Source of the DNA: Candidatus Bathyarchaeota archaeon
GTDB lineage: Archaea > Thermoproteota > Bathyarchaeia > Bathyarchaeales > Bathycorpusculaceae
Direction of reading: 5' to 3'
Assembly (NCBI GenBank): GCA_963806535.1
Contig: CAWDYC010000007.1
Span: forward strand, 333,043-397,042
Length of the DNA stretch: 64,000 nucleotides
The notes under the pieces are model-generated. The model worked only from the letters and a program-made list of their open reading frames with translations, did not search any database and had not been told where the DNA came from. Both the position numbers and the translations under genes were made by a program. Positions 1 through 64,000 of the stretch are shown in pieces; within the stretch, counting starts at the first letter, position 1; every line of letters begins with the position of its first letter.

Positions 1-17
1 AAGAAAATGGAAATCAG

Positions 18-341
18 ATGGCCAAGGAATCATTTATGTCAGAAAATCAAGAAAATGATGAAGATCTCATAAAAACCGAAAGGGAAATAATGGCAAACCT
101 AAAGCAAATGTTCAATGATCAAGCACTTTCAACTATGGAAAAAGTTCGTGTTGCTAATGCTCTTGCTTATCACGCTGTTATTCTAAATAAACTCCAATCC
201 AAGAAAAATGAAGAATCACAATTTGATGAAGATACTTTAGGCGATTTTATTGCAGGAGTACATTATGCCAATGGACCGATGCGGAGACGGATTAGGAGGG
301 ATTTTAGAAATTGGACGAGAAGACTTTCATCGACAAGGTAA
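18..341 (+). CDS. Hypothetical helical protein overlapping the terminase start (possible small terminase subunit by position)
   Basis: 107-aa ORF overlapping the next gene by 31 nt; function inferred from position only. Confidence 0.5.
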   Translation: MAKESFMSENQENDEDLIKTEREIMANLKQMFNDQALSTMEKVRVANALAYHAVILNKLQSKKNEESQFDEDTLGDFIAGVHYANGPMRRRIRRDFRNWTRRLSSTR

Positions 342-1783
342 CAAACGATATAGAGTTTGCAGCTTCGGTATGCGAGGGTTTGTTACAGAAGCCTAAAGCC
401 CTTAGACAATTGATAGCTCATAAAGAAGTAACTGAGAAACTTGTTCAGGATCCTGTTTTTTTCGCGGTTTTGATGTGTGGTGATAAATGGCTTGCTCATG
501 CACCGGAGCATCAAAAGCTTCTTCGAGAAAATAGTTCGAAGCAGGTTGCGGTTTGTGGGAGAGGATGGGGTAAGAGTTTGGTATTTAGCAGAAAAAATCT
601 CTGGTTGCTATTCACCAAACCCAAAATTGAGAGTCTAATCATTAGCAGCACCCAACGTCAGTCGATGATCATGTTTGATTATTGTTTCTCGACCACTATG
701 GCTAATCCTTTATTGAGAGAGATGATTCAAAAGCGAGGAACCTCGCGCACTGTAATAATGGTAAAATCACCGTTAGGTGGAAGACTCATTGCCTTACCAT
801 GTTCAAAAGACAGGCTTAGAGGATATCATCCTAATTACATTTTCATTGATGAGGCATCAATTGTTCCGAGCGAAATGATAACAAGCGAAATAATGATGAT
901 GCTAACAAAACCCAATGCTTGCCTTGTTATGAGTGGTACACCAATGAGCTCGGATCATGTTTTTCGCAAAGCCTTTTTGGATACACAACGTTACAGCGTC
1001 CATCATTACGCAAGCTATCAAAGTCCTCTTGTCAGCCAGAAAGAACTTGATGAATGGAAAGAGGTAATGACGCAGGAAGAATGGCAAAGAGAAGTTGAAG
1101 GCTTATGGGTAGAATCGACACACACTTTCTTCCCAATTAACCTGATTGTCTCTTGCGTAGATGCCGATTTAGGGAACCCTGACTCGCCTAACGCCTACAT
1201 CGAAGAGATAGAAAATACGAAACCGGGACAACTTGAGGGACCATATTATGCAGGGTTAGATTTAGGCAAACAAATTGATTACAGCGTATTAGTTGTTGTG
1301 AAAAGATTTGATACGGGCGAGATACGAGTGGTGCACAAACGCCAGCTTCCACTAGGCACTAATTATCCAGAAGTCATCGGATACGTCGCTAGGGCAAACC
1401 AAGTGTTCCACTTCGAAAGATTAAGTGTGGATAAGGGTGGGATAGGCGATGCGATCGTTGATGAGCTTGACAGAATTAGAATGTTTGGCGTTGAAGGGGT
1501 ATTCTTTACTGATACAGAAAAAGAAAACATGTTAAACAACCTTAAGCTTCTGATGGAAAAGAAATTGCTTAGAATAATTGGGGATGACAAGGCGTTGATT
1601 GCGCAGATGAATGAGCAACAGTATGAGTATTTGCAGCCTAAAACGGCTCAAGAGCGAATTCACTTAAAGTTTTGGCATCCGCAGGGGAAACATGATGATC
1701 AGTTGATGGCTTTGGCGTTAGCTTGCCGATCAGCTTCTCAAGCAGCACCACCGGGCAGAGGCGTCTTTTTTATTCAACACTAA
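311..1783 (+). CDS. Terminase large subunit-like protein (ATPase plus RNase H-fold nuclease)
   Basis: Walker A GRGWGKS, LRG..P..IFIDEA Walker B, SGTP motif III, nuclease motifs GLDLG, VDKGGIG, HDD. Confidence 0.85.
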   Translation: MDEKTFIDKVTNDIEFAASVCEGLLQKPKALRQLIAHKEVTEKLVQDPVFFAVLMCGDKWLAHAPEHQKLLRENSSKQVAVCGRGWGKSLVFSRKNLWLLFTKPKIESLIISSTQRQSMIMFDYCFSTTMANPLLREMIQKRGTSRTVIMVKSPLGGRLIALPCSKDRLRGYHPNYIFIDEASIVPSEMITSEIMMMLTKPNACLVMSGTPMSSDHVFRKAFLDTQRYSVHHYASYQSPLVSQKELDEWKEVMTQEEWQREVEGLWVESTHTFFPINLIVSCVDADLGNPDSPNAYIEEIENTKPGQLEGPYYAGLDLGKQIDYSVLVVVKRFDTGEIRVVHKRQLPLGTNYPEVIGYVARANQVFHFERLSVDKGGIGDAIVDELDRIRMFGVEGVFFTDTEKENMLNNLKLLMEKKLLRIIGDDKALIAQMNEQQYEYLQPKTAQERIHLKFWHPQGKHDDQLMALALACRSASQAAPPGRGVFFIQH

Positions 1784-1857
1784 AATTTTCTCGAACCTGC
1801 TCACTTTCAAGTTAGATTTCTTGTCCCTAAGAAAAGCGGTTTAAGGGTTAGGTTGAT

Positions 1858-2622
1858 TTGTTGCGCGGCTATTCTCTCTTATTGATGACGAAACGTAAGT
1901 TTGATTTAACCTACTCAGCAGAAAAAATCTGGAACAAAGATTTGTTTATATTTGTAAATCATAAAGTGGCAACTCTTTGCTGGGCCATTTTAAAAGTAAA
2001 GACGGAACTCTGCGATGTTATAACTTTTGATAGTCATCGAGATTACCGCGACGGAGTAATTCTTCAGAGAGAAGCAACAATGGAATCACTAACGTTACCT
2101 TTGGAAAAGCGATGTTTGTCTTCGATGTATTACCAAGATGTTGCTTTCCCTCATTTCACAACTTCCAAAGAATTCATGAATTGGAACCCGCTTGATGAAC
2201 AGCAAAACAATGAGAGAATTGCGAAGGAACAAAAATACTTCAGCCCAAATAATGATAATTTCATAGATGTAGCTTTTATGAAAGGCTTGGTCAACAACGT
2301 TTGTTGCTATTACCTCCACACGAGAAACCAAACAGACTCCGGAAAATGCGATGATGTTTTTGGGAAAAACCATTTCTTTGAAATGAGACATATCGACAAT
2401 TTCAGAAAACCCAAACGCAATAGAAAATTTATTCTTGATATTGACCTGGACTTCTTCGCAAACTTTGACTATGAATCGGACCATCCAGAATTCGTTATTA
2501 TTCCAAAATCTGATCTGAACAAATACTTCAGTTTAATGAAATCTTTAGGTCAACAAGAAAATTGTGCAGGCATAACCTTGGCGCTGGAACCTGATTGCTA
2601 CGGTTCAGAAGAAAACGCTTGA
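1858..2622 (+). CDS. UPF0489-like protein (arginase/deacetylase-like fold)
   Basis: Motifs NH, FDSHRD, NDNFI, ILDIDLDFF, ITLALEP; the C-terminus may be cut by a frameshift. Confidence 0.55.
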   Translation: MLRGYSLLLMTKRKFDLTYSAEKIWNKDLFIFVNHKVATLCWAILKVKTELCDVITFDSHRDYRDGVILQREATMESLTLPLEKRCLSSMYYQDVAFPHFTTSKEFMNWNPLDEQQNNERIAKEQKYFSPNNDNFIDVAFMKGLVNNVCCYYLHTRNQTDSGKCDDVFGKNHFFEMRHIDNFRKPKRNRKFILDIDLDFFANFDYESDHPEFVIIPKSDLNKYFSLMKSLGQQENCAGITLALEPDCYGSEENA

Positions 2623-2752
2623 CAGTATGCAAGTATTTTTCAGAAGTCTCCGACAAAGACATCATGTCTGTTTCTAGACATCACCTAACAGTAAATCATC
2701 AGATGCACTATGAAAATGGCAGCTAATTTGGTTCGTTTCTCTGCGATTTGTT

Positions 2753-3100
2753 CTAAGGTTTATTTTTCAAAGTTTCTTCTATATCCAGCCGTAGATCGGC
2801 ATTACCTATGTGAGGCAAGAGTTGCAGTAGGCGGCCTCGTGTGCTTGTCTCTTTTTGGTCGCCAAGGTTAACCCAGTACCGTCCTTCTTTTAGCCATGTT
2901 AACATGACCCGGGCTTCAGCCTCGGCGTTTTCCGTTTTAACTGCTGATGGAAAAACAAGTCCATAATCTACGGCGGCAGTCATAAATTTTTCAAAGGCTG
3001 CGGTAAGGGTGTAGCCGTTTTTTGATGCTAATTGTTGGAAATTACTGTATATTTGTTGGTTGAACCTGAAAGATTTAAGAGTTTTTGGCATAACCTTCAC
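2753..3100 (-). CDS. Small protein with N-terminal ribbon-helix-helix-like DNA-binding region
   Basis: KSFRFNQQIYSNFQQLASKNGYTLTAAFEKFM fits the beta-alpha-alpha RHH pattern. Confidence 0.5.
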   Translation of the reverse strand: MKVMPKTLKSFRFNQQIYSNFQQLASKNGYTLTAAFEKFMTAAVDYGLVFPSAVKTENAEAEARVMLTWLKEGRYWVNLGDQKETSTRGRLLQLLPHIGNADLRLDIEETLKNKP

Positions 3101-3114
3101 TTTGTATATACAAA
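3101..3114. promoter_or_regulatory. Perfect 14-bp palindrome TTTGTATATACAAA directly upstream of the RHH gene (candidate operator)
   Basis: Seen directly; related GTATA boxes near 3129 and 3179. Confidence 0.45.
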
Positions 3115-3243
3115 TGTACTGACAAAACGTATATATTTTTACCTATCGGTAGGTAGTGAAAAAAAATTTAAAAAATCCGTATACAAAAGCATCAACAAAA
3201 CACAGAAATTCTAGTAAAACTGGATCTGCAATTATCTTCATTC

Positions 3244-4506
3244 TTAGGGTTGAAGATCGGAAAGTCTAATCGATAGAAAGGGAATAATCATTTCTTCGCT
3301 TGTCATGCCGCCATGAGTTCCTAGCATTGGATGATATCTATCATCTTCAAAAAAAGGATAATTCAATGCGTTGTCCTTGAGGCCTAAAGCTGTGAAATCT
3401 CCAATCTTTTCTATAAGCCCGTCGGAATTTGTCGTCTTCCCGAAAACACCCTTATTGATTAGTTCGCTGGAAGAGAAAAGCTTGAAGCCTGCAATATTTT
3501 TTCGGAAAGCTTCGGCTAACGCATCTTGTTGGTTGGGCTTTGAGAAAAGAAATGCTGATCTACTATCACCAACTGGCGGGAGCATTAGTCGAGAAAACAC
3601 TTCATGAACATCTTTAAGATAGATTGTTTTCTGTGTTTCTGCTACTCCATGATCAGCTGTCAAGAGCATCAGGGTTTCTTTTTTTGTTTTCTCAGAGAGG
3701 TTACTGATGAAGTTCTTCAGATTATGCTCGATTGATGTTAATTCAAATGTTACTTCATCTGAGTATGGTCCATATCTGTGAGATAGAGTGTCAACGCCGC
3801 TGTAGTAGATGATTAGTAGAGTTGGACCTTGCTTTTCGAGTTCTCTGGCTGATTGCGTGAACATGTCAGAGCTCAGCGAGTAAGGTATTAACTTTAGATC
3901 TTTATGTATAATCTGGGACAAGCCGCTTCCAGCAATGGATGCTCGAGTCGTAACTAACGTTTTTACTCCCTGTTGCTCTAAAATAGGCAGCCAAGGCTTA
4001 ACGGTACTAGAAAAATCTTTAGCCAACTCAACTTGTCCGCTGTACCCGTAAACTGGCTTCATGTCCAAAGTATCAAAAACCAAACCATATTTTTTAGAAA
4101 ACATGTGGTAGCCTAGGATTTGATGTTGAGCAGGTGATAGTGTGGTGAATATGCTTGTTAAAACAGTTGAGGTTGTTGCGGGAAAAACTGTGGTTAAAGG
4201 TTTAAGCGACCCTTTTTCAGCCAACTCTATGAAAGTTCCATTGTGGCTTTCTAGATGATGCAATAAGCGATTGTATCCTATTCCATCGAAAATAAACAAA
4301 ACAACTTTGTCAACGTTTTGGGAATTGCCAAAATACTCCTGTGGAAAACTGGGTGAGCCAAAAGAGTCTACACCAAGAATTGAGCCAATTTGAGGCAAAA
4401 CATTCTTGACACTAAGCTTTTGGTAGTCTGGCAGAACAAAATCTTCAGCAAAAGCCATTTGCTTTGAAAGAGTCTGCATGTGCTCCCTAAAAACGTCAGT
4501 TCTCAT
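3244..4506 (-). CDS. Alkaline phosphatase superfamily / type I phosphodiesterase-nucleotide pyrophosphatase
   Basis: FDGIG, FPATT, DTLSH, TADHG, GTHGG metal-binding motifs. Confidence 0.85.
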   Translation of the reverse strand: MRTDVFREHMQTLSKQMAFAEDFVLPDYQKLSVKNVLPQIGSILGVDSFGSPSFPQEYFGNSQNVDKVVLFIFDGIGYNRLLHHLESHNGTFIELAEKGSLKPLTTVFPATTSTVLTSIFTTLSPAQHQILGYHMFSKKYGLVFDTLDMKPVYGYSGQVELAKDFSSTVKPWLPILEQQGVKTLVTTRASIAGSGLSQIIHKDLKLIPYSLSSDMFTQSARELEKQGPTLLIIYYSGVDTLSHRYGPYSDEVTFELTSIEHNLKNFISNLSEKTKKETLMLLTADHGVAETQKTIYLKDVHEVFSRLMLPPVGDSRSAFLFSKPNQQDALAEAFRKNIAGFKLFSSSELINKGVFGKTTNSDGLIEKIGDFTALGLKDNALNYPFFEDDRYHPMLGTHGGMTSEEMIIPFLSIRLSDLQP

Positions 4507-4602
4507 TATGCTCTGTGAAATATTAATTCAGTTAAGAGATATTAACTTTGAACTCTACAAATTGATCCTCGGAAAGATTTTACAATTTTGAAAAGGAACA
4601 GA

Positions 4603-5407
4603 TTATCCTATCTGAAAGGCTCGCATGGAAACTGAGCCGTTTTGAAAGCCTTCATGGATAAATTTCAAGGATCTCTCCTTTTTTTTGAAGCCCAATTGCG
4701 TAAATCATTGGTAGATAATGATCCGAGGTGGGCACGGCATAAAGTGCCTCTTTTCCTAACTCAAGGTAGTTGATAAGGTCTTTGTGATTTCCTGAAACCA
4801 GCATTGTTTCACTTTCTCGTCAAATTTCACAGCCCAATCGAACGGTTTAGCGTCAACGTCAAAATCAATAAGCCCCAGGTTGTGAACGATGTTTCCGCTT
4901 CCGATAATCAGAACGCCTTTCTCTCTTAGAGGTGCAAGCTCTGAAGCTAACTTGTAATGGAACTCTAATGATTTTAGGTTTCCAATTGTTGTAGGGCGAG
5001 TAGTCTAGACTCATCTCAAAAACTGGAACGTCAGCGGCTGGATACATATGTTTCAAGACAGCCCAAGCAGCATGATCTAACCCCCAGTTTCCGCATTTTA
5101 TCTGTGTCGACTTTGCCGTTTTGATTGCTAACTGAGCATTTTCTGGTGAGCCAGGACTTGGATAACTCATTTTGTATAATTCGTCTGGAAAACCGTAGAA
5201 GTCGTAGATTGTTTTTGGTTTTTCAACGCATGTTACGTATGTGCCGTTTGTCAACCAATGAGCCGATACTACAAGTATTGCTTTGGGCTTAGGCAGCTCT
5301 TTAGCGGCTTTAACGAGGCTTTCGGTATAGCTGTTATGAAGAACTATGTTCATTGGCGAACCATGACCAACGAAGAGAACAGGCATAATCTTGGACGAAG
5401 TTGTCAT
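4603..5407 (-). CDS. ygiD: 4,5-DOPA dioxygenase (LigB/YgiD family), frameshifted
   Basis: GHGSPM, SAHW, YDFYGFP, GLDH motifs; the C-terminus GFQNGSVSMRAFQIG* is in another frame ending at 4603. Confidence 0.8.
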
Positions 5408-5542
5408 TCACATCGACCTCACTTTAATCTCAAAAATGTATTGTCGTCGTCAATGTTAAAGAGTTTGTACATTGTCACAAGGGGCAGCCAAAAAAACATT
5501 AAAAGCTTAATATAGATTAAGTTCACGCTATTTTACTGAGAG

Positions 5543-6395
5543 TTGGAATTATTGTTCAAAAGCGTGGGAATAATCGCCCGCTACGATAAAAAACCTGCTT
5601 TAAAGCTTACAGAAGAGCTAGCGGAGTATCTTACAAAGAAAGGATTGAAAGTTTACATCGAAGATACTCTAGCAGGAAAAATCTGCCACCCAAGAAGAAA
5701 TGATTCCTCTCTCAAAAATGAAAACTGACTTCTTAATAACAATCGGCGGCGACGGAACAATTCTACGAACATGCATAGGCCTAGCTAAGCCTGAACCGCC
5801 AATTTTAGCAATAAACATGGGACTCCGAGGATTCCTAACCGAAGCTGAACCCAAAAACGCTTTTGAAGCTGTAGATAAAATTCTCAAAGGCAACTACAAA
5901 ATAGAAAAATGCGCAAAACTGTCGGTAATAGCAGGCGAAGAAACATTACCTGATGCCTTAAATGATGTAGTGATTTCTGCAGGTGAACCATCAAAAATAC
6001 TTTACACTCAAATATGCAAAGATGGCAAACCGATTCTCAATTGCCAAGCAGACGGCTTAATTGTAGCAACAGAAACAGGTTCTACCGGCTATTCTTTTTC
6101 AGCAGGTGGACCAGTTTTAGACCCAGCGGTTAGGCGCTTTCGTGGTTACCCCTATCTGCTCGTTAACAGTTTTCCATTCACTTGTTTTCCCAGCCAACTC
6201 CACTATCACTTTCAATGTGAGTCAAAGCAGAGGAAATTCTTGTTCTCATTGATGGAAAGTACCGTAAACAGATAAACTGTAAAGAACCAACCTTAGAAGG
6301 TCACGGTATCCAAAAATGTAACATCTTTCATACGGTTTGAAACTGACTTTTACGACCGATTGAAAAGTCGGTTACTTTTTAAGGGAACGGAATGA
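5543..6395 (+). CDS. nadK: NAD(+) kinase, split by frameshifts
   Basis: GGDGT, LND, ADG, TGSTGYSFSAGG motifs across ORFs 5543-5728 and 5700-6275; C-terminus KSRLLFKGTE* overlaps the nob1 start. Confidence 0.85.
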
Positions 6396-6999
6396 AACCG
6401 CAAGCGAGCAACCAATGTAAACAAGTCATTGTTCTAGATACTTCTGCTTTTGTGGCGGGTTTTGATCCTTTCTCATTAAGCGAGGAGCAAGTGACTGTTC
6501 CTAAGGTTGAAGAAGAAATAAGAAGAAATTCTATGAATAAACTGCGCTTTGAAACAGCCCTTGAAAACGGACGAGTGAAAATTAAAGCACCATCACAAGA
6601 ATTTGTAAATCAAATTAAAGCATCATCCAGCAAAGTTGGCGACTCGTTCAAATTATCGGAAACTGACATTGAGCTTTTAGCTTTAGCCTTAGAATTGAAA
6701 GTCAACAGGTTACAGTCCTCAGATTGTCAGCGATGATTACTCAATTCAGAATGTTGCCACGCAGACTAGGGATAGAATTTTTGGCGCTTGCCACTTTCGG
6801 TATCAAACGGCTTTTAGAGTGGATAAGATATTGCCCAGCATGTTACCGAGAATACCCAGCTAACAGCTCAGCCAAGGAATGCAAAGTTTGCGGTACCACT
6901 CTGAAGAGAAAACCGCGCAGAACCGTGAAAAAAAGTGAAGATAAAAGTAGCCTATGCTTCTTTTGCGACCTCATTAATTGTATCTTCAACGATATCTAA
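6392..6999 (+). CDS. nob1: Nob1 PIN-domain rRNA-processing endonuclease with Zn ribbon, frameshifted near 6705
   Basis: VLDTSAF, LSETDIELLALA, then CPAC...CKVCG Zn ribbon in the next frame. Confidence 0.85.
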
Positions 7000-8304
7000 T
7001 GCAGCTGCAAGCATATCAGTTTGTATTGTAAGCGGCGGAACTATCCTCAGCGTTGAAACGCCACATGTAACAACGGCAACTCCACGTTTCCATGAACGCA
7101 CCATAACTTCAGCTGCTTTTTGATGCGAAGGCTTTTTCGTTTCTTTGTCCTCGACAAGTTCAACGCCAATCATTAGACCTTTACCGCGTACATCTCCAAC
7201 TATGCTGTTAGATTCTTTGAGTTCTTCTAATCTTTTCATCGCATAAGCTCCTTGCTTGTTGGCGTTGTCGAGCAATTGCTGTTCCTTAATAACATCTAGA
7301 ACTGCAACTGCAGCAGCGCAGGATAACGGGTTTCCGCCGAAAGTGCTTGCATGTGACCCACTTGTCCAATCCATAATTTTTGCGTTGGCAATTGTTGCAC
7401 CGATAGGTAAGCCTGACGCTAATGCTTTTGAACTGCAGATTATGTCTGGTTCGATGTCCCAGTGCTCGATAGCGAACCATTTGCCAGTTCTGCCTATGCC
7501 AGATTGAACTTCATCATCGATAAGCAGTATGCCATATTTGTCAGCGATTTTTTTGAGTTTTTGGAAAAACTCGGCTGGAGGAACCACATAGCCGCCTTCT
7601 CCTTGAATTGGTTCAAAAAGAATAGCTGCAACATCTTCAGGAGGCATATACTTTTGCAGCACTTGCTCTTCAATAAAATCTGCACACCAATAATTACAGG
7701 AGGGCTGTTCTAGTTTGAAGGGGCAACGGTAGCAATGAGGATAAGGAACATGAGCAACTCCAGGCATAAAGGGAGAAAATTGTCTCCTCTGCACTGGTTT
7801 GCTTGCGGTGAAAGATAATGAACCCATAGTGCGGCCATGAAAAGCGTCTATGAATCCTATAAATTGAGTTTTGCGCGTGTGCCATCTAGCAAGCTTTATT
7901 GCTGCTTCCACAGCTTCGGTGCCGCTGTTGCCGAAATAGGTTTTTTTCTCACATTCGCCAGGAGTTATTTTTGCTAACTTTTCTGCCAGATTGATGACTT
8001 CTTTGTAGTAGAAGTCAGTGTTAGAATAATGTAGAAAACGGTCACACTGACTTTTTATGGCTTCAACTACGCGGGGATGGTTATGTCCAACATTCATGCA
8101 GGCTATGCCAGAGTTAAGATCAATGTACTCGTTTCCATCAACGTCTTTAACCACACAGTCGTTTGCTGATTCAACAACAAGCGGGTAAAACCGAAGATAC
8201 GATGGAGAAACAAAACGTTCATCCTTAACAACAAGCTCCCTTGCCTTAGGACCTGGCGGGGAAACAACAATTTTAGGATAAGAATTCATTTGAAATAACT
8301 CCAC
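6952..8304 (-). CDS. Class III PLP aminotransferase (GABA/acetylornithine type)
   Basis: SGTEA, FHGRT, EPIQGEGG, DEVQSG, SK (PLP lysine), STFGGNP. Confidence 0.9.
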   Translation of the reverse strand: MELFQMNSYPKIVVSPPGPKARELVVKDERFVSPSYLRFYPLVVESANDCVVKDVDGNEYIDLNSGIACMNVGHNHPRVVEAIKSQCDRFLHYSNTDFYYKEVINLAEKLAKITPGECEKKTYFGNSGTEAVEAAIKLARWHTRKTQFIGFIDAFHGRTMGSLSFTASKPVQRRQFSPFMPGVAHVPYPHCYRCPFKLEQPSCNYWCADFIEEQVLQKYMPPEDVAAILFEPIQGEGGYVVPPAEFFQKLKKIADKYGILLIDDEVQSGIGRTGKWFAIEHWDIEPDIICSSKALASGLPIGATIANAKIMDWTSGSHASTFGGNPLSCAAAVAVLDVIKEQQLLDNANKQGAYAMKRLEELKESNSIVGDVRGKGLMIGVELVEDKETKKPSHQKAAEVMVRSWKRGVAVVTCGVSTLRIVPPLTIQTDMLAAALDIVEDTINEVAKEA

Positions 8305-8360
8305 AAAAAGGCTAGTAAAGAACCAATATTAACCTTTACCACGCTGTAAGCAACGTTAAT

Positions 8361-10187
8361 TTAAAAGAGCAGCAGGAGCAATATTAAAAATAGACCTTCT
8401 AACCCAAAAATTGGAAGCATTTGTTTTGCTTTTTTAATGGCTTTATCGACAAGCGTCGTTATCGATTTTAGTTGTTCTTCGCCGATTACTCTGACTTGCG
8501 GAACAGTGAAATGTAAGTAACCAGCACGGGCAACCTCTAAGGTTGCGCCTGCGTTTTTTGCAGCATCACAGATGTAGCGAATTAGCAATTCTTGATCCAT
8601 CGCTTCGCCAACTGGATGGTAACCTCGCCGACCAGCCCGTCCCCCAGTGATCAATGCACTCACAGCATGGGTATCAGTAGTGAAAACCTCACTTTCATCA
8701 AACCCGATTGAAGCCAAAGAGGTAAGAATCTTTTCACGCAATCCAGAAACCATGTTGTTTCCATCAATGACCACATAAACGGTTTTCTGGTTCTCCACTT
8801 GAACAACAATTGCCGTGATTCCGCCCGCACCCATTCCATTCCTTAATGAAAATTCTTTTGGAAAAACACTTTCAGCTCCAACCAAGAACCGTTTCGTCTG
8901 CAATTTTACCGCTTTTTGAATGCATTTTGAAGCTGCAGTTTGTAATTCATTCAAATGCGCTTCAACATCAACCAAATCGGTGATGCTATTGTGACTATTA
9001 ACCACTACAGAACCGTTTAAACCGTATTTTTCTGCTTCTTCAACAACAAATCGACCAAGATCCTGAGGTAAATCTTCAGTTGTTTCCGGAGCGAGCGAAA
9101 AAGAAAGAAAAAGAGTATCTCCAAAAATTTGGCCTGTAGCCGTGGCAGCACCCTCAGTAATTCTGACAGAAGGCGAAGCTAAATCTGCTGTAGCCTTGAA
9201 TTTTGCAGAAGTGCTTACCTGAGAAATTATTTTATAATTCTGTTCTTGCGAAGCTAAATCAAGCTCGTGTCCAAGAATACCTAAAGGAGTACAAGTGACA
9301 CAGCTATACTCTTTTTCAAAGCCTTGTTTTAGAAGAGAAGGCAAGAGACTGCTCCCTATATTCTTGAATGGCCCGGGGTGCACGAGTGGAACAATGATGG
9401 CCGCTTTAGGTTTGGAAGAGTCAAATTTTAAAAGAGTAACTTCAATGTCTTTGTCTTCGCCCATTTCTTCAAGGTACTTTTCCATAGGCGCATTTTGATC
9501 AGTTGCCCAGTTAACTATAAAAGCTCTAAACAGGGGAATGGAGCGCATTGAAAATGTTTTTTGACCTAAGCGTTCGATAGAATAAAGAAATAGGCTTACT
9601 GCAAGAAAACAGATGAGAGGAGAAATAATTATAAAAAGCAAAATTTGCATAAACGGAAATTTAACTAAAGTGCTATCCCAAAAAATGACAAAAGCAACTA
9701 AACAAAGGATTGGTTGAAGCAAGACAGATATCCCCTTTCTCCACCAATCCGATGTTGAAGTCGCAATTAAAACGATTATTCTAAGAGTTAGGACGGCTGC
9801 GAAGCCAAGTAGGCAAAATTTAACCCAGATTAAAGAACCAAATGGAAAGCTTAACAGAATACCTAAGACATTGAAAACAAGCCATACAATCCATCCAACG
9901 AGGGATATAGCCAAAGTACGTCTTAAAGAGAAAATTGGGTCATTTCTAAGAGTTATCTTAGTCATTAGTAAATCAGAGACGAGCGTAATAGCTAAAAAAG
10001 CGAGACCAATTGCCAAACCATAAAATAGCTTTTGCGAGGCAGGGACAGCCAAAGTTGAAAGCCCAATTATCAGGCATAACACTGAGACCGCAATAAGCAC
10101 TTTTCTTAAGGATGGAAGAGAAAACATAGAGGAATAGTGCTTAGAAGCGCTATCAATTGATTTGTTTAGTGAACTCTTGCTCTCCAT
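8361..10187 (-). CDS. DUF2070-family archaeal membrane protein
   Basis: N-terminal TM helices plus VHPGPF, HELD, SHNS, DGNN, TTDTH motifs. Confidence 0.75.
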   Translation of the reverse strand: MESKSSLNKSIDSASKHYSSMFSLPSLRKVLIAVSVLCLIIGLSTLAVPASQKLFYGLAIGLAFLAITLVSDLLMTKITLRNDPIFSLRRTLAISLVGWIVWLVFNVLGILLSFPFGSLIWVKFCLLGFAAVLTLRIIVLIATSTSDWWRKGISVLLQPILCLVAFVIFWDSTLVKFPFMQILLFIIISPLICFLAVSLFLYSIERLGQKTFSMRSIPLFRAFIVNWATDQNAPMEKYLEEMGEDKDIEVTLLKFDSSKPKAAIIVPLVHPGPFKNIGSSLLPSLLKQGFEKEYSCVTCTPLGILGHELDLASQEQNYKIISQVSTSAKFKATADLASPSVRITEGAATATGQIFGDTLFLSFSLAPETTEDLPQDLGRFVVEEAEKYGLNGSVVVNSHNSITDLVDVEAHLNELQTAASKCIQKAVKLQTKRFLVGAESVFPKEFSLRNGMGAGGITAIVVQVENQKTVYVVIDGNNMVSGLREKILTSLASIGFDESEVFTTDTHAVSALITGGRAGRRGYHPVGEAMDQELLIRYICDAAKNAGATLEVARAGYLHFTVPQVRVIGEEQLKSITTLVDKAIKKAKQMLPIFGLEGLFLILLLLLF

Positions 10188-10447
10188 ACTTCCAACTCGG
10201 CTAAGCTGCCATATGGATTTAGAAAGAGTTATTAAAATTCTTTAGGCAAGATAGAACTTCATTCTCAAAACAAGAAACACAAATTTTTTTATAACAAATA
10301 AGGGAGGCAGGTGCAATTAGGCATGAAGAAGTCAAAAAACAAAGGAACAAAAGACCGCTTTACACCAATGAGAAGAGAAGTCAACATGGTTTCGGCAGAG
10401 GAACTGTTTTATCCTTAGGATAACAATTGTATTAGTTTGCGAGATAT

Positions 10448-10738
10448 ATGGCAGATCAAGACTTGCCTCCTTCAATATTTCACATGTTGGAGAGGAACGT
10501 AGGCAAAAAAATCAGAGTAATTATTGATCCAGCCTACGGTTTTGAAGGCAATTTGGTCGCCGTAACGCATGATCCTTCAGGCATCTGGTTGTCAGATGCA
10601 GAAGCAATTGTTTTAAGATCAACTATTGCTCAGCCAATTCCTCAAGTTGCTAGCCGAGAAGAAAGAAGCGAATTGTTTCTTCATTTGAATTCGGTTCAAA
10701 GAATAGAAGTTTTACACGCGACCCAGCCCAGACGATAA
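10448..10738 (+). CDS. Sm/LSm-fold protein
   Basis: Sm1-like VGKKIRVII..GFEGNLVAV..GIWLSDAE and Sm2-like LFLHLNSVQRI. Confidence 0.65.
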   Translation: MADQDLPPSIFHMLERNVGKKIRVIIDPAYGFEGNLVAVTHDPSGIWLSDAEAIVLRSTIAQPIPQVASREERSELFLHLNSVQRIEVLHATQPRR

Positions 10739-10746
10739 AGCTGTGT

Positions 10747-10920
10747 CTAACCGTGAAAGAATACTTTGGCCATGACAGAGATGACTATTAATGAAACTGA
10801 AAAGACAACGAGTAATTCAGGTCTAATTTTTACTCCTTCGGTTTCTTCTTCGAAGAACCTAAGCAAACCTGCACTTGCTGCGGGCATTGGACCTGTATCT
10901 TTCTTTTTCTTCCTACTCAC
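10747..10920 (-). CDS. secG: Preprotein translocase subunit Sec61beta (57 aa, not in the ORF track)
   Basis: Manual translation MSRKKKKDTGPMPAASAGLLRFFEEETEGVKIRPELLVVFSVSLIVISVMAKVFFHG, with the AGLLRFF..E..K..P signature and one TM helix. Confidence 0.9.
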   Translation of the reverse strand: MSRKKKKDTGPMPAASAGLLRFFEEETEGVKIRPELLVVFSVSLIVISVMAKVFFHG

Positions 10921-11037
10921 CAATTATCCCTGTCCCTTCATGTATTGTCTGCATTTAATTAATCTTGCGCAGGCAGAAGGCTAAACCATATTTTCATAAA
11001 TCATACCTTAAATGTTTTAACGAATTTTATTTGCTTA

Positions 11038-11346
11038 ATGTTAATTGGTGAGCATATGCAAATCCATGAATTTCAAGAAATGATGCGCCAACTATATTTC
11101 AAAAGAGACTCTGAACGTGGAATAAACGGAACTTTCAATTGGCTAGTTGATGAGGTTGAGGAACTAGGCGAAGAATTACGTAAAGGAACTGACAGGGAAG
11201 CTACCGAGAAAGAATTCGCCGATGTAATTGCGTGGCTTGCCTCTCTCGCCAACATAATGGGAATTGATCTTGAAAAAGCAGCACTCAATAAATACAACCA
11301 TAAATGCCCAAAATGCCAGCATTCACCATGTAAATGTACTTTTTAA
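11038..11346 (+). CDS. MazG-like NTP pyrophosphohydrolase with C-terminal Cys cluster
   Basis: DEVEELGE, EFADVIAWL, CPKCQHSPCKC. Confidence 0.8.
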   Translation: MLIGEHMQIHEFQEMMRQLYFKRDSERGINGTFNWLVDEVEELGEELRKGTDREATEKEFADVIAWLASLANIMGIDLEKAALNKYNHKCPKCQHSPCKCTF

Positions 11347-11591
11347 CTTAGTCGTTTCTGTCCGAACCCTGTAGATACCCAAAAGTAAGGTCTGCTTCCT
11401 TTGCGGTGAACAATATCTTCCTTTTCAAGAAGTCGCAGGTGATGTATTACGACGCTGTAAGATAATGAAGCTTCTTTTGCCATTCTTCCAGCTGATCTTG
11501 GTTGGATGTCGAGAGTATCGAGTATTTTGGTTCTGGCTTTAAGACCGCAATTTACGTTTCTTATATTTTTTAGGTAAGCGTTTGGATGCAA
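11343..11591 (-). CDS. Small winged-helix (ArsR-like) regulator
   Basis: LSYSVVIHHLRLLEKEDIV helix-turn-helix pattern. Confidence 0.7.
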   Translation of the reverse strand: MHPNAYLKNIRNVNCGLKARTKILDTLDIQPRSAGRMAKEASLSYSVVIHHLRLLEKEDIVHRKGSRPYFWVSTGFGQKRLS

Positions 11592-11653
11592 GGCGTCGTT
11601 TATATTTATTCACCAAAAATTAACAAACGTTATAGATTGAAAAGCTTTCGGGC

Positions 11654-14600
11654 TTAAACAAAATCGAAAAGTTTTGATTGCTTTGGCTTTTTGTTATCAA
11701 ACATTGAAGCGATCTCTTCTTTTATTAGATCCATTCTTTGTGTGTAATATTTGGGCAAACCGTAAGTGTCAACAAGCTGCTGCGCGGCGACCAGGTACTT
11801 CTCTATACCGCCACGGTAAACAGTAAGCGTTAACTTTCCACCGCAGAAGGGACATTTTCCTTTAAGGGGTAAGCGACGAAACTTTTTGTTGCACGATTTA
11901 CATCTAAACGCTTGTGTTGAAAAAGCACGAAGGTTACCTGCTATATCTCGGATGAAATGAGTTGTCAAAACTTTTAATGCAACGCGTTTAACGTCTACGG
12001 CGTCAATTCTTGAACCTAACTCTAATTGCATATTCAGTTTTTCTATCATTGATTTGAATTCTTTGTATGCGCTGTTTGCGTTTCCAAGGTTTATGTTTGT
12101 TACTGGAGTAGTATATTGGAAGCCTTCAAACTGAGCTTCAGTTCCAAGCCTATGGCTGATAACATCCATAATTGAGCTTACAGGTTTTGCTTCTCCTTTA
12201 TCCCAAGTTTTTTGGTAAAACTCAAGAGGATAAGTTGCGTCAACATCAAAATCATGGGCTTGTCTTTGCACTTCCTTGGTGTTAACAAATGGAATCAAGA
12301 GTATAGGAGCATCCATAATTCCGCCTATCTGAGCAGGCAAGTAAATATTTGAGAAGTTCAGAAGCGTATCTAACGCCAGCATAATTGCATCTTCATCACC
12401 GTCACAGTCACGACGCTTAGCTGAATGCCATATGGGGTGGGCGTAAATCACGTTACGATCGGTGTAGCCAACTATTCGCCCTAGAATACAAGCACAGGTG
12501 TGAGGTGCTAAACCAAAAACCAAATGGCCAACGAGGTCTTCAGGCGTCTTAACATTGTAGTAAGCTGAAAGCTTGTAAACTCTCACAAGTAAGTCGTCAA
12601 TGAAATCTGCAATCTGAATGAAGTAATCTCCTGCTCGCCATGGAATCACAATGTCTTGAACCTTAAGCTCACAAACTTGATTAGGATCAGTTAAACTTGC
12701 ACCACGTCTGTCAGCGGTGTAGCCTAGCTGCTCTTATCTTTTCAACAGACACTCCAACTTCAACAGGAGTAAAATGTGTTAGGGGAGCGTTCGTAGCGTC
12801 AAAGCGGATCGTGCCGTCTTTGTATACGGATAAATCATATTTTGCCCGCAAAATCCCTTTTTCAATAATTTCCGGAGTCTTGTCCTTGTTAGTTAAACCT
12901 TTGACCCCTCTTAACATTTTTGGAGATGGATAACCAAGGGATTTACAAGCTTCCCCAACAATGTCCTTAAAATTAACTGGTTGCCGCTGGTATTGAACAG
13001 CATCAGTTTTGCATGTAGGGCAACTATTATCTTTCAAAGCTCTTCCACAGCGAGGACAATAATTCTCTTTAACCGTATTACATCCACAATCGGAACATTT
13101 GACCTTTAAAGTGTAATTTTTGCAATTTGGACACTTACGCTTAACCATTTCAACAAAAACAGGACCTTGCTTTGCTGCTTCCAAAAGATCTCTATGCATA
13201 CCGCCCGCAAGATTAACCGGGAAAAGGACGTGAACAGGGGGTCTCATGTCTCGTTTCTTAGCCTTCTCAGGACGTCCCATTCGTCCACCAACATAAGTCG
13301 GTGCTTTATCCTTAACTTGAACGCCCGAAAGCAAATTGACTGCTTCAAGAACATTCGATGCTTTTCCAATGTCTATATTTTTACCATAACCCAGACACAT
13401 TGCCAAAGCGCCTGCAGATTCACCTTCCAACAAAATCTTACCATCGCATAGCCTATGGGGAACAAGAATTTTTCTCAACAATCTCGTAACGTCTTCGTTA
13501 ACATCGCATGAAATTTTACAAACAACATCTTCTTCGGCTAAAACCTCACCGGACGCCAACCATTTTCTCAGCAACTCCACTTCTTTAGGATCACATAAGC
13601 TTGACCAAAAGAATAGGTAACTTGGGTGTAAAGGCACACCTAAACGCGAGCTAAGCAGCACTGCCTCCCTAAACGAAGGTTTATTGATAAAAGGATCAGT
13701 CACAAAACTATTTAACAGCGATAAAGAAATCTGAATATCTTCTGCTGCCTTCCGATAGTCTGAGCCAAAATTTTGTTCAATAGCTCTCTGAAGGTCTTTA
13801 GCCCACCATTCTTCAACGTACCCTGAAGGCGGAAGTGCCTTGTTAGAATAGAGAAAATCGCCAAAACTGATCAGAATGTCTCCAAGAAAAAGGATTTTTT
13901 GAATTTTACCTTTAACTTCACCAAAATTTTCTAAAGTCACTCTAACTACGGAGTTATCCTTTAACAAAACAACAGGTGGCTCAATTGCATCCACTGGAAG
14001 GGTAACGCACCCTTTCCCAGGAAGTTCTAAACGCATCTGTGTTCCTGCTGCCAGAAAATTCTCTAGAACATGCATTGTCGCAGGATGGATACCTACAGCA
14101 GAAAGACCAGTGTTTCTTGATCGACCGTACCTTAACCTAAATCCTCCTCGACGCGATGGAAAAGCAAAGATTGGACGACCTGCAATCACATCATCCATAA
14201 ATCCGCCTGATTTCTTCTCTGATTTCTTTTTGAATTCTCTTAGCCAATCCCAGCCTTGAAAACCGATCTTGTCGATTATAACAAATACTTTTTGCGCTCG
14301 CCCAACGATGCCGTCGTTAACTACTCTTAGTGCGCCTCCTCTAACACGATTTGTTTCCACTCTTGGCAGGTTCCGATATGAGGAGACTTCTACTGGGTCA
14401 GATTCTGTGCCTGTGCATTCAACAGGAATCAGGTTCAGCGCCTTTCTTAATTCTTCGTCAGGAATGTGATATTGAAAACGGCCAACTGACCGTTCATACA
14501 GTCTCAATTCCTCTATAAAACGGGAAACCTCTTCGTCAGTGGGCTTGTATTTATCAAGTCCCAGCTGTCTACGAACAAAATCGCCAACAACCAAAGTTAG

Positions 14601-15059
14601 CGCTTGATCTGTTCCGCCTGCCGACCTGATTGGTCCTGCAAAATATATGGCTAAATAACGCGTCTTATCTGAGTTAGTTTTTATTTTTACTTCAGCTATC
14701 CCTTGTATCGGGGCGGCAGTTAACCCTTCAGTAAAAATTGCAAGCGCTGTTCGAATCGCTTGTTCTGCAGCCCTTTCAGGGTCCATGCTACCGAATTTTC
14801 CTAAAACAATTTCCTCTGCAACTTTAAATGCGATTTCTTCTCGTTGAATCTTGGGGCTTAATTCTCTGATGCTAAGCGCAACTTTTTTTGGACCAACTAA
14901 TCCTTCCACTAAATCAGCAATGTCCTGCGCGACGATGCATTCTGTTTTTAATGAGGGGTCTAAACCTTGAGACCTGGCGCTGTCGCTTATAGCGTATAGT
15001 TGCTCCAGTGTTTTTTCCAATGTTTCAATGTAGTTTTGATAGCCTTTGCTAATGTTCAC
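11654..15059 (-). CDS. polC: DNA polymerase D large subunit DP2, one frameshift near 12715
   Basis: GPIRSAGGT, FRLRYGRSRN, Zn clusters, catalytic RRDCDGDED, C-terminal PIP-like QSKLFDF; no intein seen. Confidence 0.95.
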
Positions 15060-15146
15060 AGTGCAGTGTCCCTTCGCAAGATATAGAATAATGGGTTATT
15101 TTGGCTTTCTAAAAACCACATAGAAAAGTCAATCACAAACTAGTAG

Positions 15147-15899
15147 CTAAACTTTAACGCCTTTGATGGCACCGATGATTTCAGAAATCCTTTGATTAGC
15201 ATCGCATGTTTCAGTAACATTACCGGTAACGATTATGTCTGCTCCGGCTGAAGCAGCTGACGCTGCTTGCTCCTTAGTTCGTATTCCTCCACCTACAATG
15301 AGAGGTATTTCAAGCAAATGCTTGACAGTACGAATCATTTCAGGGGGCACAGGATTCGCTGCGCCAGATCCACCTTCAAGATAAATGAAGCGCATCCCAA
15401 GGTATTGGCCTGCAAGAGCATGAGCAGCTGCAAGTTCAGGTTTATTATACGGCACTGAAATGGCTTTGCCGACAATACCAGCGGTGCCACCATCGCCCAC
15501 TATTACATAGCCCATAGAAATAGGTTCTAAATGATATTTTTTTACTAGTGGAGCCCCAAGAATCTGGGCTCCCATCAGAAAGTAAGGATCTACTGAATTA
15601 AGAAGAGACATAAACCATATGGCATCGGCATAACTGCTTATGCCTGTAATGTTATTGGGAAAAAGTATTGTGGGAAGTTTTACAGAGGCCTTAATGGATT
15701 TTACAACGTCATCAAGGTGAGCTTGAGAAGCAAAAGTTGAGCCTCCAATCATTATCGCAGCGGTTCCGCTATTTCGGGAACTTTCAGCAATATTAGCAGC
15801 CTGTTGAACCGTAACTTTTTCTGGATCAATGAGGGTTATATGGATTGAGCCTTCAGCTTTTATTTTTTCAAGTAAGTATTTTTCGATCGGCCCTAGCAT
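15147..15899 (-). CDS. Geranylgeranylglyceryl phosphate synthase
   Basis: LIDPEK, IMIGGS, YLEGGSGA, VGGGIR, IVTGN. Confidence 0.9.
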   Translation of the reverse strand: MLGPIEKYLLEKIKAEGSIHITLIDPEKVTVQQAANIAESSRNSGTAAIMIGGSTFASQAHLDDVVKSIKASVKLPTILFPNNITGISSYADAIWFMSLLNSVDPYFLMGAQILGAPLVKKYHLEPISMGYVIVGDGGTAGIVGKAISVPYNKPELAAAHALAGQYLGMRFIYLEGGSGAANPVPPEMIRTVKHLLEIPLIVGGGIRTKEQAASAASAGADIIVTGNVTETCDANQRISEIIGAIKGVKV

Positions 15900-15914
15900 G
15901 CAATAATCCTTCGA

Positions 15915-16181
15915 TTATTCTTTTTTAACAGATGTCACTGGAGTCCTTTTTGTAGAACCATAAACCCGATCAGTCAACATGCAATAAACGTCAACTTCGC
16001 CTTGCGCATGTTTAATTGGAAATTCCTCTTTAAGACCACAGCTGCTGCATTGTGCAACGGCATGACTGTCTTCCCGGGTAATTTCAACTTTAACAGTTTC
16101 TTTTCCGCAGGTCGGGCATGAGAAGAACTTAGGTAAACGTTTCTTAGGAATATGAACTACTTTTTTCCTTCTTCGCCCCAA
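15915..16181 (-). CDS. elf1: Transcription elongation factor Elf1
   Basis: MGRRRKK..LPKFFSCPTCG..CSSCG..VDVY Zn ribbon. Confidence 0.9.
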   Translation of the reverse strand: MGRRRKKVVHIPKKRLPKFFSCPTCGKETVKVEITREDSHAVAQCSSCGLKEEFPIKHAQGEVDVYCMLTDRVYGSTKRTPVTSVKKE

Positions 16182-16285
16182 ATATAACAGCCTTCTAAAT
16201 TGGTGATAATGTTCATTTAATATTTATCCTTGTCCTTAAATACTTGCCTACAAACTCAACAATGTGAGGCTGCGTGACCAACTAA

Positions 16286-17128
16286 GTGAAATTAACGACT
16301 TCAAGCTTAGACATAGATTTTTCAGAAGCCGAAAAAAGAATTTCCAGATTCATTAAAGAATACGTTGAAAACGCTGGAGCCAAAGGAATCGTACTTGGGC
16401 TGTCTGGCGGAATTGACAGTGGTACAATAGCAGCGCTTTCAAGTCGTGCAATAGGCGGCGACAAGGTGCTTGGGCTCATGCTACCTGAAGAGGAAAACTT
16501 CAGCCAAAACGACATCAACGACGCAAAAATAGTTGCAGAAAAGTTTGATTTGCAAACACAGATTTGTGACATGTCAGACGTCTTAGGATGCCTGTACAAG
16601 GCGATACCCGTCTTTGATCAAAAAGATAGGGTTTGCAAAGGCAATCTAAAGGCAAGAACAAGAATGATTTACCTTTACTATTATGCTAACAAGTTTAACA
16701 GAATGGTTTGCGGCAGTTCCGATAAATCTGAAACGATGATGGGGTATTTCACCAAATGGGGAGATGCTGCAGCGGACCTAACGCCAATTATGGACTTATA
16801 CAAAACGCAAGTTCGAAAACTGGCAATTCATTTGGGTATCCCGAAGGAGCTTGCCTTAAAACCATCCACTCCAGCCCTTTGGCCTGCTCAGTTCGCAGAG
16901 ACAGAACTTGGAATCAAGTATGAAACGTTAGATCTTATTCTTTATGGGCTTGAGAAGTTTATGACGACTGATGAAATTGCGGATCAGCTGAGCATTCAGA
17001 AGCCTATTGTTACTGTTGTGAAGAGCAGATGGCTTGCAAATGAACACAAGCGAAGAATGCCATTAGCCCCGAAAATTGGGTATAGAACAGTAGGAAACGA
17101 TTTTAGACTTCCAAGACATAGCTATTGA
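16286..17128 (+). CDS. nadE: NAD+ synthetase (single-domain)
   Basis: GLSGGIDS, GNLKARTR, GYFTKWGD. Confidence 0.95.
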   Translation: MKLTTSSLDIDFSEAEKRISRFIKEYVENAGAKGIVLGLSGGIDSGTIAALSSRAIGGDKVLGLMLPEEENFSQNDINDAKIVAEKFDLQTQICDMSDVLGCLYKAIPVFDQKDRVCKGNLKARTRMIYLYYYANKFNRMVCGSSDKSETMMGYFTKWGDAAADLTPIMDLYKTQVRKLAIHLGIPKELALKPSTPALWPAQFAETELGIKYETLDLILYGLEKFMTTDEIADQLSIQKPIVTVVKSRWLANEHKRRMPLAPKIGYRTVGNDFRLPRHSY

Positions 17129-17141
17129 ACGTGGAAACCAC

Positions 17142-17975
17142 ATGAAAAACAAAATTAGACTCGCCCTTGCTCAAATAAGCAGTAGACGAGAAAACAAAGA
17201 AGTAAATTTCCAGAAAATTGAGGAATTGACTTTAAGGGCAAAAGAGCAAGGTGCCGATCTTGCAATCTTTCCTGAGCTTTCACTGTCTGGATACGTGGTT
17301 AGAGATCAATTGTATGAGTTAGCGGAGACTATTCCAGGGCCAACCGTTGAGAAAGTGGAGAAGTTGGCAAAGGAAGCGGGCATGCACGTTATTTTTGGTA
17401 TGCCAGAGTTAAGCGAGAAAACACAGGCAACGATTTTTAACACCGCTGTTTTAGTTGGTCCAAAAGGGTTAATCGGTAAATACCGCAAAATGTATTTGCC
17501 AACTCACAGTGTTTTTGAAGAAAAAAGGTATTTCCGTCCAGGTTACCAGTCAGCATCGTTTCAAACAGATTTGGGTAATATCGGTTTATGCATTTGCTAT
17601 GACATTTTCTTTCCAGAAGTCATCAGACTCACCCGGTTGAAAGGAGCACAATTAATCGTGTGCATATCAGCATCTCCAGCAGTGCGCCGAAGCTATTTTG
17701 AAACATTAACTTGCGCTAGAGCAATTGAAAATACAGCTTACGTTGCTTACGTTAACCTTGCGGGAGTTCAAGATGGGTTGCAGTTTTGGGGAGGAAGCAG
17801 GTTAGTTAGTCCATCTGGAGATATTCTTGTTAAAGCCAAATATGATGAAGAAGACTTTGTCATTTGTGACATAGATTATGCGGACCTACGTTCTGCGGAA
17901 ACATTCATTCCCACATTGAAAGATTTACGACCAGAACTGTTCGATAAACTAAGAGAGTATTCAGAACTTCTTTGA
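17142..17975 (+). CDS. Carbon-nitrogen hydrolase (nitrilase superfamily)
   Basis: E-K-C triad in IFPE, YRK and ICYD. Confidence 0.9.
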   Translation: MKNKIRLALAQISSRRENKEVNFQKIEELTLRAKEQGADLAIFPELSLSGYVVRDQLYELAETIPGPTVEKVEKLAKEAGMHVIFGMPELSEKTQATIFNTAVLVGPKGLIGKYRKMYLPTHSVFEEKRYFRPGYQSASFQTDLGNIGLCICYDIFFPEVIRLTRLKGAQLIVCISASPAVRRSYFETLTCARAIENTAYVAYVNLAGVQDGLQFWGGSRLVSPSGDILVKAKYDEEDFVICDIDYADLRSAETFIPTLKDLRPELFDKLREYSELL

Positions 17976-17998
17976 ACTTGCGCTAAAGAGTATTTCAT

Positions 17999-18095
17999 AT
18001 CACAAAAGCATCACAGCCTCATCACAAGCTGTGATATCAAAAGCCTTTTAACCATAAATCACCGTGATTTTAATGTGATTGGTGACGTCACAAAT
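17999..18095. repeat. TCAC array 1: nine RTCAC/GTGAY half-sites including the GTGACGTCAC palindrome
   Basis: ATCAC at 17999, 18010, 18021 (11-bp spacing) and 18058; GTGAT at 18031, 18064, 18075; GTGACGTCAC at 18082-18091. Confidence 0.8.
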
Positions 18096-18492
18096 TGTTT
18101 TCGTAAGCCGTTTCCTTTAATCTATTGTCAGGAAACATGAAACCTAAAAGACATAAACACCAAATAAATGTGTTTTAGAAAGTATATTGTTTCAAAACTA
18201 CCGAAATATAGACAAGTGTAGCTTTGAGAAGACGGTTGAAACTGTATTGTTTGTGTAAAATTAATAAGAAAGCTCAAGGCAAAGATCCAAGAATTTTGCT
18301 CTTTATATGTTAACTGCACATTATCACCGTTTAAAAGCCAAAAAAGCCTCTCATTTGCCGCATTTTCCCATTTTGCGTTGTATTTACTTAGTTAATAATG
18401 GCTAAATCTTAAATTGCCACTTGGATAAACCTTAAAAAGTCGACTCAGTATACAAAAGTGTATTCATTCAGGTATACGGAGAAACGGAAGAT

Positions 18493-18972
18493 TTGAAGCT
18501 CAAAGATGGCGTACAGGCATGGCTAAATGGAGCATTAAACGACCCCATTGTCAAAATACTTGCTAAAAACAGCCAATTAACAAAAACACAACTTGAAACA
18601 CTACTAATAGACATTTTAGCCGAAAATATTGCGGGAAAACAGCTAAAATACGATGAAAAAGCCAATTTACGACTAACTAAGGCTAAAATAAGCCGCGGAG
18701 CATTTAATAGGACACTAAAACAGTCCAAAGAAAACGTCATAAAATCGATATATACGGTTCTACTTTTAGGCTATTTAGGGGTGTTTGAAAGCACAACTCT
18801 CGATCCCTATCTCGAAATAGCCAATAAACTGCACGAATATGTAGACGCACACCAAGACACACCAAACAAGGAAGAGGAACTAAAAGACCATCTAAAAGTA
18901 ATAGAAATCATCCGCCAAGAGCTTGAAACAAGCCTAAAACGCCTTTCTAACCCATCAGAAGAGGTCTTGTGA
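18493..18972 (+). CDS. Uncharacterised protein with HTH-like segment
   Basis: LTKTQLETL...YDEKANLR..KISRGAFNRTLKQS resembles an HTH; clean 159-aa ORF. Confidence 0.6.
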   Translation: MKLKDGVQAWLNGALNDPIVKILAKNSQLTKTQLETLLIDILAENIAGKQLKYDEKANLRLTKAKISRGAFNRTLKQSKENVIKSIYTVLLLGYLGVFESTTLDPYLEIANKLHEYVDAHQDTPNKEEELKDHLKVIEIIRQELETSLKRLSNPSEEVL

Positions 18973-19264
18973 CGTCACAAATCACAGCGATTAACGAAAG
19001 TAATCGCCTTCAAAAGATAGTTGCATTAATCGACATAAAAACATTATTTTCAAGCCCCAAACGGCAAAATAAGATTGAATTATGCCTCTATTAATCATGT
19101 TAAACAAGAGCTTAAGAGGAATGAAAATTCTGTGACGTGTGATATCATGGTTAACGTGATTTGACATCACCACAATCCTTAAAAAGTCCATGGATAACTG
19201 TGATGTGTGATGCAACCAACTAAATCACGTATAATCACATTAAGATCACAGAGGGCAAAATCAC
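18967..19264. repeat. TCAC arrays 2 and 3
   Basis: TTGTGACGTCACAA palindrome at 18967-18980 and ATCAC at 18981; ten further half-sites in 19132-19264 (ATCAC 19166, 19224, 19234, 19245, 19260; GTGAY 19132, 19139, 19156, 19200, 19207). Confidence 0.8.
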
Positions 19265-19991
19265 GGTCGATTTTGTAACTGTTCTCTTAGGCGTTTTGCT
19301 TGTTGCGACGGTAACTGCATCAGTTGAATATTACAGGCAGGTACGTAAGGCACAGAAAGAGTATGAGAAAGCCAAGGATATTGTAGAAGATATTGTTCTT
19401 AGTTTTGACCGGGAACTCAAACGTGAAGCCGACAAATTAGATAATATTGCTTTCAAAATTGAGGGAAATTTCGCCAAAGCAGATACCAGCCTAAAAAAAG
19501 TAGACATCTTAGAGAAAAAAATAATTCCATTAGAAAATCAAATTAGCAATATGTCGCAAATTAATTCTCAAAGCAATACAAATATCCTGTCAGGATTAAC
19601 TGGTTTGGAATCGAAAATCAAAAATATAGAAACCTCACAAGAAACAATAAAAGTAAAAATTGCCAGTTTCGAAGAACAAATCCAAAAGTTTACTACCTCC
19701 CCAGAAATTAGAGCTGAACCCGTTATGCCAATTAGACGTGACAAGGCAATGGCAACATTAACCGATACAGAAATTGCAGTGCTGGAAATGTTATCTTCAG
19801 AAGGCCCTAAGACAGCGCCCGAAATCAAAGAAAAAGTACACCTCAGCAGAGAACATACAGCTAGGCTAATGAAGAAACTCTATGAAGAAGGCTACCTGGA
19901 GAGGGAAATAGGTAAAATACCGTTCAGCTACAGCATCAAAAAAGAAATGGAAAAATTGCTGAAGAAACCCGAAAACATCCAACCCACATAA
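19263..19991 (+). CDS. Putative membrane-anchored coiled-coil protein with C-terminal winged HTH
   Basis: The frame is open upstream of TTG 19296 and gives a hydrophobic VDFVTVLLGVLLVATVTASV segment; heptad-rich middle; LTDTEIAVLEML..TAPEIKEKVHLSREHTARLMKKLYEEGYLER wHTH; start codon uncertain. Confidence 0.7.
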   Translation, partial: TVDFVTVLLGVLLVATVTASVEYYRQVRKAQKEYEKAKDIVEDIVLSFDRELKREADKLDNIAFKIEGNFAKADTSLKKVDILEKKIIPLENQISNMSQINSQSNTNILSGLTGLESKIKNIETSQETIKVKIASFEEQIQKFTTSPEIRAEPVMPIRRDKAMATLTDTEIAVLEMLSSEGPKTAPEIKEKVHLSREHTARLMKKLYEEGYLEREIGKIPFSYSIKKEMEKLLKKPENIQPT

Positions 19992-20046
19992 TTTTTTAAA
20001 CTAATTATTAACACGTAGTTCAGTGTCTGACAGTTAGCAATTTATG

Positions 20047-20478
20047 TTACTTCATCCGCTGCTTCAAAGTGGCTTGAGGAATATTTGGCGCAGTTTTGTA
20101 CTTCAAATTGTTAGACCCCCCAGTTCTTAGAAGCATGCCTTTGCTTGCCATCCTTGAAAGATAGGTAGAAACTGTACTAAGACTAACTGGCTCTTTTAGC
20201 TCCTGTTCATAGACCGATTGAATTTCTTTTGAAGAAAACCAAATCAACGGAAAACTCTTTTGAACTACCAGTTGAACTTTTTCAAAACGTGAAAGAACCC
20301 GACTGGGCAAGGAAGCGCCTGCATTTACTGCAGGACCCTCACTTGGTGCACCGCCTAACAACTCTACAAGATCTAAGAGGCGAAGAGCTTTGTCTCGGGT
20401 TACTTGACCCTCGAAAGCAATAGTATATCGATTACCATCGCTATCGAACAGCTCCACACGCATCTTACGAGCTGGCAT
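20047..20478 (-). CDS. Uncharacterised protein with C-terminal winged HTH
   Basis: FSSKEIQSVYEQELKEPVSLSTVSTYLSRMASKGML wHTH pattern. Confidence 0.7.
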   Translation of the reverse strand: MPARKMRVELFDSDGNRYTIAFEGQVTRDKALRLLDLVELLGGAPSEGPAVNAGASLPSRVLSRFEKVQLVVQKSFPLIWFSSKEIQSVYEQELKEPVSLSTVSTYLSRMASKGMLLRTGGSNNLKYKTAPNIPQATLKQRMK

Positions 20479-20672
20479 TAGGTGTACACCTTAAGGTTCA
20501 CAGCTTTACACTTCACAACTTATAGCTGTTATGGTGAAACAGGGTAACATAAAAAATGAAAATAGTGCTTGTTTTAGTAAAATGATTGAAAATTTCAGTC
20601 TATTCAGCATAACCAACTTCACAATAAATCAGAATGTCTAAAGAACTAAAGTTCTGTGTTTGGTTTCAGTTC

Positions 20673-21270
20673 TCCAGTAGAAGCGGAGGGGTGTGTTGTT
20701 CACAGTAAACTGACAAGAAATAGGTAATCTTTGAGTAAAGGAAGGTGATTAAGCAACAAAATTAATGCTATTTCACATGTATTCACAATTTTGTGAACGA
20801 AAAAACAGAAAAACTCTGTGGCAAAAACTTAAAGATTGACGATCAGAAGAAAAAGCAAATACTTACGGTAAAAAACTACTGAGTTACCACTTATTTACCA
20901 TGGGAACAATGCTTGCAGAGGCACCCCTATGTTTCCTCTCGAAGTTTTGAGAGCAAAAAGAAGTCAAGAAATCTCTTAAAAAAATTTTGAAGAATTTTTA
21001 TCTAAAAAATTGGATGACAATTATTAATATACAAAATATTTACTTAACAACCAGAGTATAGTTACTAAATAATAATATATAATGTCTTTTCTGTTATTGG
21101 CTATTTTTTTCCAGTAGAAGCTTTGGGGTGTGTCTTGCTCTCTGTTTAGTTGGTTGTTATCTGATTTTTCCATGTTTTTTTAAGAATATTGTGCTATAGA
21201 ACCAGTTTTTTGTACTGTATCCTTTATCTTCTCCACACGAAATAACGGTTCTACCTCTGAAAATGAGGGG
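20673..21270. other. Chromosomal replication origin (oriC) with ORB elements and an AT-rich tract
   Basis: ORBs TCCAGTAGAAGCGGAGGGGT at 20673-20692 (+), TTCGAGAGGAAACATAGGGGT at 20923-20943 (-), TTCCAGTAGAAGCTTTGGGGT at 21109-21129 (+); weaker boxes at 21232 and 21254; AT-rich 20950-21108; directly upstream of cdc6. Confidence 0.85.
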
Positions 21271-21278
21271 ATGAGAAA

Positions 21279-22520
21279 ATGGGGGATCAAAACATATTAG
21301 ATGACGTATTCGAAAATTTCGTAAATGGCGTTCGGCTGTTTAAAGACAGAGAAGTTCTAAGGCATGACTATCTTCCTGAAAAATTACCCCACAGAGAAGA
21401 ACAAATAAAATTGCTAGGGCAAACTGTGGCACCAGTCCTAAGAGATTCCCGATGCTCCAACATTTTTATTTATGGAAAAACCGGTACTGGAAAAACAGCA
21501 GTAACAAAATATGTATTAAGTCATTTAGAATCTAAGGCAAAAGAATATGGTTCACAAGTAAAATTTTGTTATATAAATTGTCGAATGACAGGTTCAGAAT
21601 ATCGCGTTTTCGCAGCTCTAAGCCAAAACATCGGTATGACGATACCTTTTACAGGGTTATCAGTTGGCGAAGTTTTTGACAGGTTCAGAAATGCTTTAGA
21701 TTCTTCAAGAATAATTTTCATAATAATTCTCGATGAAATCGATGCCTTAATCAAAGACAAAGGTGACGCTTTCATGTATGAGTTAACAAGGATAAATGAA
21801 ACTCTAACAAAAAGCAAAGTTGCGATAATCGGGATATCAAATGATCTTCGTTTGAAAGAATTTTTGGATCCAAGAGTTTTTAGTTCTCTTAGTGAGGAAG
21901 AACTGGTTTTTAGGCCATACGACGCAGGTGAACTTCGAAATATTCTTCTTGAACGCTCAAAGCTATCTTTTCAAGATGGTGCTTTGTCTGATTCAGCATT
22001 AAGTATTTGCTCTGCTTTGGCTGCTGCAGAGCATGGTGATGCTAGGCGTGCTCTGGATTTGCTCCGTGTCGCTGGAGAAGTAGCTGAACGTCAAGGCGCA
22101 AAAGTTGTTACGGAAGAGCATGTACGTCAGGCAGAAAAACATATTGAACATAACCGAGTAGTGGAATCTCTCAAAAATTTAACGTTGCATTCCAAATTAG
22201 TGCTTCTCAGTGTTTACCACTTAAACAAACCAAGTGCAACAACAGGCGAAATATACGATGTTTACAACGAATTATGCGGCGAAATGGGCTCAGGTCTCTT
22301 AACACAACGTCGTTTGGGCACTCTAATTAATGAGCTTGATTCCATGGGGCTTGTTAACGCCAAAGTTGTGAGTATGGGACGATACGGCAGAACCAAAAAA
22401 ATAAGACTTGAAATCTCAAGAAGCTTGATCCGAGATGTATTTAATGACGATACTCGATTTAGCCGCTTAATCGACTATTCACCACAAACTCACGCAAAAG
22501 ACTTAACTCGCCAAAGTTAG
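21279..22520 (+). CDS. cdc6: Orc1/Cdc6 replication initiator
   Basis: GKTGTGKT, LDEID, HGDARRALDLLR, C-terminal wH domain SMGRYGRTK. Confidence 0.95.
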   Translation: MGDQNILDDVFENFVNGVRLFKDREVLRHDYLPEKLPHREEQIKLLGQTVAPVLRDSRCSNIFIYGKTGTGKTAVTKYVLSHLESKAKEYGSQVKFCYINCRMTGSEYRVFAALSQNIGMTIPFTGLSVGEVFDRFRNALDSSRIIFIIILDEIDALIKDKGDAFMYELTRINETLTKSKVAIIGISNDLRLKEFLDPRVFSSLSEEELVFRPYDAGELRNILLERSKLSFQDGALSDSALSICSALAAAEHGDARRALDLLRVAGEVAERQGAKVVTEEHVRQAEKHIEHNRVVESLKNLTLHSKLVLLSVYHLNKPSATTGEIYDVYNELCGEMGSGLLTQRRLGTLINELDSMGLVNAKVVSMGRYGRTKKIRLEISRSLIRDVFNDDTRFSRLIDYSPQTHAKDLTRQS

Positions 22521-22535
22521 CTTCTTGAGAACACA

Positions 22536-24112
22536 TTAGATAAATGAAAGAACTGTTATTTCTAATGTTTGCAGGTTTACAACTGGCACTTTTCCAGGGG
22601 TAGGAACCAACCCTAATTTTTCCATGTAATCTGTCTGTGCTTGCCAACCACCTGAATTTACAACAAGTACTCCACGATAATTGAGGTATCCTAATACGTG
22701 GATGTGGCCAGCGTGAAAAATATCGGGCACTCTATCAATTACTAAGTAATCGCGGTTTTCTGGCGACAACATGGTTTTTCCTCCGTAGACGGGCGCTAAA
22801 TGACGACTTTGCATTAATAGTTTCATTGATTTTTCTGGGTGAGCATGGTCCATTCCAGGTATTACAGCGACTATGTCGTCCAAGCTTCGACCATGATACA
22901 TTAAAACTTCGACGCCATGCACGCTCAAAAGACAGGGGCTTCCAACAGAGTGAATATTCTTTTTCCCTTGAATTCCGGTCAAATAGCCTTCTGGAATCGC
23001 GGGCTGTGGCAAAGCTTTACGTGAAGCATCATGATTGCCAGGTGAAATCACTATTTCTATGTAGTCAGGGAATTTTTTCCAGATATTTAGCAGCAAAATT
23101 ATATTGTTTATGAACATCCCGAATGGATAATTCTTTTGCTTGGTTAGGGTAAATTCCAACTCCATCAACGATGTCGCCGGCGATTAATACGTACTTTACT
23201 CTTCCTGCTATTTCCTTCATTTCTTCGTTTCCATATTTGCCTCTTAGCCATAATATGAACCGTTTGAATGCTTCTTTTTCAAACTTATTGCTGCCAATGT
23301 GAAGGTCCGAAGTTAAGACAGCATAAACTGGTTCTTGGGCTCTCTGTTGAGGTTTTTTGCCTATTTCTGGAAAGATAATGTCTTCGAGCTAGGAAGAGGT
23401 TAGTTCGTGTTTTTATTACTGCCAAACAGACTACTTGGTCTGGCAAAAGAAGGAGTGCTCTTTTTTTGACTTCTTCTTGCGCTTTTTGAGGAACCAAAAC
23501 GGTTGCGCTTCCTTGCAGATCTTCAACTGACAATATCATTTGATTTTTTGATTCTCTCTTTTCCGTTATCATACAAATTAGCTTGAGTTTTGTTTTGGCA
23601 GGAGATTTGAGCGCTTCAATTATTGATGTTGCGGCTCTTACATCGATTCTTTGTCGAAGCAAATGTTCTATTCGTTTGAATCTGTCTTGGAAATATAGTA
23701 TATATTCTTCTAATGTGCCGTTGGAACTAAGTTTGCCAGTTGCATCTTCAAGGACAAATAGGTTTGACTTTATATCCTTGGCGTATGGATAAAAACTGGT
23801 GTTCAAATCTGCAATGACTTGATTTAGATGCTGAGTGGTATGTTGTTGAATAGGGTGCTGTTGCTGTGGCTGCGTTTGCGTTTCGATAACTGGTACGGTT
23901 AGCTGTTGCGCCAAAGTTTCCAAGAATGCTTTGTCAATAAAGAATGGTTTTTCTTCTAGGTCCTGGAGTTTTCGAAGAGCTGAATTCATAATGTCCACTG
24001 GGTCGTTGAGGTCAGAGTTTTGGCTCAAGAATTCGAAAGCTTCGCTGTCTAACTGGTATCCTGCCGCGAGTGTTGTCTCCATTGCTTTTTGTAGTTTTTC
24101 TTCTGCACTCAT
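22536..24112 (-). CDS. polB: DNA polymerase D small subunit DP1 (3'-5' exonuclease), two frameshifts
   Basis: YFQDRF, OB fold, SPGNHD, YHGRS, RHLAP, HAGHIH spread over ORFs 23285-24112 and 22536-23168. Confidence 0.9.
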
Positions 24113-24405
24113 TTTGATCTTGTTACCGTGCTTTGAATTGATGGTTAAGTGTTAGGCTCTTATGCTTTTGCTTTATTTACTGTTTTTCATTTTGCTGTGC
24201 AAACTTGAGCTTAGCAGAAAACTTAGTTTCTTTGTCTGAAGTTAATTCAAATTAAACCTTTAACCAGAAAACAGCCCAAAACAAAAACAAAACATTTGCC
24301 GTCAAGAGGTTTCAGGATGTAAAGAAACACAAATAGCGGAATATGTACACCAGAAATGAATAAAGATACAATCTGCCCTTTAGGATTGTAAATTGGGCCA
24401 AAAAA

Positions 24406-24470
24406 GGTCTAACAGAATCATTTTCAGTCTAATGCAGTCATAAAGAGTCAAAAACAGTCAAATCTAGTCT
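24406..24470. repeat. AGTC motif at an exact 10-bp period
   Basis: AGTC at 24426, 24436, 24446, 24456, 24466, plus degenerate GGTC at 24406 and AATC at 24416. Confidence 0.6.
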
Positions 24471-24743
24471 CAACCCGCAAACAGAGCAAACCCTGAACCA
24501 AAGAAGCAAACTGAAACACAAACAACCAAATTTAGTTCAAAAAAATAAGGCCCTATTAGCCTTCACTTTTATCACTCAACGTGCAACCAAATTAAGCTTT
24601 AAACCAAAAAAGCAATTTGAAATAATCTGAACGAAAACTAATACAGAAAACCATCAACAAGTCTACTTTATCTTCTATGTTTTAAAAAAACTGATTATTC
24701 GAAATTGATTTAGTTTATATAAGCGACGTACAGTTTAGATAAG

Positions 24744-25742
24744 TTGTATCTTGCTTGGGGTAAGCTTATGAGTGAATCACGCAAAGTTCAACAAACACCC
24801 ACCGGCACTTTTTTTGTTTGCGTGCCTAGAGATTGGGCTAAGAAGAACGCCTTAAAAAAAGGTGACTTAGTACGATTGGAAGTTACCGGTGACGGCAAGC
24901 TTGTTGTGGATCCATCCAATAACGTTGAGACGCCACCTAGAATTACCTCTTTAACGGTCGGCCCCTACTTGGGCAGAGAGATTGTTGGCCGTTACCTATT
25001 AGGCTATGATATAATTGATATTGAAGCAAAAGACAGAATTGATTCTGAAGCCAGAAAAATAGTTAAGTCAACTGCCAGTTCATTAGCTGGTTTAGAGATT
25101 GTAGAGGAAACGAGCTCAAAGATTTCTCTGCAAACCTTAATGCAGCAGCCATCTGGATTTATACCCGAAAAAATTCTGCATCGAACTTACGCAATTGTAG
25201 CAGGAATGACTCGCGACGCTGCTAATTCTTTTGTTTATGGCGATGTTGAGTTAGCTAAGAATGTTATTGAGAGAGATGCTGAAAGCAACAAATTGTATTT
25301 TCTCTTGGTTAGAATTCTAAGGACAATCATTCAGAATCCTCGCTTAAGCGATAAGCTGGGAATTACTCCAATAGAGTGTTTGGATTATCGTTTGGCCGCA
25401 AGTCTGATTGAAGGCATTGGCGATGCATGTGTGCAAGTAGCCGCAAAAACAATTGCGTTGAACGGCGTAAAGATGTCTACTGAACTGCAAAAACTGCTTC
25501 TTGATTTGCAGGAAGTTTGTTGCAAAGCCAATGAACAGGCCTTAAAATCCTTCGTAACCAAGGATATTTCTATGGCAGAAAACGTGCGAAACCTAAGGAC
25601 AAAAATCGATGATACATACTCAAACATTGAGCAAGAGGCAAAAGACTCTTCTGTAGATTTAATGCCGCAGCTTTTGGCAACAGTTTCTTTTCTTAGACAG
25701 ATTTACGAACGTAGCGTAGACATGGCAGACTTGGTTGTTTAA
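24744..25742 (+). CDS. phoU: Phosphate uptake regulator, AbrB-like N-terminus plus two PhoU domains
   Basis: RKVQQT..TFFVCVPRDWAKK AbrB motif; YLLGYD; IEGIGD. Confidence 0.85.
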   Translation: MYLAWGKLMSESRKVQQTPTGTFFVCVPRDWAKKNALKKGDLVRLEVTGDGKLVVDPSNNVETPPRITSLTVGPYLGREIVGRYLLGYDIIDIEAKDRIDSEARKIVKSTASSLAGLEIVEETSSKISLQTLMQQPSGFIPEKILHRTYAIVAGMTRDAANSFVYGDVELAKNVIERDAESNKLYFLLVRILRTIIQNPRLSDKLGITPIECLDYRLAASLIEGIGDACVQVAAKTIALNGVKMSTELQKLLLDLQEVCCKANEQALKSFVTKDISMAENVRNLRTKIDDTYSNIEQEAKDSSVDLMPQLLATVSFLRQIYERSVDMADLVV

Positions 25743-25796
25743 TCGCTGGTAAAGGGTTAAATTTCCAAGTTTATATTCACATCAGGGATAACTTGC

Positions 25797-26417
25797 ATGT
25801 CAAGTATTACTGATAGAGTCGCTGATGCTCTTTACTCATCTGGCTGCTTAAAGTTTGGAAGTTTCAAAATTAAGTCAGGAGCAACCAGCCCATATTACAT
25901 AGACCTTGCCCGTTTGCTTTCTAAGCCAAAACATCTTTGCACGATTGCTGAAGTAGCAGCTGAGCAGATAACACAAATAATGATTTCTGACCGTATAGAC
26001 AAGTTAGCCTCGATTGAGCTCAAAGGTGCTTTGATAGTCCCTAGCATAGCTTGCGAACTAAATTTGCCCTGTATTATAGTTAGAAAAGAGTCGAAAGCCT
26101 ACGGTGTTACAGGCAGAATAGCTGGCGCCGACGTAGCAAAAGGCGATAACATCCTCTTCTTCGATGACGTCGTAAGCGAAGGGTTATCCAAAATTGAAGG
26201 CATCAAACCATTGCAGGAGTTAGACGGTAATGTCAAGCATTTGCTTGTTGTTGTCAACAGGGAACAAGGCGGCAAAGAGAACTTGGAAAAACTAGGTTTT
26301 AAAGTGCATTCTTTAGCTAAAGTTAGTGAACTCGTTAATTCGCTATATCAGAGCGCCCGTATTTCAAGCCTTCAACAACAAGAAGTAATTGATTATGTAA
26401 GAACTTCCAAGACTTAG
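25797..26417 (+). CDS. pyrE: Orotate phosphoribosyltransferase
   Basis: KFGSFKIKSGATSPYYIDL, RKESKAYG, FDDVVSEG. Confidence 0.85.
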   Translation: MSSITDRVADALYSSGCLKFGSFKIKSGATSPYYIDLARLLSKPKHLCTIAEVAAEQITQIMISDRIDKLASIELKGALIVPSIACELNLPCIIVRKESKAYGVTGRIAGADVAKGDNILFFDDVVSEGLSKIEGIKPLQELDGNVKHLLVVVNREQGGKENLEKLGFKVHSLAKVSELVNSLYQSARISSLQQQEVIDYVRTSKT

Positions 26418-26582
26418 AAAAATGTCCCACTCAAAGTTTTATGACATTATTTACATAACCGCTCTTTCTGATTGCATAAGTTCAAATCTAATTAGCGAAA
26501 AGTAGTATTTCAGACGAATAGAAACCGCACATTTATTTGGATGTAGCTCACACAAGAATAACTTTAAAGGAAGACATAACCA

Positions 26583-27599
26583 ATGAACGACCAAAGACAA
26601 GTGGTTAACGCCTTACTAAATCCTCAAGCTTATCCCCAAGAACCAGGCAAAATCAAACTGATACAAACACACATATCTTTTGTCTTTGTAACCAAAAAAT
26701 ATGTTTACAAAATGAAGAAGGCAGTAAACTTTGGCTTTCTCGACTTCTCTACTCTTAGCAAGAGACGCTTTTTCTGTGAAAAAGAATTGGAGCTCAACAA
26801 GAGACTTTGCGCAGATGTGTACCTCGAAGTTGTGCCTATCAACCAATCAAACATTATTAAAATACAAGGCGATGGCGAAACAATTGAATTTGCTCTAAAA
26901 ATGAAACGTCTTCCTCAGCAAAAAATAATGACCCTGCTGCTTAAAAAAGGCAAAGTTAACGATAAAACCATCGATGATTTAACCAAAATTATTGTGGAAT
27001 TCCATTCTAACGCACAAACAAACAATGAAATAAACGATTATGGCTCTCTTAAAATTATAAAGACTAATTGGGATGAAAATTTCGCTCAAACCCTGAAATA
27101 TATTAATCAAACAATCTCCAAACCGGATTTAGAATTTATTCAGAGTCGCATAAACGACTTCATGGAAAAAAATAACCTGCTCTTTGAAAGCAGAATAAGA
27201 AATAATAAAATCAGAGACTGCCATGGTGATATGCACTCAGGAAACATATTCATCACGGAGCCTATCTGCATCTTTGATGCTATCGAATTTAACGATCGTT
27301 TCAGATACTCTGATGTGGCTTCAGATGTTGCGTTTTTAGCAATGGACCTTGATTTTCAAGATAGACCTGACTTGTCAGCTTACTTCATCGGCAGATACAT
27401 AACTTACTCCAAAGACCAAGAACTGAAAGGAGTTCTTTCATTTTACAAGTGCTATAGAGCCTATGTTCGTGGAAAAGTGATCAGTTTCAAACTTGATGAC
27501 CAAAACGTGACGGCTGAGGAAAAGAAACGCGCAGTCAAAGACGCACAAGCATACTTTAGACTGGCTCTCGAATATGCGAAAGAATTACAGAACTTTTAG
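26583..27599 (+). CDS. Aminoglycoside-phosphotransferase-like kinase-fold protein (COG2187-like)
   Basis: QTHIS, YKMKK, DFSTL, CHGDMHSGNI, FDAIEFN. Confidence 0.8.
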   Translation: MNDQRQVVNALLNPQAYPQEPGKIKLIQTHISFVFVTKKYVYKMKKAVNFGFLDFSTLSKRRFFCEKELELNKRLCADVYLEVVPINQSNIIKIQGDGETIEFALKMKRLPQQKIMTLLLKKGKVNDKTIDDLTKIIVEFHSNAQTNNEINDYGSLKIIKTNWDENFAQTLKYINQTISKPDLEFIQSRINDFMEKNNLLFESRIRNNKIRDCHGDMHSGNIFITEPICIFDAIEFNDRFRYSDVASDVAFLAMDLDFQDRPDLSAYFIGRYITYSKDQELKGVLSFYKCYRAYVRGKVISFKLDDQNVTAEEKKRAVKDAQAYFRLALEYAKELQNF

Positions 27600-28466
27600 T
27601 TATACGAATTGGTCAGCCACGCAATTAGGAATTTGAACCGTGCCCATTAGGATTGGTTTTTGGTGGCAATCACTTCCGCCAGTCATAATTAACCCTTGCT
27701 TTTTTGCAAACGCTATGTAGTGACTTGTTGTTTCTTGCGTGTTTCTTGAATGCCAACACTCTATACCATCGATATAAGGCAAAATTTTCTCTTGTATGAT
27801 TTCCGTTTGCTCAACTAATGATTTAGTTAATGTTGTCAACGATGTGCCATGAGGATCATTTGGGTGAGCGAGAACGAGTTTTCCCCCGGCGTTTCTGATA
27901 AGATTGGCTGCTTCTTCCAAACTAAGCGGGTACTTGGGAACATCGCATTTTACAAGGTACTTATCGAACGCTTCTTGCCGTGACTGCACTATGTTCTTCT
28001 TGACTAAGTAATCAGCAATGTGAGGCCTACCCAAAACTCCGTCAACCGATTCTTCAATCTGCCTGAAATCATCATCAGTTAGAGCTGGAATATTTTCTTT
28101 TTTGAACTCAGCATTAAGGTTAGCAAGAATTTTCGCTGCCCTTTCATCTCGGAACTTTGCCATCATTTCAAGTTTGCTTTTCAAGGCAATATTTTCTGCG
28201 TCAAATTGGTAGCCTAAAAAATCTAGTGAAACAGCTTTTCCGTCACGGAACTTTGGATGGCAAAACGTCACATTTAACTCTACACCCGTGACATAACGGA
28301 TACTCTCATGTTTAGCAATTGCAACGGCTTTTGTTTGACAACTGATAGTATCATGGTCTGAGATTGACAAGAAGTCTATTTTTCGGTTTTTTGCTTCTTT
28401 AAAGATTTCTTGAACGGTAAGTTTGCCATCCGAGGATTTTGAGTGAATATGCAGATCGATTATCAT
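27600..28466 (-). CDS. PHP-domain metal-dependent phosphoesterase
   Basis: DLHIHS..SDG, SDHD, GRPH, LAHP, GGSDCH. Confidence 0.9.
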   Translation of the reverse strand: MIIDLHIHSKSSDGKLTVQEIFKEAKNRKIDFLSISDHDTISCQTKAVAIAKHESIRYVTGVELNVTFCHPKFRDGKAVSLDFLGYQFDAENIALKSKLEMMAKFRDERAAKILANLNAEFKKENIPALTDDDFRQIEESVDGVLGRPHIADYLVKKNIVQSRQEAFDKYLVKCDVPKYPLSLEEAANLIRNAGGKLVLAHPNDPHGTSLTTLTKSLVEQTEIIQEKILPYIDGIECWHSRNTQETTSHYIAFAKKQGLIMTGGSDCHQKPILMGTVQIPNCVADQFV

Positions 28467-28481
28467 CTAACAATTCTCTGA

Positions 28482-29087
28482 TTACTTTTTGTTCATTCCT
28501 ATAATGTGCCAGTCTTCTGGGTTGTCACTGCACGTATCAACAGTTAAATGGAGTACATGTAAATTTGGATTGTTTTTCTTTATGCCGTCGATGTCTACTG
28601 ATTCAAACTTTTTCTTGTTAGCAAGATACGCGTCTACCGTTAGAGCATTTGATTCATAATTCTCTTTGGTTCTCCTTTCAATTCTTGCAACAGAAACTTC
28701 CTGGGGGCAGCTTGTCTGCATTATAACAAATTCCATTTTATGTTTGGCCGCTACTTCTGCAGCCCGCTTGCGTAAATCTTGAGTTACAAATGTGGCATCC
28801 AAAATAATGCCGCCTCCGCTTTTGCCTGCAAGTTCATCTGCTCGACGAAAGACTTCGTCATAAACTGACATACGTTTGTTCATGTTTCCAGCAACTTTAG
28901 GGTCAAAAACATCCTCGTTCTTAAGTACTTCCAAACGGATTATGTCGCTTCGGAGAATTGTGTATTTTTTGATTTTTGAGACTTCTTCTGCAGTTTCTGT
29001 TTTCCAAGTACCAGGTAATCCGCAGGTAATGAGTAGTGTTCTTGGTCCGAGATTTGCTTTAATGAATTTGGCAAAAGGTTCTTTCAA
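28482..29087 (-). CDS. AAA_33-type P-loop kinase (COG0645-like)
   Basis: CGLPGTWKT, RSDIIR, ILDATF. Confidence 0.8.
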   Translation of the reverse strand: MKEPFAKFIKANLGPRTLLITCGLPGTWKTETAEEVSKIKKYTILRSDIIRLEVLKNEDVFDPKVAGNMNKRMSVYDEVFRRADELAGKSGGGIILDATFVTQDLRKRAAEVAAKHKMEFVIMQTSCPQEVSVARIERRTKENYESNALTVDAYLANKKKFESVDIDGIKKNNPNLHVLHLTVDTCSDNPEDWHIIGMNKK

Positions 29088-29245
29088 GCATATTCCCTCT
29101 TATAGTTAGCTTTGGATGGGGCGTAATTAAACTTTTTCCAACTCAAAACGATGCTTACTAACTATTGCTTAACTTAAATTGACTCTAATATAAGGAAATT
29201 CTAAATAGGTAGAAGTTACACTGTTCCTAAAAAGAAGGAATATTC

Positions 29246-30502
29246 ATGGAAAAATTCCAAGTTAAAGACAAAACTTTGGCACCTCAAGGTAACTTACAAA
29301 TCGAATGGGCCGCAAAACACATGCCCGTCCTTAATATTATAAAAACACGATTCGAAAAAGAAAAACCGTTTAAAAGCCAAACCTTAGCTGCATGTCTACA
29401 CGTAACCAAGGAAACAGCAGTCCTTATTAAAGCATTAATTTCTGGAGGTGCAGATATCGCACTTTGTGGTTCTAACCCCCTTTCAACCCAAGATGATGTC
29501 GCTGCTGCCTTAGCAGACAGTGGCGTTCATGTTTTCGCTTGGAGAGGACAAAACACTGAAGAATATTACCAGTGCATAGATAAAGTCCTTGATTACAAGC
29601 CAACCATAACCCTCGACGATGGTGCAGACTTAGTCGGGACTCTACATAGTAAACGCCAAAATCAGATCAAAGATCTCAAAGGCGGTACCGAAGAAACTAC
29701 AACAGGCGTTATTCGTCTAAGAGCTATGGAGAAAGATGGTAGTCTCAAGTACCCAATCGTAGCCGTAAACGATGCCTTCACAAAATACCTTTTCGATAAT
29801 CGTTATGGAACAGGTCAAAGCACGATGGATGGAATTCTGCGAGCAACTTCAATTTTAATTGCAGGCAAAAACTTTGTAGTCGGAGGTTACGGATGGTGCA
29901 GCCGAGGCATTGCGATGCGGGCTCAAGGTATGGGTGCAAACGTTATAGTAACCGAAGTTCAACCCACTCGTGCACTGGAAGCAGCCATGAATGGTCTGCG
30001 TGTAATGCCGATGTCTGAAGCGGCTGCTATTGGTGATATATTTGTAACTGCAACCGGCGACCTAAATGTTATTCGCAAAGAGCACATGCAGAAGATGAAG
30101 GATGGTGCAATTATGTGCAATAGCGGTCACTTCAATGTGGAAATCAGCATTCCTGATTTAGAATCGCTCTCCAAAGGTAAACGCACTATTCGTCCAAACA
30201 TGGAGGAATATGCCCTAAAGGATGGCAGAAAACTCTATCTACTTGCCGAGGGTAGACTGGTCAATTTAGCGGCAGCGGAAGGTCATCCATCAGAAGTTAT
30301 GGATATGTCCTTTGCAAATCAAGCTCTAAATTCTGAGTTCATAGTTAAATCTGGAAAGCTTCAAAACAAGGTTTACTGTGTTCCAAAGGAAATTGATGAA
30401 AAAGTCGCTGAAATGAAGCTTAATTCGATGGGTATAAGAATCGATGAGCTTACTGCTGAGCAGAAAAAGTACTTGTCATCCTGGGAAATGGGAACGACCT
30501 AA
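29246..30502 (+). CDS. ahcY: Adenosylhomocysteinase
   Basis: [35 protein letters not shown]. Confidence 0.97.
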
Positions 30503-30575
30503 GCAAGAGCTTGCTCATTACATGACAAACTTTAAATTGCTTGACATAATACATGGCTATAAAGTGGTGACTTAA

Positions 30576-30947
30576 ATGGTTAGCAAAGATCAAGGTATAG
30601 GTGGAGCAATACTCGCAGTATGCGTTATCGTAGCATTAGCATTTGTAGTGCTCGTTATTTTCCCGGCAGAGGTTTCTAAGTTATTTGGCATGGCTATCAA
30701 CGATAATACTGGTAGCACAGTCAGGCTAGATGTCGTCTTGATTCTTGTTTCCATAGCATTTATCGCCATATTAGCGATCGGTGCGTGGATAGGCTGGACA
30801 ATGGCAACAACACCGCCTCCAAAACCAATCGAAGAAATAACAACTGAGATCGAAGAGAAAAAAGAAGAACCAAAGGCAGACGAGCCAGTTAAACAAGCCG
30901 ATATGACTTCCACCGAAGATAAAAATGCACCGAAGAAAAAGAAATAA
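30576..30947 (+). CDS. Two-TM membrane protein with acidic/basic tail
   Basis: Two hydrophobic helices then WIGWTMATTPPPKPIEE. Confidence 0.7.
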   Translation: MVSKDQGIGGAILAVCVIVALAFVVLVIFPAEVSKLFGMAINDNTGSTVRLDVVLILVSIAFIAILAIGAWIGWTMATTPPPKPIEEITTEIEEKKEEPKADEPVKQADMTSTEDKNAPKKKK

Positions 30948-31137
30948 ATTCAAATCAAATCTTTTCTATCTTTCGCTTCTTTAGTTTTTTTATTTATCTA
31001 TATCAAAATTTTATCTGATTACTTAATCGGTTCACGCCTTTTTCCTTCGTTTTGCGGACTGCCAAAGCGATTCTAACTATCAGTAAAGTTTTCGAAAGAT
31101 ATCCATAAATGAAATAGTCTCTGTAATCGTACTCTTT

Positions 31138-33288
31138 CTAAACTGACTTTTCGAGTCTACGTTTCTTTTGTTTAAAGCTTACGGGTGGCATTTTTGGTTG
31201 ATGAACACACCATGGATCCTCAGTTAGGTAATCATTTTTTAATTCTGCAGGTTCATGCAGGTCACCGCAGTAATCTATGAAGTCATTCGAAAGACCGTAT
31301 GCTCGAGCTCGGCAGCCACCACATGAAGCACGATACTCGCAAACCCCACATTTGCCTTTAAGTGAATTCGGGTTTCTTAGGTCTTTGAAGACTTTTGAGT
31401 TGAACCATATTTCTTTGAAGCTTTTTTCTCGAATGTTTCCGAGTTTAATTGGAAGGTAGGGGCAAGGTGTTACGTCCCCGTTTGGGTAGATGCGACAATA
31501 ATATAATCCAGCGATGCAACCGCGAATCCACTGCCTCATATCTAAACCCATGCCTTTTGCTATTCGCATAAACTGTGGTGCACATGAGGGTCTAACGTTT
31601 AATCTATGATTTGCGGTTTTTGCGAATGTCTTTGTTATCATTTCCTCATATTTTTCTGGTGAAATATCGGTTAATTTGGTTCCTCGGCCGGTTGGAACAA
31701 GGAAGAACAAATGGAAGTTTTCCACGCCTATGTTTTCGGCCAATGACATAATGTCATCTATTTGACTGTAATTCTGTTGCGTTAAGGTTGTGTTGACTTG
31801 AACAAGAACATTATTTTTTCTCAAAAGTTTGCAAGCTTCAACGGCTTTTTCCCACGCGCCTGTTACTCCTCTAAACTCGTCATGTTGCGCGGGAATATTT
31901 GAGTCTAGACTAATCGAGACGGTAGCTATTCCTGCTTCCTTCAGTTTTTGTGCAACAGCTTCGTCGATGAGACTTCCATTGCTTCCAAGCCCCATTTTCA
32001 AACCTTTTCTTGCCCCGTACTTGATTAGTTCAAAAATATCAGGGCGCAATAGAGGTTCACCACCGCTCAGAATTAGAAGTGGTGCGCTAACTTGGTAGAT
32101 TTGATCCATGAGATTTTTTGCTTCTTTTGTTGTTAATTCATTTTCAAGTTTTTTTTCTGTTGCGTTGATGTAGCAATGGCTGCATTTCATGTTGCATTCG
32201 CGTGTGACGTTCCAGGACATTACAAGGGGAACAAAGCGTTCAGACTTCTCCGCCATGGGTGAATGCGCGAGCTTAAGGTAAAATTCACACTTTCCATGCG
32301 TTGCTATTCGTTTAGGCTGCCAAAGTGTAAATGGAAAAGGAAGCACAGTATCCAGCATTGCTTTTGCATGAGCAAAACAGAAATGAGTGCAAAACAACGA
32401 AGATACTTCCGGATTTACACCGTATTTTTCCTGAGCATATGTGTGGCTACCAAAAATTGGGCAATTCAAAAATTCCATGTGTCCATCGAGCGTTTCTGTG
32501 GACATTGTGTAATTGATGAAGTGGTCGCTTAGCATAATTGATTGAAGTTTTTCCCGCCGCATACCAACCTTAAGAGTTACATCAAGGGCTATGTTAACTG
32601 TTTCTTGGCCAAACTTATCCTGAATCCTCTGCATAGCATCCTCCAATTTAATCAAGTCGATGCTTTTTGCCAGTTCAGCCATGACTAGTAAGCCCTTTAT
32701 TGTTTCGTACTCTTGAATTAAACGCATCCGTACAATCTGTTCCGTCCAGTCAAGAAACAATTTTTTTAATGTAGGGGAAGCCTGAGAGTCTTTATTTTTA
32801 AGATGGTTTTCGACTAGTTTGTTACCTTTCCGCAAGTTTGCGAAAAGATTAATTTTTTCTGCAGTTCCCAAATGTGGAGTCGAGGTTATTTGCTCAAAAT
32901 TAATGCTAGAAGGCGCTATTCCTGCAATGAGGGTTTTTGCGTCAGATTCAAAATCACCATAAATATCATTAAGCTTGGATGACACATCGGGCAAGTCAAC
33001 ATGCAACTCGTCAATTAACATGCGCGTTTCAGAATCCATTTTTGTCACCATAGCCATATGATACAAAAGAGAGCCAGCCATACTGGGGTCAGTTTGTTTG
33101 CCGCCGTTTACTCCAGTAAAAATTTGAGAAAACAAACTTTTTGCCAAATCAAAGTTTTCCTCTGTAATTGCAGTTAAGGCTTGATCGAGTTTCTGTTGCC
33201 TCAGAAGTAAAAGTTGCGCCCATTTATGGCAGTGTATAGTGTCGAATTTTGTTACTCCATCCACGTCCTTAAGGTTGTTAAGATTCAA
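31138..33288 (-). CDS. Radical SAM/SPASM protein (NirJ/AhbD-like) with a ~350-aa N-terminal extension
   Basis: CNMKCSHC, SGGEP, SPASM GCIAG..PC..KCGVC..CGGCRARAY..DPWC. Confidence 0.85.
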   Translation of the reverse strand: MNLNNLKDVDGVTKFDTIHCHKWAQLLLLRQQKLDQALTAITEENFDLAKSLFSQIFTGVNGGKQTDPSMAGSLLYHMAMVTKMDSETRMLIDELHVDLPDVSSKLNDIYGDFESDAKTLIAGIAPSSINFEQITSTPHLGTAEKINLFANLRKGNKLVENHLKNKDSQASPTLKKLFLDWTEQIVRMRLIQEYETIKGLLVMAELAKSIDLIKLEDAMQRIQDKFGQETVNIALDVTLKVGMRREKLQSIMLSDHFINYTMSTETLDGHMEFLNCPIFGSHTYAQEKYGVNPEVSSLFCTHFCFAHAKAMLDTVLPFPFTLWQPKRIATHGKCEFYLKLAHSPMAEKSERFVPLVMSWNVTRECNMKCSHCYINATEKKLENELTTKEAKNLMDQIYQVSAPLLILSGGEPLLRPDIFELIKYGARKGLKMGLGSNGSLIDEAVAQKLKEAGIATVSISLDSNIPAQHDEFRGVTGAWEKAVEACKLLRKNNVLVQVNTTLTQQNYSQIDDIMSLAENIGVENFHLFFLVPTGRGTKLTDISPEKYEEMITKTFAKTANHRLNVRPSCAPQFMRIAKGMGLDMRQWIRGCIAGLYYCRIYPNGDVTPCPYLPIKLGNIREKSFKEIWFNSKVFKDLRNPNSLKGKCGVCEYRASCGGCRARAYGLSNDFIDYCGDLHEPAELKNDYLTEDPWCVHQPKMPPVSFKQKKRRLEKSV

Positions 33289-33401
33289 TGATGAAGGTAA
33301 AAAAGGTTAACGGTGTTCTGATTGACAACAAGCCATCTTTTGTAGAGACCTGTATTCGATAAGCTAATTAACCTCTAAAACATCCATAAGCCAATTAACA
33401 G

Positions 33402-33698
33402 GTGAAAACTTTGAGTTTCGACTGGATCTATACTCTAGTTGGCTTCCTAATCATGCTTGGCTTGTTGGGCGGTATCGGCATAAACAAGCCTCGCGGAATG
33501 AGCGTTAAAATGTGGTGCGTCGGTTACTTGGCAGTTGCCTTAGGCTTCGACGTGCTCGTAGTTCTAGGATTAGTCGGAAACTATGCGCCGCTTAACAATT
33601 TGCTCTTAGGGCTTTCAGCAGGCGCCGCTACAGGCTTAGCTATACATGTCATGCATCATATCAATGAAGAAAACGTTAACCCAACCATAATGGGTTGA
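33402..33698 (+). CDS. Small three-TM membrane protein
   Basis: Three hydrophobic segments in 98 aa. Confidence 0.65.
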   Translation: MKTLSFDWIYTLVGFLIMLGLLGGIGINKPRGMSVKMWCVGYLAVALGFDVLVVLGLVGNYAPLNNLLLGLSAGAATGLAIHVMHHINEENVNPTIMG

Positions 33699-34282
33699 GC
33701 TATAGGCTCATTTGTTGCCTAATTACTCTTTTCCGCCAGCCATGCATGATTGTTTAGCTTTTGATTTTGCGGACTTGACAGGAATAATGAAATTTAGTTA
33801 TTGACGGATTTTGTGCAGTGTTTATTCTTTAAGTTTTAGGTTCCTTTTCTGAATTAAGCTTTGATTTCTTTACAGGTTGCGTCAAAAATCGCAAGAAACG
33901 TCTAAATTCGTCAAATAATGTTCAGGGACAAAAGTGAAAAAGTGAAATTGACTGGAGCTTATCTCGTTATCTTTTTTAGCGTTTTTTGTTCATTGTGTTT
34001 TAAGTTGTTTTTTGGCGAAAGGGCTTGAATTCTTTGCAGGCTGCGTACAAGGAAGGACAAGCATACACACCTGCGGAAACCTGAGGAAAATCAAGCTTTA
34101 AGAAATGCTTTCACCAAAAATTTCATTACATTTGTATCGGTCAACTTTTTAACGTTATCTTTAAGTATTGAAATTACTTCAATTTATGTAATTAAATATT
34201 GGAATTCTGATGGTTGTCTAATAAATTGACAACCTTTATATGTCGATAAGAAAAACAAATCTTTCCAAAGGATGAGACATTT

Positions 34283-36220
34283 ATGGGAAAGTCCCTTACA
34301 CGAAAAATCCTGGAAAACCATTTAGTTACAGGCGAATACGTACAAGGCAAAGAAATAGGCATAAAAATAGACCAAACCCTCACCCAAGACGCCACAGGAA
34401 CAATGGCTTACCTACAGTTTGAAGCAATGGGCCTCAAGCAAGTAAAAACCGAGCTTTCAGTGAGCTACGTCGACCACAACACCATCCAGGTAGGTTTTGA
34501 GAATGCCGATGATCACAAATACCTACAAACGGTAGCGGCCAAATATGGAATCATTTACTCGAAAGCAGGAAATGGAATTTGCCATCAAGTTCATCTAGAG
34601 CGATTCGGCAAACCGGGAAAAACCCTCCTCGGCTCAGATAGTCACACTCCAACCGGCGGCGGCATTGGAATGATCGCAATCGGAGCCGGCGGACTGGACG
34701 TTGCAGTAGCAATGGGCGGAGGGGAATTCTATCTTAATTGTCCAAAAGTCTACAAAATAAATCTGATAGGCAGCCTTCAGCCTTGGATCACCGCAAAAGA
34801 CGTTGTTTTAAAGATGCTAGAGATGTTCACGGTCAAAGGCAACGTCGATGTTGTAATGGAGTACTCTGGTCCCGGAGTAAAAAGCCTAACTGTTCCAGAA
34901 AGAGCAACCATCACAAACATGGGTGCCGAAATGGGTGTCACAACATCAATATTCCCCTCAGATGAGGAAACAAAAAAGTTTCTCAAGGCACAAGACCGAG
35001 AAGATGATTGGATCGAACTAAAAGCTGACGATGACGCAGAATATGACAAAATCGTGGACCTTGACCTAACCACATTAGAACCTCTTGCAGCAGCGCCGCA
35101 TAGTCCAGGCAACGTAGTTCGAATTAGCGACCTGAAGGATTTGAAAGTGGACCAAGTAATGCTTGGATCCTGTACCAACTCATCTTACAAAGAGATTGCA
35201 ACTGTAGCTAAAATTATGAAAGGCAAAAAAGTGCATCCCGACGTTTCGTTTGGAGTTGCACCCGGCTCAAGACAAGTTCTGCAAATGGCCGCAAAAGATG
35301 GTTACCTAGGTGACCTACTTGACTCTGGCGCTAGACTATTGGAAGCGACATGTGGCTTTTGTATTGGTAACAGTCAGAGCCCCAAATCGACCGGCGTCTC
35401 ATTAAGGACAAGTAACAGGAACTTTGAAGGAAGAAGCGGCACGGCGAATGCGCAAGTCTATCTTGTAAGCCCAGAAGTTGCAGCTGTGGCAGCACTCACC
35501 GGAAAGTTCACAGATCCCAGAAATGCCGGTATAGAATACCCCGCGGTTGAGATGCCCTCCGAATTTCTTATCGACGATTCCATGTTTATCTTTCCAAAGA
35601 ACGCCGACAGAAATAGTGAACTTGTCAGGGGACCAAACATCGGTACGCCACCAGTCAATGACAAAATGGCTGAGCAAATAAAAGGCATTGTCGGCATAAA
35701 GGTTGGCGATAAGATTACAACTGATCACATAATGCCCGCAGGAGCCAGACTCAAATACCGCTCCAATGTCCCTGAATATTCAAAGTATGTTTTCGAACCA
35801 ATTGACAAAGCATTCCCAACCAGAGCAATGGAAGCAAAGAAGCAAGGATTGGCGACGGTTATCGTTGCTGGTGAATCCTACGGTCAAGGCAGCTCTAGAG
35901 AGCACGCGGCACTTTGCCCCATGTATTTAGGAGTAAAGGCAGTTGTAGCGAAGTCAGTGGAGAGAATTCACGCAGCCAATCTCGTAAACTTTGGCATAAT
36001 TTCGCTTTCTTTCAAGAACATGGCGGACTATGATAAGATAGATCAAGGAGACGAAATCGAAATACCAGACATTAAAAAGAAATTGCAAAACAACGAGCCG
36101 GTCATCTTGATTGACAAGACAAAGAACCTAAAAATCGAGCTTGGGTACAGTCTTTCCCAAAGACAAAAAGACATACTTTTCGCCGGCGGTTTGCTCCCAT
36201 ACACCGTTAAGGGTAATTAA
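34283..36220 (+). CDS. acn: Aconitate hydratase
   Basis: [38 protein letters not shown]. Confidence 0.95.
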
Positions 36221-36225
36221 AGGAG

Positions 36226-37452
36226 ATGCTTAGATTGAGCAAAATAAAAGTTAAAACACCAATTGTCGAGATAGACGGAGACGAAATGACCAGAGTGATG
36301 TGGCAAATGGTCAAAGACCAGCTCCTTTTGCCCTATTTAGATATGAATATAGCCTATTATGATCTTCAGCTAAAGAAAAGGGATGAAACTGAAGACAAAA
36401 TAACTCTCGAGGCAGCAGAAGCCATAAGGAAATATGGGGTCGGGGTAAAATGCGCAACAATCACACCCAACAAAGACCGCGTTAAAGAATACAACCTCAA
36501 GAAAGAATGGAGTAGTCCCAACGGAACTATCAGAGCTGCATTGGATGGCACTGTTTTTAGGGCGCCGATTTTAGTCAAAAACATTCCGCCGTCTGTTAGG
36601 TCCTGGAAAAAACCAATTCATATCGGCAGGCATGCTTATGGTGATGTGTACAAGAATTGTGAGTACAGGGTTCCTGAAGCTGGAAAAGCCGAGATGGTTT
36701 TCACAAACAACGCAGGCAAAGAACTTTGGCGTGGAACCATTCAGGATTTCAAGAGTCCGGGAATAATTCAAGGCATTCACAATACCGACAAGTCAATAGA
36801 AAGCTTCGCAAAGGCTTGCTTTACGTATGCTTATGATCAAAAACTACATCTTTGGTTTGGCGCCAAGGACACGATTTCTAAAACATATGATGCACAATTC
36901 AAAAAAATCTTTGAAGAAGAATACAAAAAAAACTGGGAAACTAAGTTCAAACAAACTGGGCTAAATTACTTTTTCACACTTATCGACGACGCAGTTGCCC
37001 GAATAATGAAAACAGAAGGCGGTTTGCTATGGGCATGCAAAAACTATGACGGTGACGTAATGAGCGACATGTTAGGTTCAGCCTACGGCAGCTTGGCAAT
37101 GATGACCTCCGTCCTTGTTAGCCCTCAGGGATATTACGAATTTGAGGCTTCTCATGGAACGGTCCAGAAACACTATTACAAGTACCTCAGAGGTGAAAAG
37201 ACCTCAAGCAACTCAATGGCCCTGATATTCGCTTGGACAGGTTGCCTCAGAAAAAGAGGCGAACTTGACGAAACACCTGACGTCGTGGATTTCGCAACAA
37301 AGCTTGAAGAAGCGGCTCTTGAAACTGTCGAAAGTGGAGTCATGACTGGTGATTTAACGGTTGTTGCAACTCCTGACCCGAAGAATAGGAAGGTGGAAAC
37401 CGAAGAGTTTATTGCTGAAGTAGCAAAAAGACTCAAGAAAAAGCTTCAATAG
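36226..37452 (+). CDS. icd: NADP-dependent isocitrate dehydrogenase (type II)
   Basis: [36 protein letters not shown]. Confidence 0.95.
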
Positions 37453-37465
37453 AGAGTAGACATGT

Positions 37466-38779
37466 ATGGCGCATAAAGCGATTAGGGAAGCAGACGGGAA
37501 GCGAATGCTTGCTCGTCTGTTTAAGGACTACTCGGAAGAAAAATACGATGTTTCAGATAAAATTGTTACAGTTGATCCATGTACTGACATGGTGAAGCTG
37601 CCGAAACAATACGAATGGTTAACAACCGAAAAGTTGGTTGTCAAACCTGATCAGTTGATTAAGCGCAGAGGCAAAAACAACCTTGTTCTAGTTAATGCCA
37701 ATTTCGAACAAGCAAAAGCATGGATAGAAGAGAAATCCAAGAAACCTTTAACCATCCATGGAAAGTTTGATGCCCACGGAAAACCAGTCGATAAAGGAAT
37801 CGTTGGGCAACTTAACCACTTCATCATCGAGCCAATGGTGCCACACAAAGAATCTGACGAATCCTATCTTGCCATAATATCAACTAAAGACGGAGACACA
37901 ATCCTGTTCTACCCTAAAGGCGGCGTGAATGTCGGAGATGTAGACGCAAAGGCAGTCAGATTAAAAGTACCGATTGGTACATTCCCGAAAGCATCGGAAA
38001 TCGAAAAAAAATTGTTAGCAGAGGTGCCTGCTGACTGCAAGAAGCTGATTTCCTGTTTCATCGAATCGTTATTTAAATTCTATGCGGACCTGAACTTCAC
38101 TTATTTAGAAATGAATCCAATTGTTGTAACAAAGGATTCCGTTGTTCCATTAGATCTTGCTGCCAAACTCGATAGCACTGCCGAGTTTGAAAGCGGGACG
38201 AAGTGGGGAAAAATAGAGTTTCCCGCTCCTTTTGGCCGAACGCTAACTAGAGAAGAAGCATACATTGAGGAATTGGATTCTAAAACTGGTGCATCGCTTA
38301 AGTTAACCGTTCTTAATCCGGAAGGAAGAGTGTGGACAATGGTTGCAGGCGGCGGTGCCTCCGTCATTTACGCAGATACAATTACCGACCTTGGTTTCAT
38401 GCATGAATTGGCGAATTACGGTGAATACTCTGGTGACCCAAGCGAGGAATTTACCTACTCTTATGCAAAAACAATTCTCGAAGTCATGACACGAAAGCCG
38501 CATCCAAAGGGGAAGTTTCTGCTCATAGGTGGCGGAATAGCAAATTTCACTGACGTCGCAAGCACATTCAAAGGCATTATCAAGGCGCTTAAAGAATACC
38601 AGAAGAATCTTCAGGAAAACAAAGTCAAAATTTATGTTCGGAGAGGAGGCCCCAACTACAAGGAAGGTCTCTGTCAAATGAGAGAGCTGGGAGAAAAGCT
38701 AGGTGTGCCAGTCGAAGTCTACGGGCCAGAAACTCACATGACCAAAATTGTTTCAATGGCCTTAAAGGAAGGAAAGTAA
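37466..38779 (+). CDS. aclB: ATP-citrate lyase beta subunit
   Basis: [41 protein letters not shown]. Confidence 0.92.
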
Positions 38780-38780
38780 C

Positions 38781-40631
38781 TTGGCGAAAACAAAATCCAC
38801 CAAGAAAGAGTCATGTGAACTGTTCGATAGGTGCACTCAAGCATTCATTTACAATAATCAGGTCAATGCGACCCAGAGAATGCTGGACTTCGACTATATA
38901 GCGGGGCGTGAGACCCCGTCAGTTGCAGCAATAATTAACCCTACGGGCGTTGACAGTTTTGCAAAGTTTTTCTTCGGCACGAAAGAAATTTTGATTCCTA
39001 TATACAAAACCTTCGAAAAAGCAACAAAGCTGCATCCAAATGTGGATGTGGTGATTAACTTTGCATCATTTAGGTCGGCGGCATCTTCAACTGAGGAAGC
39101 ACTCAATCTTTCGCATATACGAACCGTTGTAATAATAGCCGAGGGCGTTCCTGAGCGGCGAATGAAAATGGTCACCGCCAAGGCTAAAGCTCTTGGAAAA
39201 GTCATTATTGGACCCGCAACAGTAGGTGGAATAAAAGCTGGAGCGTTCAAAATCGGCAATGCAGGTGGCACAATTGAAAATATCATTGACTCCAAGCTTC
39301 ATAGACCCGGTTCCGTAGGTTTTGTATCCAAATCCGGTGGGTTAAGCAACGAAGCATACAACATCATAGCAAGAAACACGGATGGTCTATACGAAGGTAT
39401 AGCTATTGGCGGAGACACCTATCCTGCCTCAACGCTTCTTGAACATCTTCTCAGATTTGAATGCATTCCAGAAATCAAAATGCTCGTGTGCTTAGGTGAA
39501 GTAGGCGGAACTGCTGAATACGACATTGCTGAAGCAATTAAGAACAAAAAAATAACAAAGCCCTTGGTGATTTGGGTCACTGGCACATGCTCCAAGGCGT
39601 TCAAGACTGAAGTTCAGTTTGGCCATGCAGGTGCAAAAGCTGGTTGTGATGTAGAGACTGCCGATGCAAAGAATGCAGCGTTGAGGAAAGCCGGTGCTAT
39701 AGTTCCCAACTCTTATGATGATTATGACCAGAAGATTAGGGAGACATATGAGAGCTTGGTATGTAAGGGTATCATTAAGCCTAAGCCAGAGCCGCCCGTG
39801 CCTAGGATCCCTATGGATTATGCTAAGGCAGTAAAAGAGGGCCTGATCAGGAAGCCTGCCAATTTTATCTGCACGATTTCCGATGATCGAGGCGAAGAAC
39901 TACTCTACGGCAAAATGCCGATTTCCGAGGTCTTTAAAAAAGACATAGGCATCGGCGGAGTACTCAGTATCCTTTGGTTTAAACGTCAGTTTCCGGCATA
40001 CGCGACCAAGTTCATAGAAATGGCTATTATGGTTACAGCCGATCACGGACCAGCAGTGTCGGGAGCTCATAATACAATAGTTGCAGCAAGAGCAGGTAAA
40101 GACCTGATTTCTTCCGTGGCAAGTGGTATGCTTACCATTGGTCCCAGATTTGGAGGCGCAATCGACGGTGCAGCCCAAATGTTCTCCTCTGCATTTGACA
40201 GAGGCTTAACTCCTACACAATTCGTTGAAGAAATGAAACAGAAAGGCGAAACCATCCAAGGAATCGGACACTTGATAAAGAGCATAAACAACCCTGACAT
40301 GCGGGTCTCCATCATGAAAGAATACGCTAAAAAACACTTCAAAGCAACACCACTTCTAGACTATGCCCTTGAGGTAGAAAAGATTACCACAGCCAAAAAA
40401 GACAACCTCATATTGAACGTAGACGGGTGTATCGGAATTTGCTTTGTTGACATGTTAAGAAACGAAATGACAAAACAGGAAGCTGACGAATACATTCAGA
40501 TGGGTGCCCTCAACGGCTTATTCGTAGTTGGCAGAACAATTGGCATGACGGCTCACTTCTTGGATCAAAAACGGCTAAAGCAAGGTCTCTACAGACATCC
40601 ATGGGACGACATTACATACATGACAGAATAG
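38781..40631 (+). CDS. aclA: ATP-citrate lyase alpha subunit
   Basis: GPATVGG, FGHAGA phospho-His, [26 protein letters not shown]. Confidence 0.92.
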
Positions 40632-40695
40632 TTAGATTTAAGAAATCGCATCTAGCACGTTTTTCGAGTTTCGTTCTTTCACTGAATCCAAGCAG

Positions 40696-40902
40696 CTATA
40701 TCGCTGAACATTTAACCCACAATCTAAGCCACTCTAAATACTCGTCTCCATCAAGCCACTCAACATAAGGTTTTTCCTCACTGTTTAACGGCTCATAACG
40801 TACAAAATGTCGTCCATTAGACGTGCTAAATAAAATAGCTTTGAAATCACCAAAGTCACTGATGCCTTCAGCAATCTTTTCCATTTTGCTAAACCCGCTC
40901 AA
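40696..40902 (-). CDS. Small hypothetical protein
   Basis: 68-aa ORF of plausible composition; no motif recognised. Confidence 0.45.
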   Translation of the reverse strand: MSGFSKMEKIAEGISDFGDFKAILFSTSNGRHFVRYEPLNSEEKPYVEWLDGDEYLEWLRLWVKCSAI

Positions 40903-41036
40903 GACTTGATATTCTTTGATTTAGATATAAAACTAACGCAAATCAGCACGTCTCTAATTAGCGCTTGACGACGGGTCATTTTGGGAGAATTTGAGCCTAT
41001 CGAGTAAAATTGCACCTGCTCTTTGAAGCTTTCACT

Positions 41037-41936
41037 TCAAAAATCGATTGTTTTGCCAAGATGTTTCTTTACTTTTTTGCTTAGATCATTTATTGTTGCG
41101 AGGCTTTTCACTCTCTGCGCGTTTTCTATGCCTAATTGGACATCTTCTTTGTCGATTGTCGATTTTTGACCAAATTCGGCTGACTGTCCGGCTGTGAGTA
41201 GCATTGACATGCCGAGGCGAATATCAGCCATGTCCTCGGTTGCTTTTGCAATAGTGTTTAGTAATTCATCCGAAATAACGTTTGGTTTGAAAGCCTGCTG
41301 AGCTCGGTCTTTCAGAATTTGGAATGCTTCTGATGCTGAATATGGATTAAAAAGGATCATCATCGGCTGTAATGTACTTAAGCATCTTTCCGGAAGTTGG
41401 GTGGCTTGACTTAATTTGTTACTTATTAGGATTAGTGTTGTTTTTGGTTGCCGATTCAAGTAGTAGATTAATGGTTCTTTTTCTTTGAAGAGAATGCTTT
41501 CAACTTCATCAATGGCTATTAAAACGGGTTTTTCTTTGAGCGTGCTCTCGAAAGCTTGTTTAAGGCGAAAAAATTGCCATCCGATTTCTGGTACTTCAAT
41601 ATTAAGCTGTTTAAGAATTTCAAGTAAAGTATAATATGGATTTCTGGTTCTGCCCGCATTTACGTAGGCTGCGGCAACCGGGCAATTAATATCTTTTGAG
41701 TGCCGCAGCGTTTCCTTCAGTAAATATTGAATACTTGCTGTTTTGCCTGTCCCTGGGGGTCCCCAAACAAAGAGGTTTCTCGCGCGACCCGCAGTGAAAA
41801 TGCTGGAAATGTTTGAAGCCATTGAAGCTAGATACGTTTCACGGCAAAGAGGTGTTCCGCTCGGCGGGTCCGATTGTGCATCTAAGACAACAGCATCTTG
41901 AAGTATATTGCTCTTTCTTGTTTCAAACAGCGGCAT
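41037..41936 (-). CDS. Cdc6/Orc1 paralogue lacking the C-terminal winged-helix domain
   Basis: GPPGTGKT, YVNA, IDEVE, ILISN, FNPY, DIR sensor motifs; ends at 299 aa. Confidence 0.85.
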   Translation of the reverse strand: MPLFETRKSNILQDAVVLDAQSDPPSGTPLCRETYLASMASNISSIFTAGRARNLFVWGPPGTGKTASIQYLLKETLRHSKDINCPVAAAYVNAGRTRNPYYTLLEILKQLNIEVPEIGWQFFRLKQAFESTLKEKPVLIAIDEVESILFKEKEPLIYYLNRQPKTTLILISNKLSQATQLPERCLSTLQPMMILFNPYSASEAFQILKDRAQQAFKPNVISDELLNTIAKATEDMADIRLGMSMLLTAGQSAEFGQKSTIDKEDVQLGIENAQRVKSLATINDLSKKVKKHLGKTIDF

Positions 41937-42365
41937 GACACATCATCTCGGATAGACTTAGAGAGACAGAGAGAGACGGAGGAGGGAGGTCATGGGAAGT
42001 TCTTATTTTACACCAACCTCGGCAACCTCGACTATTAAAGTTTTTATACATGAAAATGTTGCAAAAGCAATTTCATTCCATTAGATATTGTGTTTTTTGG
42101 CGCGCCTAAGCTCACAGGTTTGAAAAACGGAAATTACTCAAAAGTTAAATTGAATGCTCTGACTTATGTTTTTCAAAAATAATCGGTAACTACGTTGGAG
42201 AAAGTGGAGTTTGAATGTAGAAGATGCGAAAAAAATAGTATCTGCTGAGCAGCATAAAATCCTCCATTTCCGTCAAAGCTGTGAAACGTTACTTACCCCT
42301 GGACCTTAGCAGAATCCTTGGCTTTTTCAATTTTTAGCCCTTCAACATATATTTTGGTCTTAATG

Positions 42366-42408
42366 TGGCGCAGAGGAAGGGATTCGAACCCCACTTTACT
42401 AGTAAAAC
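42366..42408 (-). repeat. tRNA 3'-end-like att scar A (T-loop, acceptor strand, G-CCA; tRNA-Ser-like) with adjacent palindrome
   Basis: Minus strand GGGGTTCGAATCCCTTCCTCTGCGCCA; followed on the plus strand by TTTACTAGTAAA. Confidence 0.75.
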
Positions 42409-42451
42409 TAACTCAATCTTTCACAGTACTTACATGGAGATTGTTCTGAAC

Positions 42452-44044
42452 TTAACGGTAGCTAAGAAATTTACTGATATTCTTTAACAGTAGATTAGAA
42501 ACGTCTATAGTCTCTTCATCAATAGCTATTACGTAAACATCTATTACGTTTCCTACTTTAGTTCTCATCATCGCTTTTTGAGCAAAGTAGGGCAAGGTTG
42601 GAGCTATTGTATATAGCACAACATGAATATGGTTAGTTAGGATAATTTGTTCCAACCATTCAGTAAGGTCTGGTGCATTAGGAAATATGTATAGATCCCC
42701 GCTTTCACCAAAATTTAGTGCTAAACTTTTTTCATCATCATTTAACTCAAAAATGTACTTTGGAAAAACTCGTTTTCCATGATCAAACGTTGCAAAGTCC
42801 CAGTACTGATATAGATTTAGTTGAGAATCGCAAGGCGCCTTAGGAAGCAATTTTCCGTTTTCTTCAAAAAAGTCAGTGTACCCTAATGCAGCGGCACCCA
42901 TTCCTTGATTAATTACCTTTTTTCGGCTTCTTGCAATTTGGTAATCTGCAAGATAGCTGCTAATTGAGCCTTGTAAGTGTTTTACCGCATTAAAAGTTTT
43001 ATGAAAATCATCGAAAGTTATTGTTTCGGAGTACTTAGTCAAAACCAACAGTTTGTCATTAATACGGATCTCGAGTTCGTTGTGGGCTATGGCGTTTCTA
43101 AGGTGTGTGTTATAACTTGATTTGATTTCAAAGGGTAAGTTTGGTTGAAGGTATTCTACCTTATCTGCAAGACTAGATACTTTCCTCGGCTTTCCTTTGA
43201 CTTTAATTGGCGGCAATTCTACCGCTGAAAAAGGAGTTTCCTGAACTAGCTTTCCGTTAATAATATTTAGTATATTAAGAAGAAAATCAAGGTAGACATC
43301 AATTTCTACTGTGTCTTGATACGTTGATAGCTCTAATTGTATTTTCATCCTCTCAGAATTTACCTTCTTAGTGTTTATCAGACCCTCCTGCAATGATTTT
43401 GTTGAATTTTGAGATTGTAGGACCCTTAACATATCCTCTTTGCCGTAAATGTTCATTGTAGCATGGTGGCTTTTTTTCCAGTCGCAGACTGCTAAGTAGA
43501 GCTTCTCGAATTCTTCTGGGTTTGTTTTAAACGCATCATCCAAGAGTTTCTGCACTTCTGGCATGGGTTTGTATGATATGTCTGGGAAATGATTGAACAG
43601 GACTTCCATAAAATCATAATAACCTACTAGCATTTCTGCATGCGTATTAGTGGGAAATAGACCCAGGGCCAATTTGCTCAATGCTTCAACATCCTCTGGT
43701 TTCATATTTTGTTCCGTCTTTGTTACAAACTCATCTCTTTCGTCAATAAATTCGGTAATCTCTTCGAAACGCTTGAGGAATTGAAAGTTTAGCATTTCTT
43801 CCTCGTAACCTTTGCATACTTTGCACGGCACATTGCTAGATTGATATCTCTTCTTTAGTTGCTCTGCTCTTTCATGCGATAATAACATTAATTCGCCGCA
43901 CTCACACTGGTGTACCTCAAGCTCCGGGTACTTACCTCCGAGTACATCCTTTACATGATCCAAAAAATTGTTACTTAAAATGCCGTGACCTCTTTTTTCA
44001 AAGAGCTTCTCGAAGCTTCGCTTCATCAATTTCTTTCCACTCAT
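42452..44044 (-). CDS. Putative HEPN-domain protein with N-terminal Zn-binding motif
   Basis: CECG..CKVC and LRNAIAHN (R-x4-H) at 43082-43099. Confidence 0.6.
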   Translation of the reverse strand: MSGKKLMKRSFEKLFEKRGHGILSNNFLDHVKDVLGGKYPELEVHQCECGELMLLSHERAEQLKKRYQSSNVPCKVCKGYEEEMLNFQFLKRFEEITEFIDERDEFVTKTEQNMKPEDVEALSKLALGLFPTNTHAEMLVGYYDFMEVLFNHFPDISYKPMPEVQKLLDDAFKTNPEEFEKLYLAVCDWKKSHHATMNIYGKEDMLRVLQSQNSTKSLQEGLINTKKVNSERMKIQLELSTYQDTVEIDVYLDFLLNILNIINGKLVQETPFSAVELPPIKVKGKPRKVSSLADKVEYLQPNLPFEIKSSYNTHLRNAIAHNELEIRINDKLLVLTKYSETITFDDFHKTFNAVKHLQGSISSYLADYQIARSRKKVINQGMGAAALGYTDFFEENGKLLPKAPCDSQLNLYQYWDFATFDHGKRVFPKYIFELNDDEKSLALNFGESGDLYIFPNAPDLTEWLEQIILTNHIHVVLYTIAPTLPYFAQKAMMRTKVGNVIDVYVIAIDEETIDVSNLLLKNISKFLSYR

Positions 44045-44171
44045 TAATTTTCACCATTCCTATCGCTCCCTTAATTTATACTGTTAGTGGATTATTCTTT
44101 AGAGGTCTTTTATTGAGAGTATTTTTGTTTTGCGCTCCTGTAAATAATCCCAAGATTAATCGGAGTTTGCC

Positions 44172-44199
44172 GGGAATTCGAACCCCAATTTCATATTAA
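44172..44199 (-). repeat. Degenerate tRNA T-arm-like scar C
   Basis: Plus strand GGGAATTCGAACCCCAATTTCATATTAA aligns with scars A and B. Confidence 0.6.
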
Positions 44200-44300
44200 G
44201 CTATCTATTTGGAGCACAATCCATTGGTTTTTCAGTTGAACGGTTAAGTCCATCCAATTTAATTGGCAAACAATAAATTATTTATCCTGAGAATTAACTC

Positions 44301-46107
44301 TTAATATGCCTCTAATGCTTGAAAATACGACAAGAAGTCACCAATTAAGCGGGTGCTAAATAATTCGAAAATCTCTTTAATTGTCCGCATGTCTTCTCTA
44401 TCCGTCAGTATGAAAAAAATTGGAATGGTTTCTAACTCGACTTCTAAAACATTCTTTAATGACGATAGATTATCGACTTTATCCTTAAAGCAGTCTTCGA
44501 GTCTTCTAAAAAAGTAATAGTTCACGAGCAAATTAACATTAGCATCTGGAACTTGCTTCTCTAAGAAAGCTTCCATGGTGTGAAGTTTTAACGCAGTAAT
44601 GGGATTGGTTCGTGCGGAAAATAAAATATCTTGGAATACCACAGCTAAATTAGTTACATCCTCCGATTTACTTCCAGCAAAGGCGCGCTCTAATAAATTA
44701 GAAAAAACCTTTGCAGTAACGACAATCATAGTTTTATTTATCTGATCAAGCTTCACGAAATCAAATTCCAAGTTTATTGCTTCAGAATGTTCTTTCAACC
44801 GTGCAGTAGGTGAAGTCAAATAATGCATTATATATACCATAGATTCATCAAAAAGTTTTAGCAAGGAATAGGATTTTGAAATAAAAAGAACTGTTGGAGA
44901 CGATGAAGCCGAATCAAGCAATCGTTGATTTTCACGGGCACGATAGAGAATTTGGGCAGTATATTCCTTCACACGGTCATCGGGCATTAAAAGATAGCCC
45001 ATAATTGCTCTGGCAGTAATAGTAGGGCTAGCGAAACTATTCCCAGCAATATCCAAAACATTGGTCGCTGAATGAAAGATTCTTATTAAAAGAGAATCGG
45101 AAAAAGATCTCTCTAAGCCCTCGTAAAACGTTTCATATATTTTCTCTCTTAAATAATTCATTGATTCCATAAAATCTTTGTCGTCAACAAAACAAAATTC
45201 AGATTTCTTAACATCAACTTTGAAAGTATCGTTCTTAACCTTTTCAGTAAAAGAAAGGTATTTTTTTAAGTCTTCAGACTGGAGTTGAGCGCCTAAATTT
45301 GCATGATGCGCATCCCTCGCTATCCAATCAATTCTATCTCCGTTTATTCCACCAACTTTGTGATAGGTCCCCACGATGGTGGTAAGCAAGTGAATCTTTC
45401 GAAGTAGCTCTTTATTTTCGATTTCATCAAATAGTGGTCGTTTTTCTTCCATGATGATTTGAGCAACCACTTTCTCAAGGTTAGACCTGATATCTTCATC
45501 CTCTATTTCTTTTGAACAAATATTGAGAGCTTTTTTGATCTGATCATTTTTTAGCAGCAAATATAAAGTGATTGCACTGTCCAGTTTCTTAGGGGTATAA
45601 GTTTCCATTGTTTGTCCAAGTAATTCGACAACAAAACCTGTAATTCCGTCTAAAGCGTGTCCCCATGCAGGATGACCTAAGTCATGCAATAAAGCCGCAA
45701 TCCTTAGAACGACTTCTTCATCATTTGTTATTTTAAGTGCGTTTTCGTCTTCTTTAGCTGGTAAAGAAGAGAGCTTCGAAAGGATGCTGCTGCTTTTTTG
45801 CATAACTCCGTAGACTATGCTCATATCTCGTGTGGGTAGCCCCCGGAAACAAGATGTGAGTACTTGATAGTTGCCTAATCTCCCTGAGTCGCATTACCAA
45901 AGGCAATTGAACAAGATACATTATGTACTTTGGAAGATCGGTTTTCCCGTAAATAGGCAGTATTTCAGAACTCGCCTTTACCTTATCATAATCATTTATG
46001 ATTTGTCCTGGTTCCCGATCATAACTTGATTCGTAATATCCTACTAATTCATAGAAAAGAGGGCCAAAAATGTTGTAGGTGTCTCGCCAGTATACTGGAG
46101 ATGTCAC
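44301..46107 (-). CDS. HD-domain phosphohydrolase (SAMHD1/YwfO dNTPase-like), frameshifted near 45810
   Basis: RLREIRQL..FPGATHTRYEHSL in ORF 45754-46107, then AALLHDLGH..GH and DRIDWIARD in ORF 44301-45824. Confidence 0.85.
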
Positions 46108-46493
46108 GTAGAAGTAACCACACAGGGGCTTTCTTTAACAGCTTCGTTTATCCTGATGGTGTATTGGTCAAAAAGCTTAACTCCTGTTAGATTTGCTGAA
46201 TCTTCTACTACCTTAACTATTTTGTTCAATTTTGTTTGGTCTGTAATTTTTATTCTTACTTTTTCTATATTATTCTCGTTGCCTTCTAATTGAACAATTC
46301 CGAGTTTCTGCAAGTATCTAAAATCGTCATAAAGATCTTCTTCACCATCGTGAAACACCAGTTTCTTTTTTCGCCAAAGAATATCAAATACAAAATCGGA
46401 AAATTCTTTGAATTGCAAATCATCGCACTTTTGTGGACGCCCTTCACATTTCTCGCAATATTTTCCAAATATATACGTTGTATAAGTCCACAT
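46104..46493 (-). CDS. Small Cys-containing winged-helix-like protein coupled to the HD gene
   Basis: CEKC..C; EDLYDDFRYLQKLGIV; 4-nt overlap with the HD gene. Confidence 0.55.
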   Translation of the reverse strand: MWTYTTYIFGKYCEKCEGRPQKCDDLQFKEFSDFVFDILWRKKKLVFHDGEEDLYDDFRYLQKLGIVQLEGNENNIEKVRIKITDQTKLNKIVKVVEDSANLTGVKLFDQYTIRINEAVKESPCVVTST

Positions 46494-46628
46494 TTCAATT
46501 TCTCCTCAATATCCTTCTATTGCATTCCGTAACTTAGGGTTTTTGGTGTGTTACAGGTTACGTAACGCATAACGCTAATTAAGTACTTTAGGTATTTATT
46601 TTTTGCCCTCAGTCCAGGTGTCCATCAA

Positions 46629-47384
46629 TTGTCTTTTGATATACTTCGCAAAGAGAAAACCGTGGATATACTCCTAACCTTACTTAAGGGGGCTAAAGGA
46701 ATTAGGGAAATCCAAGAATCAATTGGCGGCAGTAATTCAACGCTTATTCAAAGAATCAAAGAATTATTACTTGAGGAATGCTTAATCGATGATTACTTAA
46801 CTGGAGAAGAATTTGGAAAAATACCGAGAAACAAACGCTTGATTCGATTAACACCTAAGGGAAAGAAAATAGTTGATTCTCTAATAGAATCTGGGTTCGT
46901 TAAACAATCTTGTCTTGAAAAAGATAGACAAAAATGGATTCTTTGCTCGCTTGATATTCTGGCAAATGTCAAAGGAAATACAAGAATGACAAAACTGCTT
47001 TTCTTGCTTCGAAATGAATTAGGGGCAAGAACAGGTAATTTTTTCAGGTTCAAACCTCATTTTTATGGTCCATACTCAAATCAGGTGGCTGATGATCTAA
47101 TTTCTATTGAAAAACTTGGGCTATTATACAAAAGAGCAATTCGTTTCAAGAAGCGAGACTGTGGAGATGAACGAGTTGTTTACGAATATTCGCTTACAGA
47201 AAACGGCAAATCAGTCAGCCAAGAACTTTTTAAGACGCTTCAACCTGGTGAAATCAAAGCAATTCAAAGACTCAAAATTTACAATCAGATGCCCCTCGAT
47301 GATTTGCTAAAATATGTTTATCGCCAATACCCGAGTTTTACCACTAAATCCAGGAATACTCAAAAAAACCCTTGGAGAAAGTAA
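46629..47384 (+). CDS. Winged HTH fused to a Panacea/DUF4065 (SocA/YwgA-like) domain
   Basis: N-terminal HxlR-like HTH; TRMTKLLFLL..FRFKPHFYGPYSNQVADDL signature. Confidence 0.75.
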   Translation: MSFDILRKEKTVDILLTLLKGAKGIREIQESIGGSNSTLIQRIKELLLEECLIDDYLTGEEFGKIPRNKRLIRLTPKGKKIVDSLIESGFVKQSCLEKDRQKWILCSLDILANVKGNTRMTKLLFLLRNELGARTGNFFRFKPHFYGPYSNQVADDLISIEKLGLLYKRAIRFKKRDCGDERVVYEYSLTENGKSVSQELFKTLQPGEIKAIQRLKIYNQMPLDDLLKYVYRQYPSFTTKSRNTQKNPWRK

Positions 47385-47460
47385 TGTTGGATAAAAGAAT
47401 GCTATTTTTATTATGTAGTATAGACTTTGAAGATTTGTTAACTTACCGCAAAAGTTTAAT

Positions 47461-48576
47461 TTGTTTCCTAACAATGAGGGTTTCCAAGAAGAAAATTCGG
47501 GGAGTGCCACTTTGTCTGAGCAGATAGTGCAAATTGTTGATAGAAATACCTTGTACATGCACTACGATAAAGTTTACACTATGCGAGGGAGAAAGCCCTC
47601 TCTGAAGGCTTTAATTGTGTTATCAGATATTTCTGTTAACGAATTGGAAGACTGTCTAAAACGCAAGTATAGTCTACATAAACAATACTTCATAAAAGTA
47701 AATCCGTTGAGCGATTCGCTCTATAGCGTTGTTATTCAAAGGACAATTGGTATCGAACAAATACGAGATGAAGTCTTCATCGATACTGGATGCAAAGGAA
47801 TCTGGATAATTCTAACCGAGGCTGAATCCTACTTCGTTAAGCGTGTTGTCGAGTCTTTATGCAAAAAGATGTATCCATTAATTTCAATGTTTTACCTAAA
47901 CTATTCTCAGATGCGTTTTCTTACCGAAACCATTGAGAAAACCTGCGAAGGGGAAGTTGCGCTTACTTACTTTACAATAAAAAGATTCAAGGATGATGAT
48001 GAAGCAACCGAGGCAATGTGGGCTAAGGACGTTGATAAGGAAATCAAAAGATTGTTGCTTGACGGATTTACTGTAAAAGTTGATAGATTGGAATTTAAGC
48101 TAAAAGACAAAGAAGGAGCAATCCTCAGAGCCCAGCTATCCAGAAAAGGGATCTGTGAATTGAAATATGGAAGCTTCTCGTCATTTTACCAGAATGTTGT
48201 TTTTAACGCAATAGAATATGGATTAACCCAAAAGAAATTCTATTCAGAACGGCAAAGAAGCGTAGAGAAAGGAACAATACAGGTCTTTCCTCTAAAAATT
48301 GATTATGATTATTATATTCACGAAGAGCAAATGGCACGTTTTATTAAGAAAATAACTGGTAGTTATTCATGCTCTGTTGTTCATGCAGGAAATCCATATT
48401 TTGTTGCTGATTTATGTGATTACGGGGACGGTTCATCATTTGGTCTCGCTATTTTAGGAAGTTCAATCACCCTAACTCCAATTTCTAGAGCCAATGCTTC
48501 TGCAGTATGGAAATTAACTGGTGAACTTCAGGAAATATTCGGGGACGGCAAGGTCATAGATGTTAAAATGGAGTAA
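47461..48576 (+). CDS. Hypothetical protein
   Basis: 371-aa ORF, 5 nt from the next gene; conserved-looking HAGNPY..DGSSF segment; no family recognised. Confidence 0.7.
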   Translation: MFPNNEGFQEENSGSATLSEQIVQIVDRNTLYMHYDKVYTMRGRKPSLKALIVLSDISVNELEDCLKRKYSLHKQYFIKVNPLSDSLYSVVIQRTIGIEQIRDEVFIDTGCKGIWIILTEAESYFVKRVVESLCKKMYPLISMFYLNYSQMRFLTETIEKTCEGEVALTYFTIKRFKDDDEATEAMWAKDVDKEIKRLLLDGFTVKVDRLEFKLKDKEGAILRAQLSRKGICELKYGSFSSFYQNVVFNAIEYGLTQKKFYSERQRSVEKGTIQVFPLKIDYDYYIHEEQMARFIKKITGSYSCSVVHAGNPYFVADLCDYGDGSSFGLAILGSSITLTPISRANASAVWKLTGELQEIFGDGKVIDVKME

Positions 48577-48581
48577 AAGCA

Positions 48582-49640
48582 TTGTTTAGTCTGCTAACTA
48601 AACAACAGCAGTATGAAAAGGAAATCCGAAAGTATTCAGATACAGTCGCAGTTCTGTCTGCAGTTTATAGCATTTTGAAGCAAAATCCCCCAATCGCAGA
48701 GTATGTTGGTGTTGAAACCAGACTGATGAATGAGCGTGGGAAAGAAATTGAACCAGACTTAACTGCAATGTACGATATGCGAAGGAAAGGGTTGCTTTTC
48801 GAATTCAAGTGGTCAATGTCGTTTTCGGATGAATGGCTTAAACAAGATATTGAGAGTCTCGAAGAGTATTCAATAAAATGTTCAAAGTGGAGAAATTCCA
48901 CGGGCACAGTTGATTATCATGATCTCGTCCTTGTTTGCCACATGGAGGACGCGGCAAGAGCAACGGAATTAATTACTAAAATGGCGAGTAATTCTAAATA
49001 CGCGTATTTGGCTTCTGAGGGATTTGCTGTGTGGACATGGATTATTTCTGTTTCTCGGAAAGGTGGTTGTGGAGAAAACCTCATTTTGACTAGACAATAT
49101 GGAAAGATACGTAATTCAGACTTAGACAATAAAACAAAACCTCCGACGGGACTGGTTCTTCCTGACGAAGCATTAACCTATCTCAGAACCTCTTTTCATT
49201 TTATTAAAATGAAGCCTCCAGTTCAATATACGATAATAAAACTAATCCAACATGTTTTCTCTCAATTCCAAGATTCAAGACGGGGCAAGGATGTTTATGA
49301 GTTAACGACTGACATGATTTACGAAAAAGCTCAGGTAATTTTCTTTTCTTGGAGAGATATAGATGTACAAACCGTACAAGCAAAGAGAAAATGGGTTGTT
49401 GAGGCATTAGAAATGATGTACGCGTTGAAATTAATAGGAAAGACAATTGACAAGTCTAAGTGGCTCGTACCAATACCTACAACGCGCCCTAGGATTCAAA
49501 TGCAAGAGGCCATCTGTAAGAAACTAGCAAAATATACCCTGAAAGAGACTTCTCCCAGAAAACACAGATTAAAACCTCCTAAATCTGATAGCAAACCTCG
49601 ACCGGGACTGAAAGCAACTACATTAATGGATTATAAATGA
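48582..49640 (+). CDS. Putative PD-(D/E)XK nuclease-domain protein
   Basis: E..EPDL..LLFEFKWS pattern in the N-terminal half. Confidence 0.6.
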   Translation: MFSLLTKQQQYEKEIRKYSDTVAVLSAVYSILKQNPPIAEYVGVETRLMNERGKEIEPDLTAMYDMRRKGLLFEFKWSMSFSDEWLKQDIESLEEYSIKCSKWRNSTGTVDYHDLVLVCHMEDAARATELITKMASNSKYAYLASEGFAVWTWIISVSRKGGCGENLILTRQYGKIRNSDLDNKTKPPTGLVLPDEALTYLRTSFHFIKMKPPVQYTIIKLIQHVFSQFQDSRRGKDVYELTTDMIYEKAQVIFFSWRDIDVQTVQAKRKWVVEALEMMYALKLIGKTIDKSKWLVPIPTTRPRIQMQEAICKKLAKYTLKETSPRKHRLKPPKSDSKPRPGLKATTLMDYK

Positions 49641-49655
49641 TACGATAAGTTTTGT

Positions 49656-49698
49656 TGGCGCTGGGGGAAGGGATTCGAACCCCAATTTAATAGTAAAC
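49656..49698 (-). repeat. tRNA 3'-end-like att scar B
   Basis: Minus strand GGGGTTCGAATCCCTTCCCCCAGCGCCA; plus-strand tail AATTTAATAGTAAAC; direct repeat of scar A. Confidence 0.75.
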
Positions 49699-49812
49699 CG
49701 CTAAGGTTTTGCTTACTTTCTTTCTGACAATGGTGGTAGAACGCAGCTTATCGTTAAAGCAATCGTTAGAACTAAAAATCATAAAGAAGAACCAAGGTTT
49801 TGAACCCATTTT

Positions 49813-49942
49813 CAGACTGGTAAAAACTATTTTTGATTTCAGAAAATTGCTATTTTTATATCGTTTTGCAGTGTTTAGAACCTTTCTTTTCAGATGTAAG
49901 TAGCAATTTTTAAAACTAAATTTGAGTTTTTTACACAGCCTG
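49813..49942. mobile_element. 130-bp MITE with IS1182-like ends
   Basis: Ends CAGACTGGTAAAAACT and AGTTTTTTACACAGCCTG resemble the IS ends at 60642 and 62286; internal IR AAAATTGCTA/TAGCAATTTT; ATTTT on both flanks. Confidence 0.7.
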
Positions 49943-50296
49943 ATTTTGGGTTAAAACCATAGAGACTCAAATCGTTTCTGATTCGAATCCAACCATAAAT
50001 AAATTTCTCACCTACTTGTCCTCATTTCTTGAGTTTCAGGGTTTCTACTTCTGCATCGTTTATGTATCATACTAACAAGCCGCACTCCCAACTTTTAGGT
50101 GAAGGGGGCGAACAAGAGAAGGAGCTAGAGCGATTGCTCGCTAAATATCTGGTGTAGCAGAAATAGCCTCAATCTTAAAAAACTATTTATTTCGACCCAA
50201 TGGGTACGCACAAAGCATAAATGCAAACTGAATCAATATTCACGACGGGGTTCAGTTTCGCATCCAATATGCTTCCAGTTACCTAAAAAAGATTAG

Positions 50297-51625
50297 TTAG
50301 GTACTGGGCTTTATTTTTTGCTCTCTAAGTTCTTCATTAGTGTACTCCCTAATTATACCCTGTAAGCCTTTGCTTATTATCCACATAAAAACATAGGATA
50401 AAACAAAAACCGTACCAAGAACTGCTGGTATAGCAAGCAACTGAAGCCCAAGTTGGTGCAAGGCTTGCATGCCGCCACCAAATAATAGACCATTTGGTAA
50501 GCCAGAGCCACCTCCAAAAGAAGCGTATGAATACTGCGCAAAGAACGCCACCATAACAAAACCAAATATACCGCCAAGAAAATGACCTGGAAAAAGACCA
50601 ACTGGATCAGTAAACCATTTGGCTCTCTGAAATAATTTCTCACCTAAAAGAAATACAATTGAACCTAATATTCCAAGAATTACAGCGCTACCTGGACTAA
50701 CATAACCGGCAACGGGTGTGATAACGATTAAACCGATAAGAATACCATTTGCAGCATACATTATACCCGGCAGTTTTCTTATCTCTAGAAACTTGAAAAA
50801 CATGGTAAATAGGAAACCAGTTGAAGCAGCCAAGAAAGTGATCAATACCACAATGTAGGATTGGATATTTAGCGCTAATGTGCTTCCTGGATTGAAACCA
50901 AACCAGCCGAGCCAAAGCAGAAGAATTGACAAAGATAGCCAAGGCGTGTTTGGCTTAGCCTGTATCTGCGGGCTTTCTCTGAATCCTTTCTTTTTTTCCT
51001 CTTGCCAAACTCTTAAAACAATTGCTAAACCTGCCGCCCCTGCAGCTCCATGAACAACCAATCCACCTGCAAAATCTCTTATACCCATAACAAAGAGCCA
51101 GCCTTGCGGATTCCAAATCCAAGCGGCTGGCAATGCCCAAATGAGAACAAAGTAGGGAATTGAAAAAAGAAAGAAGGCTTCCAACTTCATTTTCTTCAAA
51201 ACAATTACGCCAACTAACGCAAGGGTTACAGTCGCAAACGCAGTTTCAAAGAAAAAATAAGATGGAAGAGTAACTAGATTGTTAAAATACTTTGGACCCA
51301 TTGACCACCAAACTTGGGTGAAAATATCAGCGGAGTTGCTTTGAAAACCCCCCATGAACGGGAAATTATAAAGTGGATTACCTATCAAGCCCCTGCCTAT
51401 TGTTGGTGCAAAGGCAACGCTAAAACCAATGAATGCCATGAAAAAGAAGCCTGAGCACGATATCATAATATTCTTTAATAATGCTCTATTGGCACCTCTG
51501 CCAAGTTCGCCCCTCTCCAGTATTCCAACTGAAATAGTCATGATGAAAACAAGAACACCGCATATCAAAACCCAAAGATTATTGAAAAGATTTTCTGCAG
51601 GAAGAGCTGACATCTTGGCATCCAT
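50297..51625 (-). CDS. amt: Ammonium transporter (Amt family)
   Basis: DFAGGLVVH, WLGWFGFNPGS, ITP, second His in DPVGLFPGH. Confidence 0.92.
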   Translation of the reverse strand: MDAKMSALPAENLFNNLWVLICGVLVFIMTISVGILERGELGRGANRALLKNIMISCSGFFFMAFIGFSVAFAPTIGRGLIGNPLYNFPFMGGFQSNSADIFTQVWWSMGPKYFNNLVTLPSYFFFETAFATVTLALVGVIVLKKMKLEAFFLFSIPYFVLIWALPAAWIWNPQGWLFVMGIRDFAGGLVVHGAAGAAGLAIVLRVWQEEKKKGFRESPQIQAKPNTPWLSLSILLLWLGWFGFNPGSTLALNIQSYIVVLITFLAASTGFLFTMFFKFLEIRKLPGIMYAANGILIGLIVITPVAGYVSPGSAVILGILGSIVFLLGEKLFQRAKWFTDPVGLFPGHFLGGIFGFVMVAFFAQYSYASFGGGSGLPNGLLFGGGMQALHQLGLQLLAIPAVLGTVFVLSYVFMWIISKGLQGIIREYTNEELREQKIKPST

Positions 51626-51644
51626 CCCTTAGGCTACTTCGGCA

Positions 51645-52793
51645 CTATAGTAGCACCATTGCAAAATGATGCATTAACTGCATAAGCACTGGAGCACTGC
51701 CACTTGTTAACATAATTATTTGCGCCGGAGCTATTGAAGGCAAAACTTTTGCTCCCAACTCTATAAGCCAAGCAGTGAACACAAACGGGCCAGTTAGGGT
51801 GGGCAGATTGAAACGTCCTGTTATTGTTGCCATGAAAGCCGTTACTACAGTTGAGAAAGCCGTGGCGAAAAGCATTACGAAGAAGTTAATTGGTGCACCA
51901 TTGAAGGGACTTATTGGCCAGAGGAACCCAACAAAGACACCCATGACAGCCAAGGCGGTTAAAGTTCCGTTAAAACCGTACAGCCCAATTAAGACAGATG
52001 ATCTGTCAGCTTTGAAGGCAATAGCTGCTAATGTTGCAGAAAGAGTACCTATGAATGCTGTGATTCCAGCAAAGTATATTGGATATTGCACTGGGAACCC
52101 ATAAGGGTTTAATGGGATGGTGGCGAGGGTTAATCCGATGAAAATTAAAACGCCTGTCTTCCAGTTTTCCTGAAAGAATACTTGAGCGATGCCTGTAAAG
52201 ACCAATTTTACAAATCCACTAGCGGTGAATTCACTTAATCGTAGGGGCTCTTTTTTCTCCGTGTCATTCGGGTTTTTGAGTAATGTGCTTCTTTGTTTTG
52301 GTGCAGGCGGAGGACCAGCCAACTTCACGCCGGAAAACTTTTTAGCTGCAAACAGGAAAATCCAAGTTGTTAATACAAACGCTGAAGTTTCAACAGGAAG
52401 GCCAAAAATTTTAGTGAACCAAATTAACGAAGCAGTAATAAATCCAGTTATTAAAGCGCCTATAACCGCTGCGGTTGTGGCTGACCGTCCTTTCTCAAGG
52501 AATGTATCGCCTAATGCGATAGCCGTTAAAACAGAGTTAAACCCAAAGATTCCATAAGTTAGCGCATTATCGGGTGAAGATAACGAAGCTGGGACCAACT
52601 CTATGCCTAGAGCTAAACCCACCAAACTACCTGCTATTGAACCAATGACAGCAAAGGCGGCTGCCCTTTTTGAGTTAATAGCCAGAGCAATTACAAAGAT
52701 AATTCCAACTAGAGGTGAGCCCATGAAGAAAACTTGAGCAACTCCGTTGAGAACGAAATTTATGGTTCCTGAAATTGGATCCAATAAAACCAC
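51645..52793 (-). CDS. Urea transporter (UT/Yut family)
   Basis: Duplicated GVAQVFF/GIAQVFF, GIFGFN/GLYGFN, LPVETSAF/LPTLTGPF. Confidence 0.88.
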   Translation of the reverse strand: MVLLDPISGTINFVLNGVAQVFFMGSPLVGIIFVIALAINSKRAAAFAVIGSIAGSLVGLALGIELVPASLSSPDNALTYGIFGFNSVLTAIALGDTFLEKGRSATTAAVIGALITGFITASLIWFTKIFGLPVETSAFVLTTWIFLFAAKKFSGVKLAGPPPAPKQRSTLLKNPNDTEKKEPLRLSEFTASGFVKLVFTGIAQVFFQENWKTGVLIFIGLTLATIPLNPYGFPVQYPIYFAGITAFIGTLSATLAAIAFKADRSSVLIGLYGFNGTLTALAVMGVFVGFLWPISPFNGAPINFFVMLFATAFSTVVTAFMATITGRFNLPTLTGPFVFTAWLIELGAKVLPSIAPAQIIMLTSGSAPVLMQLMHHFAMVLL

Positions 52794-52911
52794 TAAGTTA
52801 TGAAAATTGCGTTTATTATTTAAAATCTTGTTATAGGCGCTATACAGTCACATAATCTTAAACCGCTATCCGATACATTTTTAGTGTTGTTTTTAGAAAA
52901 AGGGTGAAAAA

Positions 52912-53235
52912 ATGAAGTTAGTTGCACGTGAAGTAGAAAAAATGATGATTTTCACTGCTGCACGAATGGCTGAGCGAAGAATGAAAGACGGGCTAAAACT
53001 GAATTATCCCGAAGCGGTCGCACTCATAGCTGATTATGTGCAAGAAGGAGCTAGAAGAGGCGTAATGGTGGCTAAAATAGCCAAAGATGCGAGGCATGTT
53101 TTGACGATGGATGACGTGATGCCTAACGTAGCCGATATGATAACTCTAGTGCAGGTGGAGGCAACTTTTCCAGACGGAACAAAACTAGTAAGCGTACATA
53201 ACCCAATCCAACCAAAGGAGGAACACAAGAAATGA
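52912..53235 (+). CDS. ureA: Urease gamma subunit
   Basis: [27 protein letters not shown]. Confidence 0.97.
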
Positions 53236-53609
53236 CCCCAAACACAGTAGGCCAAATAACCCTAGGAAAAGGAGACATAGAGGCATTCCAAAATAGAAAA
53301 TCAATTAAAATGAAAGTAAAGAACACTGGTGACCGAGGGATCCAAGTGGGTTCACACTTCCACTTCTTTGAAGCGAACAGGGCATTAGACTTTGACAGAG
53401 AAAAGGCATATGGCATGAAACTTGCAATTCCAGCAGGTACAAGCGTAAGATTTGAACCAGGCCAAGAAAAAGAAGTTACGCTTGTAGAATACGGAGGCAA
53501 AAAGTACATCCATGGATTCAACAACCTCGTCGACGGCAGTGTACGAACCATATACCGAAAAGATAGGGCACTTAGAAAAGCTAAGGAACTTAAATTCAAA
53601 GGAGCCTGA
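53232..53609 (+). CDS. ureB: Urease beta subunit
   Basis: [31 protein letters not shown]. Confidence 0.97.
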
Positions 53610-53614
53610 AAAAA

Positions 53615-55330
53615 ATGAAAATTCCACGAAAACAATACTTAGACTTGTATGGACCCACAGCCGGCGATAAAATTCAATTAGCAGACACAAACTTGATCAT
53701 TGAAGTAGAAAAAGATTGTACGTCATTTGGCGATGAGCTAGTCTTCGGTGGTGGAAAGACTGCTAGACAAGGAATGGGCTTAGCGGCTGGGACTACACAG
53801 GCAGATGGAGCTCTTGACCATGTTATCACCAACGTTGTAGTGTTGGATGCGATACTGGGTGTTGTCAAAGCTGACATAGGCATTAGAAACGGGGTGATTG
53901 CCGGAATTGGAAAAGCTGGAAATCCAAGTACAATGGATAACGTCACTGAAAACATGGTCGTAAGCAACTCAACCGAAGTAACTGCTGGAGAAGGACTGAT
54001 AGCCACTGCTGGATTCTTCGATACACATGTACATATGATATCTCCACAGCAAGTATACCATGCAATTGGAAATGGTATAACAACCTATATCGGCGGAGGC
54101 ACAGGACCTGCGGATGGAACAAACGCAACGACCTGTACACCTGGACCTTGGAACATAAGAAAAATGATAGAAGCATGTGAAGGATTACCAATCAACTGGC
54201 TTTTTCTAGGCAAAGCAAATGATAGTAAATCAGACACTATAGTTGAACAACTTGCTGCAGGAGCTGGAGGACTTAAAATGCATGAAGACTGGGGAGCTAC
54301 ACGGGCATCCTTGGACACTGGTTTAAGTGTAGCAGACGAATATGACGTTCAAATAGCGATACACACGGATTCACTAAACGAAGGAGGCTACGTTGACGAC
54401 TCCATCGATGCAATAGACGGAAGGACAGTACACACATACCACACGGAAGGTGCAGGAGGCGGACATGCCCCCGACATTATGAAAATAGCTGGAGAACCCA
54501 ATGCATTACCCTCCTCAACAAACCCCACGAGACCGTATACCGTCAATACTTTAGATGAACATCTTGACATGGTCATGGTAACTCACCACCTCAATCCTAA
54601 AGTCCCTGAAGATGTAGCATTTGCCGAATCAAGAATCAGAGCCGAAACGATAGCAGCAGAAGACGTATTCCACGATTGGGGCATTCTCAGCATGTATTCA
54701 GCGGACAGCCAAGCAATGGGTAGAACAGGAGAAGTCTCAACTAGATGCTGGCAGACTGCACACAAAATGAAAGAACAATTTGGCAAACTTCCTGAAGATG
54801 TTCCAGGAAATGACAACTTTAGAGTTTTGAGATACTTAGCTAAGCTGAACATAAACCCAGCAATAACAAACGGCGTTTCAGATTACGTGGGTAGTCTTGA
54901 AAAAGGAAAAATGGCTGATATAGTACTATGGGATCCAAGATTCTTTGGAGCAAAGCCAAACATAGTTTTCAAGGGAGGCTTCATAGCCTACGCAATGATG
55001 GGTGACCCCAATGCTTCAGTTCCACCAGTTGAACCAGTTTTCTTCAGGCCCATGTTTGGCGGATTCGGTTTAGCAAGATCGACAACATCAGCACTATTCA
55101 CATCAAAATTAGCTATTGAAAATGGTATCAAAGAAAAATACGGCATAAAACGCCAAGTTCTACCAGTATACAACGTAAGAAACTTGGGCAAGCAACACAT
55201 GATACGGAACAGCACACTCGGCGAAATAAAAATCGACCCGGAAACATACAAAGTAACATTCAATGGTAAGCCGGCAACTTGTGAACCTGCAAAAACATTA
55301 CCTTTAACTCAGCTCTATCATCTAGTATAG
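53615..55330 (+). CDS. ureC: Urease alpha subunit
   Basis: [37 protein letters not shown]. Confidence 0.98.
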
Positions 55331-55368
55331 ACGCTGAGTCTTCCATCTTTTTTTGGAGCAAGGATAAT

Positions 55369-55722
55369 TTGATTAGACATTTTACATTAATTTCCAATGT
55401 GAAAAACGGAGAAGTAATTGATCCCCAAAAAGTTAAACATGGAGAAATTACCGCTCTTAAAATTTCAAATCTTTCCGGTTGGATTGATCCACAGACTCAT
55501 TTAAATTTAGATTTTCCCAAACATTTGATGCGAGAAGTGTACATAGCAGAGAACTTAGAGTTAAACAGCAAGATAATAACAGAGGACGAAAGGTTAATGG
55601 TTGTCCTTGTGAGTCCCCAAGCATACAAGCATTTAGGTTTTGTTGATGAAGCCGAAAGGACCGAACAGCTAAGAGAAGCAATTTCAAAAGAAACTAAATA
55701 CAAAGAGAAGGTTGTTGAATGA
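55369..55722 (+). CDS. Hypothetical protein inside the urease operon
   Basis: 117 aa; GGAG/AGGA upstream; ATGA overlap with ureE. Confidence 0.6.
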   Translation: MIRHFTLISNVKNGEVIDPQKVKHGEITALKISNLSGWIDPQTHLNLDFPKHLMREVYIAENLELNSKIITEDERLMVVLVSPQAYKHLGFVDEAERTEQLREAISKETKYKEKVVE

Positions 55723-56195
55723 TTGTTTTTGAAAAATTAGCAAATCAAGTCAATGTCGAAAAGCCTAAAGAAGTCACAACTAATAGGCAAGATGCAATGA
55801 GGGGTAGAGTAAGAACTAAGGTAAGCGATGGAGACGATCTGATAATCAATTTGCCCAGAGGCCAATCTATTATGCAAGGTGACATTTTCGGGCCTTCAGA
55901 AAAAGGAGACTATTATAGAATTCTCATCGAACCTGAACTTGTAATAAAGGTTACTTTGGACGAATTACAAAGCAATGATCTTATAGAGAAAGCAGTAAAA
56001 TTGGGTTACAATTTAGGTAATCGGCATCTTGAGGTTTTGATGGAAGATAACGCTGTATTTGTTCCAGTTACAATAGGCGAAGAAAAAGTCAGGAAAATAC
56101 TGGAATCAATGAAGTTGCCAATCTCCTTCGAACCAGTTCAAAAAGTAATATCCATGTCTTCAAAAGGATATCATGCAGGGGAAGAGGAGGAATAA
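55719..56195 (+). CDS. ureE: Urease accessory protein UreE
   Basis: LGYNLGNRH; no His-rich tail. Confidence 0.85.
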   Translation: MIVFEKLANQVNVEKPKEVTTNRQDAMRGRVRTKVSDGDDLIINLPRGQSIMQGDIFGPSEKGDYYRILIEPELVIKVTLDELQSNDLIEKAVKLGYNLGNRHLEVLMEDNAVFVPVTIGEEKVRKILESMKLPISFEPVQKVISMSSKGYHAGEEEE

Positions 56196-56198
56196 TTT

Positions 56199-56867
56199 TT
56201 GACTGAAGACGAAAAACTTTTAAATTTACTGAGAACCTCCGATTCCTTTTTTCCAATGGGCTCCTTCGCTATGTCACAAGGAATGGAACAGGTAATAAAT
56301 GAAAATTTATTGCCTAAAGAAAAAGTTGCAAAAATAATAAACATTTATTTAGAAAAAATTTGGAAAACATTTGATCTTGGTATCTTCTACAAAGCCTTGG
56401 AAGCAATCGAAAAAAAAGATATTGAATTATTAAAGAAAATTGATGAAATCTGTTATTCTTCTAAAGTTACTGAAGAAAATAGGTCAGCAATCGTCAAGAT
56501 GGGACGAAGCATGATGAATGCAACTGAATTCAACGAAGACTCTATAGGGAAAACTTACAAAGGCCTTATCAAATCTGATGCTGCCAACGGAACGTACCCA
56601 GTTGTTTTAGCGCTTGTTTCCGTTCAGTTCAATTTCAAAGATTTAGGTGCTTTATCTCTTTTGTATGTTAATTTAATGGAAGTTATCGCTTCGTTAGTCA
56701 GAATGGGAATAATCGATTATATAGAAGCTCAAAAGATTCTGATTAACTCAGTAAAATCAATTCAGGTAAAGCCCTTAAAGTTAGCTGATTTAAATCAAAC
56801 TTTTCCATTGGCTGACATTGCCTCTATGAGGCACGAATTAAGCCCAAGTAGAATGTTCATGAGTTAA
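56199..56867 (+). CDS. ureF: Urease accessory protein UreF
   Basis: DSFFPMGSFAMSQGME, C-terminal HE..RMFMS. Confidence 0.9.
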   Translation: MTEDEKLLNLLRTSDSFFPMGSFAMSQGMEQVINENLLPKEKVAKIINIYLEKIWKTFDLGIFYKALEAIEKKDIELLKKIDEICYSSKVTEENRSAIVKMGRSMMNATEFNEDSIGKTYKGLIKSDAANGTYPVVLALVSVQFNFKDLGALSLLYVNLMEVIASLVRMGIIDYIEAQKILINSVKSIQVKPLKLADLNQTFPLADIASMRHELSPSRMFMS

Positions 56868-56889
56868 AAAAAGGAGCTTGATATGAAAA

Positions 56890-57534
56890 ATGAGTAGAAC
56901 TGTAAGAATTGGAATTGGCGGCGCAATTGGCTGCGGAAAAACCGAATTAATTGAGAAACTAGTTCCTAAATTAGTCGAGCAAGGTTTTAAGGTTGGAGCA
57001 ATATCAAACGATGTTTACTCCAAAGAAGATGCACGGCGACTCGCTGCAAGACTTGGCAAAGATATTGACCCCAATTTAATTTTAGGAATAGAAACGGGAG
57101 GATGTCCACATACAGCAGTAAGAGATGACCCGTCGATGAACATAGATGCTGCTGAGAAACTTGAGAAAGACAATCCTGGCTTGGATGTTATCTTGATAGA
57201 ATCTGGAGGAGACAATATAACATTAACGTTTAGTCCCAAATTGGCAGACTTTTTCATTTATATGGTCGATGTAGCTGGTGGAGACAAAACGATACGAAAA
57301 GGAGGTTTAGGAATTAAGAAATCTGACTTACTGTTGATTAACAAAATAGATCTGGCTCCCTACGTTGAATCTACGATTTTGGAATCAGGCGTGAAGACTG
57401 CTAACCTTGACCTTATGATGCAAGATGCAAAGAAACTAAGAGGCGATAAACCCACTCTTTTGTTGTCGCTAAAAGATGGGATAGGCTTGGATGAATTAGT
57501 AAAAATAATAAGAGAAAAGGCACTCTTCAAATGA
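56890..57534 (+). CDS. ureG: Urease accessory GTPase UreG
   Basis: GCGKT, ETGGCPH, ESGGDN, NKID. Confidence 0.95.
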   Translation: MSRTVRIGIGGAIGCGKTELIEKLVPKLVEQGFKVGAISNDVYSKEDARRLAARLGKDIDPNLILGIETGGCPHTAVRDDPSMNIDAAEKLEKDNPGLDVILIESGGDNITLTFSPKLADFFIYMVDVAGGDKTIRKGGLGIKKSDLLLINKIDLAPYVESTILESGVKTANLDLMMQDAKKLRGDKPTLLLSLKDGIGLDELVKIIREKALFK

Positions 57535-58439
57535 CTCAGGAAGTCGTTAAAGACGTGATTCAAGATTTAATGGGCTTACCGTCAGCTTTCTCGGAATATG
57601 AAGGAGAACAAACAAGACTTGCAGTTGGGTCGGCAGGCAAAAACGCTGTTGCCAAATTGACATTCACGAAATTCGGCGATAAAACATATCTTACTGACAT
57701 TTACAATGAAGTTCCAGCAAAAATTCTCAGAGAACTCTACTATGATCCCTATCTGCCAGGTTTGCCCTATATTCTTTTCATGAACCCAACAGGCGGAATA
57801 GTGCAGGGAGACCGTTATTTTTACGAGATTCAACTAAGAGACGGTGCGGAAGCATTCATAACCGATACAATGTCCACAAAAGTTTACAAAATGGATTTGA
57901 ACTATGCAAGCAAAGAGATAGATGTTCATCTTGGAGAGAACAGTCGTTTGGAGTTTCTGCCAAGGGAAACTATGGTTTTTGTTGATTCCCGTTGGTTTCA
58001 AAGAGTAACGTTTCATGTGAGCGATGGCTCAAAATTTTTGTATTGTGATATATTTTGTCCTGGTCGAATTGAACGGGGCGAATTTTGGGACTTTGAAATT
58101 TACTCCTCAAAAGTAATCATTGAAAAAGACAAAAAACTTGTACTTAATGAAAGTACAACATTCACAAAGGATGACAAAAATTCTCTCGACATTATTTTTG
58201 GAAATAACAAGTTTTACCTGAAAGCATACTGGTATTCAGACAACGCTATTAACGCCAAGAAACAGATTGATTTTCAAAATACGTTTGGTGGAGCCACAGA
58301 AATGGCTAACAATCAGGGGCTCATAATAAAAGCGCTTTCGAATGACTTAAACGAGTTAAAGCAAATTCAAAGTGACATCTGGAAGGTTTTTAGAAAAACC
58401 GAGACTGGGTTGGAAGTTCCCGAGCTTCGAATGTATTGA
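57531..58439 (+). CDS. ureD: Urease accessory protein UreD
   Basis: NPTGGIVQGD, TKVYKM, LEFLP, PGR..RGE. Confidence 0.9.
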   Translation: MTQEVVKDVIQDLMGLPSAFSEYEGEQTRLAVGSAGKNAVAKLTFTKFGDKTYLTDIYNEVPAKILRELYYDPYLPGLPYILFMNPTGGIVQGDRYFYEIQLRDGAEAFITDTMSTKVYKMDLNYASKEIDVHLGENSRLEFLPRETMVFVDSRWFQRVTFHVSDGSKFLYCDIFCPGRIERGEFWDFEIYSSKVIIEKDKKLVLNESTTFTKDDKNSLDIIFGNNKFYLKAYWYSDNAINAKKQIDFQNTFGGATEMANNQGLIIKALSNDLNELKQIQSDIWKVFRKTETGLEVPELRMY

Positions 58440-58651
58440 CTTATCATAAAGCTCGTGTCATGATTAAATCGAATTGTTTAATTGTTCTTTGAATGGGTAT
58501 TATATTCATGGACTTCCGTTAGAATAAATGGAAAAGCATTGATTATTCAAAATTCTACAGATGTACTATGGCCATGATAAAAGTGATTGGAAAATGTCCC
58601 CTTATGAAATCCGAAGAAAACAAAAGAATCGTTTCTTGGAATTGTTAAAAG

Positions 58652-59420
58652 ATGATCTCGGAATTTGAGGTCCCTTGGAAAAAGGATTTTGACGATCCAA
58701 AACTTGAGTTCAGGCGACTATTCTCAGAGGCTCTGGGAACATTTTTTCTTGTCTTGGTGGCTGTTGGCGGAAATGTAGTTTACCTAATGTACCCAGGAGC
58801 AATTAAGCCTATTGCAGGCGTCATAGCGCCTGGTTTTATGGTGATGGCGATTATTCTGTATATGGGAAATGCTTCTGGTGCGCACCTAAATCCAGTTGTT
58901 AGCATAGCTTTTGCTGACTCGGGGTGACTTCCCATCGCGTAGAGTCCCAGGATACATAATAGCGCAATTGACTGGATCGGTTATTGCATGTCTAATTTTA
59001 TTTTCTATGTTTGGTAAGGTAGGCACATTTGGAGCAACTCTACCAGGAGTTGGAATAAATGGTTTCCAGGCATTTTTAATGGAGATTATACTTACGATTG
59101 GTTTAGTGAGCACGATTTTGGGAACTGCGTCAAAAGCTCAGAATGTCGGGCCTCTTTCAGCTATTGCTATCGGCGGTTACATAATACTAGCAGGGCTTTG
59201 GGCGAGTCCTATAAGCGGTGCATAGATGAATCCAGCTAGGTCTTTTGGTCCTCAACTAATATTGTTAAATTTTGCTCATTTCTGGTTGTATGTTTTGGGA
59301 CCGATTATTGGTGGATTAGTTGCGGTTGGGTTCGCCTATATTCTTCGGGGACAAGGTGGAGACATTGGGGGAATCAAAGCTGCTCAAGGAACTCTTGATG
59401 AGGCGCAAACATCGAAATAA
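58652..59420 (+). pseudogene. Aquaporin/MIP channel interrupted by a frameshift (~58915) and an in-frame TAG (59223-59225)
   Basis: EALGTF, SGAHLNPV, SGA*MNPARSFGP; could be a true pseudogene or assembly error. Confidence 0.8.
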
Positions 59421-59625
59421 TTATTGTTTGCCCCTTGACTTTTCTTCTGGTCAGAAAAATTCTTGGCACAACAGTTATCTGAATACCGATTTCTTGACAT
59501 TGTCGTGAGTAGCAAAAATGTGAATGACAATGGAAGAAGGAATTAAGGAAATGCGTAAGCATTATGGTATTGTTTCAAACCTTTGAAAAGATGTTCGCAA
59601 CTTTTAAATAGCAATCAGGTATCTT

Positions 59626-60474
59626 TTGCCCAACATAGCAAGGGATAATACGAAAAGAAAAATATCAAAAATGCTGGATATAATGGGTTTCCTCTTTGCC
59701 ATTTTAATTGCCGCAACTTTCTTCCAAACAACACAAATTAAAACAGTTATTGCTGACACAACGACTTCAATACCCGAATATTCTGCAAACTCCATTCCTG
59801 CTTACGCCTTTAATGGAGCTTACGTCACATACACTCTCAACGACTACATTGACCGCAAAGTAACTTTTACCATCAGTGAAGTCAATACGACTTCTCAAAC
59901 ATTCAAGGTATCTTGGAGTTTCATTGGATCCTGGGACTTCAAAGGGTCAGGTTCAAGTGAAGTGATATCGTTTGCGAATATTTCGCCATTTCCAAATAAC
60001 ACGTCAAAGAGCCCTTTCTCAGCAGCCAGTTTTGTCGACCTTCAAATGCTAAACAAAGGTGAAATCCCGGCAGATATGCCCGTTAACGTTGCTGTCAAAT
60101 CCAACCAGTCTACTTACGCGTTGGGCGGATATTATTTCAACACGGATGAGCTCCAGATACCAAGCGACGCTACTAATGGTACGGATGGTTTTTCTGTCTT
60201 CATTGACATGCATTCCGGTTTGACAGTTGTTGATGACTTTGGAGATAATGGGGCAGCATGGGGCATCGCTTACGGACAGCTGAGCTTAGTCAATACAAAC
60301 ATCCCTATGACGACAACTGTTAGACCTTCTGCATCTTCATCACCGTCATTTACTGAGTCTCTTAACCAAGTGAACATTGCTACTATTGCAGGAATATCGG
60401 TAGCAGTTATGGTTGCAGCGGGTTTAATGATCCACTTCAAAAAACAAAAACGTTACCCATTATTAAGATCATAA
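59626..60474 (+). CDS. Secreted or surface protein with C-terminal membrane anchor
   Basis: N-terminal hydrophobic helix, Ser/Thr-rich linker, C-terminal TM followed by KKQKR. Confidence 0.7.
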   Translation: MPNIARDNTKRKISKMLDIMGFLFAILIAATFFQTTQIKTVIADTTTSIPEYSANSIPAYAFNGAYVTYTLNDYIDRKVTFTISEVNTTSQTFKVSWSFIGSWDFKGSGSSEVISFANISPFPNNTSKSPFSAASFVDLQMLNKGEIPADMPVNVAVKSNQSTYALGGYYFNTDELQIPSDATNGTDGFSVFIDMHSGLTVVDDFGDNGAAWGIAYGQLSLVNTNIPMTTTVRPSASSSPSFTESLNQVNIATIAGISVAVMVAAGLMIHFKKQKRYPLLRS

Positions 60475-60641
60475 CTGAGTCACTATGTGGGGCTGTCACA
60501 TTTGATAGCCAACAGGGTAAAGGAACAAAATTCATAGTACGTTTCCCCCCGCAATAAACGGTAAATGGTCTATGGATGAAAGATGCGAATAAAAAAACAC
60601 ACAAAAAACTATAAGTGATCGTTAAGGTTCTGAACCCGTTC

Positions 60642-62286
60642 CAGACTGTGTGAAAGTCTCTTTCCTTGTTTCCTATTTACCGTTAACCTTAAATCTAGAC
60701 TGCTTTTAAAGCAACTAAAAGAGCGCTGACAGCCATGAGCGAACACATAAACGGAACAAACCGAGACCAAACAGTGCTTTTCCCCGACACTATCGACAAG
60801 TATGTTGACAGAGAAAACCCTGTACGGTTCATCGACGCTTTTGTTGACAGCCTCAACTTGGAAAAACTTGGTTTCAAGCACTCAGTACTGGCTGACACAG
60901 GAAGACCTTCCTACAACCCTTCAGATCTGCTCAAACTCTACGTTTACGGCTACCTCAACCAGGTAAGGTCCAGTAGGAAACTGGAGAAAGAATGCCAACG
61001 CAACGTCGAGGTCATGTAGCTCATGAAGAAGCTATCTCCAGACAATAAAACCATCGCTGACTTCAGAAAAGACAACGTCGACTGCATTAAACCGGTATTC
61101 AAAGAATTCGTTTACCTCTGTAGAAACCTCGATTTGTATGGTGCTCAGACTCGTTGCCATTGATGGCACCAAATTCAAAGCAGTGAACTCAAGAAGTAAT
61201 AACCTCAACGAGAAAGCAGTCGCTTTGAGGCTCAAAAAAACAGAAGAAAAGATAGCAGAGTACCTCAAAGAAATGGACTAAAACGATACAGCTGATTCAG
61301 ATGAAGATGAAAGCGTCAATGTCGATGAGCTTAAGGAGAAAATATGCAAACTTGAAGAGGAAAAGCAACGATACGAGCAGATTCAAGATCAAATGAAGGC
61401 AACATGGCCAGAAGGAGATTTCGCTTGTGGATCCAGATAGCCGTTTGATGCGAGTTGATAGTCAACGGCTTGAAGTTGGCTACAACGTTCAAACGTCAGT
61501 TGACGCAAAGCAGCATCTTATTGTTGATTATGACGTGATAAATATCTCGACTGATCATCATCAGCTAGTTAAGGATGCCTTGGCGCGAAGGAGACTTTGG
61601 TGTGGACAGCTTGATGTTTTGAGCGATAAGGGTTTCTATGTTGAGAAAGACGTCTCTGATTGTGAGGCTAATGGCATTAGGGTTTTCATGCCTATTCCTG
61701 CTGCTTTTAATCCATACAAGAGTGTTGGGGTTCCTGAACCCGGGTTCTACTCCGACCGATTTGTCTACAATGCAGCTAAAGATGTGTATGTTTGTCCTGT
61801 TGGAAATGAGATGCCTTTTTGGAAGCGGAGTAATCGCGGGAAGGGTTTTGATGGTAGGTTATACAGATCGATGTGTTGTGCTTCTTGTTCAGTGAGAGGT
61901 AAGTGCACTAGGAATAAGCGTGGAAGGTACATGTTCAGGGGCGAGTTTGATGGCGCGGTTGATCGTCTGAGGGCTAGGTTGGCTACTTCTGAGGGTAAAG
62001 AGAAGTGTCGCTTGCGGAGGATGTTGGCTGAGCATCCGTTTGGGACTATTAAGCGGGCTTTCAATCAGGGTTATTTGCTTTTGAAGGGATTTAGGAAGGT
62101 TAAGGGAGAGGTTGGGTTTACGATGCTTGCTTACAACATGAGACGAGTCATCAACATTTTTGGAGTTGGAACGATAATAAATTTGATGAAGAAGTAAAAA
62201 AAGAAAACAAGGTAAAAGAGTCTTGCAGATAGTAGTTCGGATGCTAAATTCCCTTTTGAATTAGCTCTGAGTTTTAACACAGTCTG
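60642..62286 (+). mobile_element. IS1182-family insertion sequence
   Basis: 14-bp terminal IR CAGACTGTGTGAAA / TTTAACACAGTCTG (1 mismatch) enclosing a transposase. Confidence 0.88.
60735..62197 (+). pseudogene. IS1182 transposase with stops and frameshifts
   Basis: GRPSYNP, SSRKLE, IDGTK, DPDSR, GYNVQ, DKGF, EHPFGTIK, AYN; internal TAG at 61017 and TAA near 61279. Confidence 0.85.
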
Positions 62287-62290
62287 ATTT

Positions 62291-62316
62291 GGGTCTGAGA
62301 CCCAGCGGCCCCACCA
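62291..62316 (+). other. Degenerate tRNA 3'-end fragment (tRNA-Pro-like) abutting the IS right end
   Basis: GGGTCTGAGACCCAGCGGCCCCACCA: altered T-loop, acceptor strand CGGCCCC, A-CCA. Confidence 0.55.
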
Positions 62317-62429
62317 ACATATGTCCGAAAAAGTACTAGCTTTTTTCTTTAATTCTGTTCTTTTTTCCTCAGCGGACGCTCTATACTGCTTCCAAGCATG
62401 TTTTGGCTAAGCCCAAAGGAGGCAGCTAG

Positions 62430-62687
62430 TTGCAAAAGGCTGATTCTAGTCAAGAGTTTTACCTTAAGGGCATTTATCCCGTGGAGGTTCTTTCTAGCGT
62501 GCAGGATGGGTTAGTTGAGGTTCGGGCGAAAACTACTTTTCTGCGTACCAGCGCATATTCAGAGGGAAAGCGCCAGGTTCGAGTCGGCGTCACTGAAAAG
62601 CGTTGGGTCAGACGAGGCGAGGTTTTGAAAGTACCGTTTCGCCACGTTTGGTCACGTCGCCGTCAGATACCAAAGGGACATGTTTGA
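62430..62687 (+). CDS. Small basic hypothetical protein
   Basis: 85 aa with AAGGAGG upstream of a TTG start. Confidence 0.45.
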   Translation: MQKADSSQEFYLKGIYPVEVLSSVQDGLVEVRAKTTFLRTSAYSEGKRQVRVGVTEKRWVRRGEVLKVPFRHVWSRRRQIPKGHV

Positions 62688-62690
62688 TTA

Positions 62691-62714
62691 TACGTGGGGT
62701 GGGATTTGAACCCC
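62691..62714 (-). other. tRNA 3'-end-like fragment (possibly tRNA-Leu-like)
   Basis: Minus strand GGGGTTCAAATCCCACCCCACGTA; no D arm or anticodon arm upstream. Confidence 0.5.
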
Positions 62715-62958
62715 TTCTGGCCTCGAGGTGTCACTCGCAAGCACTTCTTTTCTTTATGCAGATGACTAAAAAGCGAAACACAATGGAACAAAAAAGCAGC
62801 CGCCAAATACTTTATTATTTACCTCATCCTTAATCGCCAATTGTCCGTATAGTTAAGTTCATCAGGATAGAGGGAGCATTAAATATCATTAATGGCTGGC
62901 ATTATAATGAAGTCACCATTTCCTGAAGGAGGCTTGAATCACGGAATTCTTTGACCTT

Positions 62959-63702
62959 ATGAGCATCTCACACCGCTATATGGAGATACTCAACCCTTCT
63001 ACGTCTGAAAAAGTCATCCAACTCGGCAAACTGCTCAAGTTGAAAAAAGGTAGTCGAGTTATCGACTTCGGTTGTGGTTGTGCCGAACCTCTCACTCTCT
63101 GGGCTGAGGAATTCGGTATTACCGGTATTGGCATCGATATATCGAGGGATTTCTGCGACCGGGCCAGGGATAAACTGGTCAAGAGAGGGTTGTCGGGCCA
63201 AATCGAAATCGTATGCTCCCCCGGGGCTGACTACGTGTTCGAAGAGGGGGCTTTCGATGCCGCAACATGTATTGGGTCAACTTTTGTTTTTGGCGGCTTC
63301 CAGCAGACAATCCAGGCGATGAAGCGGGCCGTGCATCAGAATGGACGCCTCGGCATCGGTGAAACTCACTGGCTTAGCAATCAAGTACATCCGCAATATG
63401 CCCAAAAACAGACAACTACACACACGGAACCAGAACTGGCTCAATTTACCCGAAACGAAGGCTTTGAACTCGAATATATCATCCGTTCCAGCCGCGATGA
63501 CTGGGACAGGTACATTTCGGATAGTTGGTATGGACTGATACGTTGGCTTGAAGAAAATCCCAACCACCCTGATCATGAACAGGTATTCAAACACTTCCGT
63601 ACTGACCAGGATGACTATTTACAGTTCCAAAGTCCATATATGGGCTGGGCTATGTACTGCCTCGCCCCTCTGAAATCTCATCTGCCAAGCGGTCAATTAT
63701 AA
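62959..63702 (+). CDS. Class I SAM-dependent methyltransferase (YjhP-like)
   Basis: ILNP..LG..VIDFGCG..WAEEFGITGIGID, FDAATCIGST. Confidence 0.85.
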   Translation: MSISHRYMEILNPSTSEKVIQLGKLLKLKKGSRVIDFGCGCAEPLTLWAEEFGITGIGIDISRDFCDRARDKLVKRGLSGQIEIVCSPGADYVFEEGAFDAATCIGSTFVFGGFQQTIQAMKRAVHQNGRLGIGETHWLSNQVHPQYAQKQTTTHTEPELAQFTRNEGFELEYIIRSSRDDWDRYISDSWYGLIRWLEENPNHPDHEQVFKHFRTDQDDYLQFQSPYMGWAMYCLAPLKSHLPSGQL

Positions 63703-64000
63703 TATGAATTTTGATCCTCATGACCACCTTTTTATGGGCAGGTTGCCTCTTTCATCAGCGTTTTATCAAGCGAGCAAGTTTAATCATCCAGAAAATAGTT
63801 TTTTTTGCAGGTAAAGCCATTTGATTTTACAGTACCCAGAAAGATATAGTGACCGCGATGGCAAGCAAATGCAAATGCTCCTGTTGAGTCGGGATGCCCA
63901 TGAATTCTGGAAGTTGAGCTGGCCAGCTTTGAATATGATTTGAATGCGCAAAAATCTTTTAGAAAGCGTAAACTGTCGCCCAACAGTTTCTTGAAAAAAC

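Follow-up and report, generated by a model that had tools for sequence, protein, structure and literature searches.

Organization of the locus

The window that we analyzed is a stretch of 64,000 nucleotides (C7:333043-397042), and the locus described here has the conserved gene order nitrilase-g1-g2-g3-oriC-cdc6. Its features, numbered from the first letter of the window, are as follows.

17999-18093, no strand: array 1, 10 RTCAC/GTGAY half-sites directly 3' of the nitrilase stop codon
18430-18465, plus strand: predicted g1 promoter, with TATA-like CCTTAAAAAG (18430-18439) and palindromic GTATACAAAAGTGTATTC (18448-18465)
18493-18972, plus strand: g1, 159 aa, TTG start
18969-18986, no strand: half-site triplet GTGACGTCACAAATCACA, overlapping the g1 stop codon
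19132-19264, no strand: array 2, 10 half-sites bracketing the predicted g2 promoter
19263-19991, plus strand: g2, about 242 aa, open frame to 19991, probable ACG start at 19263
20047-20478, minus strand: g3, 143 aa, transcribed away from oriC
20497-20538, minus strand: predicted g3 promoter, reading on the minus strand TTCACC, CTATAA (TATA-like), GTGAAG and GTGAA
20652-21133, no strand: predicted oriC, ORB-like repeats with an AT-rich stretch between the last two
21279-22520, plus strand: orc1/cdc6 initiator gene (Pfam Cdc6_lid 88.3 bits, Cdc6_C 86.2 bits, AAA domains)

The repeats at 20652-21133 are called ORB-like by comparison with the ORB consensus. They comprise direct copies at 20652-20696 and 21089-21133 (D1) and an inverted copy at 20922-20942 (I15), and the strict ORB core occurs at 20673 and 21110, the only 2 strict matches in the genome. 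The strict pattern is likewise found in the g3-cdc6 spacer at 18 of 19 loci of the order. Since ORBs flank an AT-rich stretch beside orc1/cdc6, as expected for an archaeal oriC, we regard the region as a predicted origin. GC skew along the contig is uninformative in this respect.

The initial annotation of this DNA had proposed looking for the g1-g2-g3 trio and its TCAC arrays beside cdc6 in related genomes. We found that the trio is linked to cdc6 at 18 of 20 loci of the order, and that the order from nitrilase to cdc6 and the arrays are retained order-wide (19-20 of 20 loci). Outside the order, the linkage is present at 11 of 20 loci centered on g1 homologs from elsewhere in the class and phylum, and the g1-g2-g3-cdc6 block is also found in other Thermoproteota classes, including ammonia-oxidizer-like genomes. 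The divergent g3-oriC-cdc6 arrangement is kept at 18 of 20 loci of the order and recurs outside it (L033, L038, L039, L041, L042, L046, L050, L052, L066 and L067). The housekeeping flanks (nadE, nitrilase, cdc6 and the PolD small subunit) stand in conserved order at 18-20 of 20 loci, and g2 had zero matches among 72,556 plasmid and 50,697 phage records. We therefore rejected an integrated iteron-type plasmid or viral replicon as an explanation for the locus. Profile searches with PF13614 and PF01656 also confirmed an earlier claim that no ParA/SegA ATPase is encoded in the window: every ParA/MinD-type match found genome-wide falls outside C7:333043-397042, and the closest one above the cut-off is at C7:224 kb.

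Predicted DNA-binding domains of g1, g2 and g3

The three genes had been described as encoding DNA-binding proteins, and this description holds: g2 has a Pfam MarR match, and g1 and g3 have predicted folds of this type. All three thus look DNA-binding, and none belongs to a named family. The g1 protein appears to consist of a sigma-70 region 4/LuxR-like HTH (approximately residues 26-90) and a C-terminal helical hairpin (model pLDDT 77.7). Using VIA-align, we observed similarity to 7vim (Z 7.2), 8hno (Z 6.7, 29% identity) and several sigma region 4 chains (Z 6.0-6.5, residues ~20-92), where Z values of about 7 fall within the chance range for helical models according to the tool's own note. 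Foldseek returned nothing for g1 at E<=0.001, and neither Pfam and NCBIfam profiles nor a sequence comparison with PDB chains gave a match. Pfam Sigma70_r4 was detected in 1 of 32 g1 relatives (E 0.044), and g1 scores 0.78 against an Atlas cluster in which 14% of members carry Sigma70_r4. Homologs of g1 are present in 153 of 301 Thermoproteota genomes, and its named relatives are all annotated "hypothetical protein".

The predicted promoter elements of g1 are conserved in an alignment of 13 genus loci, and the palindrome lies upstream of g1 at 15 of 15 loci shown from other families. A stricter pattern that overlooks variants, the window's own copy among them, finds it at 26 of 41 loci, two of them ammonia-oxidizer-like, and there are only 3 loose matches genome-wide. 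This element (GTATACA-N3-TGTATAC) is unlike GTGAY.

The g2 protein consists of a predicted N-terminal TM anchor, a coiled coil of ~120 aa and a C-terminal MarR/Lrs14-like wHTH. The wHTH exceeds the curated cut-off of Pfam MarR PF01047 (34.1 bits versus 24.6, residues 155-204), as it does for TrmB (26.1 versus 25.6) and HTH_27 (26.5 versus 22.2). Matches to Lrs14 and Sta1 are below cut-off, and g2 falls well short of the NCBIfam Lrs14 equivalog (NF040939; 28.9 bits versus a cut-off of 90, through the wHTH only). The long N-terminal coiled coil takes the place of the usual MarR dimerization helices. Consistent with the membrane anchor attributed to g2 in the initial annotation, the N-terminal segment is hydrophobic (Kyte-Doolittle 2.39 at residue 5) and followed by basic residues, and the predicted anchor is retained in Bathyarchaeia, ammonia-oxidizer-like genomes and several other families. 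Residues R196, E197, H198, R201 and K204 are invariant among 25 sequences from several classes. Matches to g2 were found in 170 of 301 genomes, a single one per genome except for two split matches. Its probable ACG start is conserved, a separate oddity.

The g3 protein has an N-terminal beta-hairpin and helix, a disordered linker and a C-terminal wHTH of BlaI/MecI/Fur type. Its own score against Pfam Penicillinase_R is below the cut-off (19.3 versus 22.6 bits), 21 of 24 relatives match this profile at E<0.1 (best 2.6e-08), and its model (pLDDT 69.5) matches the DNA-binding domains of Fur, MecI, BlaI and RosR with a Foldseek probability of 1.00. The predicted g3 promoter elements are conserved in an alignment of 20 loci of the order, and their motif is GTGAA, not GTGAY. 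A "third cluster" of half-sites reported previously at 20498 and 20513 belongs to this separate element, its sequence being TTCAC rather than RTCAC. Since g1 and g3 have different promoter elements of their own, the GTGAY sites are left for g2.

In one alternative, the true target of g1, g2 and g3 would be cdc6 or the firing of oriC, with g3 acting, for example, at the ORB-proximal GTGAAG sites and the GTGAY arrays setting the level of g2 as one part of this circuit. The conserved divergent arrangement described above favors such a replication-control module, as do conserved GTGAAG elements that reach to ~30 bp from ORB1 and weak matches of g3 relatives to the MCM_C (5 of 24) and Cdc6_C (4 of 24) winged helices. 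However, there is no GTGAY array between the ORBs, g2 and g3 remain paired at 8 of 12 g2-centered loci that have no cdc6 in reach, and conserved synteny alone is no proof of function. We consider this explanation, including its example of g3 at the GTGAAG sites, to be quite unlikely.

GTGAY/RTCAC arrays

The non-coding DNA of 17999-19264 contains 13 RTCAC and 10 GTGAY half-sites, 23 in all, of which 10 are in array 1, 10 in array 2, a triplet is on the g1 stop codon and one is isolated at 18323. The dominant spacings are 7, 10 and 11 bp. Over 284 sites in 21 loci, the site grammar is one of palindromes, 7-bp tandems and 10-12-bp rows, which would suit dimers and cooperative rows. Dense TCAC arrays with a repeated 14-mer had been reported here. 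The arrays are real and conserved, and the 2,948,905-base genome has no copies of the 14-mer GTGACGTCACAAAT besides those at 18082 and 18969. A genome-wide scan of TCAC density, which had likewise been suggested, covered all 150-bp windows of this 2.95-Mb genome (mean 0.79 matches, sd 0.88). Array 2 is the densest (10 matches) and array 1 the second densest (9), and only these two reach at least 8. The next-best peaks, with 7 matches per 150 bp, are an unrelated repeat.

Array 1 contains three ATCACA at 11-bp steps, ATCACA-N3-TGTGAT, ATCACcGTGAT and GTGACGTCAC, the last of which has 2 copies in the whole genome, both at the locus. In the genus, array 1 is kept at 13 of 13 loci with 8-15 matches. 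Its counterpart in other families lies at the start of a small ORF, g0, which was not found in this genome, where array 1 has no evident promoter beside it. The triplet is an inverted copy of 18074-18093 (I2, 20-nt arms, 95% complementary) and is strictly conserved at 13 of 13 genus loci. Among 8 loci from the order's other families, 6 (L022, L024, L025, L027, L028 and L032) have it as GTGAyrTCAC-N3-TCAC and two (L023 and L031) have variant forms, and related forms are seen in other families of the class.

The composite sites are similarly restricted. Two of three genomic copies of GTGAYRTCAC are at the locus, as are 4 of 9 same-strand pairs with 11-bp spacing. Locus and genome totals of GTGAYRTCAC in four genomes of the order are 2/3 (G000), 2/3 (G003), 3/8 (G014) and 2/6 (G040), and these genome totals do not exceed those of a reversed-pattern control. 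This near confinement to the locus suggests a regulator without a visible regulon.

Array 2 consists, in order, of GTGACGTGTGAT, GTGAT-N5-ATCAC, a TATA-like CCTTAAAAAG (19177-19186), GTGATGTGTGAT and four leader ATCAC, the last of which contains the g2 start codon; an SD-like GAGGG is at 19251-19255. The GTGATGTGTGAT element would lie at the expected g2 transcription start, as judged from the predicted promoter. In an alignment of 13 loci, array 2 flanks the conserved TATA-like box and covers the SD and the start codon, and at 19 of 20 loci of the order, one of the locus's two densest windows falls in the g1-g2 spacer. This placement has the geometry of a candidate operator.

Such a position could also reflect an RNA-level element, with translation from the weak ACG controlled by GUGAU and AUCAC repeats in the g2 leader that base-pair among themselves or mimic the 3' end of 16S rRNA. 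The predicted fold of the leader (19195-19285) has an energy of -21.8 kcal/mol (z = -2.2), and the last AUCAC contains the start codon. However, half-sites occur on both strands, in other arrangements and outside any plausible g2 transcript (in array 1 and upstream of the TATA box), array 1 itself folds with a z of -1.1, a transcript beginning at the predicted start would lack most of the 5' arm, and no Rfam family matches. Compensatory changes cannot be scored because both arms are a fixed motif. An RNA-level role therefore seems highly improbable to us.

The arrays accompany g2

We examined 14 g2-centered loci of other families, at which g1 is absent by profile in 12, cdc6 is absent in 12 (within the 6-10 kb fetched) and the protein has no hydrophobic anchor in 12. 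The densest TCAC window is directly upstream of g2 at 7 of the 14 and elsewhere at the other 7. Arrays persist upstream of g2 homologs that lack an anchor, g1 and a nearby cdc6. Composite sites lie within 900 bp of g1 at 30 of 34 loci with g2 and at 0 of 7 loci without tblastn-detected g2, counts that overstate the support since related loci are not independent. The genomes behind the g2-less loci L035, L040, L046, L048 and L049 (G135, G166, G076, G301 and G180) have no g2 by profile A3 at E <= 1e-8, and the same is true of G107, which is related to G076. Relaxing the threshold to E <= 0.01 yields only weak partial matches, mostly to the coiled-coil part, in all of these except G135. L041 and L042 have a diverged g2-like gene. 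Some loci depart from the pattern: no dense array is present at L066 and L067, where an anchored g2 neighbors g3 and cdc6, and L048, without g2, reaches 7 matches per 150 bp near g1, such that density alone separates the classes imperfectly.

Across these comparisons, the arrays follow g2 and not the origin. The idea of origin-linked arrays therefore stands in part: the arrays are conserved and are near oriC here, but they follow g2, and cdc6 is nearby at only 2 of the 14 g2-centered loci.

The GTGAY sites might instead be read by g1 or g3. A DNA-binding fold is predicted for each of the three, g1 is flanked by a 20-nt inverted element and ends within the half-site triplet, g3 adjoins g2 at 10 of 14 g2-centered loci, and the g3 motif GTGAA is related to GTGAY. 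Nevertheless, arrays are present although no g1 was found by profile at 12 of those 14 loci, they are absent where g3 occurs without g2 (L035, L046, L048 and L049), and g1 has its own, different palindrome. We regard g1 or g3 as a very unlikely reader. As for g2, its invariant recognition helix is matched by a core motif that is invariant from Bathyarchaeia to ammonia-oxidizer-like genomes, supporting g2 as the candidate binder.

Discussion

We consider it probable that the GTGAY/RTCAC arrays are the operator sites of an autoregulated g2, which in this lineage is predicted to be membrane-anchored. The best reading of the locus is that g1, g2 and g3 form an ancient group in which each DNA-binding gene controls itself, and that this group is usually found next to oriC and cdc6 in Thermoproteota. 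We propose that g2 dimerizes or oligomerizes via its coiled coil and that its invariant recognition helix (S-R-E-H-T-x-R-L-M-K-K-L) would read the half-site A-n-A-TCAC-A. Paired sites (GTGAyrTCAC or 7-bp tandems) and the 10-11-bp rows would be filled cooperatively on one helix face, and occupancy of the TATA flanks, the transcription start and the leader up to the start codon would turn g2 transcription off. Array 1 and the triplet at the end of g1 would add affinity and may loop the 1.3 kb around g1; array 1 in other families could also control g0. With g2 predicted to be membrane-integral here, the DNA that it binds would be held at the membrane at a distance of 1.4-2.7 kb from the first ORB, and this placement of origin-proximal DNA would be a by-product rather than a selected function.

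Several observations count against the g2-operator reading. The ~23 half-sites far exceed the needs of autoregulation, array 1 is kept at all 13 genus loci though g0 was not found in this genome and no promoter is evident next to the array, and the composite sites are almost locus-only, leaving no visible regulon. In addition, L066 and L067 are arrayless, 7 of 14 loci are densest elsewhere and L048 is dense without g2.

The excess of sites, their 10-11-bp phasing, the persistence of array 1 without an adjacent promoter and the near absence of composite sites elsewhere in four genomes of the order would be accounted for by a dedicated origin tether or centromere. In this view, the arrays would be a centromere-like landing pad, and anchored g2, possibly together with g1 and g3, would hold or position the origin region at the envelope in the service of segregation or of replication control. 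Autoregulation would then be secondary, as in ParR/parC or ParB/parS. Uniqueness of the arrays in the genome at 1.4-2.7 kb from ORB1, retention of the g2 anchor across distant families and the linkage of the trio to cdc6 within and beyond the order are also in favor of a tether. Against it, arrays stay with g2 homologs lacking an anchor and a nearby cdc6, arrays are missing at L066 and L067 despite an anchored g2 next to cdc6, the sites coincide exactly with the predicted promoter, the leader and the start codon, all of them fall within 1.3 kb in contrast to the dispersed sites of RacA and Noc, and no partition ATPase is encoded within the window. A tether, and with it the segregation or replication role, is thus unlikely in our estimation. 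The same doubt applies to its boldest form, an ATPase-less, Thermoproteota-wide origin anchor in which g2, as a single-pass membrane protein, would polymerize through its coiled coil on ~20 phased half-sites and pin the newly replicated origin region to the envelope, g1 and g3 would tune the complex and cdc6, and the soluble homologs would be ancestral plain regulators. The initial annotation had favored a tether and named binding that only autoregulates as a case that would refute it; from the present comparisons, that case appears the more likely of the two.

From Bathyarchaeia to the distant class of ammonia-oxidizing archaea, the three genes, each present once and from a family without a name, remain neighbors and in most cases adjoin a replication origin. 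Each has its own conserved cis-element, making a compact circuit of three proteins and three motifs in ~3 kb, in the part of the chromosome that is least understood in these archaea, which are abundant and for the most part uncultured. If autoregulation is all that g2 does, it combines anchor, coiled coil and wHTH into an architecture that is new for a familiar kind of regulator, and genome annotation gains a clean assignment of a motif to a protein. Arrays that also kept the origin at the membrane would bear on chromosome positioning in archaea without known partition systems. The ATPase-less anchor, if true, would be the first candidate origin-positioning mechanism for Bathyarchaeia and ammonia-oxidizing archaea, for which the literature that we searched yielded no described segregation system.

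Comparison with known systems

Archaeal SegAB and the AspA-ParB-ParA system of pNOB8 are site-specific binders with sites beside their own genes, proposed to act in segregation. The trio resembles them as a set of archaeal candidate binders with sites next to their own genes and differs in that no ParA/SegA ATPase gene is in the window. We rejected a ParABS/SegAB-type partition system: there is no neighboring Walker ATPase, and the predicted folds are a sigma-4-like HTH and wHTHs, not a ParB HTH or ribbon-helix-helix. Likewise, the ParB family is absent among the Pfam matches of g1, g2 and g3. Repeated sites near the origin are present, as three clusters 1.4-2.7 kb from ORB1, a feature that does not define these families alone. 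ParR-parC of plasmid R1 is a centromere-operator with repeats at 10-11-bp steps flanking its own promoter. The present locus is similar in having rows at 10-11-bp steps on both sides of the predicted promoter of the presumed binder's gene, and one array could serve as both operator and higher-order nucleoprotein platform. It differs in its chromosomal context, in the lack of a ParA-type gene in the window and in a presumed binder that is a wHTH rather than a ribbon-helix-helix protein.

RacA and Noc of Bacillus are origin-tethering or nucleoid proteins with dispersed sites. Like them and like the membrane-bound one-component regulators ToxR and CadC, g2 would join a DNA-binding domain to the membrane, and its bound DNA would adjoin the origin. 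Unlike in ToxR and CadC, the predicted g2 anchor is at the N-terminus and leaves next to nothing of the protein outside, and hence there is no evident sensor domain. Unlike the RacA and Noc sites, which spread over the origin region or chromosome, the dense windows and composite sites here are confined to 1.3 kb. None of these four proteins is related to g2 in sequence, and 12 of 14 g2 homologs of other families have no anchor.

MarR-type wHTH proteins bind palindromes in their own promoters. Among known systems, g2 resembles the autoregulated MarR/Lrs14-type regulators of archaea and bacteria in its MarR-type wHTH and in the palindromic and tandem sites on its own predicted promoter. To this plan, g2 adds a coiled coil of ~120 aa before the wHTH and, at its N-terminus, a predicted membrane anchor, and its locus has ~23 half-sites in three clusters rather than one or two operators, and no visible regulon. 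The predicted wHTH of g3 resembles those of BlaI and MecI, but the protein lacks their C-terminal dimerization domain, having an N-terminal beta-hairpin-helix unit instead. For g1, PMC10570040 describes EnfR (TON_1525, PDB 8hno) of Thermococcus onnurineus as a dimeric repressor on a long pseudo-palindrome. The EnfR HTH aligns with residues 26-88 of g1 (Z 6.7, rmsd 1.3 A over 52 residues, 29% identity; HTH only), and the long pseudo-palindrome described there (PMC10570040) is reminiscent of the conserved 17-18-bp palindrome at g1's own predicted promoter.

Locus anatomy and replication origin

The source genome (G000, Bathyarchaeia) comprises 2.95 Mb in 12 contigs, and the window corresponds to C7:333043-397042. 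Three genes for putative DNA-binding proteins, designated g1, g2 and g3, lie between a nitrilase gene and cdc6, and clusters of RTCAC/GTGAY half-sites surround g1 and g2.

Features of the trio region (window positions)
17142-17975, nitrilase-family gene, left border of the trio region
17999-18093, array 1, half-site cluster
18493-18972, + strand, g1
18969-18986, half-site triplet on the g1 stop codon
19132-19264, array 2, half-site cluster
open frame ending at 19991, + strand, g2
20047-20478, - strand, g3
21279-22520, orc1/cdc6, right border of the trio region

The 800-bp g3-cdc6 spacer holds two direct repeats resembling origin recognition boxes (ORBs), one inverted copy and an AT-rich stretch. 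A strict ORB pattern matches the genome only at two places, both in this spacer, and is found in the corresponding spacer of 18 of 19 loci of the order. Given these repeats, the uniqueness of the pattern and its recurrence, the assignment of the spacer as oriC is well founded at the level of sequence. On contig C7 the GC skew has no clear turn at the origin. An integrated mobile element was rejected as the nature of the locus, given the conserved order of housekeeping genes and the lack of a g2 match in plasmid or phage records.

Half-site arrays

The non-coding DNA of positions 17999-19264 contains 13 RTCAC and 10 GTGAY half-sites and includes the two densest 150-bp windows of the genome, which bears out the arrays described in the initial annotation. 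Over every 150-bp window of the genome, TCAC and GTGA together average 0.79 (sd 0.88). When we ran the genome-wide density scan that had been proposed, array 1 and array 2 alone reached at least 8 (9 and 10, respectively). The 14-mer reported to occur twice, GTGACGTCAC(AAAT), has no third copy in the genome, both copies being at this locus. Same-strand half-site pairs at 11 bp number nine in the genome, four of them here. In four genomes of the order, the locus holds 2 of 3, 2 of 3, 3 of 8 and 2 of 6 of the GTGAYRTCAC sites, the genome totals being not above a reversed-pattern control.

The next-densest windows hold 7 each and were ruled out as related sites, since four are made up of a different repeat of 10 bp, AAGTCAC, and the fifth is a repeat within coding sequence. 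The four arrays (AAGTCAC or its complement, 6-8 copies) lie at C5:365430-365530, C4:413580-413680, C11:17465-17545 and C3:146300-146370 and bear no relation to the ATCACA sites. Because two of them share near-identical flanks, they may be part of a repeated or mobile element. At the locus itself, a 20-nt element, TGTGAT-nn-GTGACGTCAC-AA, occurs at 18074-18093 and 18967-18986 as inverted copies that flank g1, 873 nt apart and 95% complementary; these could support a DNA loop around g1.

Conservation within the order

The order nadE-nitrilase-g1-g2-g3-cdc6-PolD is kept in the 20 loci of the order, confirming the described anatomy of a trio beside oriC. All three genes of the trio occur in 19 of them and cdc6 in 18; contig ends truncate the remaining loci. 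Of 41 relatives, 35 carry a g2 homologue in single copy. When the TCAC windows of a locus are ranked by density, one of the top two falls in the g1-g2 spacer in 19 of the 20 loci, and array 1 has 8-15 half-site matches in all 13 loci of the genus. Alignment reveals fixed elements: tGTGAcgTCACaaaTCACa at the g1 stop codon, GTGAyrtGTGAt, a TATA-like CCTTAAAAAG and ctGTGAtgtGTGAtgcaac, after which aTCAC is repeated three to seven times up to a Shine-Dalgarno-like GAGGG and the g2 start. Across 284 sites from 21 loci, the half-site consensus is A-n-A/G-TCAC-A, half-sites on the same strand are preferentially spaced by 7 bp (57 cases) or by 10-12 bp (47 cases), and GTGAnnTCAC arrangements account for 30 cases. 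The arrays are genuine, extreme in statistical terms and conserved over great evolutionary depth.

Seven loci (L014, L022-L025, L027, L032) carry an inserted gene pair on the opposite strand between g2 and g3, one member encoding ~520 aa that include a Walker A motif and the other ~340 aa, which we take for a putative HerA/NurA-like helicase-nuclease pair. In L027 the pair is interrupted by frame breaks and stretches of masked N, and L031 has a different 389-aa gene between g2 and g3.

Conservation beyond the order

Among 301 Thermoproteota genomes, g1 homologues were found in 153 and g2 profile matches in 170, one per genome except for two split ones; in one family of ~1.6 Mb genomes the profile matched 43 of 43. 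L033 and L050 retain the block GGGP synthase-g1-g2-g3-cdc6-PolD; in L051 it can be followed as far as g3, where the record ends. The 125-bp g1-g2 spacers of these three loci contain 5-8 GTGA/TCAC, including one at the start codon of g2. The initial annotation had proposed to test the conservation of trio and arrays beside cdc6. Both are kept across the order. Among 20 loci built around g1 homologues from other parts of the class and phylum, cdc6 is in reach in 11, and arrays also occur with g2 at loci without cdc6. This persistence, and the lack of a core shared with the ORB repeat, led us to reject mini-ORB/Orc1 sites as the identity of the arrays.

The g2 homologues of L053-L065, from other families, lack the membrane anchor and consist of coiled coil and winged helix-turn-helix (wHTH) only. 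In 14 loci centred on g2, g3 directly adjoins g2 in 10 (convergently in 9). Since 8 of these 10 have neither g1 nor cdc6 in reach, the g2-g3 pairing is, judging from these loci, more widely kept than the origin linkage. In L034, L036, L037 and L043, from two families, g1 and g2 overlap or lie 3-4 bp apart, which suggests translational coupling; here the GTGAyrTCAC sites are displaced, lying either ~250 bp ahead of g1 or within the coding sequence of g2.

The g2 protein and its start codon

The g2 N-terminus is hydrophobic (Kyte-Doolittle 2.39) and is followed by a long coiled coil; a MarR-type wHTH scores above cut-off. Residues R196, E197, H198, R201 and K204 of its recognition helix are invariant in 25 sequences. 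Translation appears to begin at an ACG codon. The putative start, 19263-19265, is an ACG that forms part of the final ATCACG half-site and follows GAGGG by 7 nt, and ACG is the codon preceding V/I/F-D in 12 of the 13 genus loci; the corresponding codon is ATG in L022-L025, L028 and L031 and TTG in L026. The first ATG/GTG/TTG of g2 in the window falls within the putative transmembrane helix; L016 and L030 lack any such codon over a stretch of 32 codons.

Which protein reads the sites

Three observations favor g2 as the putative reader of the GTGAY sites. The geometry of array 2 is one, since in the alignment its half-sites lie on both sides of the g2 TATA box and extend over the leader and the start codon. 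Phyletic pattern is another: composite GTGAY sites lie near g1 in 30 of the 34 loci that have g2 and in none of 7 without g2 by tblastn. The genomes behind these counts are related and do not form independent samples. The g2 profile at E ≤ 1e-8 has no match in G135, G166, G076, G301, G180 (the genomes behind L035, L040, L046, L048 and L049) or G107; at E ≤ 0.01, all of these except G135 give weak partial matches, mostly to the coiled-coil part. L041 and L042 carry a diverged g2-like gene. Finally, g1 and g3 have promoter elements of their own. The sequences GTGACGTCAC and GTGATGTGTGAT would be putative DNA targets for a g2 dimer.

In the 14 g2-centred loci from further families, 12 lack g1, 12 lack cdc6 and 12 lack the hydrophobic segment, and the densest TCAC window is directly upstream of g2 in 7, with up to 10 per 150 bp. 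Against g2 as reader, that window lies elsewhere in the other 7, two loci have an anchored g2 without an array, and one locus without g2 reaches 7 GTGA/TCAC near g1. That another protein binds the sites is quite improbable in our estimate.

g1, g3 and a small upstream ORF

For g1, there was no sequence match in Pfam or NCBIfam, sequence and profile searches of the PDB gave nothing meaningful, and Foldseek against the PDB gave nothing at E ≤ 0.001. Its model (pLDDT 77.7) has an HTH at about residues 26-90, then a helical hairpin. The HTH can be overlaid on LuxR-type domains, on sigma region 4 domains and on EnfR, a comparison structure from PMC10570040, with Z of 6-7.2, values that are suggestive at most for helical models. 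A palindrome unrelated to the GTGAY sites, GTATACA-N3-TGTATAC (18448-18465), lies between the TATA box and the g1 start, ~25 nt before the latter, and is probably g1's own operator. It precedes g1 in all 15 loci examined from other families and, by a stricter pattern that misses variants, in 26 of 41 loci, including two ammonia-oxidiser-like ones; the whole genome has 3 loose matches. Complex prediction of g1 with the cytoplasmic part of g2 scored 0.00 in two runs without controls and weighs neither way.

The g3 model shows a Fur/MecI/BlaI-type wHTH (Foldseek probability 1.00; Pfam score below cut-off), preceded by a small beta-hairpin-helix unit of no recognised kind. Named relatives of all three proteins are annotated as 'hypothetical protein' alone, as are the ESM Atlas clusters of g1 and g3. 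The g3 promoter (20497-20538) has a conserved TTCACC-TATA-GTGAAG-GTGAA; the third cluster (20498, 20513) that the initial annotation had counted among the arrays reads TTCAC and belongs to this separate element. A further GTGAAGnTGG lies at ~20613-20625, ~30 bp from the first ORB copy. All of these could be sites for g3 that border on the origin. A circuit for replication control with g3 and cdc6 at its centre is, in our judgment, rather improbable.

In other families, a small ORF of 94-118 aa, g0, lies after the nitrilase gene or immediately ahead of g1 (L022-L024, L027, L046), with an aminotransferase-like gene beside it. A dense GTGA cluster covers its start codon in L023 and L024, and scattered sites occur there in L022 and L027. 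These ORFs match no significant Pfam family, and a search of the source genome found no g0. The 514-bp nitrilase-g1 spacer may be a g0 remnant; a search in it for a conserved small ORF gave no clear reading frame, and its matches, in several frames and on both strands, reflect nucleotide conservation.

Operator or tether

We favor, with moderate confidence, the reading of the arrays as autoregulatory operator arrays of g2, since it accounts both for where the sites lie and for their retention beside g2 homologues that are soluble and far from the origin. It leaves unexplained the number of half-sites (~23), the genus-wide presence of array 1 although the source genome has no g0, which this array precedes in other families, and no promoter is evident beside it, and the near confinement of composite sites to the locus, seen in four genomes of the order. 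An RNA-level element (fold z = -2.2 for the g2 leader and -1.1 for array 1) is very improbable in our estimate. An Rfam search of 17000-22000 in E-value mode gave two sub-threshold chance matches (mir-2, fluoride) and nothing else; no RNA run was found to contain 17900-20600, and DNA runs carry at most 0.10 of its words.

The locus would encode a winged-helix regulator, probably autoregulated, that combines a membrane anchor and a coiled coil with site arrays of unusual size and belongs to a conserved trio beside the origin whose families are unnamed. No description of these genes or arrays appeared among the open-access papers listed on Bathyarchaeota/Nitrosopumilus origins, archaeal membrane wHTH proteins and Thaumarchaeota/Bathyarchaeota segregation.

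The initial annotation had proposed an origin tethering or segregation system, with mere autoregulation as one of the cases that would refute it; tethering is possible, but less likely than autoregulation, and we regard a dedicated tether or centromere as unlikely. As that annotation had noted, no ParA-type ATPase gene is present within the window. The confinement of the sites is equally compatible with a partition system and with a closed regulatory loop. If g2 does bind, its anchored form would necessarily place origin-proximal DNA at the membrane. Partition systems do show a protein with its only strong sites at its own locus by the origin, and the putative strong g2 sites, almost confined to its own locus beside oriC, would resemble that arrangement.

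Follow-up and report, generated by a model that had tools for sequence, protein, structure and literature searches.

Three displaced tRNA 3' ends in the window

The window, that is, the whole 64,000-nucleotide stretch analysed here, from contig C7 of the Bathyarchaeota genome G000, raises the question of why several of its gene blocks are separated by short sequences resembling the end of a tRNA gene. The original prediction recognized three such sites, on the same strand and with a common non-tRNA tail, and interpreted them as displaced scars of tandem insertions at one hot spot targeted through a tRNA gene. To locate them, the pattern GGGAWTTCGAACCCCA was scanned over the whole window with up to two mismatches allowed, and the outcome was compared with shuffles (n = 100). 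Three matches were retrieved, all on the plus strand and starting at 42378, 44172, and 49669, against a chance expectation of 0.05; none of the 100 shuffles gave three or more. The scan and the direct reading of the sequence bore out the three sites (A, B, and C, Table 1), and the ORFs confirmed that all of them fall in intergenic gaps between gene blocks; the 352-aa ORF, for instance, stops at 49640, 16 nt ahead of site C. Since the sites are reverse-complemented tRNA 3' ends, the tRNA sense is on the minus strand.

Table 1. Position of the sites, flanks, and cargo genes in the window.
Feature	Coordinates	Strand	Description
Ancestral flank downstream of aclA	40632..40943		Last stretch before the tRNA-Ser(CGA) 3' end in relatives
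Truncated Orc1/Cdc6-like AAA+ gene	41037..41936	-	299 aa, C-terminal winged helix absent
Site A	42366..42406	-	Displaced tRNA-Ser(CGA) 3' end + type-1 tail TTTACTAGTAAA
Unit 1 cargo, 530-aa putative HEPN-like protein	42452..44044	-	N-terminal Cys/His cluster + helical domain
Site B	44169..44199	-	Decayed tRNA-Ser(CGA) 3'-end fragment + tail TTTCATATTAA
Unit 2 HD-domain phosphohydrolase	44301..46107	-	dGTPase/SAMHD1-like N-terminus; frameshift-split
Unit 2 129-aa protein	46104..46493	-	No function assigned; linked to HD gene
Unit 2 three-gene module	46629..49640	+	251-aa, 371-aa, and 352-aa proteins, in that order
Site C	49656..49804	-	CCA, acceptor, T-arm, tail TTTAATAGTAAA, ~105 nt extra arm
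G000-specific junction	49805..50296		Joins the array to the Amt/urea-transporter/urease block

The parent gene, guessed to be a tRNA-Ser, turned out to be tRNA-Ser(CGA): the fragments agree with the intron-bearing gene of G000 (C3:472263-472387) from its 3' end up to the 5' T-stem strand, past which they diverge into the tail. Site A consists of TGG (42366-68), the discriminator (42369, G73), the acceptor strand GCAGAGG (42370-76, two changes), the T-arm (42377-93), and the tail (42395-42406). In site C, TGG (49656-58) is followed by the acceptor GCTGGGGG, with one change and one base too many, by the T-arm (49668-84), and by the tail (49686-97). Site B retains a partial acceptor GCCGGG (44169-74), a shortened T-arm (44175-87), and the tail (44189-99). 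Hence CCA and acceptor strand, previously attributed to A and B, are both carried by A and C, B being decayed and devoid of CCA. Beyond its tail, site C harbors a conserved element-side arm that defines an "extended tail" subfamily; over 149 nt, the site shares 91% identity with G059:C7:317354-317498, and the extended arm is also found in G016, G071, G077, G041:C1, and G109:C6.

Such sequences might also be functional tRNA-like RNA elements (3' processing signals, or parts of a split or permuted tRNA) or chance pseudogenes. A T-arm plus acceptor does resemble a minihelix half, and seven loci share the extended tail of site C, with conservation over ~150 nt. However, neither a 5' acceptor strand nor any other tRNA part lies near A, B, or C; as predicted, no tRNA gene was detected in the window by ARAGORN (with and without introns) or Rfam (gathering threshold); the acceptor strands have drifted as described; and the homology breaks and the gene content changes at the sites, as expected of scars and not of RNA genes. 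We therefore regard this explanation as very improbable.

Gene blocks and homology breaks at the junctions

The homology of the aclA flank with G002, G016, G056, and a second G000 locus (C3:493970-494547) stops at about 40937-40943; in G002, which represents an empty site, the intact tRNA begins ~35-50 nt beyond this point. Between the flank and site A sits the segment of the Orc1/Cdc6-like gene (Pfam Cdc6_lid/AAA_22; TIGR02928 matched at positions 19-295 of 366), which is missing from G002; in G013, its 93%-identical counterpart is likewise adjacent to a tRNA-Ser fragment. Of the inserted segments, this remnant is the oldest.

G013, the closest relative found, lacks both unit 1 and unit 2: its homology with the window stops at 42393, within the T-arm of site A, where G013 continues with a different (type-2) tail. 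On the other side, the homology with G056:C22 begins at 44173, at the T-arm of site B, and extends rightwards with 93.3% identity over 839 nt, a length set by the start of the G056 contig; nothing homologous was found to the left of 44173. The ACL operons of the same two genomes are only 74.6% identical. These data support that the gene content of relatives differs exactly at the A/B/C junctions, in agreement with what a comparison of strains had been predicted to reveal; from such genome comparisons, we infer that the units have been mobile.

Unit 1 codes for a 530-aa protein belonging to a family of 20 proteins, with no match in Pfam, PADLOC, NCBIfam, or PHROG. The residue pattern of its N-terminal cluster (H45 Q46 C47 C49 ... 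C74 C77) suggests a zinc ribbon, while an RNAxAHNE motif (R316 N317 A318 A320 H321 N322 E323) is invariant across 17 aligned sequences. In the AF2 model (mean pLDDT 75), the helical domain looks HEPN-like, the best VIA matches to residues 168-372 being HEPN domains (Z 6-8). A homolog in G004 (72% aa) is placed between an intact tRNA and a fragment. In unit 2, the HD gene (Pfam HD match; weak dGTPase matches) is split into ORFs 45754-46107 and 44301-45824, with the frame change at the junction of EHSL and GVM; a single 605-aa ORF of G068 spans both pieces, and the pair with the 129-aa gene recurs in G068:C10 (65% aa). Regarding the three-gene module, the C-terminal domain of the 251-aa wHTH protein matches the PADLOC candidate PDC-M19A; the 371-aa and 352-aa proteins have no family match, Pfam and PADLOC included, and their pair recurs in G095:C61 (70-72% aa), away from any tRNA-Ser site.

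The tRNA-Ser(CGA)/aclA hot spot in relatives

In relatives, the intact intron-bearing tRNA-Ser(CGA) is positioned downstream of aclA, at most 1.5 kb from it in 6 out of the 29 other tRNA loci examined, and G000 C3:461816-472024 is syntenic with the genes preceding the tRNA on its 5' side in G002, G041, and G049. In this genus, tRNA-Ser(CGA) is ancestrally tail-to-tail with aclA. The interval is either empty or occupied by up to four units of ~1-21 kb (most of them 1-9 kb), each ending with tail, T-arm, acceptor, and CCA. Behind the intact tRNA and on the side expected, such sites form arrays in G041 (three sites), G038 (three), and G049 (four), as well as in G103 and G059 (two each), where aclA comes next. 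The spot is still in use by related archaea for such insertions.

The cargo of relatives includes NikR + ZnuABC, a PAS histidine kinase, a hybrid-cluster protein, oxidoreductases, and CDC48 + TBP, among others, and conjugation genes were absent from all the arrays examined. The proposed defense-cassette nature of the site is thus only partly retained: the G000 units do have a defense/TA-like look (the HEPN-like protein, the frameshifted HD hydrolase, and the wHTH matching a PADLOC candidate), but the cargo of relatives is not defense-specific. The NikR-ZnuABC unit is the first after the tRNA in G041 and the third in G038; the two copies share 84% identity (chromosomal flank, 81%), except for the ~170 tail-proximal nt, which are not homologous, and vertical descent followed by later insertions explains the pair equally well.

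A type-1 site can be described as a tRNA-Ser T-arm to CCA fused to a 12-nt TTTAC-YRG-TAAA palindrome. The tail motif gave 50 matches in 28 of the 101 genus genomes (three with the reversed control) and was present in 107 metagenome stretches; 15 of the 80 retrieved carried more than one site, and the tRNA was on the expected side in four cases out of five. At the metagenome locus L160, a type-1 site lies on the side of the tRNA opposite to the expected one, which counts against the scar interpretation. Among 41 distinct sites, tail conservation covers exactly 12-13 nt beside the core and does not reach further out, with the outer TTTA/TAAA bases kept and a variable center (CTAG, CCGG, CCAG, CTGG), although this statistic is partly circular, the sites having been gathered with a pattern that includes the tail. 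The same tail is also joined to tRNA-Ser(GGA)-type acceptor ends.

On the whole, A, B, and C are quite probably attR-type scars of tandem site-specific integration at the tRNA-Ser(CGA) 3' end, forming a decayed relic. Each scar would be the displaced last ~30 nt of the tRNA (T-arm, acceptor strand, and CCA, on the minus strand), whose T-arm contains the junction with the element-side arm, or tail, of the unit to the right of the scar in window coordinates. An incoming unit would recombine with the T-arm and bring a new acceptor/CCA end, displacing the older units and the previous tRNA end towards aclA; since newcomers push older units in this direction, the age order can be read from position. 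The oldest would be the Orc1/Cdc6-like remnant, followed by unit 1 (HEPN-like), unit 2 (HD, 129-aa, and three-gene module), and a third unit, reduced to ~150 nt of arm at site C.

Recombinases and the mode of insertion

The predicted absence of an integrase from the window was confirmed by PF00589, which had no match on contig C7, and by a family-specific integrase HMM, which found nothing in the window. PF00589 was likewise absent from all 16 fully bounded type-1 units, from seven genomes. As for serine recombinases, PF00239 had no match on C7 or in G041, G038, G059, G049, and G103 (five of the seven array genomes, G056 being left out).

A tyrosine recombinase with a Cys-rich N-terminus does adjoin tRNA-Ser(CGA) in relatives, and its family is present in 81 of the 101 genomes. 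G039 harbors an intact 424-aa integrase ending 35 nt past the tRNA; a 95%-identical homolog follows the tRNA in G013 (292 aa aligned, to the contig end), its N-terminal part being encoded at the beginning of contig C5; and degraded copies occupy the same position in G000 C3, G041, and G056. Insertion would have been performed by an integrase of this family. The cognate enzyme acting in trans on the array, as originally proposed, is plausible, and the recombinase-less units resemble, by analogy, cis-mobilizable elements that retain att sites and lack an integrase. A type-1 tail was not found on any integrase-bearing element; those with both ends available (G000 C3 and G013) carry the different type-2 tail. 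The only copy of the family in G000 is the pseudogene on C3, so that the array is probably frozen. Indeed, the G000 array is a relic, with drifted fragments, a frameshift in the HD gene, no tRNA adjoining it any longer, and an integrase that is a pseudogene on another contig.

A different possibility is a dedicated cassette capture, functionally integron-like, in which an integrase encoded by the chromosome or by an element acts in trans on integrase-less cassettes, small by nature and not by decay, that are excised as circles and captured singly at tRNA-Ser(CGA), the type-1 site being the cassette-borne recombination site. The 16 bounded units devoid of PF00589, whose ORFs are ordinary and apparently intact cargo, would fit this scheme, as would the prevalence of 1-9 kb units, the conservation of the tail with its variable center, its association with tRNA-Ser(GGA)-type ends, the higher identity of the cassette-2 end than of the ACL operons in the same genome pair (93% vs. 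75%), and the different position of the NikR-ZnuABC unit in G041 and G038. Nevertheless, no match to viral contigs was found, a bounded metagenome unit (L164) contains a weak integrase remnant, and small type-2-tailed units are clearly decay products (unit Y of G056, with an integrase remnant, and the 1.2-kb and 0.85-kb units of G013 and G067); the circularity of the tail statistics also weakens the case. Moreover, mixed gene orientation, several genes per unit with their own regulators, and the lack of IntI, attI, and attC reduce the term "integron-like" to an analogy. Dedicated capture thus appears doubtful.

Integrons have been reported in archaeal MAGs (bioRxiv 10.1101/2022.02.06.479319 / PMC9668308). 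On the basis of the parts of that work consulted, they share with the array integrase-less units, co-orientation at one site, and a recombination site for each unit; they differ in having an IntI gene, attI, and folded attC-type sites, whereas here it is the tRNA 3' end that recombines.

Separation of the array from the tRNA in G000

The intact tRNA of G000 is located on C3 and not on C7. A 21-kb element separates it from a type-2 fragment; beyond this lie a truncated second copy of the aclA end (92% aa, 77% nt) and DNA of 66% GC. The array might actually still be attached to the tRNA, with the joins at 49805-50296 and/or the C3 end being artefacts of the assembly, due to repeats or to the co-assembly of related strains. 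The junction between site C and the Amt/urease block contains two multi-copy repeats (about 49794-49949 and 49960-50194), with copies on G000 C4, C5, C7, C10, and C11 and in many relatives, and the homology with G003 and G010 picks up again at 50288-50309. C3 shifts to high-GC DNA 0.5 kb past the diverged aclA end, a sign of chimerism; the assembly counts 12 contigs, with 3.4% estimated contamination; and G013 has the tRNA on one contig and the aclA-side fragments on another, the two joining through the integrase gene. Assembly may therefore be partly chimeric at both G000 loci, and the detachment could be an artefact. On the other hand, tRNA, integrase remnant, 21 kb, fragment, and aclA end make up a self-contained locus on C3, so that its simple splicing to the window array would leave two aclA ends, and we consider a still-attached array unlikely.

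Comparison with known systems

Read as integration scars, the array is a clear example of an already known process, i.e., the successive splicing of foreign gene blocks at a tRNA end. By analogy, the closest known thing is the tandem accretion of integrase-less islands (CIME-like), described, in the portions of the literature consulted here and below, in bacteria at the 3' ends of tRNA or other genes (ICESt1-type; PMC5704250). In both, a single att site within the 3' end of a conserved gene is used repeatedly for integration, direct repeats of this end lie between units, and decayed neighbors occur together with units that keep attL/attR without integrase or transfer genes. The present case is instead archaeal; the arrays examined lack conjugation genes, their integrase-less units have a specific 12-nt palindromic arm in common, and their mobilization is inferred.

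The ssrA-specific genomic islands of Dehalococcoides (serine recombinase DsiB, tmRNA target; PMC3146451, as far as consulted) also form a genus-wide hot spot at one small-RNA gene, where several islands lie in tandem; a direct repeat of the gene 3' end delimits each of them, next to a short conserved motif not matching the gene; insertion is placed in the T-loop, the integration module is absent from many islands, and the cargo is adaptive. Here, tRNA-Ser(CGA) serves as the target, a tyrosine recombinase is associated, and most units are much smaller.

Neither the type-1 tail nor a tRNA-Ser(CGA)/aclA hot spot in Bathyarchaeota was found described in the literature consulted, supplementary tables being outside its scope. 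Integrated elements in archaeal tRNA genes, including tandem arrays, are treated in a Thaumarchaeota survey (PMC6563490) and in a review of tyrosine recombinases (PMC8371274). In the sections considered, these elements likewise use 3'-distal targets, intron-containing tRNAs included, form arrays by site re-use, and in some cases lose the integrase after integration; they differ in being mainly whole elements (proviruses, ICEs, and cryptic elements) with short att sites.

Sites A, B and C and their parent tRNA

The search of the window with GGGAWTTCGAACCCCA, allowing up to two mismatches, retrieved three sites, all on the forward strand, against 0.05 matches expected by shuffling; three or more matches were reached in none of 100 shuffles. 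According to the direct reading, A, B and C are reverse complements of a tRNA 3' end, which places the tRNA sense on the minus strand; they represent co-oriented direct repeats of one tRNA 3' end and match tRNA-Ser(CGA) as far as the 5' strand of the T-stem, with at least two changes each. The original prediction had placed the CCA in A and B, whereas the direct reading assigns it to A and C, B being devoid of it. The perfect palindrome described as the tail of A was recovered as such, and the sites do lie between gene blocks, each falling in a gap between blocks of ORFs. The statement that the window harbors neither an integrase nor an intact tRNA also held: ARAGORN, including the search with introns, retrieved no tRNA from the window, no Rfam match attained its gathering score, and contig C7 of the source genome (G000), of which the window is the stretch 333043-397042, gave no match to a tyrosine or serine recombinase.

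The region 40000-64000 was also compared with Rfam, at the gathering score and at E ≤ 10, and neither a tRNA nor another family was found at the sites; a sub-threshold PreQ1 match at C (21.6 bits vs. 39) is explained by the T-arm. The possibility that C is part of a split tRNA, or of one interrupted by an intron, was rejected, since neither a 5' acceptor strand nor a D or anticodon arm was seen within 200 nt to the right.

The parent gene, the matching tRNA-Ser that the original prediction had called for, is the only tRNA-Ser(CGA) of G000 (2.95 Mb, 41% GC, 12 contigs); it lies on contig C3, outside the window, and has an intron of 38 nt at position 37/38. Starting at the CCA, the fragments show identity with this gene as far as the 5' T-stem strand; past that point, the tRNA continues with its long variable arm and the fragments with their tail. 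The gene was detected in 97 of the 101 genomes of the genus. The genes on its 5' side in the relatives G002, G041 and G049 are syntenic with G000 C3:461816-472024, and its conserved 3' neighbor is the convergent ACL operon (aconitase, IDH, aclB and aclA), with aclA at no more than 1.5 kb from the tRNA in six of the 29 other tRNA loci examined.

Location of the sites, arrays and other features (window coordinates unless a contig is given; contigs without a genome code belong to G000)
Feature	Location	Strand	Description
Site A	42366-42406	tRNA sense −	TGG (=CCA), discriminator, 7-nt acceptor strand GCAGAGG, T-arm AAGGG-ATTCGAA-CCCC, tail TTTACTAGTAAA (perfect palindrome)
Site B	44169-44199	tRNA sense −	GCCGGG only, T-arm shortened, tail TTTCATATTAA, without CCA
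Site C	49656-49697	tRNA sense −	TGG, acceptor strand bearing a single change plus an extra base, T-arm as in A, tail TTTAATAGTAAA
Array	G041:C11		units of 4.2, 2.2 and 3.3 kb after the tRNA
Array	G038:C155		units of 5.4, 2.6 and 3.6 kb after the tRNA
Array	G103:C28		units of 1.2 and 3.8 kb, then aclA
Array	G049:C1		units of 7.1, 2.0, 1.0 and 3.0 kb after the tRNA
Array	G059:C7		units of 8.6 and 21 kb, then aclA
Parent tRNA-Ser(CGA)	C3:472263-472387
Integrase pseudogene	C3:472426-473700
Integrase C-terminus remnant	C5:51948-52094		directly beside tRNA-Ser(GGA)
Integrase C-terminus remnant	C3:124972-125037		directly beside tRNA-Leu(TAG)
Integrase C-terminus remnant	C5:335768-335962		directly beside tRNA-Arg(TCG)
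HD hydrolase gene of unit 2	44301-46107	−
ACL operon	34283-40631		complete aconitase-IDH-aclB-aclA operon, ATP-citrate lyase
First intergenic repeat	49794-49949
Second intergenic repeat	49960-50194
Urease block	50297-56195		ammonium transporter, urea transporter, ureABC-ureE
5_ureB_sRNA match	53768-54062	−	antisense to the ureC start
Further tRNA 3'-end fragment	62680-62745	+	GTGGGGTGGGATTTGAACCCC; type-2-like tail ending GGTGTCAC

Arrays in the relatives and variation at the junctions

The array of the window is not headed by an intact target tRNA; in G041, G038, G103, G049, G059 and G004, such a tRNA stands at the proximal end. The arrays of the relatives consist of the intact tRNA followed by units, each ending with tail, T-arm, acceptor strand and CCA. 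The window has the same layout on the minus strand, where C comes first, then unit 2, B, unit 1 and A, and finally an Orc1/Cdc6-like remnant and the aclA flank. The 23-nt tRNA-Ser 3' pattern at three mismatches also matches other Ser isoacceptors, which makes its genus-wide count unusable.

The original prediction required relatives to vary at these sites, and they do: homology breaks off at 42393 in G013 and at 44173 in G056, and G002 harbors an empty site, since its tRNA begins about 35-50 nt past the end of the homology with window 40937-40943. The relatives differ from one another in gene content precisely at the repeats; together with the empty site, this is a feature of tandem tRNA arrays. 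Of the relatives found, the closest is G013, with 86% identity in the ACL region and 93% in the Cdc6 segment; it stops matching within the T-arm of A, beyond which it carries a type-2 tail (an arm different from that of A) and other DNA; no match to unit 1 or unit 2 was found in this genome. In G056, contig C22 is 93.3% identical to window 44173-45011, starting at the T-arm of B and extending into the HD gene of unit 2; to the left of 44173 there is no homology, and two other units precede aclA.

The ACL operons of G000 and G056 share 74.6% identity over 3779 nt. The much higher identity of the end of unit 2, over a comparison of only 839 nt (the G056 contig begins there, inside the HD gene), therefore points to a horizontal exchange far more recent than the divergence of the two genomes. 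The remainder of unit 2 was not found in the G056 assembly, whose contig starts within the HD gene. In G004, a 72% identical homolog of the unit 1 gene is flanked by the intact tRNA on one side and by a longer fragment on the other. The NikR-ZnuABC unit occupies the first position behind the tRNA in G041 and the third in G038; it is 84% identical between the two, vs. 81% for the flank, and its ends are non-homologous, a pattern consistent with vertical descent and subsequent insertions on the side of the tRNA.

These alignments show that each site combines a copy of the tRNA-Ser(CGA) 3' end with an element arm, and that the sites bound units present in some relatives and not in others, with breakpoints in the T-arm.

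The tail motifs

The motif ATTCGARCCCCANTTTNNTAKTAA, with up to two mismatches, was matched 50 times in 28 of the 101 genomes, vs. three matches for the reversed control. The alignment of the 41 distinct sites revealed a conserved acceptor strand, T-arm and tail of 12-13 nt, with nothing conserved beyond; the conservation of the tail is partly circular, since the sites were picked by the pattern, in which the acceptor part is not included. The consensus of this type-1 tail, a palindromic arm beside the T-arm, is TTTACTAGTAAA, and the centers found among the 41 sites are CTAG, CCGG, CCAG and CTGG. The stricter, exact type-1 form occurs in 107 metagenome stretches; 80 stretches were fetched, 15 of which harbor more than one tRNA-Ser-type site, and the intact tRNA, where present, was on the expected side in four out of five. 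The viral contigs gave no exact match to the type-1 motif.

The type-2 tail (ACACCAGAGAAAGAGGCGATGTCA-like) follows tRNA-Ser fragments in G013:C5, G056:C22, G067:C7 and at G000 C3:493241; similar tails also follow fragments of other tRNAs, one of them at window ~62703. Site C belongs to a subfamily in which the arm is conserved over about 150 nt (members in G016, G059, G071, G077, G041:C1 and G109:C6). From the comparison of G000 with G056, the tail moves with the unit on its right (in window coordinates). Tails that vary between elements and yet are common within families are as expected for the element-side arm of an attP. The data from these genomes show a single hot spot used across the genus.

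In an SSV-type partition of the integrase, the att site would lie inside the integrase ORF, and coding remnants, Int(N) and Int(C), would remain at the two ends. This possibility was rejected, the tails being non-coding and their conservation ending after 12 nt in the 41 sites; no integrase-like ORF abuts the tails, and the frames across site C and its G016 counterpart are closed within a few codons by direct reading.

The recombinases

The PF00589 profile was searched in G000 and ten relatives, and it overlapped none of the 16 type-1-tailed units having both boundaries (three each in G041, G038 and G049, two each in G000, G103 and G059, and one in G056). PF00239 was searched in five of the array genomes (G041, G038, G059, G049 and G103) and on contig C7 of G000, and matched nothing. 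Units 1 and 2, bounded by B/A and C/B on a contig lacking both profiles, correspond to the definition of CIMEs, i.e., att sites without integrase or transfer genes.

A tyrosine integrase gene does occur directly after tRNA-Ser(CGA), pointing towards the tRNA; its product has a Cys-rich N-terminus (CPxC...CxxC), which could be a zinc ribbon. It is intact in G039 (424 aa, with the stop 35 nt past the CCA), while G013 harbors after the tRNA a 95%-identical homolog, aligned over 292 aa to the end of contig C19, with the N-terminal part at the start of C5. The gene is degraded in G000, and also after fragments in G041 and G056. Relatives of its N-terminal domain exist in 81 of the 101 genomes, many of them as open frames of about 400-450 aa; probing G000 with this domain retrieved the pseudogene only.

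The integrase-bearing elements with both ends, that of G000 on C3 (21 kb) and that of G013 (~20 kb), have in common the integrase and the type-2 tail, and no cargo. An integrase-bearing element with a type-1 tail was sought and not found. The sole intact integrase beside a type-1 site comes from two metagenome loci with the same sequence (L123 and L181), where it lies on the acceptor side and was therefore assigned to the neighboring unit.

As a separate observation, three remnants of the integrase C-terminus occur in G000 beside tRNA genes (see the table), which suggests that the same integrase family may formerly have integrated at several tRNAs.

The cargo of the units

The 530-aa product of the unit 1 gene is one of a family of 20 proteins in which an RNAxAHNE motif is invariant; RNAIAH, at residues 316-321, is invariant in 17 homologs, and homologs also occur in Thermococcus, Methanosarcinales and Heimdallarchaeota MAGs. 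Pfam, PADLOC and other profile searches gave no family match, and Foldseek retrieved nothing from the PDB for the model at E ≤ 0.001. The hallmark of HEPN domains is an Rx4-6H motif in a four-helix up-down bundle. With VIA-align, the best neighbors of the predicted helical domain (residues 168-372) are HEPN domains, with Z 6-8, values below 8 being common for helical bundles; the C-terminus of AbiA gave Z 8.0 (rmsd 3.6, 129 aligned), an HEPN-MNT toxin Z 6.8 and HI0074 Z 6.6. The model lends moderate support to a HEPN-like protein.

In unit 2, the HD hydrolase gene, encoding a dGTPase-like N-terminus, consists of two overlapping frames in G000; the homolog of G068 is a single ORF of 605 aa, and the G000 gene is therefore frameshifted, being either a pseudogene or an assembly error. 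The unit also includes a 129-aa gene linked to the HD gene, two proteins without family matches and a wHTH protein matching the PADLOC candidate PDC-M19A (E 8e-15). In G068 and G095, the two halves of the unit occur apart from each other and at a distance from tRNA-Ser sites. The cassette proteins gained no further annotation from PHROGs.

The cargo of the relatives was surveyed by scanning 20 proteins, 18 of which gave a family match: NikR with ZnuABC, a PAS histidine kinase, a hybrid-cluster protein with HTH_10, a CBS protein, SDR with OYE and MBL, TrmB, CDC48 with TBP, and Ig-like and NHL-repeat proteins. Given such variety, the hot spot is not defence-specific: units with metal uptake, redox, regulatory and other genes occur in the relatives, next to the defence-like genes of G000. 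This variety also implies that the hot spot marks an exchange of accessory genes between lineages that are about 75% identical in the neighboring core genes.

The CDC48 and TBP genes, which are usually core genes, are contained in the G059 unit between the tRNA and the extended-tail fragment (positions 4504-8270 of stretch L056, from G059:C7), and this CDC48 is 97.6% identical in amino acids to that of G000 C3:499-2664. This hints that recombination between att sites may also rearrange chromosomal segments.

Mechanism and relationship with known systems

According to the established knowledge of tRNA-targeting tyrosine integrases, an attP carrying the last ~30 nt of the tRNA would recombine with the tRNA gene, regenerating it and displacing the old tRNA end; repeated rounds would stack the units, the newest adjoining the tRNA. 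The units lacking an integrase may, less firmly, have been inserted, and perhaps moved, by the integrase of another element.

The closest known systems are the streptococcal tandem accretion with CIMEs (PMC5704250) and the ssrA islands of Dehalococcoides (PMC3146451); the latter have in common with the present arrays the tandem islands, a conserved non-gene motif beside the repeat, the insertion point in the T-loop and the lack of an integration module in many islands. In archaea, both the tandem re-use of tRNA sites and the loss of the integrase are on record (PMC6563490 and PMC8371274). The kind of process, tandem accretion at tRNA 3' ends, is already known; for this hot spot and the type-1 tail, no description was found in the literature searched (supplementary tables, a possible place for such sites, fell outside it).

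The array had been described in the original prediction as integron-like. Integrons are now reported from archaeal MAGs (PMC9668308), but the likeness is an analogy and not a family assignment, since IntI, attI, attC and the cassette organization are all absent here. Integrons have IntI and attI at the head of the array, whereas any integrase present here is part of an element and adjoins the tRNA end; their cassettes are single, promoterless, co-oriented ORFs with attC, whereas the units have one to five genes on both strands, including the regulators NikR, HTH_10, TrmB and wHTH. By layout, the imperfect palindrome of attC can also be told apart from a tRNA end followed by a 12-nt palindrome.

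The type-1 units might form a dedicated system of trans-mobilized cassettes, that is, a tRNA-anchored archaeal gene capture in which the tRNA gene replaces attI/attC, although we regard this as improbable. Small integrase-less cassettes, carrying the last ~30 nt of tRNA-Ser and a TTTAC-YRG-TAAA palindrome, would in that case circulate among Bathyarchaeota, and a tyrosine integrase with the Cys-rich N-terminus would stack them in trans at tRNA-Ser(CGA). If the integrase-less units were mobilized as such, they would represent an archaeal, tRNA-based counterpart of gene capture by integrons.

Apart from this, a genus-wide integration hot spot is documented in Bathyarchaeota, an uncultured lineage abundant in sediments and soils whose mobile elements are little studied. 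The tRNA-Ser(CGA) 3' end with the 12-nt tail offers a sequence handle for recently acquired genes in MAGs. Since many of the sites lie at contig ends, assemblies are probably broken there.

State of the array in G000 and neighboring regions

The fragments of G000 have drifted from the tRNA sequence; those of G041 and G038 are nearly perfect. Only about 150 nt are left of the unit that ended at C, and they are followed by two multi-copy repeats and, from 50288, by the Amt/urea-transporter/urease block, which is located elsewhere in G003 and G010. On C3, the integrase pseudogene comes after the tRNA, and then 21 kb, the type-2 fragment, 715 bp, a truncated second aclA end and DNA with 66% GC. 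In the region C3:494277-504927, this second aclA end comprises the last 90 codons, with 92% amino acid and 77% nucleotide identity, and about 10 kb with 66% GC then extend to the end of the contig, which is probably chimeric or foreign. The array is putatively detached from its tRNA in the genome as assembled.

The two intergenic repeats measure about 135-170 nt, with copies 74-85% identical on contigs C4 (two), C5, C7, C10 and C11 of G000 and in many genomes of the genus; some copies adjoin tRNA-Ser fragments (G041:C11:1296606, G072:C24:2970 and G095:C3:5095). They may represent MITEs, promoters or small RNAs.

The window has the complete ACL operon next to the urease block. In G010, 75 kb separate these two blocks, the order of which is reversed, and the DNA comparison with G003 retrieved no match to the ACL operon. 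Rfam also gave a match to 5_ureB_sRNA below the threshold (29 bits vs. a gathering score of 40; E 3e-4), for which the conservation of the urease coding sequence may be the sole reason.

Lastly, the contig ends about 1.3 kb away from the further tRNA 3'-end fragment listed in the table. This fragment probably represents the distal scar left by one more integrated element, the tRNA of which would lie beyond the window; a similar site occurs at G000 C4:41426, 14 kb from a tRNA-Ala.
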